Sequence record: SRR22947727_223
Length of the DNA: 46,281 nucleotides
Strand: one strand, 5' to 3'
Shown here: positions 1-46,281 of the stretch, piece after piece
Position numbering within the stretch: position 1 is the stretch's first letter
Layout: the number at the start of each line of letters is the position of its first letter
The notes under the pieces: model-generated
What the model was told of the DNA's origin: nothing
The model's database searches: none
The model's input: only the letters and a program-made list of their open reading frames with translations
Program-made: the position numbers and the translations under genes

Positions 1-134
1 TGAGGAGCCAGTGATTGTCTTCTACCTGTCTGTGGATTTCTACCCATTCCCATACCACCCATACCAAATTGCGAAAAGGCTTCTGTACTTAAAGAAGTGA
101 TTAAAATCAATAAAAGGGTTTTAATTGCTTTCAT
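1..134 (-). CDS. Secreted hypothetical protein, N-terminal part only (runs off the window)
   Basis: Manual translation from ATG 134: MKAIKTLLLILITSLSTEAFSQFGMGGMGMGRNPQTGRRQSLAP..., open to the window edge. Sec signal peptide with AFS/Q cleavage, typical of Bacteroidota. Confidence 0.65.
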   Translation of the reverse strand, partial: MKAIKTLLLILITSLSTEAFSQFGMGGMGMGRNPQTGRRQSLAP

Positions 135-205
135 AGTGATGTTTGTTAGATTTTAAAATTAGACCTTGGTTTAGTCTCAAAAAGTTAAAGGTTTGTTAAA
201 ACAAT

Positions 206-1307
206 TTATTCTGTTTCCTCGTTTTGTCCCATAAGCATTAAAAACCCTTTAAGGAATGGGTCTAAATGGCCATCTAAAACAGCGTCAACATCTCCAGTTT
301 CTGTGCCTGACCTCACGTCTTTAACCAGTTTATAAGGATGTAGCACATAATTTCTAATCTGAGACCCCCATTCAATTTTCATTTTGGAAGATTCTATCTC
401 AGACCGTGCTTCTTGCCTTTTTCTGAGCTCAATTTCATACAACTGAGATTTGAGGAGTTTCATGGCATTTTCCCTATTGTCTAATTGAGAACGTGTTTCT
501 GAATTGTGAATAATAATACCAGTAGGGTGGTGGGTTAAGATCACCTTTGTTTCTACTTTGTTGACATTCTGACCACCCGCGCCTCCAGACCTTGCGAAGG
601 CCCAAGAAATATCTGCAGGGTTTATGACAATTTCAATGGAGTCATCAATAAGCGGATACACATATACAGAGGCAAATGAGGTGTGTCTTTTGGAGTTGCT
701 GTCAAAGGGTGAAATACGGACCAACCTATGGACCCCATTTTCTCCTTTTAGCCAACCAAAAGCAAAATCGCCTTCAATACCAAGGGTCACAGTCTTAACT
801 CCAGCAACATCTCCCTCTTGATAATTGAGTTCTTTAATTTTAAAGCCTGCTTTTTGACTCCACATCATATACATGCGCATGAGCATGGCAGCCCAGTCAC
901 AACTTTCCGTTCCACCAGCACCAGCGGTAATTTGCAGAACAGCAGAGAGGTTGTCGCCTTCTTCCGAAAGCATGTTTCTAAACTCCAGGTCTTCTAAAAC
1001 ATCCAAAGTATTTTGGTAGGCTATTTTTAATTCATCTTCCGTGATTTCCCCTGCATCTGCAAACTCCATCATAACCGCTAAGTCTTCAATGAGTGCTTTG
1101 GCTTTTTCATAACCTTGTACCCATATTTTCTTTGATTGTATGAATTTGAGGTGTGCTTGTGCTTTCTGTGGTTGGTCCCAAAAGTCAGGTGCGAGGGTCT
1201 TTTCTTCCTCGTTTTCTATTTCAATGCGCTTGGCATCTACGTCAAAGATACCTCCTTAACGCACCAAGGCGATCTAAAAGACCTTTATATTGATCTGTAG
1301 TGAGCAT
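206..1307 (-). CDS. prfB: Peptide chain release factor 2, translated through a +1 programmed frameshift (about 366 aa)
   Basis: GGQ motif ([14 protein letters not shown]) and the RF2 SPF anticodon mimic (RISPFD). A short first [24 protein letters not shown] (ATG 1307) joins the main frame at CTT-TGA-C; GAC at 1243 is in frame with ORF 206..1072. Confidence 0.97.
1241..1256 (-). promoter_or_regulatory. prfB +1 frameshift cassette AGGAGG-TAT-CTT-TGA-C
   Basis: Minus strand reads AGGAGGTATCTTTGAC: internal SD-like sequence, slippery CTT-T and the UGA-C stop. Confidence 0.96.
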
Positions 1308-1322
1308 AGTAATCATTTTGAG

Positions 1323-1330
1323 CAAAAATA
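1323..1330 (-). promoter_or_regulatory. Bacteroidota sigma-A -7 element for prfB
   Basis: TATTTTTG (TAnnTTTG consensus) 15 nt upstream of ATG 1307. Confidence 0.6.
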
Positions 1331-1438
1331 CTATTTACCCTTGGTTGTACCATCAATTTTAGTAAATTTAGTTTTTACTTAATTTAAGGCCTTTCCAGGC
1401 CGATGTCTCTTTTATTAACCGCCTTAAAAACCAATCTT

Positions 1439-3835
1439 ATGCGTGTTTTTCTTTCCTTTTGCTGCTTGGCTATGAGTAGTTTTGTTTTTGGTCAACTCAA
1501 TTTAAACAAGACCCAATTTCAAAAATTCGATGGCTATTTCCCCTTTTATTATGACAATGACTCAGGTAAAATTTACCTAGAGGTAACGGAATTAGACAAA
1601 GAGTTTCTTTATATAAATTCTTTAAGTAGTGGTATTGGCAGTAATGATATTGGTTTAGATAGAGGTCAATTGGGCGGAGAGCGGGTAGTTTCCTTCAAGA
1701 AAATGGCCAATAAGCTCATGCTTATTCAGCCCAACCTTCAATATAGGGCCCTTACAGACAATGCCCTGGAAAAGGAATCTGTTAAGCAGGCTTTTGCTTC
1801 TTCTGTATTATTTGGTTTCCCTATTGAAAGCATATCTAACGGTAAATATATTATAGATATTACTGATTTTTTAATGCAAGATGCCCATGGTGTGAGCGAT
1901 CGTTTACAACAATCGAATCAGGGAAGTTTTACTTTAGATAAATCCAAAAGTGCTATGAATATGGCACGCACAAAAGCTTTTCCAAAAAATATTGAAATAG
2001 ATGTTATGCTCACCTTTAAGGGAAAAGCCAAAGGAAGCTATTTAAGGTCTGTGGTGCCTAGTCCAGACCTTGTGACTGTAGCACAACACCATTCATTTGT
2101 GGCCTTACCTGAATTGGATTTTGAAAAAAGAAAGTACGATCCTAGGTCTGGAGCGTACTCCTTTTCTTATTTAGATTATGCCACAGCTGTGAGTAGCCCT
2201 ATTGAAAAAAGATATATAGCCAGACATAGATTGGAAAAAAAAGACCCCAATGCTTCAGTGAGTGAAGCAGTTGAGCCTATTATTTATTATTTAGACAATG
2301 GGACTCCAGAACCAGTAAGAACAGCACTTTTAGAGGGAGGTAGATGGTGGAATCAGGCTTTTGAAGCCATAGGATACAAAGATGCTTTTCAAGTAAAAAT
2401 GTTGCCTGAAGACGCAGATCCTTTAGATGTAAGATACAATGTCATTCAATGGATTCACAGGTCTACTAGAGGTTGGAGTTATGGCAGTAACGTCTCGGAT
2501 CCTCGAACTGGAGAAATTTTAAAAGGACATGTGAGTCTCGGAAGTTTAAGAATTAGACAAGACTTTATGATTGCACAAGCGCTCAGTAAAGAACCCTTTA
2601 AAGATGGAGATGAAAACCACCAAGGCATGTTAGCTATGGCTGTTTCTCGAATCAGACAATTGTCTGCCCATGAAATTGGCCACACTTTAGGTTTTATGCA
2701 CAATTTTGCTGCAAGTGCACACCAAAAAGCCTCTGTAATGGATTACCCACACCCTCAATTCGAGCTTAAAGAAGGTGAAGTATCTTTTTCTAATGCTTAT
2801 GAAACGGGAATTGGGTCTTGGGATAAGGTAAGTGTTGCCTATTCCTACAGTGATTTTCCAGACAGTGTAAAAGATGAGCAAGCTGCTTTGAATGCTATTT
2901 TGGAAGCGGCATCGGCTGAAGGCCAAAAATACTTATCAGATTCAGATGCAAGACCAGCTGGTAGTGCCAGTGCTTTTGCCCACCTTTGGGACAATGGCGC
3001 TACTGCTGCTCAGGGATTAAATGACGTTTTGGAGGTGCGTTCTAAAGCGATTGATCAGTTTGGTATTCATAATATTCGCCAAGGAGAACCACTTTCTGTA
3101 TTAGAAGATGTGTTTGTGCCTTTGTATTTTTTTCATCGCTATCAGGCAGAGGCAGCCGCTAAAGTCATTGGTGGAATTGATTATAGCTACCAAGTAAAAG
3201 GGAGCAATCAGTCAGATGCTTATACCATTGCTGCCAAAGACCAAAAAGAAGCGCTAAGGACTTTATTACGTACTTTAAACGCTGCTGAAATGGCTATTCC
3301 GGAAGAAAAATTAACATTATTCCCTCCGAGATCTCCTTCTTATAATAGTGGTAGAGAATCTTTTAAAGGAAAAACAGGTGTGACATTTGACCCTTTATCT
3401 GCACCTGAAACTGCTGCAGACGTGACTTTAGGATTTTTGTTACACCCACAGCGGGCTACTAGATTAATTCAGCAAAAGGCGCTAGACAACAGTCAGCTAG
3501 ACTTACAGGCTGTGTTGTCTGCTTTATGGAAGGGCACTATTTGCCTAAAACACAAGGATAATTATATTCAAAATGTGCAGTTGAATATTAACTTTAGGGT
3601 GTTTACGCATTTATTGAATTTGGCCCAGCAAGAAATGGTGCATCCTCAAGTAAACGCAGTAGTTCATTCCTTTTTAAAAGAAAAGGCGGGCACATTATCG
3701 GTCTCTAAAGATTTATATGACCAAGAATTATTCAGAAGGTATGCCGCCTTCTTGAAATCTCCTGAGAACTTTAAAGTAATTCCTGCGCCAACAGTACCTG
3801 ATGGGTCTCCAATAGGAATGAATTGCTCTTTTTAA
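1439..3835 (+). CDS. Secreted zinc-dependent metalloprotease (EcxA/DUF4953-DUF5117-like)
   Basis: Metzincin motif HEIGHTLGFMHN with SVMDY Met-turn. Signal peptide MRVFLSFCCLAMSSFVFG/Q suggests a start at 1439 (ORF track gives 1403). Confidence 0.85.
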   Translation: MRVFLSFCCLAMSSFVFGQLNLNKTQFQKFDGYFPFYYDNDSGKIYLEVTELDKEFLYINSLSSGIGSNDIGLDRGQLGGERVVSFKKMANKLMLIQPNLQYRALTDNALEKESVKQAFASSVLFGFPIESISNGKYIIDITDFLMQDAHGVSDRLQQSNQGSFTLDKSKSAMNMARTKAFPKNIEIDVMLTFKGKAKGSYLRSVVPSPDLVTVAQHHSFVALPELDFEKRKYDPRSGAYSFSYLDYATAVSSPIEKRYIARHRLEKKDPNASVSEAVEPIIYYLDNGTPEPVRTALLEGGRWWNQAFEAIGYKDAFQVKMLPEDADPLDVRYNVIQWIHRSTRGWSYGSNVSDPRTGEILKGHVSLGSLRIRQDFMIAQALSKEPFKDGDENHQGMLAMAVSRIRQLSAHEIGHTLGFMHNFAASAHQKASVMDYPHPQFELKEGEVSFSNAYETGIGSWDKVSVAYSYSDFPDSVKDEQAALNAILEAASAEGQKYLSDSDARPAGSASAFAHLWDNGATAAQGLNDVLEVRSKAIDQFGIHNIRQGEPLSVLEDVFVPLYFFHRYQAEAAAKVIGGIDYSYQVKGSNQSDAYTIAAKDQKEALRTLLRTLNAAEMAIPEEKLTLFPPRSPSYNSGRESFKGKTGVTFDPLSAPETAADVTLGFLLHPQRATRLIQQKALDNSQLDLQAVLSALWKGTICLKHKDNYIQNVQLNINFRVFTHLLNLAQQEMVHPQVNAVVHSFLKEKAGTLSVSKDLYDQELFRRYAAFLKSPENFKVIPAPTVPDGSPIGMNCSF

Positions 3836-3845
3836 GCCTTGATTT

Positions 3846-4868
3846 ATGGAAATTAATTTAATCAGTGATACGGTTACTACGCCAACCAAAGGGATGTTGG
3901 CGGCCATGATGTCTGCTAAAGTTGGAGATGACGTTTTTAAAGAAGATGCTACAGTAAATGCCCTTGAAGAAAAAACAGCTGCCCTATTTGGTATGGAAGC
4001 TGCTTTGTTTTTTCCCTCTGGTACTATGGCCAATCAGACAGCTATTAAAGTGCACACACAGCCGGGAGAACAACTGATCTGTGATCATTATGCACATATT
4101 TTTAATTATGAGGGTGGGGGAGTGAGCTTTAATTCAGGCGTGTCTTGTAAACTGATTGCTGGCCAAAGGGGCATGATTACAGCAAAGCAAGTTAAGGCTG
4201 CCATTAATCCTCCTGACTTTTACCACAGCCCCTTAACTACCTTGGTTTGTTTAGAGAATACAACCAATAAAGGAGGCGGTGCTATTTGGGACATAAATGA
4301 AATGAAAGCGATTAAAGAAGTTTGTACCTCTAACGGGCTTAAATTTCATCTAGATGGTGCAAGAATTTGGAACGCACTCGCTGTGACTGGAGAAGATCCT
4401 AAACTTTACGGTAACTTATTTGACTCCATTAGTGTCTGTCTGTCTAAAGGTTTAGGCTGTCCCGTAGGTTCTGTGTTATTAGGATCTAAAGATTTTATAG
4501 CCAAAGCACTTAGGGTTAGAAAGGTATTTGGGGGTGGAATGAGACAAGCTGGTTTCTTAGCTGCTGCAGGTATTTATGCCTTAGACCATCACAGAGAAAG
4601 ACTCAAAGAAGACCATAAAAAAGCCAAAGAGATTGAAGCAATCTTATCTAAGAAAGACTTTATTTCTTCCGTATCTCCTGTAGATACTAATATCATTATT
4701 TTTGAGCTCAAAGAGTCTGTGTTAGATGCCCAGGCATTTATGGATAAAATGAATGAAAATAACATTAGATTAATCTCAATGGGATCAGGAAAGTTACGAT
4801 TGGTGACCCACCTTAATTACACCGATGAGATGCACAGCCGTTTATTGTCAATTTTAAATGGTTTTTAA
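3846..4868 (+). CDS. ltaE: Low-specificity L-threonine aldolase
   Basis: Motifs SDTVT, VGDDVF, PSGTMANQ, HLDGARIWN and PLP lysine CLSKGLG. Confidence 0.92.
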   Translation: MEINLISDTVTTPTKGMLAAMMSAKVGDDVFKEDATVNALEEKTAALFGMEAALFFPSGTMANQTAIKVHTQPGEQLICDHYAHIFNYEGGGVSFNSGVSCKLIAGQRGMITAKQVKAAINPPDFYHSPLTTLVCLENTTNKGGGAIWDINEMKAIKEVCTSNGLKFHLDGARIWNALAVTGEDPKLYGNLFDSISVCLSKGLGCPVGSVLLGSKDFIAKALRVRKVFGGGMRQAGFLAAAGIYALDHHRERLKEDHKKAKEIEAILSKKDFISSVSPVDTNIIIFELKESVLDAQAFMDKMNENNIRLISMGSGKLRLVTHLNYTDEMHSRLLSILNGF

Positions 4869-4902
4869 CCCACATTATTCATAAGTCCAATTATTTATTG
4901 GG

Positions 4903-4910
4903 TATTTTTG
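4903..4910 (+). promoter_or_regulatory. -7 promoter element for ptrB
   Basis: TATTTTTG 19 nt upstream of ATG 4930. Confidence 0.55.
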
Positions 4911-4929
4911 TGGCCTTAAATTTTTTGAC

Positions 4930-6984
4930 ATGACTTTTCCTAATACGCCTCAGGCACCAAAGAAAAATAAAACCCTCTCACATTTAGGTTACGAAAGAGT
5001 AGATCCATATTTCTGGATGAATGAAAGAGATGTCCCAGAGGTACTCAACTACCTTAAAGCGGAAAACAACTATTACGATCAGGCTACAGCCCACACAAAA
5101 GATTTTCAAGACCGTCTTTTTGAGGAAATGAAGTCTAGGATAAAGGAAGACGACAGTTCAGTGCCCTATAAGCACAATGGATATTGGTATATCACCAAAT
5201 ATGAGCTAGGAAAAGAATACCCCATTTACACCCGTAAAAAAGACCATTTGTCTGCACAAGAAGAATTGCTGTTAGACTGTAATGTATTAGCAGAAAACTA
5301 TGAGTATTTCAGCCTGGGAGGTTTCTCTGTAAGTCCAGACAATACTTTATGTGTTTTTTCTACAGACACAGTGTCTAGAAGACAGTACACTTTGCATGTT
5401 AAAAATATAATTACTGGTGCGCTGTTAACAGACAGAATTGAGAATACGACAGGAAGTGCTAGTTGGGCTGCAGACAACAAAACATTTTTCTATACATCTA
5501 AAAACGAAAATACCTTACGTTCAGAGGCAATATATAGGCATAAGTTAGGAGATGTCAGTGAAGATGTGAAGATTTATGAAGAGTTAGATGAAACTTTTAA
5601 TGCATATGTTTTTAAAACCAAAAGCAAGAAATATATTGTCATTGGATCTTCTAGTACTTTAACAACGGAATACAGCATATTTCCAGCAGACCAGCCAGAA
5701 GCTACCCCCGTTGTTTTTAGCCCTCGAACGAGAGGTTTAGAATATGATTTAAACCATTATGGAGATCACTTTTATATATTGACCAATAAAGATGAAGCGA
5801 TTAATTTTAAGGTCATGAAAGTTAATGAATCTAACACCCATATGTCTCATTGGGAGGATTTTATACCCCACAGACCTAAAGTGTTACTTGAAGACATTAC
5901 TATTTTTAAAAACTATTATATACTCTCAGAGAGGCGTCACGGTTTAAGTTGTATTCAGATTGTTCCATGGGATACTACTATACCACCTCACTACCTGCCT
6001 TTTGACAATGAAACCTACACTGCTTATGTAGGAACAAATCCAGATTTTGACTCAGAAATTTTACGTTTTGGATACAATAGCATGACTACACCTGCTAGTG
6101 TATATGATTATAATATGGCCACTAGGTCAAAGGAACTTTTAAAGCAACAAGAAGTTTTAGGAGGAAATTTTAAAGAGGATAATTATGCTTCTCAAAGGGT
6201 TTGGGCCACTGCTAAAGACGGTGTAAAGGTCCCTATTTCGTTGGTGTACCGCAAAGACACCCCTTTGGATGGAAGCAGTCCTTTGTTACAGTACGGATAT
6301 GGATCTTATGGGCATACTTCTGACCCTTATTTCTCTACTGTGAGACTTAGTCTGTTGGACCGAGGCTTTGTGTATGCTATTGCGCATATTAGAGGTGGTG
6401 AATACTTGGGAAGACCTTGGTATGATGACGGTAAATTGCTTAGTAAGCGCAATACTTTTACAGATTTTATAGCCTGTTCTGAATTTTTAATTTCAGAAAA
6501 ATTCACTGCTGCTAAGGGTTTGTTCGCCTATGGCGGATCTGCTGGAGGACTATTAATGGGTGCTGTGATGAATATGGCCCCACACTTATACAAAGGAATT
6601 ATAGCAAGTGTACCATTTGTAGACGTTGTCACTACCATGCTAGACAGTAGTATTCCCCTGACTACAGGGGAGTATGACGAATGGGGTAATCCTAATGAAG
6701 AAAATTATTACAATTATATGATGTCTTATTCTCCATATGACAATGTTAAGCCACAAGACTATCCGAATACATTAGTTATCACAGGCTATCATGATTCACA
6801 AGTACAGTATTGGGAGCCAGCCAAATGGGTGGCAAAATTAAGGGATTTAAAAACCGACCATAATATATTGTTATTTAATACTAATATGGAGGCAGGACAT
6901 TCAGGCGCTTCAGGTAGGTTTGAGGCATTGAAAGAAGTTGCCAAAGAATATGCCTTTATTTTAGATTTGGCTCAGAAAATCTAA
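4930..6984 (+). CDS. ptrB: Oligopeptidase B (S9A, protease II)
   Basis: DPYFWM, GGSAGGLL (catalytic Ser), HDSQVQYWEPAKW (Asp) and AGHSG (His); 684 aa. Confidence 0.93.
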   Translation: MTFPNTPQAPKKNKTLSHLGYERVDPYFWMNERDVPEVLNYLKAENNYYDQATAHTKDFQDRLFEEMKSRIKEDDSSVPYKHNGYWYITKYELGKEYPIYTRKKDHLSAQEELLLDCNVLAENYEYFSLGGFSVSPDNTLCVFSTDTVSRRQYTLHVKNIITGALLTDRIENTTGSASWAADNKTFFYTSKNENTLRSEAIYRHKLGDVSEDVKIYEELDETFNAYVFKTKSKKYIVIGSSSTLTTEYSIFPADQPEATPVVFSPRTRGLEYDLNHYGDHFYILTNKDEAINFKVMKVNESNTHMSHWEDFIPHRPKVLLEDITIFKNYYILSERRHGLSCIQIVPWDTTIPPHYLPFDNETYTAYVGTNPDFDSEILRFGYNSMTTPASVYDYNMATRSKELLKQQEVLGGNFKEDNYASQRVWATAKDGVKVPISLVYRKDTPLDGSSPLLQYGYGSYGHTSDPYFSTVRLSLLDRGFVYAIAHIRGGEYLGRPWYDDGKLLSKRNTFTDFIACSEFLISEKFTAAKGLFAYGGSAGGLLMGAVMNMAPHLYKGIIASVPFVDVVTTMLDSSIPLTTGEYDEWGNPNEENYYNYMMSYSPYDNVKPQDYPNTLVITGYHDSQVQYWEPAKWVAKLRDLKTDHNILLFNTNMEAGHSGASGRFEALKEVAKEYAFILDLAQKI

Positions 6985-6999
6985 GTTAAAAAAAAACAT

Positions 7000-7007
7000 T
7001 AAATTTG
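7000..7007 (+). promoter_or_regulatory. -7 promoter element for the cysteine-synthase-family gene
   Basis: TAAATTTG in the 64-nt intergenic gap. Confidence 0.55.
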
Positions 7008-7048
7008 CTGTGTATTTTTACTAGAATACCTGAATCAAAAACAGTTAC

Positions 7049-8092
7049 ATGCATAAAAAGATACATGCTCACAACAGTATCCTGCCCCTTATAGGAAAAA
7101 CACCGCTTGTACAACTTCAAAAAACCGTTAGTGGTTTTGATGGCGAATTTTACGCCAAATTAGAAGCTTTTAATCCCGGCCATTCTGCTAAAGATAGAAT
7201 TGCATACCATATTATTACTATAGCAGAGGAAAAGGGTTTATTGAATCCAGGAGACACTATTATAGAAACTACCTCAGGAAATACAGGATTTAGCGTGGCT
7301 ATGGTGAGTGCTATAAAAGGCTATAAATGTATTTTAGCAGTGAGTTCTAAATCTTCTCCAGATAAGATAGACATGTTAAGGGCTATGGGTGCTGAGGTTC
7401 ATGTTTGCCCAGCCCACGTTAGCGCAGACGATCCAAGATCTTATTACGAGGTAGCAAAGACCATTCACAATAACACCCCAAATTCTATTTATATTAACCA
7501 GTATTTTAACAGCCTTAATACAGAGGCTCATTACCGCAGTACGGGTCCAGAAATATGGGAAGACACCAATGGGCAAATCACTCATTTGGTAGCTTGTAGC
7601 GGGACTGGGGGAACTATTTCTGGGACGGCTCAGTTTTTAAAAGAGCAGAATCCGGCTATTAAAGTGATTGGAATAGATGCATACGGGTCTATTTTAAAAG
7701 GCTATCATGAGACTGGTGAAATTAATCCAGAAGACATTTTCCCTTATAGGATAGAAGGCTTAGGGAAAAACCTAATCCCCACAGCCACTGATTTTAATGC
7801 CATTGATTATTTTATAAAAGTGACCGATCATGAAAGTGCCCACACAGCAAGGGAAATTTCTAAAACGGAAGGTATTTTCGCAGGATACACCTCTGGTGCA
7901 GCCCTTCAAGGTGTTAAACAACTTCAAGCTTCCGGTACCTTTGATAAAAATGCTAAGGTTGTTGTGATATTTCCTGATCACGGATCAAAATATATGAGTA
8001 AAATTTACTCTGACGAGTGGATGTCTGCACAAGGCTTCCTAGAGGAGCCACATGTATTGAAAGAACAAAAGACCACACTGCAGTCCCCTTAA
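7049..8092 (+). CDS. PLP-dependent cysteine synthase/CBS-family enzyme; probable cysteate synthase (CapA-like)
   Basis: NPGHSAKDR (PLP Lys), [14 protein letters not shown]; no C-terminal CBS domains. The specific call comes from its position directly upstream of a cysteate acyltransferase-like gene. Confidence 0.75.
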
Positions 8093-8161
8093 ACCATAAT
8101 TAAATTTAATTAAGTACAGACACAGGCGCTAAATAATTGGGCTGTCTTGTGAAAAATTAAT

Positions 8162-8169
8162 TACTTTTG
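8162..8169 (+). promoter_or_regulatory. -7 promoter element for the AOS-family gene
   Basis: TACTTTTG 19 nt upstream of ATG 8189. Confidence 0.55.
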
Positions 8170-8188
8170 TAGCTAGAAAAAAACACGC

Positions 8189-9448
8189 ATGAGAGATCTT
8201 TTCGAAAGAATTAAAGAAAATAAAGGCCCATTAGGAAAATGGGCTTCACAGGCAGAAGGTTATTTTGTATTTCCTAAGCTAGAGGGACCTATTTCCAATA
8301 GAATGTCTTTCAGAGGAAAAGAAGTCATTACCTGGAGTATCAATGATTATTTGGGTTTGGCTAATTTACCAGAGATTAAAGCAGTAGATGGTGCTGCAGC
8401 GCTAGAACATGGTGCTGCTTATCCTATGGGGGCTAGAATGATGAGTGGTCACACTGACTTTCACGAGCAATTACAAAATGAATTGGCTGAATTTGTAGAA
8501 AAAGAAGCCACTTATCTTTTAAATTTCGGTTATCAGGGTATTATGTCTACTATAGACGCCTTGGTTTCCAAGGACGACATTATAGTGTATGATGTAGACG
8601 CTCACGCTTGTATCATAGATGGGGTTCGCTTGCACATGGGTAAAAGATTTACTTTCAAGCACAACGATATTGAGAGTTTAGAAAAGAATTTAGAGCGTGC
8701 TACAAAGATGGCAGAACAAACTGGTGGAGGAATCTTAGTGATTTCAGAAGGTGTGTTTGGTATGAGGGGAGAGCAAGGAAAGCTAAAAGAAATTGTAGCC
8801 CTTAAACAAAAATTCAACTTTAGATTATTAGTAGACGACGCCCACGGTTTTGGTACCCTAGGAAAGACAGGTGCTGGAGCAGGTGAAGAACAAGGCATAC
8901 AGGCAGACATAGATGTTTATTTCGCTACTTTCGCAAAATCTATGGCAGGTATTGGTGCATTTATTGCTGCAGACAAAGAAATTATTGACTATTTGAAATA
9001 TAACTTGCGTTCGCAAATGTTCGCGAAGTCGCTTCCAATGATTTACGTTAAAGGCGCTTTGAAGCGTTTAGATATGCTTAGAACCCAACCAGAGCTCAAG
9101 GAAAATTTATGGCGTAACGTAAATGCGTTGCAATCGGGTCTAAAAGCACAAGGCTTTGACATAGGTACTACCACTAGTTGTGTTACCCCTGTGTATTTGA
9201 ATGGAAGTATACCAGAGGCTATGGCCTTGGTAAAAGACCTTAGAGAAAACCATGGTATTTTCTGTTCTATAGTAGTATATCCTGTAATACCTAAAGGTTT
9301 AATTCTTTTGAGATTAATTCCAACTGCAACCCATACACAAGAAGATATAGACCTTACATTAACCGCTTTCTCCTCAATAAGAGAGCGTTTAGAGAATGGA
9401 ACGTATAAAAGACTTTCTGCAGCAGTGAGTGCTGCAATGGGAGAGTAA
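8189..9448 (+). CDS. Alpha-oxoamine synthase family; probable cysteate-C-fatty acyltransferase (SulA/CapB-like, sulfonolipid synthesis)
   Basis: NDYLGLAN, HACIIDG, VDDAHGFG and ATFAKS PLP-Lys motif. The N-terminus (GYFVFPKLEG) resembles, from memory, Bacteroidota cysteate acyltransferases more than BioF, Kbl or SPT. Confidence 0.8.
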   Translation: MRDLFERIKENKGPLGKWASQAEGYFVFPKLEGPISNRMSFRGKEVITWSINDYLGLANLPEIKAVDGAAALEHGAAYPMGARMMSGHTDFHEQLQNELAEFVEKEATYLLNFGYQGIMSTIDALVSKDDIIVYDVDAHACIIDGVRLHMGKRFTFKHNDIESLEKNLERATKMAEQTGGGILVISEGVFGMRGEQGKLKEIVALKQKFNFRLLVDDAHGFGTLGKTGAGAGEEQGIQADIDVYFATFAKSMAGIGAFIAADKEIIDYLKYNLRSQMFAKSLPMIYVKGALKRLDMLRTQPELKENLWRNVNALQSGLKAQGFDIGTTTSCVTPVYLNGSIPEAMALVKDLRENHGIFCSIVVYPVIPKGLILLRLIPTATHTQEDIDLTLTAFSSIRERLENGTYKRLSAAVSAAMGE

Positions 9449-9478
9449 TTATTTATATATTAGGAAGTGATTTTTCTA

Positions 9479-9514
9479 AAAAAAAGCCTGATAGGAAAAC
9501 TATCAGGCTTTTTT
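9479..9514. terminator. Bidirectional intrinsic terminator between convergent genes
   Basis: Perfect 10-bp stem AGCCTGATAG-gaaaa-CTATCAGGCT flanked by an A-run and a T-run. Confidence 0.85.
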
Positions 9515-10631
9515 ATAATATTTTTTTATAGGTTCTCCTGCGTTTGTGCACTTTTGGATCAAAAGCACTCCATAAATTCTTTATGGCTATATTTTCCTCT
9601 AGTTCAGGGGTTCTAATACATTTCTCAATGCCCTTTTTGTTACAGGCATTCCAACATTCATGGAACAAGATGGCTGTAAGTCCTTTGTTTTGATATTTTG
9701 GGTGGACCCCAATAAGGTAAAAAATAATGTCTTTAGATTTTCTTCTCGCTTGTAGTAAGTGAAATAATCCAAAGGGAAACAAACGTCCATTTGCTTTTTG
9801 CAAGGCTTTTGAAAAGGAAGGCATTAGAATCGCAAAGGCCACCAAGTTATCTTGCTCATCTAAAACAAATTTTATGAATTCAGGATTAATAAAAGACAGG
9901 TATCTCTTTGTAAAAAAATCTTTTTGCACCTCTGTTATAGGTACAAAAGAGGATAAATTTGCATAGCTCTCATTGAATAAATCAAACATTTTATTTGCGT
10001 AAGGTAAAATGTCCTTGGTCTTAGTGAAATTGAGTGCTTTAAGTTTATAACGCCTTTTGATTAGTTCCTGCGCTTTATTAAAAAGACTTGGGTCTATATT
10101 GCTAAATGGAAAGATATTTTCCATGTATTCTTTTTCCTTGACAAATCCTAAAGATTCAAAATGTGCTGCGTAATAGTGGTGGTTATACCATGTAATCATA
10201 GTCCCTATGTGATCAAAGCCTTCAATAAGGCAACCTACCTTGTCTAAGTTAGAAAAACCTACTGGACCCTCCATGTAAGTTAATTCGTATTCACGACCAA
10301 TCTCGGCTACTTTTTCGATGAGTGCTTTAGAGACCGCTTTATTGTCTATGAAATCCATCCAACCAAAGCGCATTTTCTTTATTTTTTGTTCTTTTACCTC
10401 AATCCAGTTGATCATTGCAGCCACCCTGCCTACAATTTCACCATCCATATATGCCAAGAAAAAACGTGCTTGAGCAGTTTTAAAAACAGGATTAATTGAT
10501 GGGTCAAAAACCTCCATTTCATCTTTAATAATAGGGGGTACCCAATAAGGATTGTTTTTGTATAAAGAGAATGGAAAACAAACAAAATCTTTGATTCCTT
10601 TCTTACCAATGGCTTCTCTAATTTCTATCAT
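9513..10631 (-). CDS. Tandem-GNAT N-acyltransferase of the YghO/bacterial ceramide synthase (bCerS)-like family
   Basis: Motifs FPFSLYKNNPYWVPP, GRVAAMIN, RFGWMDFID, EGPVGFSNLDKVGCLIEGFD, WYNHHYY; C-terminal acyl-CoA motif IGVHPKYQNKG. Confidence 0.7.
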   Translation of the reverse strand: MIEIREAIGKKGIKDFVCFPFSLYKNNPYWVPPIIKDEMEVFDPSINPVFKTAQARFFLAYMDGEIVGRVAAMINWIEVKEQKIKKMRFGWMDFIDNKAVSKALIEKVAEIGREYELTYMEGPVGFSNLDKVGCLIEGFDHIGTMITWYNHHYYAAHFESLGFVKEKEYMENIFPFSNIDPSLFNKAQELIKRRYKLKALNFTKTKDILPYANKMFDLFNESYANLSSFVPITEVQKDFFTKRYLSFINPEFIKFVLDEQDNLVAFAILMPSFSKALQKANGRLFPFGLFHLLQARRKSKDIIFYLIGVHPKYQNKGLTAILFHECWNACNKKGIEKCIRTPELEENIAIKNLWSAFDPKVHKRRRTYKKIL

Positions 10632-10678
10632 ATATAATTTTTGACTCCAATTAAATGAGTTTTATGATTCATCATATG

Positions 10679-11563
10679 CTAATGTTTGTCTAAGCGATAT
10701 GAAAAACCTAACCCAATGATTTCCCTTGAAGGTTTATTTTGAAAGTTTATTCCAGTATACAGGTCTAATTGTAGGTTCTTTCTATATAAGAAAGCCCCTC
10801 CTGTTCTGATGATTTGCTCATTGTAGTTTGGTAATATACTGTATTGCCCTTCCACAAATACACTCCATTTTCTTTTTATAGCATAAGAAAGAGAGGCTAT
10901 AACTGTTTTCTCTGCCAAGGCTTCAGATCCAATAAAGTCATAAATTCCATTGAGTATTAAAACCATTTTTGGTGTTAAATGGCTTTGAGTAACTAGCATG
11001 ACTCTTGGGGCTATAGAAGGGTTATTTATTAGGTATGGGCTACTTTTTAGACCTATATTAGCACCAGCATATAGCGCTATAGCGGGTAAGATATTTCGCC
11101 ATCTAAAGCCATTATTTTTCTTCCAACTATAGACGTTAATGGGTCTATTATCAGGATTTTTAAAGGGATCAAACAGCATGATTTTTGCCCCAATTCTATT
11201 TGACGTGAATCCTTGATCTATACCAATTTTACCACCAGGACTAGGAGAAAATTCCATGGTATAAGAACCCTCGTATATAAGCTCTAGGGCTTCTGAAAAT
11301 AAGCCCACTCTTACAGCCAAGTTTCCATTATTAAAAAGGGATTCTGACTGTAAAGCTTCTCCTCTTAAGCGGTCTACACTAAAACCACTTTCTATCTGAT
11401 ACACCCGCTTACCCACACTGTAAGCACCTGTGCTATTTCCTGGCTTGTTGGAATTAATAATATCTGTATACTGTGAAAAACCACAAATGCTGAACAGAAA
11501 ACCTAGGATGAATAAGCTCATTTTAAGAATTAATGGGCTTTGAATGATAGGTTTTTTATGCAT
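10679..11563 (-). CDS. Outer-membrane beta-barrel 'transporter' (COG4313/PF13557-like)
   Basis: Signal peptide ending GFS/Q, N-terminal plug-like NSNKPG..YSVG..QIESG, alternating beta-strand pattern and C-terminal GLGFSYRL. Confidence 0.6.
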   Translation of the reverse strand: MHKKPIIQSPLILKMSLFILGFLFSICGFSQYTDIINSNKPGNSTGAYSVGKRVYQIESGFSVDRLRGEALQSESLFNNGNLAVRVGLFSEALELIYEGSYTMEFSPSPGGKIGIDQGFTSNRIGAKIMLFDPFKNPDNRPINVYSWKKNNGFRWRNILPAIALYAGANIGLKSSPYLINNPSIAPRVMLVTQSHLTPKMVLILNGIYDFIGSEALAEKTVIASLSYAIKRKWSVFVEGQYSILPNYNEQIIRTGGAFLYRKNLQLDLYTGINFQNKPSREIIGLGFSYRLDKH

Positions 11564-11612
11564 TTTAAGATTATTTTAATTCCACACAAGCCTTAGTGCG
11601 GTTGTAGAATTG

Positions 11613-11620
11613 TATTTTTG
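11613..11620 (+). promoter_or_regulatory. -7 promoter element for the DUF4834-yfhO-GT4-flippase operon
   Basis: TATTTTTG 19 nt upstream of ATG 11640. Confidence 0.55.
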
Positions 11621-11639
11621 GATAAATTTAATAAAGATA

Positions 11640-11888
11640 ATGGGTTTTTTAAGTACACTTCTCTATATACTCTTGGGGTTTTATGTTTTTAAATGGCTTT
11701 TGAGGTTATTTGCCCCTAAAATCATGGCATTTGCGTTAAAAAGATTACAGAAAAAAATGACTGAATCCTTCACTGGTTTTGGAGAAAACCAAGGATCAGC
11801 ACCTAAGCGGGATACGTCAAAAAAGCCGCCTATCACTAAAGAAAAAACAACTGTTGGGGAATATATAGATTTTGAAGAAATTGAATAA
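11640..11888 (+). CDS. Small membrane protein (DUF4834-like)
   Basis: N-terminal TM helix and C-terminal VGEYIDFEEI. ATG 11640 preferred because the TTG at 11610 lies upstream of the -7 element. Confidence 0.7.
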   Translation: MGFLSTLLYILLGFYVFKWLLRLFAPKIMAFALKRLQKKMTESFTGFGENQGSAPKRDTSKKPPITKEKTTVGEYIDFEEIE

Positions 11889-11896
11889 CTTAGGGC

Positions 11897-14419
11897 ATGA
11901 ATAATTTTATTGACAAAGGGATGTTATTTAGCATCTTAAAAGGGCTTGGGGTACTATTTCTCTTTTCGATTGTTTCTGTTTCTTTTTTCTATCCTGTTTT
12001 GCAAGACAAGCAAATAGAACAATCAGATATAGTTCAATATACAGGAATGGCCAAAGAGCAAAATGACTTTAGGTCACAAGCAGGAGCGGAGCCTTATTGG
12101 ACCAACAGTGCTTTTGGGGGAATGCCTACCTTTCAGCTAGGGGCACAATTCCCGTATAATTTTATAAAATCACTAGACAGGGCCATCCGTTTTCTTCCTA
12201 GACCGGCAGATTATTTATTCCTTTATTTTATAGGTTTTTATTTACTGCTCTGCAGCCTTAAAATTGATTATAGAATAGCGATTTTAGGTGCTTTAGCCTA
12301 CGGTTTTTCTACTTATTTTATTATAATATTAGGGGTAGGACACAACGCCAAAGCCCATGCTTTGGGCTATATGCCCATGGTTTTGGCTGGGATTTTATGG
12401 GCATTTGATAAAAAATATTGGTTTGGATTTGGGGTAACAGCCCTTGCTATGGGATTAGAAATTGTAGCCAACCATGTTCAAATGACTTTTTACTTTATGC
12501 TATTGGTTATCATTCTAGGAATGGTTTTCTTATGGTTTTCTTATAAAGAAAAACAACTCAAATCATTTTTTAAAACAGTGGGAATATTGTTTTTTGCAGT
12601 ACTGCTGGGTATTGGGATGAATGCTTCCATGCTACTTTCTACTAAGGAATATGCAAATTGGAGTACCAGAGGCCCCTCCCCACTCAGTGTTGCGCCTGAC
12701 GGCAGCCAAAAAGCCGCTAGTTCAGGACTGGATAAAGACTATATTACCTATTATTCTTATGGTCCCTTAGAGTCATTAAATTTGATGGTACCAAGGCTTA
12801 CAGGTGGCTCATTTAAAGAGTCTCTTGGCAAAGATTCAAACACTTATGCGTTTTTAACTGCCCAGGGTGTTTCTACTACCAATGCATTGGATTTTTCTAA
12901 CAATCTCCCGTTGTACTGGGGGCCACAACCCCCAACTTCTGGGCCAGCTTACCTGGGTATCACTGTAGTTGCCTTATTTTTCATAGGTTTTTTACTTTAC
13001 AACAATAGGCTGCGTTGGGTGTTTTTAATCGGGGCATTATTTACCCTAATGCTGTCTTGGGGTAAGTTTTTTATGCCACTTACAGACCTGATGATTGATT
13101 ATTTTCCCTTGTATGACAAATTTAGAGCAGTCTCATCAATTCAAGTAATTGTGGCACTTTGTGTGCCTGCATTAGCTAGTATTGGTTTAAGCCAATTATT
13201 AGTGAATAATGGCATTAAAGAATTAGATAAGTTAAAAGCGGTCAGACTTGTTGCTATTATTCTTGCGACATTATTAACATTTATATTTGGGGTGAGTTTC
13301 ATACTAGATTATCAAGGGAACTCAGACCCTCAATTGGCCGCCATGTATGGCGATGCACTTTTAGAGGTTATTCAAAAAGACCGAGCTTATGCCTTGAGGT
13401 CAGACCTGATAAGATCCTTTCTATTGCTTTCAGTACTCCTCGGTGGTTTATGGTGGGGAATTAAAAAACATTGGAATCTACCCAAAACACTTACTTTAGC
13501 AGCTATTGTTGTTCTCATAGATTTAATAGGTGTAGCTAAGAGGTATGTAAATGCAGATAATTTTGTTTCTGCAGCAAAAGTTAATAAACCATTTACGGCC
13601 AATGCCATAGATAAAGAGATTTTAAAAGACACCACTGTTTACCGTGTATATGACATGTCTGAAGGCGTTAACGGCGCAAGAACTTCCTATTTTCATAAAT
13701 CATTGGGAGGTTATCATGCTGCTAAACCTGCCGCAATAGAAGATCTTTTTGAATTTCACATTTATCAAAGTCATTTGGAAATTTTACATATGTTGAATGT
13801 GAAATACGTTATTCAGCCTTCTGAATCTGGCACCCCAAGTTTGGCAATTAATCAAAATGCGAATGGGAATGCTTGGTTTGTAAAAGAATTGGTAGGAGTG
13901 AAGGACCATAACGATTGGTTACTAGGACTTAATGCTTTAAATACAAAGTCTCAAGCGAGCCTACTTTTAAGTGATATAGCACTTCTAAAAGAAAATGGTT
14001 TGCTTCAATCTAATCCTATTAATGGAGCCTATTCTATTGAATCCTTAACGGAGGATAATTTATTGAATATTTCTCAAAATGATCAAATTAATAGCCCGCA
14101 GATTGACTTAGTTTTATACAGTCCCAATCGTATTATATACGAATCCAATCGATCGGACAGAGGCTTTGCCGTCTTTTCTGAAATGCATTACCCGTCTGGT
14201 TGGAGCGCAAGGATAGACGGGCAGCTAGTGCCCATACTTAAAGTGAACTATGCTTTAAGGGGAATAGAGGTACCTAAAGGATCTCATGAAATTGTTTTTG
14301 AATATACACCTGAGGTAGTTGATCAAGGCAGTAAAATTGCCCTTTTTAGTTATGTTTTATTTGTATTGTTCATAGGTCTGGGGTTTTATAAGATTTATAA
14401 TATAAAACCTTCGCCATAG
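11897..14419 (+). CDS. YfhO-family polytopic membrane protein (GT-C glycosyltransferase-like)
   Basis: QSD after TM1, PYWTNSAFGGMP, many TM helices, C-terminal FSEMHYPSGWSARIDG...NYALRG. Confidence 0.82.
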   Translation: MNNFIDKGMLFSILKGLGVLFLFSIVSVSFFYPVLQDKQIEQSDIVQYTGMAKEQNDFRSQAGAEPYWTNSAFGGMPTFQLGAQFPYNFIKSLDRAIRFLPRPADYLFLYFIGFYLLLCSLKIDYRIAILGALAYGFSTYFIIILGVGHNAKAHALGYMPMVLAGILWAFDKKYWFGFGVTALAMGLEIVANHVQMTFYFMLLVIILGMVFLWFSYKEKQLKSFFKTVGILFFAVLLGIGMNASMLLSTKEYANWSTRGPSPLSVAPDGSQKAASSGLDKDYITYYSYGPLESLNLMVPRLTGGSFKESLGKDSNTYAFLTAQGVSTTNALDFSNNLPLYWGPQPPTSGPAYLGITVVALFFIGFLLYNNRLRWVFLIGALFTLMLSWGKFFMPLTDLMIDYFPLYDKFRAVSSIQVIVALCVPALASIGLSQLLVNNGIKELDKLKAVRLVAIILATLLTFIFGVSFILDYQGNSDPQLAAMYGDALLEVIQKDRAYALRSDLIRSFLLLSVLLGGLWWGIKKHWNLPKTLTLAAIVVLIDLIGVAKRYVNADNFVSAAKVNKPFTANAIDKEILKDTTVYRVYDMSEGVNGARTSYFHKSLGGYHAAKPAAIEDLFEFHIYQSHLEILHMLNVKYVIQPSESGTPSLAINQNANGNAWFVKELVGVKDHNDWLLGLNALNTKSQASLLLSDIALLKENGLLQSNPINGAYSIESLTEDNLLNISQNDQINSPQIDLVLYSPNRIIYESNRSDRGFAVFSEMHYPSGWSARIDGQLVPILKVNYALRGIEVPKGSHEIVFEYTPEVVDQGSKIALFSYVLFVLFIGLGFYKIYNIKPSP

Positions 14420-14445
14420 CTAATTATTGTTCAATGAAGTATTAA

Positions 14446-15780
14446 ATGGAAGAAACTAAAGATAATAAGGCTAGTGTCAATGCCAATCAAAAGGTATTGG
14501 TGATAGCTTATTACTGGCCTCCAGCTGGTGGCCCTGGCGTACAGCGTTGGTTTCATTTTGTAAAGCACCTGCCGTCATTTGGCATAGCACCAGTGGTTTA
14601 TGTTCCTGAAAATCCACAATACCCAATGGTAGATCTCAGCCCAAAAGAAGCCCTACCTAAGGAAGTAAGCCTGATTAAAAGACCCATTTCCGAACCCTAT
14701 AAATGGGTTTCTTGGTTGTTTAAAAAAAAGACCCTTCAATTGAGTCAAGGTTTGATTCAAGAAAACAAACCAGGTTTATTAGAACGTTTTATGCGATTTG
14801 TAAGGGGTAATTTCTTTATTCCAGACGCAAGAGTTTCTTGGGTAGCTCCTTCTGTAGCTTATTTATCTTCCTATATAAAGAAGCACAATATAGACACTGT
14901 AATATCTACTGGTCCTCCACATAGCATGCATCTTATAGCCAACGAATTGGTTAAAATCACCACAAATCTTAAATGGATTGCAGACTTTAGAGACCCTTGG
15001 ACCAACATTGGTTATCACAATGATCTGTATATGACACCATGGGCACAGAAGAAACATTTAAGGCTTGAAAGTGCCGTTTTGCAAAATGCACATACGATTT
15101 TAACGACCAGCTTTACCACTAAAGCCCTTTTTTCTAAAAAAACTGCTACACCAATTGAAGTCATTACCAATGGGTTTGAACCTTTTGTATATTCAGAAAA
15201 GATACAGCCTGAGGAAAATAAATTTAGCCTGGTGCATATTGGGTCTTTACTCTCTAAGAGAAACCCCAAAATATTATGGGAGGCCATAGGGGAATTGGTT
15301 GTGGAAAATAAGGAATTTGCGGCTCAACTCAGTTTAGATTTTGTTGGAATAGTGAGTAAGGAAGTTAAAGCCTCTATGGCCAATCATGGCTTAACACCAT
15401 ATTGTAATTTTCACGGATATATTCCTCATGATGAAGCAAGAAAATGCCAATTTAAAGCCCATTTGTTGCTGCTTATTGAAATAGACTCTGAGGCACACAA
15501 AGGAATTATACCAGGAAAAGTCTTTGAATACCTCCAATCTTTGCGGCCTATATTAGCCATTGGTCCAAAAGATTGGGATGTAGCACAGCTACTTCCTGAA
15601 AATAATTCAAATGCCCTTGGGACTTATCAAGATAAGGCTTTGATTAAATCGTTCATACAGAATAGATTTAATCATGGAATAGAAATTTTAGCTGCATCAG
15701 ACCCAGCCATAAGTAAATTTGAGCGTAAAAATTTAACTAGGGCATTGTCCAAAATAATAAAAAATTTGAGGAGGTCTTAA
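14446..15780 (+). CDS. Glycosyltransferase family 4 (GT-B)
   Basis: IAYYWPPAGGPGVQR, STGPPHSMH, ADFRDPW and PGKVFEYL motifs. Confidence 0.85.
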   Translation: MEETKDNKASVNANQKVLVIAYYWPPAGGPGVQRWFHFVKHLPSFGIAPVVYVPENPQYPMVDLSPKEALPKEVSLIKRPISEPYKWVSWLFKKKTLQLSQGLIQENKPGLLERFMRFVRGNFFIPDARVSWVAPSVAYLSSYIKKHNIDTVISTGPPHSMHLIANELVKITTNLKWIADFRDPWTNIGYHNDLYMTPWAQKKHLRLESAVLQNAHTILTTSFTTKALFSKKTATPIEVITNGFEPFVYSEKIQPEENKFSLVHIGSLLSKRNPKILWEAIGELVVENKEFAAQLSLDFVGIVSKEVKASMANHGLTPYCNFHGYIPHDEARKCQFKAHLLLLIEIDSEAHKGIIPGKVFEYLQSLRPILAIGPKDWDVAQLLPENNSNALGTYQDKALIKSFIQNRFNHGIEILAASDPAISKFERKNLTRALSKIIKNLRRS

Positions 15781-15781
15781 T

Positions 15782-17242
15782 ATGGGGGTAGTGGTGAGGC
15801 AATCGATACAAAATACCATTAGCACTTATTTGGGCTTTGGACTAGGGGCCATAAACACCTTGGTATTATACACCCGTATTTTACCCGTGTCATCTTATGG
15901 GCTTTTATCCATTCAGCTCTCAGTGGCTACTTTGTTATTACCTTTATTTCTTTTTGGACTCCCTAATACCATTATTAAATTTTATAATAAAAATGCGTCC
16001 GCTGAAGAGTCTGCTAGACTCAACGCTTTTTCGTTGTATTTCCCTTTAATATTTATCTTTTTCTCCTTTGCTTTTGTACTTATTTTTAAGTTAGGGGTAT
16101 TTCCATTTTTACTTCAAAAATATGCTTATGTGGCACCTTATGCATGGCATATTCTTGGTATTGGAATTGGTATGACTTATTTTGAAATTGCTTATGCTCA
16201 AGCTAGGGTAGTTTTAAAGACTGCTTTTGGTAACATCCTTAAAGAGATATTTCACAGACTTTGTATTGCAATAGGTCTTTTGGGACTTTATTTTGATGTG
16301 CTAACACTAGAACAATTCTTTGTGTTACTGGTGGGGGTACATTTTTTAAGGGCGTTAGTGATGTATGTTTATCTTTGGCGTTATTGTGATATCTCTTTTT
16401 CTTTTAGACGTCCAGAGAAGTTAAAATCTTATTTAAATTACAGTTTGTTTATGTTCTTAGGGGGTACTGCGGCGGTAGTCATTTTAGAAATAGACAAGCT
16501 TATGATTTATACTTTTGTCAATATTGATCAAGTGGCTTTTTATACAGTTGCTGTTTTTATGGCTACCATAGTTGGTGTTCCAGCTCGTTCTATGTATCAA
16601 ATTACTGCACCACTTACAGCTAGATTACTTCATGAGAGTGATTATAAAGGCCTACAATCACTCTACAAACAAAGTTCATTGAATTTAGGGATGGCAGCCG
16701 GAGGTATTTTATTGCTTTTGGCCGTAAATTTAGAGACCATATACAAGTTTATTCCGCAAGCCTATGGAGGCACCACGGTCTTGGTGTTGTTAATTGGTTC
16801 TAGTAAATTTTTTGACGCATTGCTGGGAAATAACAATGCCATTTTATTTAACTCTCCCTATTATAAAAGTATTCTGCGATTTGGCGTCTTTTTAGCTGTA
16901 ATGACGGTAGTATTAAATTATTTTTTCATTCCTAAATTTGGCATAAAAGGAGCTGCAATAGCTTCTTTTCTAGCCATTAGCCTCTACGACACCGCCAAAG
17001 TGATTTATGTTAATATGAAGTATAATATGCAGCCTTTTAGCAGAGGAACCGCTTACTTACTTATAATTATTATAACTTCTTTTGCTTTGGCCCAATGGGT
17101 TCCTGATATAGAAAATAGGTACCTGTCTCTTGCAGTAAACACCCTTTTTACAGCTGTTCTATATATAGGACTACTGTATCTCTCAAAAATGTCAGAAACT
17201 TTTAATGGTCTTGTGAATAGGGGTAAAAGGATGTTGTTTTAA
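15782..17242 (+). CDS. Wzx/MOP-family oligosaccharide flippase
   Basis: About 12-14 hydrophobic segments, IDKLMI..VAFY and LNYFFIPKFGIKGAAIA motifs. Confidence 0.82.
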   Translation: MGVVVRQSIQNTISTYLGFGLGAINTLVLYTRILPVSSYGLLSIQLSVATLLLPLFLFGLPNTIIKFYNKNASAEESARLNAFSLYFPLIFIFFSFAFVLIFKLGVFPFLLQKYAYVAPYAWHILGIGIGMTYFEIAYAQARVVLKTAFGNILKEIFHRLCIAIGLLGLYFDVLTLEQFFVLLVGVHFLRALVMYVYLWRYCDISFSFRRPEKLKSYLNYSLFMFLGGTAAVVILEIDKLMIYTFVNIDQVAFYTVAVFMATIVGVPARSMYQITAPLTARLLHESDYKGLQSLYKQSSLNLGMAAGGILLLLAVNLETIYKFIPQAYGGTTVLVLLIGSSKFFDALLGNNNAILFNSPYYKSILRFGVFLAVMTVVLNYFFIPKFGIKGAAIASFLAISLYDTAKVIYVNMKYNMQPFSRGTAYLLIIIITSFALAQWVPDIENRYLSLAVNTLFTAVLYIGLLYLSKMSETFNGLVNRGKRMLF

Positions 17243-17323
17243 TAAACTATTACTATAATTTTCATTTAGATAGGAAGTACAGAAATAACGGATTCCAACA
17301 GTCCTCTTATTAAAATCGCAACA

Positions 17324-20125
17324 CTATAATTTATCTTTCAAATAATCAGCAGTTACAGACTTTTTATCTTTTACTAAAACTTCTGGGGGGCCTTGGGCAA
17401 TGACTTGCCCCCCATGGATTCCTCCACCAGGACCTAGATCAATAATATGATCTGCACATTTGATTAAATCAATATTGTGTTCAATAACCACCATGGAATG
17501 CCCTTTGTCTAAAAGGGCATTAAAGGCCCCTAACAAGCGATTAATGTCGTGAAAGTGAAGCCCGGTTGTGGGTTCATCAAATATAAATAAAGTCTTGTCT
17601 TTGGTGTTACCTTTCACTAGAAATGATGCTAGTTTTATACGCTGTGCTTCCCCACCAGAAAGGGTAGAAGAAGATTGGCCCAAAGCCACATAGCCCAGTC
17701 CAACATCTTCAAGTGCCTGGATCTTTTGACAGAGTTTGTTTTCCCCGTGAAGCATAAAAAATGCCAGAGCGTCAGACACGGTCATTTCTAGTACATCAAA
17801 TATAGATTTGTCGTTAAACTTCACTTCCAGAACTTCTTTTTTAAATCTTTTACCCTCACAGGCATCGCACCCAAGGTGCACATCTGCCATAAACTGCATT
17901 TCAACAGTAATTTCTCCTTCACCCTTACATTTTTCACAACGACCTCCTTCTACATTAAAAGAAAAGTGTTTGGGCAAGAAACCCCTGAGTTTACTCATGG
18001 GTGTTTTAGAAAAAATAGCCCTAATGTCGTCGTAAGCTTTGAGGTAGGTTACAGGATTAGACCTTGAAGACCTTCCAATAGGATTCTGGTCAATATATTC
18101 AACATTTTTTAGGTTTTTGTGTTGAATTTCATAGCTGCTGTGCTGACCAATTTTCATTCCAAATCCCCCAAGTTCTTTCTGAACAATTGGATAAAGCAAT
18201 TTTTTAACTAAAGTAGATTTACCTGATCCTGAAACCCCCGTAATAACGGTAAGTATGCCTAGCGGAATAGTGACATCTATGTTTTGAAGGTTGTGTTCTC
18301 TTCCTCCCTTAATTTTGACGTACTGGTCAGAAGCCCTTCTTTTTTTTGGCAGTGGAATTTCCATGCGACCATCTAAATATTGGGCAGTTAGGGTGTTTGT
18401 TTTTAATATTTCTTCAAGGGTACCCTGCGCCACCAATTCTCCTCCAAGTGTTCCAGCTTCGGGACCAATGTCAAATACAAGGTCTGCAGCTTTCATAATG
18501 TCTTCATCGTGCTCCACTACTATAACAGTGTTTCCAAGGTCTCTTAGTCGCTTGAGTACTATAATTAGGTTTGCTGTGTCTTTGGGATGCAAGCCTATAC
18601 TTGGTTCATCTAGAATATACATAGACCCAACCAAACTGCTTCCTAAAGAGGTCGCTAGGTTAATGCGCTGACTTTCTCCTCCCGAAAGCGTATTGGATTT
18701 TCTGTTTAAGGTGAGGTAGTTTAATCCTACCTGGCTTAAGAAAGACAAGCGGCTGTTTATCTCTGCTAAGATTCTTTTAGAAATGGTTGCATCGGTTTCA
18801 CCTAGCTTTAATTGATAAAAAAACAATTGTAGTTTATCTATTGGCATTGCCACCAATTCGCCAATATCTTTTCCACCAACATGCACATAGAAAGATTCTT
18901 TTTTTAGCCTGGCACCTTGGCATTTATTACAGATGGTTTTTCCTCTATACCTAGAAAGCATGACCCTATTTTGAATTTTATAGCTTTTTTCTTCTAGTGT
19001 CTGGAAAAAAGAATGAATTCCTTTAAAGGCTTTATTTCCATTCCAAACTAATTCTTTTTGAGCTTCAGATAACTCAAACCAAGGTTTGTGAATGGGTATA
19101 TTAGACGCTGCTGCTTTTTCAATGAGTTTGTCTTTGTGTTTACTCATACTTTCTCCCCTCCATGGTGCAATAGCATTTTCATAGATAGATAAACCTGTAT
19201 TTGGAATAACCAGGTCTGGATCTATACCCATAATATCTCCGTATCCTTCACAGGCGTCACATGCTCCGTATGGATTGTTAAAACTAAATAGGTGTAGAGA
19301 GGGTATGGTGAACTCTTGACCGTCTAAGGCAAAAAGATTGCTAAAATCTACGGTGTCTTTTGTACTTAAATCTCTAACAATACAGTACCCTTTACCTTCG
19401 AAGAATGCGGCTTCAATTGCAGAGGAGAGTCTATTGAAGTAATCTTCGTCATCTGCGGTAACTATTCTGTCTACCACTAAGTTAAACTTATTTGGAAGGC
19501 TAGTAATTTCTGCTGAAATTCGGATCACTTCCCCATTGACCTCTATCCTTGCAAAGCCCTGTTTTGAAAACAATTGCACCATTTTCACAGCGTCTTTGTC
19601 TTTGGGTACTTCAATTGGTGCCAAAAGCAATAATTTATGCTTCAGGGGAAAGGTATTTATATGATTGACAACATCTGACACTAAATGTTTTTTTACTTCC
19701 ATACCACTGATGGGAGAATAGGTTTTTCCAATTCTAGCGTATAAAAGCTTTAGATAGTCATAAATTTCTGTAGAAGTTCCTACCGTAGATCTAGGGTTAC
19801 TGGTATTTACTTTTTGTTCTATGGCAATTGCTGGAGCAATTCCTTTAATGTAGTCTACCTGAGGTTTATCTAGTTTACCCAAAAATTGCCTTGCATAAGC
19901 AGACAAACTTTCTACATACCTTCTTTGTCCCTCAGCGTATAAGGTGTCAAAGGCAAGAGAAGATTTCCCTGAGCCTGAAAGGCCAGTGATCACAATAAAT
20001 TTGTTTCTTGGTAAAACAACATCTATGTTTTTTAGGTTGTGCAATTTGGCCCCTTTGATGATGATATTCTTTTTGGGATCTATATCTTCAAGGCTTTTAT
20101 AAGGTAGTTTGGCGTGCAGGGTCAT
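17324..20125 (-). CDS. uvrA: Excinuclease ABC subunit A
   Basis: Two ABC ATPase modules (GLSGSGKSS, GVSGSGKST, LSGGE x2), AEGQRRYVESLS and two CxxC-pair Zn modules. Start uncertain (ATG 20125 vs TTG 20155). Confidence 0.96.
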   Translation of the reverse strand: MTLHAKLPYKSLEDIDPKKNIIIKGAKLHNLKNIDVVLPRNKFIVITGLSGSGKSSLAFDTLYAEGQRRYVESLSAYARQFLGKLDKPQVDYIKGIAPAIAIEQKVNTSNPRSTVGTSTEIYDYLKLLYARIGKTYSPISGMEVKKHLVSDVVNHINTFPLKHKLLLLAPIEVPKDKDAVKMVQLFSKQGFARIEVNGEVIRISAEITSLPNKFNLVVDRIVTADDEDYFNRLSSAIEAAFFEGKGYCIVRDLSTKDTVDFSNLFALDGQEFTIPSLHLFSFNNPYGACDACEGYGDIMGIDPDLVIPNTGLSIYENAIAPWRGESMSKHKDKLIEKAAASNIPIHKPWFELSEAQKELVWNGNKAFKGIHSFFQTLEEKSYKIQNRVMLSRYRGKTICNKCQGARLKKESFYVHVGGKDIGELVAMPIDKLQLFFYQLKLGETDATISKRILAEINSRLSFLSQVGLNYLTLNRKSNTLSGGESQRINLATSLGSSLVGSMYILDEPSIGLHPKDTANLIIVLKRLRDLGNTVIVVEHDEDIMKAADLVFDIGPEAGTLGGELVAQGTLEEILKTNTLTAQYLDGRMEIPLPKKRRASDQYVKIKGGREHNLQNIDVTIPLGILTVITGVSGSGKSTLVKKLLYPIVQKELGGFGMKIGQHSSYEIQHKNLKNVEYIDQNPIGRSSRSNPVTYLKAYDDIRAIFSKTPMSKLRGFLPKHFSFNVEGGRCEKCKGEGEITVEMQFMADVHLGCDACEGKRFKKEVLEVKFNDKSIFDVLEMTVSDALAFFMLHGENKLCQKIQALEDVGLGYVALGQSSSTLSGGEAQRIKLASFLVKGNTKDKTLFIFDEPTTGLHFHDINRLLGAFNALLDKGHSMVVIEHNIDLIKCADHIIDLGPGGGIHGGQVIAQGPPEVLVKDKKSVTADYLKDKL

Positions 20126-20194
20126 AAGAAATACAGGGGAATGATTCAAAAGCAATTAAGCTTTAAAGATAGGTGTTTTACTATATTTTTTTAA

Positions 20195-20202
20195 TATATT
20201 TG
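20195..20202 (+). promoter_or_regulatory. -7 promoter element for the ECF sigma gene
   Basis: TATATTTG in the uvrA/sigma divergent gap, 114 nt before ATG 20317. Confidence 0.45.
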
Positions 20203-20316
20203 GGTGTAATATTTAACTCTTTGCCTATAAAACACGGATACTTTTAACCATCATAAATTTTTTTAGCCCCTATATTACATAGGTTAGTTATTTTTTTATG
20301 TACAAAAAGTATTCTT

Positions 20317-20940
20317 ATGCAAAGCGTTTTAAACAACTCCCATTCCAATAATTTTAATGCATCTGTACCATCTGACAGCCAATTAGTTTTAAGCTATTTG
20401 AACGGCAAGCGACAGGCTTTGTCTATTTTAGTAGAAAGACACAGACCAAAGACTTATCGATTTATTTATGCTAAGGTTCAAGATGCAGAGGTTGCTTCAG
20501 ACATTGTTCAAGACACGTTTTTAAAAGTGATTAAAACCCTAGACAAGGGTGGTTATAGAGATGAGGGTAAATTTGTTTCTTGGGTGATGAGAATTGCCCA
20601 CAACTTAGTGATTGACCACTTTAGGCGCCTGAAAAAGATGCCCATGCAGTATGAAAAGTCTGATTATTCCTTTTTTTCTTTCTTAACCGATTCGTCAAAA
20701 ACTAAGGAAGAAACTATGATACAAGAGCATATAGAATCTAACTTGCACCACATTATAAATTGTTTGCCAGCAGATCAATTGGAGGTGGTTTCTCTTAGAA
20801 TTTTTAAAGAGCTTAGTTTTAAGGAAATATCCGAGCAAACTGGTGTTAGTATTAATACAGCACTTGGTAGAATGAGGTATGCGCTTATAAATTTAAGAAA
20901 AATGGCCTCAGAAAATCACATAGATTTATTGGCCTCTTAG
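20317..20940 (+). CDS. ECF RNA polymerase sigma factor
   Basis: Region 2 DIVQDTFLK..WVMRIAHNLVIDHFRR and region 4 LSFKEISEQTGVSINTALGRMRYA. Confidence 0.92.
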   Translation: MQSVLNNSHSNNFNASVPSDSQLVLSYLNGKRQALSILVERHRPKTYRFIYAKVQDAEVASDIVQDTFLKVIKTLDKGGYRDEGKFVSWVMRIAHNLVIDHFRRLKKMPMQYEKSDYSFFSFLTDSSKTKEETMIQEHIESNLHHIINCLPADQLEVVSLRIFKELSFKEISEQTGVSINTALGRMRYALINLRKMASENHIDLLAS

Positions 20941-20994
20941 CTTGTTTGCCTCCCATTTATGAGACCAACTATTCCATTGAATTATTAAAATCCC

Positions 20995-21651
20995 TTATCG
21001 TTTTTTCTTTAAGTATTGATCAATCACTGTTTTGCGACCTATTGTTTTTGTTATAATATCCTTGTCAAGGTCCCAGCCTCTTGCAGGAGAATACTCTCTT
21101 CCATACCATATGATTTGTAAATGAAGGTCGTTCCACAGTGCTTTTGGAAATAATCTTTTGGCGTCCTTCTCCGTTTGGACTACGTTTTTTCCATTAGTAA
21201 ATCCCCACCTATACATTAATCTATGGATATGAGTGTCTACAGGAAATGCGGGGATACCAAAGGCTTGAGCTACTACTACACTGGCGGTTTTGTGTCCTAC
21301 AGCAGGAAAAGTCTCCAAAGTTTCTAAATCTTGAGGTACCACCCCATTGTGTGTTTTAACTAGAATTTCGGAAAGACCATGTATTCCCTTAGCTTTCATA
21401 GGGGAGAGGCCAACAGGTCTTATAATGTCCTGAATCTCTTTGATGGTTAACTTTACCATGTCAAAAGGATTGTCTGCCTTTTTAAAGAGTAGTGGTGTAA
21501 TTTTATTTACCCTAACATCAGTACTTTGCGCAGACAAAAGTACGGCTACTAAAAGGGTGTATGGGTCTTTATGATCTAAAGGGATAGGAATTTCAGGATA
21601 TAAATCTCCCAGGGTTTTAATGGTGAAATTTACTTTTTCTACTTTGGTCAT
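20995..21651 (-). CDS. nth: Endonuclease III (HhH-GPD glycosylase/AP lyase) lacking the Fe-S motif
   Basis: LLSAQSTD, HhH PAVGHKTA (catalytic Lys) and PVDTH (catalytic Asp). No Cys in the protein. Confidence 0.9.
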   Translation of the reverse strand: MTKVEKVNFTIKTLGDLYPEIPIPLDHKDPYTLLVAVLLSAQSTDVRVNKITPLLFKKADNPFDMVKLTIKEIQDIIRPVGLSPMKAKGIHGLSEILVKTHNGVVPQDLETLETFPAVGHKTASVVVAQAFGIPAFPVDTHIHRLMYRWGFTNGKNVVQTEKDAKRLFPKALWNDLHLQIIWYGREYSPARGWDLDKDIITKTIGRKTVIDQYLKKKR

Positions 21652-21726
21652 TAATGCGTAATTTTAAACTAATATAATATTTACTTTTGTTTTTAAAACA
21701 ACTGTAAAAAGCTAAAAATTGCCAAT

Positions 21727-22179
21727 ATGAAAACCTTACAAGTAGGAGATAAAGTGCCCTCATTTACTGCGGTTACCCAAGACGGAAGCCCATTTAACTT
21801 ATCAGATTATCAAGACACTAAATTAGTGGTTTTTTTCTATCCTAAGGCAAGTACACCAGGTTGTACTTCTGAGGCTTGTGATTTACGAGATCATTATGAA
21901 GTACTCAATGAAAAAGGATACAGTATTGTAGGGGTTAGTGCAGACGATGCTAGTAAGCAGAGCAAGTTTAGAGATAAATACAGTTTTCCATTTCCTTTGT
22001 TAGCAGACACAGATAAATCTGTGATTGAAGCTTTTGGGGTATGGGGGCCAAAAAAGTTTATGGGTAGAGAATATGATGGGATTCACAGAATGACTTTTGT
22101 GGTGGAAAACGGAGCAGTAACTCATGTGATTGATAAAGTAAAAACAAAAGAGCACGCTGCACAAATATTGGCATTGTAG
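21727..22179 (+). CDS. bcp: Thioredoxin-dependent thiol peroxidase (BCP/PrxQ)
   Basis: FYPKASTPGCTSEAC (peroxidatic and resolving Cys). TACTTTTG -7 element at 21682-21689. Confidence 0.93.
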   Translation: MKTLQVGDKVPSFTAVTQDGSPFNLSDYQDTKLVVFFYPKASTPGCTSEACDLRDHYEVLNEKGYSIVGVSADDASKQSKFRDKYSFPFPLLADTDKSVIEAFGVWGPKKFMGREYDGIHRMTFVVENGAVTHVIDKVKTKEHAAQILAL

Positions 22180-22241
22180 TTTTAAAAAAAAAGGCTACTA
22201 TGCGTATATTACTGTGGCGTTATAGTTTTAAAACAAGGCCA

Positions 22242-23693
22242 TTATGCTTTTAAAGTAATGGCCTTGTTTTGAAATAGTTCTTTTTGTTTAATAAGCTCAG
22301 CAATACCCTTAGGCAATTCATCTTCCCAACCAGAGGTGTTGTTAGAAATCATCTCCAACACTTTTCTAGAGAAAACATCCAATACTTCAGGATCGTAATC
22401 TATAATATCCATTACTTTACCATTGTATTTGAAGAACTTGTAAAGCTCTTTCATTCTAGGATGCACCTTAACGCTATTCGAAGTTAAAATTTGACCAGTT
22501 TCTTGGTCTTTCATAGGATATAAATACACTTTAAGGTCCTTGAAGAATAGTTTTCCGAAAGCCTCTAGAATACCCCCACTAAGGTGTCTGTAATATTTTT
22601 CGTCAAATATATCCACAAGGTTATTTACCCCCATGGTTAAACCAATTTTAGCTTTTGTATAATTATTAAAATACTCTACTAGCTTATAGTATTCTTGGAA
22701 TTTAGAAATGAGTACGGTATGGCCTAATGAGCATAATAATTCTGCTCGGTCCATAAAATCTTGTTCATCTATTTCTCCTGAAGCCTTGAGGTTTGACAAG
22801 GTAATTTCAAAAATGACTATAGTGTTGTCAGGATCTACAGTAGCTTCTTTTCTAAATATATCGTAAGACTTTTCAAACATATCCATATTGACCTTTGTTA
22901 CGGGCCTAAAACTACCTCTAAGGGCAAGTATATTTTTCTTGTATAAAACAGCTGCAGGGAGAAGGTTATTCCCGTCAGGGCCAAACATAACCGCATCTGT
23001 CATATTATTCTTAATGAGCTCTAAACTCATTAACCTATTGTCTACATGCTTGAAATTAGGCCCAGAGAAATTAATCATATCAATTTCTAGAATGTCTTTC
23101 TCAATATGGTCGTAGAGGTATTTTAGTAACTTCTTAGGTTTTTCATATTTATAAAAAGCACCATAAATTAGATTTACACCTAAAACACCTAAGGTCTCTT
23201 GTTGCAGTCTTGCTTCATTCTGCTTAAATCTAACGTGGAGTATAATTTCATCCAATTCCTTTTGATTTGGATCTAGTTGAAATTTAATTCCAACCCAACC
23301 GTGTCCTTTAAATTTTTTTGCAAAATCTATAGTAGCTACTGTATTGGCGTAAGAAAAGAACAATCTGTCTGGATGAGACTTTCTGCTAATTCTGTCTTCC
23401 ATGAGATTCATTTCATGGGCCAACATTTTTTTTAATCTAGGCTGTGTTACATACCTGCCGTCGTTTTCAATGCCATAAATGGCATCGCTAAAATCCTTGT
23501 CATAAGCACTCATGGCTTTAGCTATAGTTCCAGAAGCACCACCAGCCCTAAAAAAATGCCTGGCAGTCTCTTGTCCAGCACCAATTTCTGAGAAGGTTCC
23601 GTAAATGTCAGGATTTAAATTTATCCTGAGTGTTTTTGCCTTGGTAGAAGGGATATTATTGAAAGCAGTTTCTTTTTTCAAAACAGAAGCCAT
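22242..23693 (-). CDS. Conserved cytoplasmic protein with a CinA-like N-terminus and a degenerate nucleotidyltransferase-like C-terminus
   Basis: GTFSEIGAGQE..GGASGTIAK and RGSFRPVT motifs; no signal peptide or barrel pattern. Start ATG 23693 supported by a TAACTTTG -7 element at 23714-23721 (minus). Confidence 0.6.
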   Translation of the reverse strand: MASVLKKETAFNNIPSTKAKTLRINLNPDIYGTFSEIGAGQETARHFFRAGGASGTIAKAMSAYDKDFSDAIYGIENDGRYVTQPRLKKMLAHEMNLMEDRISRKSHPDRLFFSYANTVATIDFAKKFKGHGWVGIKFQLDPNQKELDEIILHVRFKQNEARLQQETLGVLGVNLIYGAFYKYEKPKKLLKYLYDHIEKDILEIDMINFSGPNFKHVDNRLMSLELIKNNMTDAVMFGPDGNNLLPAAVLYKKNILALRGSFRPVTKVNMDMFEKSYDIFRKEATVDPDNTIVIFEITLSNLKASGEIDEQDFMDRAELLCSLGHTVLISKFQEYYKLVEYFNNYTKAKIGLTMGVNNLVDIFDEKYYRHLSGGILEAFGKLFFKDLKVYLYPMKDQETGQILTSNSVKVHPRMKELYKFFKYNGKVMDIIDYDPEVLDVFSRKVLEMISNNTSGWEDELPKGIAELIKQKELFQNKAITLKA

Positions 23694-23779
23694 GTAGATT
23701 GTTTTAATTGCAACAAAGTTAAAAAGATTGTAGAAGCTAATCCCTATTAAAATCATAAATTTGAAAAAAAATAACGCTT

Positions 23780-24544
23780 TTGATTGTTCAGTTTTTAGGC
23801 ACAGGAACTTCTCAGGGAATCCCAGTAATTGGGAGTAATCACCCTGTGTGCTTAAGTGTCAATCCCAAGGACAAAAGACTGCGTGTATCTGTTTTAATAT
23901 CATGGGATCAATTTAACTATGTCATAGACTGCGGTCCAGATTTCAGGGCACAAATGTTAGCCGCCAATCCATCTTCTTTAGAGGGAGTGATATTTACCCA
24001 TGAGCATGCAGACCATACAGCCGGTTTAGATGATATTAGACCATTTTTCTTTAGACAGGGTGCTATTCCAATATATGCGCACAAACGCGTATTAAAATCC
24101 TTAAAGAAAAGATTTGGGTATATTTTTAATGAGGCCAACAAATACCCTGGTGCACCTTCAGTGGTTTCCCATAGGGTAAAGAAAAACAACCCTTTTAATC
24201 TAAATGGTAAACAAGTTATTCCCATAAATGCAAAACACAATACTTTACAAGTGTTTGGTTACAGAATAGATAGATTCGCTTATTTGACTGACATTAAAAC
24301 TATTTCAGCATTAGAAACCGCTAAGCTTTCTGGGCTTGAAGTTCTTGTGGTAAATGCATTGAGAGAGGAGCCACATTACAGTCATTTTAATTTGGAAGAA
24401 GCCATAGCATTTGCCCAAAGGGTGGGGGCTAAAAAAACTTATTTCACCCATATTAGCCATCATTTGGGTTTTCACGATCAGGTTGCGTTAAAGCTACCAG
24501 AAAACATCTATCTGGCATATGATTCACTCACTATATCTATTTAA
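23780..24544 (+). CDS. MBL-fold metallohydrolase (PhnP-like phosphodiesterase)
   Basis: LGTGTSQGIP, THEHADHTAG (HxHxDH), YLTD, THISH; TTG start; -7 TAAATTTG at 23756-23763. Confidence 0.88.
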   Translation: MIVQFLGTGTSQGIPVIGSNHPVCLSVNPKDKRLRVSVLISWDQFNYVIDCGPDFRAQMLAANPSSLEGVIFTHEHADHTAGLDDIRPFFFRQGAIPIYAHKRVLKSLKKRFGYIFNEANKYPGAPSVVSHRVKKNNPFNLNGKQVIPINAKHNTLQVFGYRIDRFAYLTDIKTISALETAKLSGLEVLVVNALREEPHYSHFNLEEAIAFAQRVGAKKTYFTHISHHLGFHDQVALKLPENIYLAYDSLTISI

Positions 24545-24546
24545 TT

Positions 24547-25047
24547 ATGAAGTCAAGAATTTTCATGTATCTATTTATTTTCACTGCATTGATTGCACTT
24601 TATCAATTTAAAAGTGCTTCCAATTATGTAGAAAACACACAGCTAGCCCTTGCAAAATATCAAGAAACTGCAGATGAGTACATAAAAGTTTCCGCTCAGA
24701 TTAAATCGCTAGAGGGACAATTGGAGCGGGCTCAATTATTTGATCTAAAGTATAATCAGGAGGGACTTGCAGTATTAGAAAATCAGTATCATGGACCGCA
24801 AGAGGTTAGCGATTTTATATCAGACGCGCTCATTCAGACTAATATTAATAAGGAATTGCAACATTCTTTAATTCCTTTTAAATCTGAAAACGCTAAATAC
24901 GTATTTAATACGGTAAAAATTTTAAACCAAAAATGGCTCATTGCAAACTTTACAGACGGAACAGTCTGGGGGGAAGCTATTTTACAGTTTTCGATGGATA
25001 ATAATGCAGTAAATTTTAAAACAGAAGACGCATTTCTTCACCGATAA
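24547..25047 (+). CDS. Membrane-anchored hypothetical protein
   Basis: N-terminal TM segment, coiled-coil-like stretch, KILNQKWLIANFTDG..WGE; 2 nt after the MBL gene. Confidence 0.7.
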   Translation: MKSRIFMYLFIFTALIALYQFKSASNYVENTQLALAKYQETADEYIKVSAQIKSLEGQLERAQLFDLKYNQEGLAVLENQYHGPQEVSDFISDALIQTNINKELQHSLIPFKSENAKYVFNTVKILNQKWLIANFTDGTVWGEAILQFSMDNNAVNFKTEDAFLHR

Positions 25048-25053
25048 TTTGGT

Positions 25054-25695
25054 TTATTTTAACCATTCCAATAGGTCTGCAAAATTTTGGGGAGACACCC
25101 CGTGTCCTACAGGGTATGATTTAAACACATGATCTATTTTTAATGCATGGAGTTGTGAGGGTATTTTTTCTGCCCAATCAAAGGGAATTACTTGGTCTTG
25201 TGTTCCATGTGAAGCGAAAATAGTAATATTTTTATACGCTTCAATGGCCACTTTAATTTCCGCTAAGGCCTCATTAATATAACCACTTAGGCATATAAAT
25301 TTATGGTAAAATCCAGGATATTGTAAGGCCAATGCATAACTTAGAATACTTCCTTGACTAAAGCCCAACACGCAAACTTTATTAGTGTCTAATTGTTTTT
25401 CTTTGCACTTTTCTTGAATAAAATGATGGAGCAAATCTCTGGATGCTTTAGCCTGTTCAAGATCTGACCATTTTCCCTTTTCCGCATCAAAATTTATAGC
25501 ATACCAAGCATTTCCATATGGTTGCATAGGATAGGGGGCTCTGAGAGAGATTATGTGATAATACTCAGGTATTCCCTCAGCGAAAGAAAACAAATCATTT
25601 TCATCACTCCCATAACCATGGATCAAAAAGAGTGGAATGGCTTTTACTTTTGAAGTTTTGGCTGGTCTTTCAATACAATATAAGGACATCTCCAT
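25054..25695 (-). CDS. Alpha/beta hydrolase (phospholipase/carboxylesterase)
   Basis: HGYGS, GFSQG nucleophile, HGTQDQVIP and GHGV. Start 25695 avoids overlap with the upstream gene. Confidence 0.88.
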   Translation of the reverse strand: MEMSLYCIERPAKTSKVKAIPLFLIHGYGSDENDLFSFAEGIPEYYHIISLRAPYPMQPYGNAWYAINFDAEKGKWSDLEQAKASRDLLHHFIQEKCKEKQLDTNKVCVLGFSQGSILSYALALQYPGFYHKFICLSGYINEALAEIKVAIEAYKNITIFASHGTQDQVIPFDWAEKIPSQLHALKIDHVFKSYPVGHGVSPQNFADLLEWLK

Positions 25696-25696
25696 A

Positions 25697-26029
25697 CTAT
25701 CTGATAAATGTAAACCACTGTTGAAAGTAAATTCCAATGAAAGGCAATGATTTTTTAGTATTTTGAAGTGCGGAATAAAAACCAAAACCCCATAGCAATA
25801 AATACATGACGTACAATCCTAAAAAGGCAAATTCATTAAACCACTGACTAATAAACAGGGCGAATGCATGAAATAATATATGCACTCCAAAAGCTTGTCT
25901 GATATGAAACCTAGAAAAAACTTCTGGCTTATTGTTGTGTATACTTATCGCTATAATAGCACCTATTATAGTAAAGTAAGCAAGAAGAGCGGGTTTCTTA
26001 CCTTTAATTCCCTCTTGTATTCCCATCAT
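25697..26029 (-). CDS. Small membrane protein (DUF4870-like)
   Basis: Three hydrophobic helices, FHIRQAFG and LPFIG..FQQWF. TAATG overlap with the upstream gene. Confidence 0.7.
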   Translation of the reverse strand: MMGIQEGIKGKKPALLAYFTIIGAIIAISIHNNKPEVFSRFHIRQAFGVHILFHAFALFISQWFNEFAFLGLYVMYLLLWGFGFYSALQNTKKSLPFIGIYFQQWFTFIR

Positions 26030-27285
26030 TATATTGTTGTAATATGTTCATTTACCACCGTTCCGAGGGCCTTTCCTTTCAAAATTTCTCCTAAATATAG
26101 CGAGTTTTTTGAGGTAGCATACAAATCTCCTAGTGTTTGTGTATATTCCAAACTAGGGTCAAATAGTGAAAGTGTCGCTTTATAACCCACTGAAATTATA
26201 GGCTTTTCTAATTTGAAGCGCTCATAGCCCCGCTGCAAAATTGTAACAGCTTGGGCAGTAGTATACAAAGAATTAAGCACACCAAATGCGGCTTCTAAAC
26301 CTAAAGAGCCATAATGAGCATGATCAAAAGCAAGATTTTTTAGTTCTATATCTAAAGGATTGTGGTCCGTAGTCATAAAATCTATCGTGCCCTCTAACAA
26401 TGCTTTTTGTAAGGCTTTTTGATCCTCTTTAGCCCTTAGTGGAGGTGTTAGCTTCGCATTAGTATTAAAATCATTTAAGGCACTTTCATTGGCAAATAAA
26501 TGGTGTAAGGACACACTACAACTAATGTCTAAACCTTCTTTTTTTGCGGCTTTTATCAATAAAATACTCTCTTTTGAAGATATGGTAGGAATATGTAGTT
26601 TTCCACCACTATACCTTAAAAGATGAATATCTCTTTGAATCTGAAGGTGCTCAGATAAGCTTGGATCAGTTTTTAATCCCAATTGCGTAGCCACAATACC
26701 TTCATGCGCTAACCCACTATTAGAAATTTTAGCTGTTTTTGGGAAGCTGAATACTAGACCATCAAAAGATTGGGCGTACTGCAAAGCAATTTTAAGTAAG
26801 TTAGGATTGTCAATAGGGGCATTATAATCATAAAAACCAACTGCACCTTGTCGTTGCATGTCGTATAATTCTGCTATATCTTGACCTTTGGCATTTTTAG
26901 TTAGTGTTCCTAAGGGATAAACGTTTATGGGTGCATTCGCCGCCGCATTTCGAATATATCCTATAGCGTTCTGTTGGTCGGGTACCGGATCAGTATTTGT
27001 ATTTAAAAAAACAGTGCTAAAACCGCTTTTGGCAGCTGTTAAAACGCCATTTTTAAAATTTTCTCTGGACTCGTATCCAGGTTCTCCAACACTAATACCT
27101 GTGTCTAACCATCCTGCAGATACATGTAAGTTATTTATTGCTACCGTTTGGTCTGCTTTAAAATCTTTTATTTTTGACGCTATTTTTAGTATAATACCGT
27201 CTTTTATAGCAATATCTACTCTTTTTAAATGAATACCTGGGTTAGATTCTTCTAATATAGTAGCATCCTTAATTAATATATTCAT
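26029..27285 (-). CDS. Dihydroorotase-like protein lacking metal ligands (PyrC'-like)
   Basis: Amidohydrolase fold motifs (GEPG, AAKSGF, KLTPPLR, TDHNP), but HxH is replaced by DTGISV. Confidence 0.8.
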   Translation of the reverse strand: MNILIKDATILEESNPGIHLKRVDIAIKDGIILKIASKIKDFKADQTVAINNLHVSAGWLDTGISVGEPGYESRENFKNGVLTAAKSGFSTVFLNTNTDPVPDQQNAIGYIRNAAANAPINVYPLGTLTKNAKGQDIAELYDMQRQGAVGFYDYNAPIDNPNLLKIALQYAQSFDGLVFSFPKTAKISNSGLAHEGIVATQLGLKTDPSLSEHLQIQRDIHLLRYSGGKLHIPTISSKESILLIKAAKKEGLDISCSVSLHHLFANESALNDFNTNAKLTPPLRAKEDQKALQKALLEGTIDFMTTDHNPLDIELKNLAFDHAHYGSLGLEAAFGVLNSLYTTAQAVTILQRGYERFKLEKPIISVGYKATLSLFDPSLEYTQTLGDLYATSKNSLYLGEILKGKALGTVVNEHITTI

Positions 27286-27321
27286 TTGAGTAGATTTAGG
27301 TGTAGGCCATTAAAAGCTATG

Positions 27322-27329
27322 CAAAAATA
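27322..27329 (-). promoter_or_regulatory. -7 promoter element for the pyrC-like operon
   Basis: TATTTTTG on the minus strand, 36 nt upstream of ATG 27285. Confidence 0.55.
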
Positions 27330-27379
27330 ACAAACCATTTACAATTGTCAATTCTAATTTAATAAATATCACGTTTCGA

Positions 27380-28048
27380 TTATTTAAAAGATGGGCCAAT
27401 TGTGTTTAACAAGACCCTTTTCATAATCTCATAGCCCTTTTCGTTAGGATGAACACCGTCAGCGCCCAAGGATGCTTTTAAGCCATTTTTATCATCTGAC
27501 ATTTCAGAAAAATAATCAATATACAGGTAGTTTTTCTCTCCCGCTAATGTCTTTAGCATTTCATTTAGGGCCACGATTTTTGGTGCTGGTTTTAATCCAG
27601 GCTTCCAAGGATAATCATATACAGGCAGTACACTGCACAAAAAAACTTCAATCTTATTTAAAGCAGCCAATCCAGCCATACTTTCTATTTGATTGTAGAT
27701 TTCTTGGATACCCATAGGACCAGTATTCCCTGCAATGTCATTTGTACCAGCTAAAATAACAACACCTTTGGGTTTAAGATCCAACACATCTTGTTTAAAA
27801 CGGATGAGCATTTGAGGGGTGGTTTGGCCACCAATACCTCTGTTCACATAGTCAGTTGAATTGAAGAAATTTGGATCAAATAACTTCCATCCCTCCGTAA
27901 TAGAGTTCCCAATAAACACCATTTTTACAGGTGCTTTGTTTTCTATGACAAGTTCATTTTCTGCTTTAAAACGTGCTACATTTGCCCAATCTTGTGCATT
28001 CATATTGGTAAAAATTACAATGACTAAAAATAAGGCTTTAATTTTCAT
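27380..28048 (-). CDS. Secreted SGNH/GDSL hydrolase
   Basis: FIGNSIT, NRGIGGQTT, GTNDI and DGVHPN blocks; signal peptide ending NA/Q. Confidence 0.9.
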   Translation of the reverse strand: MKIKALFLVIVIFTNMNAQDWANVARFKAENELVIENKAPVKMVFIGNSITEGWKLFDPNFFNSTDYVNRGIGGQTTPQMLIRFKQDVLDLKPKGVVILAGTNDIAGNTGPMGIQEIYNQIESMAGLAALNKIEVFLCSVLPVYDYPWKPGLKPAPKIVALNEMLKTLAGEKNYLYIDYFSEMSDDKNGLKASLGADGVHPNEKGYEIMKRVLLNTIGPSFK

Positions 28049-28108
28049 AGGTGATGGATTGGTTTTAATCTCACCTAATTTAATAAAAATAAATTGAAAC
28101 TAAGCGGT

Positions 28109-28870
28109 TTAAAAGCCTTCAAAAACACCCAGGCCAAAAAGCGCAAAATCAAATTTAACAGGATCTAGTGGATCTAGCATTCTCAGGGAATTGTCCAATT
28201 CACTGACTGCTTTTCCGTCATTTTGTGTTCTATCTAATAGCCCCAATTTTCTGGCAACTCTACCACTGTGAACATCCAAGGGGCAGGAAAGCTGGCTGGG
28301 TTTAATTTTGCTCCAAATGCCAAAATCTACCTTTTGATTGTGGTCTCTGACCATCCATCTGAGGAACATATTAAGTCTTTTTGCCGCAGAACCTTTTAAG
28401 GGGTCAGACACATGCTTTGTAGTTCTTAGGGGATGAGGAATATTAAAAAAGATCGCTTTGAATAAGCTAATATTTTCTTGTAAAGAAACGTCTGGCTTGG
28501 TGAAAAATGCATTTTCTAAGCCACCATGATGGGTATAGATGTTTTTTAAAGATTGACAAAAAAACCTGGCGTCTGCCCCATTAAAAGTTCGGTGTTTAAA
28601 ATTTGAAAGTGAATTGTAGTCATTTTCGATAGCATTCATGATAAATTCATGAGGTGCGGAATCCATGAGTGCCATAAATGTTTGGGCACTTTTTAAGATA
28701 CTTTTTCTATTTCCCCAAGACAAAGTAGCTGCTATAAAGCCACTAATTTCAATGTCTTCTTTTTTACTAAATAGATAAGGAATTTGAATGGGATCAGTTT
28801 CAATGAACTGTGGTTGTTGGTATTGGATCACTTTCTCCTCTAGAAATGAACTGACGGTCTCTTTGTTCAT
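28109..28870 (-). CDS. TIGR02757/DUF2400 family protein
   Basis: DPIQIP, LSWGNR, SAAKRLNMFLRWMVR, PLDVH and DPVKFDFALFGLG. Confidence 0.85.
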   Translation of the reverse strand: MNKETVSSFLEEKVIQYQQPQFIETDPIQIPYLFSKKEDIEISGFIAATLSWGNRKSILKSAQTFMALMDSAPHEFIMNAIENDYNSLSNFKHRTFNGADARFFCQSLKNIYTHHGGLENAFFTKPDVSLQENISLFKAIFFNIPHPLRTTKHVSDPLKGSAAKRLNMFLRWMVRDHNQKVDFGIWSKIKPSQLSCPLDVHSGRVARKLGLLDRTQNDGKAVSELDNSLRMLDPLDPVKFDFALFGLGVFEGF

Positions 28871-28884
28871 AAAGTATTGTTGTA

Positions 28885-29541
28885 TTAATTCATATTTCCG
28901 TCCGTCATGGTAAGCGTTCTGTCTGCCATTTTCGCCAAAGATTCATTGTGTGTCACTAAAACAAACGTTTGATTATAGGTATCTCTTAGCTTAAAAAAAA
29001 GCTGATGCAATATTTGTGCACTTTCTGAGTCAAGATTGCCGCTGGGTTCATCTGCAAATACAACGGCAGGCTTGTTTATGAGTGCTCTAGCTACTGCAAC
29101 CCTTTGTTGTTCTCCCCCAGACAACGCATCAGGTTTGTGGTGTATTCTCTCTGAAAGCCCCAGAAAGTTCAGTAATTCAGTAGCGTCATTTGTTGCTTGT
29201 TGCTTACTGCTCCCATGAATATATGCAGGAATGCATACATTTTCAAGGGCTGTAAATTCAGGAAGCAATTGATGGAACTGAAAAATAAAGCCTATATTTT
29301 TATTTCTAAATGCGGCAAGTTCTTTTGGGTTTAAGAGCGGGACACATTTATGGTTAATTTCTAATACAGCGTCCTTGTTTGTGGGTTGTTCAAGAGTGCC
29401 TAATATTTGTAATAGCGTTGTTTTTCCAGCTCCTGAAGCCCCAACTATAGCGACTATTTCACCTTCTTTAATATGAATATTAACCCCTTTTAATACTTCT
29501 AGGTCTCCATATGATTTTCGAATATTATTCGCTGTGATCAT
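28885..29541 (-). CDS. lolD: ABC transporter ATP-binding protein (LolD-like)
   Basis: [30 protein letters not shown] and ADEPSGNLD. Confidence 0.75.
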
Positions 29542-29682
29542 TAATTAGGTATTTCTTTATTAATAGAGTAAATATAATCAAACACAATTGCTCTGGCTTA
29601 TTCTTATGAAATTTATGGCTTAATGGTAATTATTTTATTGTAAATTTGTTCATTGTTATTTATAAAATATTAAACAAAACAA

Positions 29683-30279
29683 ATGTCCTATACCCATTTA
29701 GATTCATACGATGCCCCAATTACTGAAAGTGTTAAAAAAAATTATGACCTCATATTAAATGCCATAGGAGAGGACTCCTCTAGAGAAGGCTTGCTTAAAA
29801 CACCTGAGAGAGCAGCTAAAGCCATGCAGTTTTTAACCCAAGGTTATGACCAAGACCCTCAAGCTATTCTTAGAGGTGCAATGTTTAAGGAAGATTATGA
29901 TGACATGGTGATTATCAAAGACATTGAATTGTACTCTATGTGTGAGCACCATATGCTGCCTTTTTTTGGTAAAGCGCACATTGCATATATTCCTAATGGA
30001 CATATAGTTGGATTAAGTAAGATTCCAAGAATAGTAGATGTTTTTGCAAGACGTCTTCAGGTACAAGAACGACTCACACATGATATACTTGAGTGCATTA
30101 ATACAACACTTTCTCCAAAAGGAGTAGCCGTTGTAATAGAGGCCTCACACATGTGTATGATGATGCGTGGCGTTCAAAAACAGAATTCTGTCACAACAAC
30201 ATCAGGATTTAGAGGCTTGTTTGAAAAAACTGCCACTAGAAATGAATTTATGAAGCTTATTAGCAGCAGTTTATCTTAG
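29683..30279 (+). CDS. folE: GTP cyclohydrolase I
   Basis: [36 protein letters not shown] and HMCMMMRG. -7 TAAATTTG at 29641-29648. Confidence 0.96.
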
Positions 30280-30398
30280 GTTAAAAAGTTATTGTAATGA
30301 TCTTGGTTTAAATTTTTACAATCCCTAGCCTCTTTTTAAAGTGTTAAAGTATGGACTTATACTTGTTGTATTATCCTAAAAATTAATAATTTAGTTGA

Positions 30399-31265
30399 AT
30401 GAATGCTCCTATTGATATTATTTTAAATGCCCTGACAGGAAACTTACATTGGTTTTATAGGTCAATAGTGTTTGACGTGCCATGGAGTCAAAATTACTTT
30501 TGGGGATTAACTATTATTTCTTTTGTTATTTGGGGTCTTGAGATGTTGTTTCCATGGAGAAAAAACCAATCTTTTTTCAGAAAAGATTTTTGGTTAGATG
30601 CGTTTTATATGTATTTTAATTTCTTCATCTTCACAACCATTATTAGTGGTGTTTATGCTTTAATATCAAATGCTTTCTCATCTGTTGGAATAGAGATGAA
30701 TTCTTTGTCGATTATTGATATTAAAGCTTTACCCACCTGGATAGGATTACTTATTTTCTTTGTATTATTAGATTTCGTGCAATGGTTTACCCATGTTTTA
30801 TTACATAAAATTCCTTTTTTTTGGCAGTTCCACAAAGTGCATCATTCCGTAAAGGAAATGGGCTTTGCAGCACATTTAAGGTACCATTGGATGGAAAACA
30901 TTCTCTATAAACCCTTTAAAACTATCGCAATTATGCTTTTAGGCGGGTTTGAGCCAACTCAAGCATTTATGGTTCATTTTGTTGCCATAACTATAGGTCA
31001 TTTAAACCATGCTAATTTAGCTTTGGATTGGGGCCCATTAAAGTATCTGCTAAATAATCCAGTGATGCATTTATACCACCATGCTAAATCACTTCCTAAA
31101 GGTCGTTTTGGGGTTAATTTTGGCATTAGTTTAAGCGTGTGGGATTATTTATTTAATACTTCTTATGTGCCCAAAAAGAATCCCCACCTAACCCTGGGGT
31201 TTGATGGGGATGAAAATTTCCCAAAAGACTTTTTAAATCAAAACCTGAGTGGCTTTAATAAATAA
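30399..31265 (+). CDS. Fatty acid hydroxylase/sterol desaturase family di-iron membrane enzyme
   Basis: His boxes HVLLH, HKVHH, HLNH and HLYHH; NFG..LSVWDYLF. Confidence 0.85.
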   Translation: MNAPIDIILNALTGNLHWFYRSIVFDVPWSQNYFWGLTIISFVIWGLEMLFPWRKNQSFFRKDFWLDAFYMYFNFFIFTTIISGVYALISNAFSSVGIEMNSLSIIDIKALPTWIGLLIFFVLLDFVQWFTHVLLHKIPFFWQFHKVHHSVKEMGFAAHLRYHWMENILYKPFKTIAIMLLGGFEPTQAFMVHFVAITIGHLNHANLALDWGPLKYLLNNPVMHLYHHAKSLPKGRFGVNFGISLSVWDYLFNTSYVPKKNPHLTLGFDGDENFPKDFLNQNLSGFNK

Positions 31266-31266
31266 C

Positions 31267-31809
31267 TTATTCTACACTGATAGTAAAGTTTACTGCTACA
31301 TCTGTTTCCCCACCAGCATCTAAAATTCCTGTATTGGGTTTTTTAGGCTCATGTCTTAGGGTAATTCCAAAACCAGCAGTTCCAGCAGCTCCAGTAGTAA
31401 GCGTAAAGTCCAGACCTAACGGATTGCCATTTGAATCATTATCAGACGTGGTCACGCTATTAATAGGCGCAGTAAAAGAGTAAAACACTTGGTGCTCCTC
31501 TGCTTCTTCTTTAACTTCTTCCGTAATGTCTTCTAATGGTGCAACAGATTCGTTTAAAAAGCGAACAGACCCTGTGTAAGTTGCGTTTGCGTTTAACAGG
31601 CCTTGTACCGACAAGACTGGTTCATTTGGTCCATCGCCATCTAGGTCTACAGAACTTAGCGTTACTGTATTGTCTGCAGACTGAAGTGTCACAATCACGG
31701 AAGTAATTACTTCTTCTTCTTGGATGAGCTCTGGACTGTCATTATCGTTGCAAGATAATAATGTCACAAATAAGGACAGGCTTAATAGGGTAGATATAAT
31801 TTTTTTCAT
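31267..31809 (-). CDS. Acidic surface lipoprotein associated with a TonB-dependent receptor
   Basis: Lipobox LLSC (Cys20) followed by acidic NDNDS; DLDGDG, EEHQVFY and LRHEP motifs. Confidence 0.8.
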   Translation of the reverse strand: MKKIISTLLSLSLFVTLLSCNDNDSPELIQEEEVITSVIVTLQSADNTVTLSSVDLDGDGPNEPVLSVQGLLNANATYTGSVRFLNESVAPLEDITEEVKEEAEEHQVFYSFTAPINSVTTSDNDSNGNPLGLDFTLTTGAAGTAGFGITLRHEPKKPNTGILDAGGETDVAVNFTISVE

Positions 31810-31828
31810 AAGATGTGATTTAGTTAAA

Positions 31829-34210
31829 TCAAAAATTGATTTGAAATTGTAATTGTAGGTTTATTCCCAATTCATTTGAAAAATATCGAAGTCTATTGAG
31901 GTAATTTTGGTAGGTAAGATTGGTGAGGTTTTCACCACTTAGCCTCAGTTTATATTGTGTGATACCGCTTTTGGGAAATTGGTATTCAACTAGGGAAGAA
32001 AGTAAAAAATACCCATTGGGTGCTCTGTTTATCTCTAGTAGTTGTTCTCTTTGTGTGTAGGGATTAAAAATCAATAAATCTTCAGGTACTTCATTTTGCC
32101 TAAAATTGTAATCTCCCCTCAGCTGAACACTAAGTCCTTTTATGTGTTTAAATGATTGCGAGAGCTCATGATGGGTACTTACAGGCGGAATGTTTGGAAA
32201 AGGGCTATTGTTTTTAAGATCAAGGGCTTTAACTATTGAAGCGCCGTTGGTAAATTTTAGCTCGTCTGTAAAGTATTCTGTCCATTTAAAATCTATACCA
32301 GTGAAATTCGCATTGGTTTGTTGGTATTCCCAAACAGGAAAAGCACCTCTAATTGTGAATTCAAGCCCAGCAGGAATTAGTGCCATATAGTCGTTTATAC
32401 GGTTAAAATACGGGGCAATAAAAAAAGTCCTTTGTGCAGCGCTATAGCTGTATTGAACAGCTAGTTTTTGCGCTTTTTCTTTTTTCATTCTCAAAGAACC
32501 TAATTCAATTCTAGCGGCAGAATGGTGCAATCCCTCACTAAATAACTCCGCCGGATTAGGGGCTCTTTCTATATACTGCAGGTGTGTGCTAACACGGTGT
32601 CCTAGATTGTTATAATGTAAACTAAAGGCAGCAGATTGGGTGTTGAAACTCAATTCAGGAGCGGTTAAAATCTGCGTATCAAAGTCTGATACAATAAAAT
32701 CTGAAAAATCAGTATTGTAACCCAAAGCGGTCCATCTAGAAGTTTTATAAAATTTATCTGCTTTTATTTGAACCCAATCTGTTCTTATACTCCCTTCTAA
32801 CTCCCAAGACGGAGAAAGGGTTTTTAATCCGTATAAATAGGTGCCAAAATTTAAGTTATTGTAATCAGGAATAAGTCTTTTTACACCAGTTGCTGGATTT
32901 GGAAAATGTATTTGATAGGCTGTTTCTATGCCAAATTCAATTAGCTTGTCATAAGAGGTGTCTAATTTGAAATTAGATTGAAAACCATGGGTTTGTAATT
33001 GTAAATCTGTTCCTGGTAGTTTATTTCTGTCTCCAAGCCTCACATCGTACTCTTTTCTATTGTTCTGTTGAAAATCGTATTGAAGGGTCCACTTACCTAT
33101 GTCTTCAAAATGGTAATAGGCAGAAATTTTAGCCAATACATGAGAAACATCCTGTCTTGGATTTTCAATATTATAGGTGAATGCTCCAATGGGAATAGCG
33201 GTCTCTCTATTAATTTGATTGATTAAATCTTGAAGGTTACCAATGTGTGAATTCCTAAGAATCCCATTATTTGCTTTAAAATAAGAAATATATGCATCTA
33301 TTCCTTTATGGGCCAAATGCCAACCAAAAGGAATAGATATACTGGTCTGTTCTAATCCAGTATTTTGTAAGTAACCAGCAGCGTTTCTGTTATTACCTGC
33401 TTTTTTATAGCTGGCTTGAATCCCGTAGAATAAACCATTTTCAAAATCTTTTTCAAATTTTTGGCTGCTTAAAACGCCAAGACCATTGGTGTAAGTAGTA
33501 AATATAGCACTGTGTTTTTGACTGTTCTTAAAAACAGGTTTTCTTGGATCTAAAACAATGACACCCCCCACAGCATCTCCACCGTATTTAAGGGCTTTTG
33601 CTCCAACAGCAAGTGAAACCCCTTCTACACTAGAAGTAGCGATATTTGGCGCGTGTTCTGCACCCCATTCCATATCTTGCATTCTTACCCCTTGGTTATT
33701 GGTAATCACCCTACTTCCATACACTCCATGAAGCAATGGTTTTGCTATAGCGTTACCTGTCTTAAGGGTATTAATCCCTTGAATTTCGGTGAGCGCTTCA
33801 GCAAAATTTTGGCTGAGTTTATTCTCAAAAACAGTTGCATCTATGGTTTGTTGTACTATTAAATTAGTGGCTTTTTTAATTAATGCTACTTCATTCAATG
33901 CTTCTACATGATGCTCTAAATAGAAAGTTTTGCTCGTATTTTTTTCTAATTTTATAGGAATAAACTGGGTGCCACAATCTATATGAGAAATTTCAATTTC
34001 ATAAAAACCTTGGCATAATCCTTGTAAAATAAACTGGCCATTTTTATCTGAAAAAACTTCTTTTTGCAGTCCGTAAATAGCTACAATAGCACCTTCTAAG
34101 GGTTTCCCATCATGTTGGTCTATCACTTTCCCTTGAATGATAAAGTGACAATCTTGAGCGTTCACAAGTGTCAGTACAAGGGACATTAACAATAATAAAA
34201 TATACTTCAT
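31829..34210 (-). CDS. TonB-dependent receptor with an N-terminal carboxypeptidase-regulatory-like domain (probable metal uptake)
   Basis: Signal peptide, plug motifs (KPLLHG, WGAEHAP, YGGDAVGGVI), RAPNPAELFSEGLHH and C-terminal Phe (QFQINF). Confidence 0.9.
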   Translation of the reverse strand: MKYILLLLMSLVLTLVNAQDCHFIIQGKVIDQHDGKPLEGAIVAIYGLQKEVFSDKNGQFILQGLCQGFYEIEISHIDCGTQFIPIKLEKNTSKTFYLEHHVEALNEVALIKKATNLIVQQTIDATVFENKLSQNFAEALTEIQGINTLKTGNAIAKPLLHGVYGSRVITNNQGVRMQDMEWGAEHAPNIATSSVEGVSLAVGAKALKYGGDAVGGVIVLDPRKPVFKNSQKHSAIFTTYTNGLGVLSSQKFEKDFENGLFYGIQASYKKAGNNRNAAGYLQNTGLEQTSISIPFGWHLAHKGIDAYISYFKANNGILRNSHIGNLQDLINQINRETAIPIGAFTYNIENPRQDVSHVLAKISAYYHFEDIGKWTLQYDFQQNNRKEYDVRLGDRNKLPGTDLQLQTHGFQSNFKLDTSYDKLIEFGIETAYQIHFPNPATGVKRLIPDYNNLNFGTYLYGLKTLSPSWELEGSIRTDWVQIKADKFYKTSRWTALGYNTDFSDFIVSDFDTQILTAPELSFNTQSAAFSLHYNNLGHRVSTHLQYIERAPNPAELFSEGLHHSAARIELGSLRMKKEKAQKLAVQYSYSAAQRTFFIAPYFNRINDYMALIPAGLEFTIRGAFPVWEYQQTNANFTGIDFKWTEYFTDELKFTNGASIVKALDLKNNSPFPNIPPVSTHHELSQSFKHIKGLSVQLRGDYNFRQNEVPEDLLIFNPYTQREQLLEINRAPNGYFLLSSLVEYQFPKSGITQYKLRLSGENLTNLTYQNYLNRLRYFSNELGINLQLQFQINF

Positions 34211-34257
34211 GAATACATATTCAAATTACAACTAGTGCTAAAAGAGCACTTCAATAC

Positions 34258-34560
34258 CTATGAGTTGTGGTCAGAGGGGGGAGGTCTAGACCAGATATTG
34301 GTGTAAAATGAATGTTTTAAAACTTGCGCAAATATTTGATTGCTGCGCTTTAAGGAAATAATTACAAGCTCATTATTAGCTATGCAGTCTAGCTCAGCAA
34401 CAACTAATAGCGGTGCCTGAAGTTGTTGAATTTCACATGTTTGGCAATGGCTTGCTTTATCTGCATGGTGGTTGTCATGGGTGTATGCGTGTAAAGCACT
34501 GCTTTTTATAAAAAAAAGAAGCACGAACAAGATTCCATATGTCCCACGTTTAGTAAACAT
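34258..34560 (-). CDS. His-rich CxxC/RPPP small protein (DUF2946/CruR-like upstream ORF)
   Basis: Hydrophobic N-terminus, HAYTHDNHH, HCQTC and C-terminal WSRPPP. Ends 47 nt before the TBDR start; TATATTTG -7 element at 34564-34571. Confidence 0.7.
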   Translation of the reverse strand: MFTKRGTYGILFVLLFFIKSSALHAYTHDNHHADKASHCQTCEIQQLQAPLLVVAELDCIANNELVIISLKRSNQIFAQVLKHSFYTNIWSRPPPSDHNS

Positions 34561-34614
34561 GTTCAAATATATGGATTTAGGTATTGAGATAATTCCTAAT
34601 GAAATGTTAAATAA

Positions 34615-34950
34615 CTATTTGAATAAAAAACCCAAACCCATCCGTTTGAGCATTTTCTTTTCAAAATTCCAAAAGAACTTAAATTGACCAAACAATCCTC
34701 CAAACGCTACTAATAGCACTTGATAAATAGGGAAGATAATTAAGATCCTCATGGCCCAATAAAACACCATGGTATACCAGTGGTCTTCAAACGCGTGACG
34801 CTCGAGTCCAAACAGCTCTAAAACAGGTCTAGCGAGTTTTAATGCGCTACTCCCAGTAATAGAAAACACAATGAAAATCACGACCAGTGCTCTGTTGGAA
34901 GAAACCGCCCATTTGTCTTTTAATTTAGAAAAATAGGAGGGTTTATGCAT
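34615..34950 (-). CDS. Small membrane protein (DUF6787-like)
   Basis: IFIVFSITGSS, IFPIYQVLL and GQFKFFWNFEKKMLKR. Start (34950 or 34956) overlaps the serA stop. Confidence 0.7.
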   Translation of the reverse strand: MHKPSYFSKLKDKWAVSSNRALVVIFIVFSITGSSALKLARPVLELFGLERHAFEDHWYTMVFYWAMRILIIFPIYQVLLVAFGGLFGQFKFFWNFEKKMLKRMGLGFLFK

Positions 34951-35896
34951 GATCAAAAGAAATTATTTGTTTGGCTAAAGAAAGGCCTATTTTCTCTTGA
35001 GCTTCAAGAGTAGCGGCGCCAATGTGAGGTGTCAATGAAATATTTGGGTGCATCAGTATCTTTATTTCAGGATTTGGTTCAGATTCAAATACGTCTAAAC
35101 CTGCAAAAGCCACTGTTCCATTGTCTAAAAACTCAATAAGAGCTACTTCATCCAAGGCATTTCCCCTTGCTGTATTGATAATACCAACCCCTTTTTTTAA
35201 CATAGAAAAGGCGTTTCTATCAATACAATACTCCTTTTGAGAGGGAACATGAAGGGAAATAAAATGGGATTCTTCTAAGACACTTTCTCTGCTACTTGCT
35301 TCAAGTATAAAAGGTACTTTGTGTCCATTAAAAAAATCTAGCTCAAGGGTGATACTTTTTATTTCAGGATCAAAAAAAAGCACATTCATCCCCATAGAGA
35401 GACCAATTTTAGCGGTTTCTTGACCAATATTACCAAATCCAAAAATACCCAATGTCTTTCCTTTTAGTTCCATGCCAGTAGCATAGGATTTTTTAAGGTC
35501 TTCAAAATGGGTGTCTCCCTCTAGAGGCATATTTCTATTGGCGTCATATAAAAACCTGGCACCAGATAATAAATGGGCAAAGCTTAATTCCGCCACTGCT
35601 CTCGCAGATGCATCTGGTGTGTTAATGACTTTTATGCCTTTAGAAATAGCATAGTCTACCGCTATATTGTCCATCCCAACGCCCCCTCTTCCAATGAGCT
35701 TAATACTTGGACATTGGTCAATAAGCGCTTCTTTTATCTCTGTTGCCGAACGTACTAAAACGACTTCAATCTGATGTTCGTTTATATAATGGGCTAATTG
35801 TGATTGAGATACTGTGGTAGTATCTACTTGGTGACCAGCTTCTTCTAGGTGTTTAATGCCACTAAGATGAATACCATCATTCGCTAAAATCTTCAT
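34943..35896 (-). CDS. serA: D-3-phosphoglycerate dehydrogenase (short form, no ACT domain)
   Basis: VRSAT, RGGVGMDN, GFGNIG, NTARG and TPHIGAAT; directly downstream of serC. Confidence 0.85.
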   Translation of the reverse strand: MKILANDGIHLSGIKHLEEAGHQVDTTTVSQSQLAHYINEHQIEVVLVRSATEIKEALIDQCPSIKLIGRGGVGMDNIAVDYAISKGIKVINTPDASARAVAELSFAHLLSGARFLYDANRNMPLEGDTHFEDLKKSYATGMELKGKTLGIFGFGNIGQETAKIGLSMGMNVLFFDPEIKSITLELDFFNGHKVPFILEASSRESVLEESHFISLHVPSQKEYCIDRNAFSMLKKGVGIINTARGNALDEVALIEFLDNGTVAFAGLDVFESEPNPEIKILMHPNISLTPHIGAATLEAQEKIGLSLAKQIISFDHA

Positions 35897-35899
35897 TTA

Positions 35900-36964
35900 T
35901 TATGCTTTTCTTTCTAGATCACTCATTATATCTACCAATACACCAACACTTTCAAGTGAAAGCGCATTGTACATAGACGCTCTATAACCCCCAACAGACC
36001 TATGTCCGTTTAAACCATTTATCCCTCCAGCAGCGCACATTTCATTGAAACGAGTTGTAAGGGTAGGATCTGATAGGGTAAATGTTGCATTCATATAAGA
36101 CCTGTCTTCTTTGTTTGCATAACCTGTAAACAAGGGATTTAGATCTATTTCAGAGTAAAGTAATCTTGCTTTTTTTCTATTAACTTTTTCAATTGCAGCA
36201 ATTCCTCCAAGTTCCTTAAGCCAAGACATGGTTAACATAGATACATATACAGGGAAAACTGGGGGTGTATTAAACATGCTTTCCTTTTCAATATGCGTCT
36301 GATAGTTTAACATATCTGGAATATGTCTAGAGACTTTTCCAAGAATTGATTCTTTAACCACTACAAGTGTTGTGCCTGCAGGGCCCATATTTTTTTGGGC
36401 ACCTGCGTATATTAAGTCAAATGCAGAAAAATCCATAGTCCTCGAAAATATATCAGAACTCATATCACAAACCATAGGAACGTTCACATCTGGAAACTGC
36501 TGAAATTGGGTTCCATAAATGGTGTTGTTAGAAGTAAGGTGTAAATAATCAACATCTTTTGGCACTTCAATATTCTTTGGGATATAATTGTAACCATCTG
36601 ATTTTGATGACCCTACTTCAATTACTTCACCAAAAGCTTTAGCTTCTTTTATGGCTTTATCGCTCCAAGTACCCGTATTTATATAAGCGGCTTTGGTTTC
36701 TAATAGATTGTAAGCAACCATTAAAAATTCCAAACTGGCACCCCCATGAAGGAAAAGGGCTTTATAGCCCTTGCCTTCTAGATTTAAAAGCGATAAAGCC
36801 AATTCTTGGGCTTGATCCATTACCCCCACAAAATCCTTTGATCGGTGAGAGATCTCTAATAGTGAGAGCCCTGAATCATTGAAATTTACTACTGCTTGAG
36901 ACGCTTTATCCAAAACTTCTTTAGGAAGTATACAGGGTCCAGCACTAAAATTATGTTTTTTCAT
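35900..36964 (-). CDS. serC: Phosphoserine aminotransferase
   Basis: NFSAGP, EISHRS, DMSSD, AGAQKNMGPAG, NTPP and GHRSVGGYRASMYNA. Confidence 0.96.
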   Translation of the reverse strand: MKKHNFSAGPCILPKEVLDKASQAVVNFNDSGLSLLEISHRSKDFVGVMDQAQELALSLLNLEGKGYKALFLHGGASLEFLMVAYNLLETKAAYINTGTWSDKAIKEAKAFGEVIEVGSSKSDGYNYIPKNIEVPKDVDYLHLTSNNTIYGTQFQQFPDVNVPMVCDMSSDIFSRTMDFSAFDLIYAGAQKNMGPAGTTLVVVKESILGKVSRHIPDMLNYQTHIEKESMFNTPPVFPVYVSMLTMSWLKELGGIAAIEKVNRKKARLLYSEIDLNPLFTGYANKEDRSYMNATFTLSDPTLTTRFNEMCAAGGINGLNGHRSVGGYRASMYNALSLESVGVLVDIMSDLERKA

Positions 36965-37040
36965 TAAATTTTCTTTAGTAGAAATTCAGGGCACAAAGGT
37001 CTTATATTAAATCTAAAAAAGGGAGCGCTTTAGGAAATTT

Positions 37041-38087
37041 TTATAAGGATAAAATAAAATTCATAGTGTCTACTCCATCTGCATAATCAGTCAGGCTTGG
37101 TTTTTGGGTTGTTCCAAATGCAATACCATTTAGGAATCCAGAGGGCCCTACAATACATTGAAGCAAATCAGATTTGGCAGTCAGCTCCTTTTCCAATGAT
37201 TTTAGGGAGGTGTAATATTCAAAATGAAGTGATCCAATAGGAGAGGTGAGGCCGGAGTCTTCTTTAATTATTAAAAAGCCATTGTCTAGTATTTTAAACA
37301 TACTCATTAAGTATACCGCCTTATTGTAATCGTAATTATTACTGTATTTTTCATATTCAATAAGGTCTTTATACCCATAAAGTGCCTTGAATAGTAAGTC
37401 AAAATCATATCCTTCAGGCACGTATATTTTAGAAACAGACCTACAACCTAATCCAAAATACCTAAAGACATCTTCACCGAGTTTTTGAAGCACTTCAGGA
37501 CTTTCTTTTCCAGTAATTACGGCAACGGAATTTCTGTTTTTTCTAATAATATGTGGTTTATGGCCAAAATAATGTTCAAAGTATCTAGCGGTATTGTCAC
37601 TACCCGTAGCAATTAAAGCGTCATAGGGGGCATTGATTTTTTCCAATACTTTGACATGATCTGGGTCTTCTTGGGTTTGCTCTTGCAGGAAATTTAAAAT
37701 CCATGGGAGTAGCACCTGGTCATTTGAGGCTAATTTTATTAGGATTTTGGCATCGGCCAAGTAGGCCGTTAAAAAGTCATGAAAACCTACCAACGGAATA
37801 TTACCCGCCATAATTAAAAGCACTATAGGTTTTTTAGTCGGACTAGGGTAGGAGGCTACCCAGTTTTGAAGGTTTTCAGCAGACAATTCATTGGCCCATT
37901 GCGCTGTGGCAAACCAAATATTTTCCTCTGTGAACCATCCATTTTTATGACCCGCCAATGCAATGAGTTTTTCCCACTGATCAAAATAGGGTATGTTGTG
38001 CATTTTTTCTTCTTTGGCCTTAACAAATGCTTTGAGTGTTTTTCCAAAAGTGACAACAGCATTAAATCTATCTTGATATGTGGGCAT
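37041..38087 (-). CDS. Acyl-CoA reductase (LuxC-like, ALDH fold)
   Basis: IMAGNIPLVGFHD, IATGSDN and FGLGCRSV (catalytic Cys). Confidence 0.8.
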   Translation of the reverse strand: MPTYQDRFNAVVTFGKTLKAFVKAKEEKMHNIPYFDQWEKLIALAGHKNGWFTEENIWFATAQWANELSAENLQNWVASYPSPTKKPIVLLIMAGNIPLVGFHDFLTAYLADAKILIKLASNDQVLLPWILNFLQEQTQEDPDHVKVLEKINAPYDALIATGSDNTARYFEHYFGHKPHIIRKNRNSVAVITGKESPEVLQKLGEDVFRYFGLGCRSVSKIYVPEGYDFDLLFKALYGYKDLIEYEKYSNNYDYNKAVYLMSMFKILDNGFLIIKEDSGLTSPIGSLHFEYYTSLKSLEKELTAKSDLLQCIVGPSGFLNGIAFGTTQKPSLTDYADGVDTMNFILSL

Positions 38088-38115
38088 AATATTTGTTTGA
38101 GCGGTTTTTAGGTTT

Positions 38116-38133
38116 TACCTTTGTGCAAAAGTA
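38116..38133. promoter_or_regulatory. Overlapping divergent -7 promoter elements (ferredoxin / acyl-CoA reductase)
   Basis: TACCTTTG (+, 38116-38123) and TACTTTTG (-, 38126-38133) within TACCTTTGTGCAAAAGTA. Confidence 0.55.
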
Positions 38134-38156
38134 ATCAATACACATGATTAACTTAA

Positions 38157-38516
<360 letters not shown>

Positions 38517-38598
38517 GCATTCTTATGTTACTTCCCTTTTTTATAGGCTTTTTTTAAAAGCTTAGCCTTATATTTGCCACCAAATAAAAACCAAGCAT

Positions 38599-39693
38599 AT
38601 GAAAGCAGGTATTGTTGGCCTTCCTAATGTAGGAAAATCTACCCTTTTTAATTGTCTCTCAAACGCTAAAGCGCAGAGTGCCAATTTTCCTTTTTGTACC
38701 ATTGAACCGAATATTGGAGTGGTTAATGTACCAGATTCAAGACTAGAAAAATTAGAATCTTTGGTAGATCCAGAGCGCGTCGTTCCAGCGACAGTTGAAA
38801 TAGTAGATATTGCTGGTCTAGTGAAAGGAGCCAGTAAAGGAGAAGGACTGGGAAATCAATTTCTTGGAAACATTAGAGAAACAGATGCCCTTTTACATGT
38901 GCTACGTTGTTTTGACGACGACAATATTGTTCATGTAGACGGCAACGTCAATCCGATCAGAGATAAAGAAACAATAGATATGGAATTGCAGCTCAAAGAT
39001 TTGGAAACGGTAGACAAAAAATTAGAAAAAGTAAAACGTGCAGCCAAGACAGGCAATAAAGAAGCCCAGAAAGAGGAGGCTGTTTTATTAGCCCTTAAGC
39101 AAGGTTTAGAAGCAGGCAAGTCTATTAGAGCAATTGAGTTTTCTAAAGAAGACAGAGAGGCTTTTGTAAAACCATTACAATTTATTACTGATAAGCCAGT
39201 CATGTATGTGTGTAATGTCTCTGAAGACGCTGCTGTTAATGGAAATGAATATGTAACCAAAGTTAAAGAAGCTGTTGCAGATGAACAGGCAGAAGTGATT
39301 TTTTTAGCGGTTGGAACAGAGGCAGATATTACCGAATTAGAAAGCTACGAAGAGCGTCAAATGTTTTTGGAAGACATGGGCCTAGATGAGCCAGGATCTG
39401 CAAAACTTATCAGAGGGGCCTATAGTTTATTAAACTTAGAAACCTACTTTACTGCAGGTGTTAAGGAAGTAAGGGCTTGGACCATTCCTGTAGGAGCGTC
39501 TGCACCACAAGCAGCTGGTGTTATTCATACAGATTTTGAAAAAGGTTTTATTAGGGCAGAGGTTATTTCTTATGCAGATTACGAATCCTATGGCAGTGAA
39601 GCCAAAGTTAAAGAGGCTGGAAAAATGCGTGTGGAAGGCAAAGAATATATTGTGCAAGATGGAGATGTCATGCATTTTAGATTTAATGTGTAG
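38599..39693 (+). CDS. ychF: Redox-regulated ATPase YchF
   Basis: GLPNVGKST, NFPFCTIEPN, DIAGLVKGAS and a TGS domain ending FRFNV. -7 TATATTTG at 38569-38576. Confidence 0.97.
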   Translation: MKAGIVGLPNVGKSTLFNCLSNAKAQSANFPFCTIEPNIGVVNVPDSRLEKLESLVDPERVVPATVEIVDIAGLVKGASKGEGLGNQFLGNIRETDALLHVLRCFDDDNIVHVDGNVNPIRDKETIDMELQLKDLETVDKKLEKVKRAAKTGNKEAQKEEAVLLALKQGLEAGKSIRAIEFSKEDREAFVKPLQFITDKPVMYVCNVSEDAAVNGNEYVTKVKEAVADEQAEVIFLAVGTEADITELESYEERQMFLEDMGLDEPGSAKLIRGAYSLLNLETYFTAGVKEVRAWTIPVGASAPQAAGVIHTDFEKGFIRAEVISYADYESYGSEAKVKEAGKMRVEGKEYIVQDGDVMHFRFNV

Positions 39694-39714
39694 TACATTT
39701 TAGCACCTATCAAC

Positions 39715-39767
39715 AAAACCCAATCACTATTGTTAATTACTTTAGTTGTATTGGGTTTTATTTTTTT
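39715..39767 (+). terminator. Probable intrinsic terminator after ychF
   Basis: AAAACCCAAT...ATTGGGTTTT inverted repeat followed by a T-run. Confidence 0.5.
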
Positions 39768-39810
39768 GAAGACCTCACTATATTAGCTCCCTATCCTACT
39801 GCTATAAATC

Positions 39811-41682
39811 ATGGAGCAACAAACTCAATATACAGAAGACAATATTCGATCTTTAGACTGGAAGGAGCACATACGTATGCGTCCTGGTATGTATATTGGT
39901 AAGTTAGGAGATGGCTCCTCTGCAGACGACGGTATTTACATCCTTTTAAAAGAGGTTATAGACAACTGTATTGATGAGTTTGTCATGGGGGCCGGTAAAA
40001 CCATTGACATTTCCATTAAAGAAACGGAAGTTACCGTGAGGGATTACGGAAGGGGTATTCCACTTGGAAAAGTGGTAGATGTGGTTTCTAAAATGAATAC
40101 TGGAGGTAAGTATGACAGTAGGGCATTTAAAAAATCTGTTGGACTCAATGGGGTAGGAACAAAGGCGGTAAACGCTCTTTCTTCTATGTTTGAAGTTTCT
40201 TCTAGCAGGGAAAACCTCCTTAAGACCGCCACCTTTGAGGCAGGTAATTTAATTTCAGAAGAAGGTCCTTTAGACACCTCAAAACGAAAAGGAACCAAAG
40301 TCCGCTTTATTCCAGATGCGGCCATATTTAAAAATTATAAATACAGGGCTGAGTATGTGATTAGCATGCTTAAAAACTATGTATACCTCAATCCTGGATT
40401 GACGATTGTTTTTAATGGGGAAAAGTATTTTTCTGAAAATGGATTAAAAGACCTTTTAGAAGACAATAATGCTGCAGAAGATATGCTGTACCCAATCATT
40501 CACCTTAAAGGTCCAGATATTGAAGTAGCCATTACCCATAGTAAAACCCAGTACAGTGAGGAATACCATTCTTTTGTGAATGGACAGCACACCACTCAAG
40601 GAGGAACACACCAAGCTGCTTTTAGAGAAGCAATAGCTCGAACCATTAAAGATTTTTACGGAAAGAACTACGAGGCAGCAGACATTAGAAAATCAATTAT
40701 TTCTGCTATTTCCATTAAGGTCATGGAGCCAATTTTCGAGAGTCAAACTAAGACCAAGCTAGGTTCTACAGATATGGGTGGTGAAATGCCTACTGTTAGA
40801 ACGTATATCAATGATTTTATAGGCCAATACTTAGATAATTTTTTACACAAAAACCCGCAGACTTCAGAGGCACTTCAAAGAAAGATAGTTCAAGCAGAAA
40901 GAGAGCGTAAAGAACTTTCAGGGATCAGAAAATTAGCGAGAGACCGTGCCAAAAAGAGTAATCTGCACAATAAAAAGCTAAGGGATTGTAGGGTACATTT
41001 ACCAGACACCAAAAACGATCGTTGTTTAGAGAGTACCCTGTTTATTACTGAGGGGGATTCTGCCTCGGGGTCTATAACGAAGTCTAGGGATGTGAATACC
41101 CAAGCGGTATTTAGTTTAAGGGGGAAACCACTTAATTCCTATGGAATGAGTAAGAAGATTGTGTATGAAAACGAAGAATTTAATTTATTGCAAGCGGCAC
41201 TGAATATTGAAGATTCCATGGAGGATTTGCGCTATAACAATATTGTTATTGCAACAGATGCAGATGTAGATGGAATGCATATTAGGTTGTTGTTAATCAC
41301 CTTTTTCTTGCAATTTTTCCCTGAACTGATTAAAGACAATCATTTATACATCCTTCAAACCCCTTTGTTTAGAGTTAGAAATAAAAAAGACACCTATTAT
41401 TGTTATACTCCAGAGGAAAAAGAAGCTGCTATGATAAAAGTGGGTGCTAAACCTGAAATTACAAGATTTAAAGGATTGGGAGAGATTTCTCCGGATGAGT
41501 TTAAGCATTTTATAGGTCAAGACATTAGGCTCGAGCCCGTTATGTTAGATAAGAAAATGTCTATTGACCAGCTCCTTGAGTTTTATATGGGAAAAAACAC
41601 CCCAAAGCGACAAGAATTTATAATAAATAACCTCAAGGTAGAACTGGATGTTATCTCTGAAACAGCACCCATAAGCGAATAA
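39811..41682 (+). CDS. parE: DNA topoisomerase IV subunit B
   Basis: [22 protein letters not shown] motifs, [13 protein letters not shown] (TOPRIM) and RFKGLGE; short 623-aa form paired with parC. Confidence 0.92.
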
Positions 41683-41685
41683 TTT

Positions 41686-44379
41686 ATGGAAGAATTTGAG
41701 CAAGAAAATTTTCCTGATTCTCAGGAGTCACTTAATACAGAAGAGACCTTAACAAAGGTTTCAGGTATGTATAAAGATTGGTTTTTAGACTATGCATCCT
41801 ATGTGATATTAGAGCGAGCAGTTCCGGCAATTGAAGACGGTTTTAAACCGGTGCAAAGAAGAATTATGCACGCGCTTAAGGAATTGGATGACGGTCGTTA
41901 CAATAAAGTGGCCAATGTAGTGGGACATAGTATGCAGTATCACCCCCATGGAGATGCTAGTATTGCAGACGCTATGGTTCAAATAGGTCAAAAAGACCTG
42001 CTTATAGACACACAGGGTAACTGGGGAAATATATTGACAGGAGACAGTGCTGCTGCTTCGAGATATATAGAGGCTAGACTCTCTAAGTTTGCTTTAGCCG
42101 TAGTATTTAGTCCGAAAATAACAGAATGGCAAAGCTCTTATGACGGAAGAAGAAAAGAGCCTATAAATTTGCCCGTAAAATTTCCTTTATTACTTGCGCA
42201 AGGAGGAGAGGGAATCGCAGTGGGATTGTCTACAAAGATTTTACCTCATAATTTTAATGAGTTAATAGATGCTTCTATAAAGCAGCTCAAAGGCCAGAAA
42301 TTTAATATATTTCCAGATTTTCCTACTGCAGGAGTGATTGATGTAAGTCAATACAATGAAGGATTAAGGGGCGGAAAGATCAGGGTACGGGCAAAGATTG
42401 GCCAATACGACAAAAATACCCTAGTGATCACAGAGATTCCTTTTGGAACAAATACCTCTTCTTTAATTGACTCTATTTTGAAAGCCAATGAGAAAGGGAA
42501 ATTAAAAGTGAAGAAAATCGAGGACAATACAGCAGCTCAGGTAGAGATTTTAATTCATCTTCCAGCCGGTATTTCTCCAGACAAGACTATAGATGCACTA
42601 TACGCTTTCACTGCTTGTGAGTCTTCTATATCTCCTTTAGGATGTATTATTGAAGACAATAAGCCGCTCTTTATTGGTGTGAGTGATATGTTAAGGCGTT
42701 CTACTGAGCGAACTGTAGCTTTGTTAAAGGCAGAATTAGAAATACAATTAGAAGAACTAGAGGCACAGTGGCATTTTTCTTCTTTGGAGCGTGTTTTTAT
42801 TGAAAATAGAATTTATCGAGATATTGAAGAAGAAGAAAGCTGGGAAGGTGTTATTAGCGCTATAGACAAAGGGTTAAAGCCACATATAGCGCATCTAAAA
42901 AGACCTATTACAACAGAAGACATTGCCCGTTTAACAGAAATTCGAATCAAGAGAATTTCTAAGTTCGATATTGACAAGGCGCAGCAGTACATCAGTAGTT
43001 TGGAAGACAAAATGGCCCAAATAAAGCATCATTTGGCTCATTTGATTGACTTTGCCATTGATTACTTTAAGAACCTTAAAGAAACTTTTGGTAAAGGTAG
43101 GGAGCGCCTTTCAGAGATCAGGATATTTGACGACATTGAAGCGACCAAAGTAGTGATGAGAAATACCAAGCTCTATGTCAATAGGGCAGAGGGTTTTGTG
43201 GGGACTTCATTGAAAAAGGAAGAGTATGTAACTGATTGTAGTGACATTGACGACGTGATTGTTTTTACAGCAGACGGGAATGTGATGATTACAAAAGTAG
43301 ACACCAAGACATTTGTAGCTAAAAACATCCTTCATGTAGCCGTGTTTAAGAAAAAAGACAAGCGCACTACCTATAATTTAGTCTATAAAGACGGAAAAAA
43401 CGGCCCTAGTTATATTAAGCGATTCAACATAACAGGGGTAACAAGAGACAGGGCTTATGATTTAACTAATGGTAATTCTGGCTCGGAAGTGCTTTACTTT
43501 AGTGCTAATCCAAATGGAGAGGCAGAGGTCATTACGGTATTGTTAAGGCAGGTAGGAAGTATTAAGAAGTTGAAATGGGACATAGACTTTTCTGATGTGT
43601 TAATCAAAGGCAGAAACTCAAAAGGAAATCTTGTGTCTAAATATGCGGTAAAGCGTATAGAACTTAAGGAGAAAGGGGTCTCTACACTTAAGCCTAGAAA
43701 TATATGGTTCGATGAGGTTGTTCAACGCCTTAATGTAGATGGCAGAGGTAATCTACTTGGTGCATTTAAAGGAGACGATTTGCTATTGGTTATTACACAG
43801 AAAGGGATAGCAAAAACAATGACACCCGACCTATCAATTCACTTTGATGAGGATATGATTGTTTTGGAAAAGTGGGTGCCTTTGAAACCAATTTCGGCTA
43901 TTTATTTTGACGGAGAAAAAGACAAATACTTTGGTAAGCGTTTCTTAATTGACCAACCTAACAGGGAAGATGTATTCATTACAGAACACGAAAACTCCTA
44001 TTTGGAAATTGTTGCAACCGATTGGAGGCCTGTTTTTGAAATAGAATTTAACAAACCTAGGGGAAAAGACGCCAAACCTACTTTACAAATAAACATGGAG
44101 GAGTTTATTGCACCAAAGGGAATTAAAGCACTTGGAAATCAGCTGAGTACAGACAAAATTAAAAATTCAGCCGCGCTGGACCCGCTACCTTATGAGCTTG
44201 AGGAAGTTATAGAAGCCGTAGACATTGTTGTAGAAGATCCTGAGGAAGTAACTGATAACCTTAAGGAAGTATCCGAAAACCTTAAAGAAATATCTGAAAA
44301 CCTTAAGGAAATATCTGAAAATACTGCGCCAAATAAATCTAGTGATGGACAAGAAGGCAGTCAGCCAACCTTGTTTTAA
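41686..44379 (+). CDS. parC: DNA topoisomerase IV subunit A
   Basis: DGFKPVQRR, YHPHGD and AASRYIE (catalytic Tyr); no QxRGGxG GyrA-box seen in the C-terminal domain. Confidence 0.9.
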   Translation: MEEFEQENFPDSQESLNTEETLTKVSGMYKDWFLDYASYVILERAVPAIEDGFKPVQRRIMHALKELDDGRYNKVANVVGHSMQYHPHGDASIADAMVQIGQKDLLIDTQGNWGNILTGDSAAASRYIEARLSKFALAVVFSPKITEWQSSYDGRRKEPINLPVKFPLLLAQGGEGIAVGLSTKILPHNFNELIDASIKQLKGQKFNIFPDFPTAGVIDVSQYNEGLRGGKIRVRAKIGQYDKNTLVITEIPFGTNTSSLIDSILKANEKGKLKVKKIEDNTAAQVEILIHLPAGISPDKTIDALYAFTACESSISPLGCIIEDNKPLFIGVSDMLRRSTERTVALLKAELEIQLEELEAQWHFSSLERVFIENRIYRDIEEEESWEGVISAIDKGLKPHIAHLKRPITTEDIARLTEIRIKRISKFDIDKAQQYISSLEDKMAQIKHHLAHLIDFAIDYFKNLKETFGKGRERLSEIRIFDDIEATKVVMRNTKLYVNRAEGFVGTSLKKEEYVTDCSDIDDVIVFTADGNVMITKVDTKTFVAKNILHVAVFKKKDKRTTYNLVYKDGKNGPSYIKRFNITGVTRDRAYDLTNGNSGSEVLYFSANPNGEAEVITVLLRQVGSIKKLKWDIDFSDVLIKGRNSKGNLVSKYAVKRIELKEKGVSTLKPRNIWFDEVVQRLNVDGRGNLLGAFKGDDLLLVITQKGIAKTMTPDLSIHFDEDMIVLEKWVPLKPISAIYFDGEKDKYFGKRFLIDQPNREDVFITEHENSYLEIVATDWRPVFEIEFNKPRGKDAKPTLQINMEEFIAPKGIKALGNQLSTDKIKNSAALDPLPYELEEVIEAVDIVVEDPEEVTDNLKEVSENLKEISENLKEISENTAPNKSSDGQEGSQPTLF
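44257..44322 (+). repeat. 21-bp in-frame tandem repeat (3 copies) in the parC tail
   Basis: AACCTTAAGGAAGTATCCGAA / AACCTTAAAGAAATATCTGAA / AACCTTAAGGAAATATCTGAA, encoding NLKE(V/I)SE x3. Confidence 0.95.
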
Positions 44380-45161
44380 TTTTTCTTTCGAATAGTCATA
44401 TTCAAGAACTCTACCATGAGTGAAAAAGCTATGGAGAAATAGAGGTATCCTTTGGGAATATTCCCAATACTTTGTCCAAAAACGACTAAATGCGATAAAT
44501 GTGCTGCTTCTGTGGTGAGCATAAATCCTATTAAAATTAGGAAGGAGAGTCCTAATATTTGTATGGTTGGGTTTTTGTTGACAAAATCTCCTACTAGTTT
44601 GGCGAACAGCATCATGATCAGCACAGATATTACTACAGCGATGATCATAATAACCAATGCATCATTTGGATTGCTTGAAATCCCATTGGTCATTCCTATA
44701 GCGGTGAGTATAGAGTCAAAAGAAAAGACAATATTAATGACTGTAATTTGAACAATAGCTGCTCTTAAAGATTTGGTTTGATTTGAGGCCACTTGATTGG
44801 CATCATGTGTATTGTCTTCAATTTTCTCGTGTATTTCCTTGGTGCTCTTGTAGAGAAGGAATAACCCTCCAAGAAATAATATGATCGCTTGCCCGCTAAT
44901 ACTTCCTTGTATCCATTTGGTGTCAAAATGAAACAATGGCTCGTTTAAAGCAGTTAAAAGAGAAATTCCAAGCAGCAAAAGTATTCTAAGCGCCATGGCG
45001 AGCACCAAGCCAATGTTTGTTGCTTTCTTTCTATCTCCTTCTGCAAGTTTTCCTGCAGCAATGGAAATAAAAATAATATTATCAATTCCTAAAACAATTT
45101 CTAAAAAAGTAAGGGTGAGTAGCGCAACCCAAGCGTCTGGGCTTAAAAAGATTTCAAACAT
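44376..45161 (-). CDS. TerC family membrane protein
   Basis: LEIVLGIDN, GGLFLLYK, VFSFDSILTAIG and PKGYLYF. Its stop overlaps the parC stop by 4 nt. Confidence 0.9.
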   Translation of the reverse strand: MFEIFLSPDAWVALLTLTFLEIVLGIDNIIFISIAAGKLAEGDRKKATNIGLVLAMALRILLLLGISLLTALNEPLFHFDTKWIQGSISGQAIILFLGGLFLLYKSTKEIHEKIEDNTHDANQVASNQTKSLRAAIVQITVINIVFSFDSILTAIGMTNGISSNPNDALVIMIIAVVISVLIMMLFAKLVGDFVNKNPTIQILGLSFLILIGFMLTTEAAHLSHLVVFGQSIGNIPKGYLYFSIAFSLMVEFLNMTIRKKN

Positions 45162-45163
45162 GA

Positions 45164-45535
45164 CTATTTTATTTTTACAGCAGTTCCACGCGCTTTTTGG
45201 GCACTACCTACCTGACCGTATTCAAAAGTGTAACGGTCTTCCGAGGTGGTCAGTATTTTAATTAAAAGAGGGGTTTCTTCAGCAGTATTTACCGGATGTA
45301 GATTTTTGAGAATGTATTCACAATCATTGACCCATTTAATGCTACTACTGTCAATTTTACCATTGAAGTTTTCCACTTCTAAGGTGTCGTTTCTGAAAAA
45401 AGAAGTGGTGGTGCTTTCTCCATTGATTTCAGCTGTAAATTCAAAGCTGCCCGTTTTAAAGTCAGTACAATTTCTTTGAGGAGGGTTACAAGCTATTAGT
45501 ACAAATGCCAATATTGTATTATATATAAGTTTCAT
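45164..45535 (-). CDS. Hypothetical lipoprotein
   Basis: Lipobox LIAC (Cys16); CTDFKTGSF and WVNDCEY. Confidence 0.75.
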   Translation of the reverse strand: MKLIYNTILAFVLIACNPPQRNCTDFKTGSFEFTAEINGESTTTSFFRNDTLEVENFNGKIDSSSIKWVNDCEYILKNLHPVNTAEETPLLIKILTTSEDRYTFEYGQVGSAQKARGTAVKIK

Positions 45536-45560
45536 GGTTTAAAAATAAGCAGAAATGCGA

Positions 45561-46004
45561 TTAATCCGTGTTTTTATAGGCTTTAAAATTTCCATTTTTA
45601 TAGCAAATAATAATAGATTCAATTTCTACTGGGTGGTTGCTTTGAATAGATTGAATCAAAGCATCATTAGATTGGTTTGAATGCACTTTAGGTTTTGTCC
45701 CATTGTTGCTCTTGTTTGTATTTATATTTTCAGAGTCTAAGACCATATCTTTTTTTGGTTGAAAATTTTCAGATAGGGTAGCAGGGAAATTTCCTAGACC
45801 GTTGAGTAGCCAATATAAATTTACTTCTGGAAATTGTTTAATTAGCTTAAGGACAAAATCTAGAGAGGGCTTGTTTCTTCCGGATAATAAATGTGAAATA
45901 CTGGACCTTTGTATGTCAATTTTATCTGCTAATGTAGCGGCAGAGAGCTGATAATAATCAATGATTATTTGCAATCTTTTTATGAAATCTGGACTGTTTA
46001 TCAT
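45561..46004 (-). CDS. XRE-family helix-turn-helix protein
   Basis: LADKIDIQRSSISHLLSGRNKPSLDF..WLLNG HTH, low-complexity linker and short C-terminal IIICYKNGNFKAY module. Confidence 0.88.
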   Translation of the reverse strand: MINSPDFIKRLQIIIDYYQLSAATLADKIDIQRSSISHLLSGRNKPSLDFVLKLIKQFPEVNLYWLLNGLGNFPATLSENFQPKKDMVLDSENINTNKSNNGTKPKVHSNQSNDALIQSIQSNHPVEIESIIICYKNGNFKAYKNTD

Positions 46005-46154
46005 TGTAACTTCAATATTTTAATAACAATAGTATTGTTGCTTTATTAAGGTTATTTTAACATTATTAATAGTATTATTACTTTAGATAAAGTATTTTAA
46101 ATCATTGATATTAAGTAATTTAATGCCGTATCATACTATTACTGATTGGATTAT

Positions 46155-46256
46155 TGACAAATGTAATTAAAAATCTGTTTCATGCACCCTAGATTTGTGA
46201 CAAATGTAAATTATTGTTTGTTACAATTGTAATTATTCTTATAGTTACATTTGTAA
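46155..46256. repeat. Array of four palindromic 12-mers TKACAWWTGTAA (putative protein-binding sites)
   Basis: TGACAAATGTAA at 46155 and 46198, TTACAATTGTAA at 46221 and TTACATTTGTAA at 46245, in very AT-rich non-coding DNA. Confidence 0.8.
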
Positions 46257-46281
46257 TTAATAACTGTATTTTGATAGATTC

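Follow-up and report, generated by a model that had tools for sequence, protein, structure and literature searches.

A tandem-GNAT protein encoded next to capA and capB as a candidate N-acyltransferase of sulfonolipid synthesis in Flavobacteriaceae

The window analysed here is a stretch of 46,281 nucleotides from sequence record SRR22947727_223. Three ORFs were found at 7049-8092 (+), 8189-9448 (+) and 9513-10631 (-), where an earlier note on this DNA had placed a sulfonolipid locus. The first, capA, encodes a protein of 347 aa and scored 617 bits on the NCBIfam equivalog NF053679 (CysteaSynCapA, 'cysteate synthase'), above its cut-off of 600, with an alignment of residues 3-330 to positions 2-329 of the 329-position profile. 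The PALP fold was recognized by Pfam (PF00291, 266.5 bits) and all NCBIfam cysteine-synthase and CBS models scored under their own cut-offs. The second, a capB/CFAT/sulA-type cysteate-C-fatty acyltransferase gene, encodes 419 aa with the alpha-oxoamine synthase (AOS) domain PF00155. Over residues 1-419 it matched the solved CFAT of C. ochracea (PDB 28eh) with 706.8 bits and it matched SulA of Alistipes (7u7h) with 563.6 bits, while the scores against SPT (3a2b, 228.9 bits) and Kbl (1fc4, 194.9 bits) were lower and none of the NCBIfam SPT, Kbl and BioF models reached its cut-off. Seventeen residues are listed around PLP-cysteate in the C. ochracea structure (PMC13692747). All 17 are identical in the window CapB at equal positions, the numbering following from the alignment with 28eh, which pairs residues 1-419 of both proteins: N52, G81, A82, F113, G114, Y115, H139, C141, E187, D216, F245, T247, A249, K250, M277, F278 and K280. 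Judged by these matches, 7049-8092 is firmly assigned to CapA and 8189-9448 to CapB, and not to CysK or to Kbl, BioF or SPT, in agreement with the CapA-type and CapB/SulA-type identities proposed earlier; a grouping with Kbl/BioF, named there as a refuting outcome, was not found. The two genes are adjacent in C. ochracea also, as their consecutive accessions ACU93374 and ACU93375 (quoted in PMC12927429) indicate.

The third gene (9513-10631, minus strand) encodes a protein of 372 aa. Only Acetyltransf_1, 7 and 10 were found among its Pfam matches, with a weak PF00583 match in the C-terminal half (30.7 bits, residues 243-337). The AF2 model (pLDDT 95.7, pTM 0.91), its top PDB neighbours and PF00583 together reveal two GNAT folds in one chain, as the earlier note had read it; the best Foldseek neighbours were 2wpw, 5kf1 and 7q3a, all with probability 1.00 and TM of 0.58-0.69. 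The C-terminal domain possesses a CoA-type motif, Q314-N-K-G317-L-T (QxxGxT), in which G317 shows a conservation of 90% or more in each of the two family groups. No signal peptide was apparent in the protein. NCBIfam models matched neither the GNAT nor any clade of its family, and the PDB sequence search gave at E<=1 only marginal, unrelated matches. PF04339 (FemAB_like), considered as a possible bCerS family, was not among its Pfam matches at E<=10. This model matches Caulobacter among 14 control genomes, the matching protein not being equated with CCNA_01212, and its cut-off was passed by 0/10 genomes of the window's phylum.

The GNAT family is widely mis-annotated as 'GTP cyclohydrolase'. 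The ESM Atlas clusters for this protein are named just 'GNAT' and 'GTP cyclohydrolase', and the latter name is carried also by many homologs at 66-70% identity. A role as GTP cyclohydrolase, as these database names would have it, is refuted by fold and family and deserves practically no credence: the fold is a tandem GNAT, no such Pfam family was matched even at E<=10, and the genuine GTP cyclohydrolase I gene of the window, folE, is situated at 29683-30279 (PF01227, 259 bits).

The stop codons of capB and the GNAT gene are 64 bp apart and the genes are convergent. Folding of the junction predicted a shared bidirectional intrinsic-terminator hairpin at 9480-9514, whose 15-pair stem is preceded by an A-run and followed by a T-run; its folding energy of -26 kcal/mol (z = -6.26) was equalled by 0/200 shuffles. 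The two PLP genes are thus confirmed, by ORFs and hairpin, to converge on the tandem-GNAT gene across a shared terminator, and this convergent arrangement with a strong terminator between precludes co-transcription. As noted before, no reductase is visible: none of the window's 40 ORFs was recognized as an SDR/reductase gene, and no CapC/KCR-type gene was found in it. Directly upstream of the GNAT gene on the same strand, after a gap of 47 bp, lies a gene for an outer-membrane beta-barrel protein of 294 aa (10679-11563, minus strand; PF13557, 92.5 bits), the probable co-transcription partner of the GNAT. Divergent to this pair, a conserved block on the plus strand (11610-17242) contains a small ORF, a YfhO-like membrane protein (11897-14419, C-terminal match to PF09586), a 444-aa protein which matches no Pfam family and a Polysacc_synt flippase-like protein (15782-17242, PF01943).

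A synteny survey across Flavobacteriaceae, suggested earlier as a check, was carried out on 80 named loci, which all belong to this one family and are not independent. The capB gene was convergent with the GNAT gene within 300 bp in 38/80, at 301-1500 bp in 11/80 and at 1.5-6.5 kb in 9/80 loci, missing from at least the nearest 7 kb in 12/80 and not assessable in 10/80; it was therefore convergent within 6.5 kb in 58 of the 70 assessable loci. In the genome sample, 17 of 29 Flavobacteriaceae genomes (family f1) showed convergence with capB within ~0.8 kb. In Flavobacteriaceae the genes do not lie together by chance. Among the named loci, the junction between the GNAT gene and capB was lost or interrupted by insertions in many species. 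The PF13557 gene was present upstream of the GNAT gene, on the same strand and within 450 bp, in 72/76 assessable named loci. The pair stayed together in 10/10 f1 loci where capB is elsewhere, with the YfhO-like gene retained beside it in 9/10 of them. The neighbour gene clusters 2, 3, 5 and 6 recurred in 7 to 10 sources, window counted. The survey upheld the closeness of capB, and the steady partner of the GNAT gene is the upstream PF13557 gene, not capB. One locus (L089 of genome G092) retains the gene order of the window with the GNAT gene missing between capB and the outer-membrane gene.

The tree of the GNAT family distinguished two groups with a split support of 100 SH-aLRT, the window protein belonging to group II. 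Group I members are 28-33% identical to it. In 19/20 fetched group I loci the member occurs along with an SPT-like gene, lying immediately downstream of it on the same strand in 18/20; in L190 the two genes are 4.5 kb apart. An epimerase-family reductase gene, divergent to the SPT-like/GNAT pair, is adjacent or at most three genes away in 14/20 of these loci. More than 40 adjacent SPT-like/GNAT pairs were read from gene coordinates in the genome sample. Sphingolipid-type contexts were found in group II also. L044 shows the order SPT, GNAT, epimerase-type reductase; the SPT encoded there reaches 673.8 bits with NF047600 (cut-off 640) and 512 bits with PDB 8guh. L046 and L185 show SPT, reductase, GNAT, SDR, FabA-like and KAS genes in this order, while L049, L067 and L068 possess GT2, GNAT, (SDR), FabA-like and KAS genes. 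The description 'ceramide-synthase-like' given to the window protein earlier is thus favored by the SPT and reductase contexts of its relatives and not by direct sequence comparison.

Outside Flavobacteriaceae, the neighbours of group II members were mostly not conserved. The outer-membrane gene was not found beside the GNAT gene in any of 30 loci (L041-L070; tblastn E<=1e-10), and no family member was found within ~8 kb of CapB in 20 loci from 10 families (HMM E<=1). In a second lineage, genus g105 of family f31, a group II member lies ~7 kb from a CapB-like gene (G169, G097 and G233). Members of a divergent 'clade D' in genomes with CapB but no SPT-like gene showed no widely common neighbour in six loci.

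Co-occurrence was collated by hand for a single set of 401 genomes with thresholds of E<=1e-100 for CapB, E<=1e-95 for SPT-like genes and E<=1e-5 for GNAT family members; these genome-wide counts come from genomes of relatives. Relatives in family f24 carry the name Chlorobiaceae; the 'phylum' sample accordingly takes in Chlorobia and other classes. The GNAT family was present in 384/401 genomes. It was found in 376/384 genomes having CapB or an SPT-like gene and in 8/17 genomes having neither; among CapB-only genomes it was found in 68/74. All f1 genomes possess CapB (29/29) and none an SPT-like gene (0/29), and the GNAT is present in 27/29. Of these 27, 26 contain no second family member, and the one present is usually the window-type gene. 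A capnoid base is the sole long-chain base which f1 genomes can make. Group II members occurred at E of 1e-75 to 1e-96 in many families without CapB (f8, f22, f25, f27, f32 and others), hence group II is not specific to capnine. In three CapB-positive genomes listed as 100% complete (G116, G100 and G364) not even the family HMM detected a member, while two others (G092 and G144) gave just marginal partial matches to it.

The occurrence of relatives in sphingolipid gene clusters along with the capAB adjacency marks the GNAT as a candidate, amenable to testing, for the enzyme that completes sulfonolipid synthesis. The best reading of 9513-10631, towards which we lean by a small degree, is a capnine or 3-ketocapnine N-acyltransferase. 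Cysteate would be produced by CapA, and CapB would condense it with a fatty acyl thioester, forming 3-ketocapnine; the ketoreduction would depend on a reductase encoded outside the window. Acting in the cytoplasm, the GNAT would join a fatty acid by an amide bond to the capnoid base, either capnine or 3-ketocapnine, and so produce N-acylcapnines of the sulfobacin type, with a long-chain acyl or 3-hydroxyacyl thioester presumably held by the C-terminal GNAT domain as donor. The acceptor, the donor and whether acylation precedes or follows ketoreduction are inferred. For the family as a whole we give even chances to the broader view that it is the long-chain-base N-acyltransferase of Bacteroidota-Chlorobia, group I making lipids of dihydroceramide type and group II supplying the fourth sulfonolipid enzyme in Flavobacteriaceae. 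The earlier interpretation is partly supported. It is backed by CapA and CapB, by the SPT contexts of the family and by co-occurrence. It is weakened by the convergent rather than operonic arrangement, by PF13557 as steady partner, by the often broken capB junction, by the lack of a family member near CapB in 20 loci outside f1, by group II in CapB-free families, by the CapB-positive genomes lacking the family, by the eight genomes that have a member but neither CapB nor an SPT-like gene, and by acetyl-CoA enzymes as closest solved structures. A four-step sulfonolipid path with three enzymes found was described in mLife 2024, and genome mining was limited to CYS, CFAT and SDR in Nat Commun 2024. 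The earlier statement that the N-acylation step is not firmly assigned holds, as none of the literature searched assigns capnine N-acylation.

The GNAT may instead N-acylate another amine-bearing envelope lipid or precursor together with the outer-membrane, YfhO-like and flippase block, the adjacency of capB being an inherited order with no function. We regard this as possible and rather doubtful. The constancy of the outer-membrane/GNAT pair (72/76 named loci, and 10/10 where capB is elsewhere) speaks for it, as do the terminator between the convergent capB and GNAT genes, the many CapB-negative families with group II members, the CapB-positive genomes lacking the family and the 0/20 CapB loci outside f1 with an adjoining member. 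Against it, the outer-membrane gene is beside the GNAT gene in 0/30 loci outside f1 and is kept in G092 without the GNAT. Moreover, the family tracks long-chain-base synthases (376/384 against 8/17) and lies in SPT-like operons in both groups.

The same operons bear on a further alternative, an ordinary acetyl-CoA-dependent N-acetyltransferase of a small soluble substrate such as an amino sugar, an antibiotic or a thiol precursor, which appears improbable. The top Foldseek structures are indeed of this kind (5kf1, a glucosamine N-acetyltransferase; 2wpw of the clavulanate pathway; 7q3a, MAB_4324; 1ozp/2c27, MshD), the closest solved structures use acetyl-CoA, and Acetyltransf_1/7/10 are the sole Pfam matches. 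Nevertheless, identity to the solved tandem GNATs is 10-14%, none of them was recovered by sequence at E<=1, and the recurrence of family members in operons with SPT-like, reductase, KAS and FabA-like genes indicates a role in lipid chemistry.

In the literature consulted, sulfonolipids are described as outer-membrane lipids of gliding Bacteroidota and as signals in choanoflagellate rosette induction, gut TLR4 modulation and von Willebrand factor receptor antagonism. The N-acylated forms are the bioactive ones, while the enzymes in that literature reach capnine only. A concrete and conserved candidate makes the last sulfonolipid step directly testable, one gene beyond the existing E. coli reconstitution. 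If the proposed N-acyltransferase role is true, it would allow heterologous production of sulfobacins and sharper genome mining for sulfonolipid producers. It would also mean that one acyltransferase family serves sphingoid and capnoid bases, and that natural losses of the GNAT (the genomes behind G092 and G116) mark species making free capnine only.

Comparison with known systems places the locus among the capnine pathways CapA/CapB/CapC (C. ochracea, O. rhinotracheale), SulA (Alistipes) and Cys/CFAT/KCR (C. gleum), of which the window possesses CapA and CapB orthologs in the adjacency seen in C. ochracea. The published pathway ends at capnine or names three enzymes, and the GNAT is no part of it. 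GlsB, which we take to be a hemolysin-like Acetyltransf_5 protein, and OlsF belong to protein families other than that of the window GNAT and use glycine or ornithine as acceptor, not a long-chain base. In PMC10191378 they are described as enzymes of Bacteroidota that attach a (3-hydroxy) fatty acid to an amine, giving an outer-membrane lipid. The solved tandem GNATs (2wpw CBG, 5kf1, 7q3a MAB_4324 and 1ozp/2c27 MshD) share with the window protein two fused domains, in ~320-340 residues, and match it with Foldseek probability 1.00 and TM of 0.56-0.69 at just 10-14% identity. They use acetyl-CoA on soluble substrates, whereas the window GNAT is ~40 residues longer and its family occurs in lipid-gene contexts. 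A proposed functional parallel is bCerS of Caulobacter (CCNA_01212/CC_1154), presumably a GNAT protein too, which works with Spt and CerR; the window GNAT would likewise N-acylate a long-chain amino base made by an AOS enzyme, though its acceptor, unlike that of bCerS, would carry a sulfonate group (capnine or ketocapnine). According to PMC11087976, bCerS is a cytoplasmic protein that lacks transmembrane segments; the window GNAT likewise shows no signal peptide. The trio of spt, reductase and bCerS in bacterial ceramide synthesis is often clustered according to PMC11334938. Such company is lacking in the window and in f1 (SPT-like gene in 0/29) and is confined to relatives of the GNAT, whose genes accompany those for SPT-like enzymes and epimerase-family reductases: the group II loci L044, L046 and L185 and 19/20 group I loci.

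The three open reading frames lie at the positions given in the earlier note. The first (7049-8092, plus strand) encodes a PALP-fold protein that had been described as a cysteine-synthase-family member. It is CapA, the cysteate synthase, matching the NCBIfam equivalog NF053679 with 617 bits against a cut-off of 600, while the NCBIfam models for cysteine synthase, CBS and SbnA all remained far under their cut-offs. The second, capB (8189-9448, plus strand), encodes an alpha-oxoamine synthase that matches end to end, with 706.8 bits, the solved cysteate-C-fatty acyltransferase (CFAT) of Capnocytophaga ochracea, 28eh. Alistipes SulA (7u7h) scored 563.6 bits, the best serine palmitoyltransferase (SPT) 228.9 bits and Kbl 194.9 bits. 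According to the available part of a 2026 structural paper (PMC13692747), 17 residues surround the PLP-cysteate adduct in CFATs, and all 17 are identical and in the same positions in the capB product. Because these residues are kept and the scores of 28eh and 7u7h greatly exceed those of SPT and Kbl, the gene is of the CapB type, and neither a grouping with Kbl or BioF nor the use of serine is indicated. The identity of the capA and capB products is thereby shown. In two other loci, L071 (G040, 7968-9524) and L072 (G008, 7455-9245), the CapB frames are 518 and 596 aa long compared with the usual ~415, which could reflect an N-terminal extension, a fusion or an upstream in-frame start. The window also possesses adjoining genes for a serA-like D-2-hydroxyacid dehydrogenase and a serC-like class-V aminotransferase (34943-36964, minus strand), 25 kb from capA. 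O-phosphoserine is the reported substrate of cysteate synthase, and this pair would be a source of it.

The third gene (9513-10631, minus strand) encodes the GNAT protein. It showed a weak Pfam GNAT match in its C-terminal half, no NCBIfam family and no sequence relative in PDB. Its fold was predicted with pLDDT 95.7 and pTM 0.91 from a 90-row alignment composed of the window protein, 2 of 120 and 84 of 150 listed relatives, and three proteins from fetched loci. As tandem-GNAT proteins top the Foldseek ranking for this model, its earlier designation as a tandem GNAT is correct. Many close Flavobacteriaceae homologs carry the source name GTP cyclohydrolase; this label was ruled out for a tandem GNAT without such a domain and looks like a propagated mis-annotation. 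The stretch 29683-31265 contains a true GTP cyclohydrolase I gene (PF01227) and, behind it, a gene of the fatty-acid-hydroxylase family (PF04116, 288 aa), whose putative hydroxylase might be relevant to envelope lipids with hydroxylated acyl chains. The stop codons of capB and the GNAT gene are separated by a 64-bp spacer with a strong hairpin of 15 pairs between an A-run and a T-run (-26 kcal/mol, z = -6.26), in agreement with the proposed convergence across a shared terminator. No SDR or other obvious ketoreductase was found among the 40 ORFs of the window, and the earlier statement that it contains no reductase gene was thus borne out.

The sampled genome nearest to the window is G001. Among the matches listed, all close homologs of the GNAT (63-95% identity) belong to Flavobacteriaceae, in genera including Sediminicola, Maribacter, Flagellimonas, Arenibacter, Kordia, Cellulophaga and Flavobacterium. 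The position of capB relative to the GNAT gene was surveyed in the best 80 named loci. It is convergent and within 300 bp in 38 loci, 301-1500 bp away in 11, 1.5-6.5 kb away in nine and absent within at least 7 kb in 12, and in 10 the flank is too short to place it. In named Flavobacterium loci, capB and the GNAT gene are convergent with 0.1-0.9 kb between them. Convergence with capB is frequent in the family, but the steadier partner is a PF13557 outer-membrane gene (OMP), which directly precedes the GNAT gene on the same strand, no more than 450 bp away, in 72 of the 76 named loci that could be assessed. In the coded sample, the GNAT gene and capB are within ~0.8 kb in 17 of 29 Flavobacteriaceae genomes. 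In the 10 genomes of this family where the GNAT gene is not beside capB, OMP is directly upstream in all and a divergent YfhO-like gene is present in nine. Thus the stable unit is the YfhO-like gene divergent from OMP-GNAT, against which capA-capB abut tail to tail, and the capB/GNAT junction is broken repeatedly. One locus (L089 of G092, 6797-13100) has the gene order of the window, namely threonine aldolase, oligopeptidase B, capA, capB, OMP, a small ORF and the YfhO-like gene, with the GNAT gene missing between capB and OMP, which only 48 bp separates; no clear member of the family turned up elsewhere in this genome.

Relatives of the GNAT numbered 5548 at E<=0.001 and 556 at E<=1e-30 among 1.84 billion cluster representatives. 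Of 401 sampled genomes of the phylum, a sample reaching as far as Chlorobiaceae, 384 showed a match at E<=1e-5. Loci were fetched around 40 strong matches, around 20 weaker matches beside SPT-like genes, and a further 6 around the sole family matches of some CapB-positive genomes. A maximum-likelihood tree was built from 78 proteins, namely the window protein, those from 11 of the 80 named loci, and all family members of the fetched loci. The tree distinguished group I (25 rows) and group II (53 rows), with SH-aLRT 100 for the split, and 19 positions show at least 90% conservation in each of them, including G68, R69, G122, P123, Y149, Y153, Y154, G282, G317 and N347. Group I contains 19 rows from the 20 SPT-beside loci, with the gene placed after the SPT-like gene on the same strand and usually less than 100 bp from it (4.5 kb in L190); the 20th locus, L185, falls in group II. 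In 14 of these 20 loci the SPT-like gene has a divergent reductase of the epimerase/dehydratase family or one no more than three genes away, and genome coordinates gave more than 40 adjacent SPT-like/GNAT pairs across many coded families. Six long-branch rows of group I form clade D, from CapB-positive genomes without an SPT-like gene; its gene is the sole family member in G040, G084, G160 and G176, and G136 gives two of the six rows.

The window protein belongs to group II, together with all Flavobacteriaceae and ~40%-identical members from many families. In the group II locus L044 the order is SPT, GNAT, epimerase-type reductase and DGC-domain protein, and the SPT scored 673.8 bits with NCBIfam NF047600 (cut-off 640) and 512 bits against Sphingobacterium SPT 8guh. 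In L046 and L185 the order is SPT, reductase, GNAT, SDR, FabA-like and KAS, while L049, L067 and L068 possess a GT2 gene with the GNAT, FabA-like and KAS genes, in some with an SDR. The GT2 genes also match Pfam Glyco_transf_21, which we take to be the ceramide glucosyltransferase family, with 53-57 bits (cut-off 21.7). Inositol-1-phosphate synthase and nucleotidyltransferase genes are positioned just upstream of the SPT-reductase-GNAT-SDR-FabA-KAS-KAS operon of L046 (G216, 3647-12938), which looks like an inositol-phosphoceramide-type cluster.

As queries against the 401 genomes, CapB gave 152 hits at E<=1e-100 and the L044 SPT gave 310 at E<=1e-95. The counts were collated by hand from three result tables, and the genomes are not phylogenetically independent. 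A family member is present in 376 of 384 genomes with CapB or an SPT-like gene, in 68 of the 74 with CapB only, and in 8 of the 17 with neither (G032, G120, G168, G103, G191, G355, G246 and G119). All three genes are missing from nine genomes, comprising all three of family f9, all five of f23, and G208. Flavobacteriaceae possess CapB in 29 of 29 genomes, an SPT-like gene in none and the GNAT in 27, of which 26 have a single family member. In G108 (L082, 5258-9221) an SPT-like gene and capB are convergent and 1.5 kb apart, and the 379-aa gene between them is not of the GNAT family.

We consider it somewhat probable that the GNAT N-acylates the capnoid base made by CapB, capnine or 3-ketocapnine, in the cytoplasm. 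This is proposed by family and by elimination, because genes of both family branches recur together with those for a long-chain amino base synthase and its reductase, members are for the most part absent where a long-chain base cannot be made, and Flavobacteriaceae, for which the capnoid base is the only one that can be made, retain a single member that is mostly next to capB. The main rival explanation, which we judge rather unlikely, is that the protein acts on another lipid or amine, tied to the OMP, YfhO-like and flippase block, with capB adjacency as inherited order only. Group II members frequently occur in families that lack CapB, and 20 CapB loci from families with a gene order other than that of the window had no family member within ~8 kb. 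G116, G100 and G364 lack a family member even by family HMM and are exceptions against the capnoid reading; G092 and G144 gave only partial marginal matches by the same HMM, and G328 no match at E<=1e-5 in the first genome search. Two genomes with an SPT-like gene, G039 and G331, are exceptions as well, having no family member at E<=1e-5. For N-acylation of the capnoid base, the presence of FabA-like, KAS and SDR genes behind the group II gene in four lineages points to a dedicated thioester donor, with an acyl or possibly a 3-hydroxyacyl chain. The available text of PMC9304779 derives sulfobactins from acylation with acyl-ACP or 3-hydroxyacyl-ACP, and free capnine and CapC suggest acylation after reduction there; for Caulobacter, acylation is proposed ahead of reduction in the accessible part of PMC11087976.

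The enzymes named for the capnine pathway in the available portions of three sources (mLife 2024, a 2023 review and Nat Commun 2024) are CapA/Cys, CapB/CFAT/SulA and CapC/KCR; a fourth step is mentioned there with no enzyme given, in line with the earlier view that N-acylation is not known to be firmly assigned in Flavobacteria. An E. coli system carrying CFAT and KCR has been published (PMC11211663). The terms N-acyl, GNAT and ceramide synthase have zero occurrences in the part of PMC13692747 at hand, and no open full text was found that connects a GNAT or bacterial ceramide synthase (bCerS) with capnine or sulfonolipids, though subscription papers or supplements might do so. On gene context, a ceramide-synthase-like acyltransferase is proposed to serve the sulfonated base. 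Such a candidate is unsurprising in principle, yet it turns the last sulfonolipid step into a directly testable one. In ceramide synthesis, Spt, the acyltransferase bCerS and the reductase CerR are 'often found clustered' (PMC11334938; also PMC11087976 and PMC9304779, each in its accessible part). Clustering of SPT and GNAT is not universal, since in five complete f24 genomes (G071, G091, G099, G123 and G127), whose relatives are named Chlorobiaceae, ~1 Mb separates the SPT-like gene from the group I-like GNAT gene; the available text of PMC11334938 likewise describes clustering as not universal in Bacteroidota. The SPT, reductase and GNAT clusters of the GNAT relatives represent the same trio as bacterial ceramide synthesis, and in them the relatives occupy the position of bCerS.
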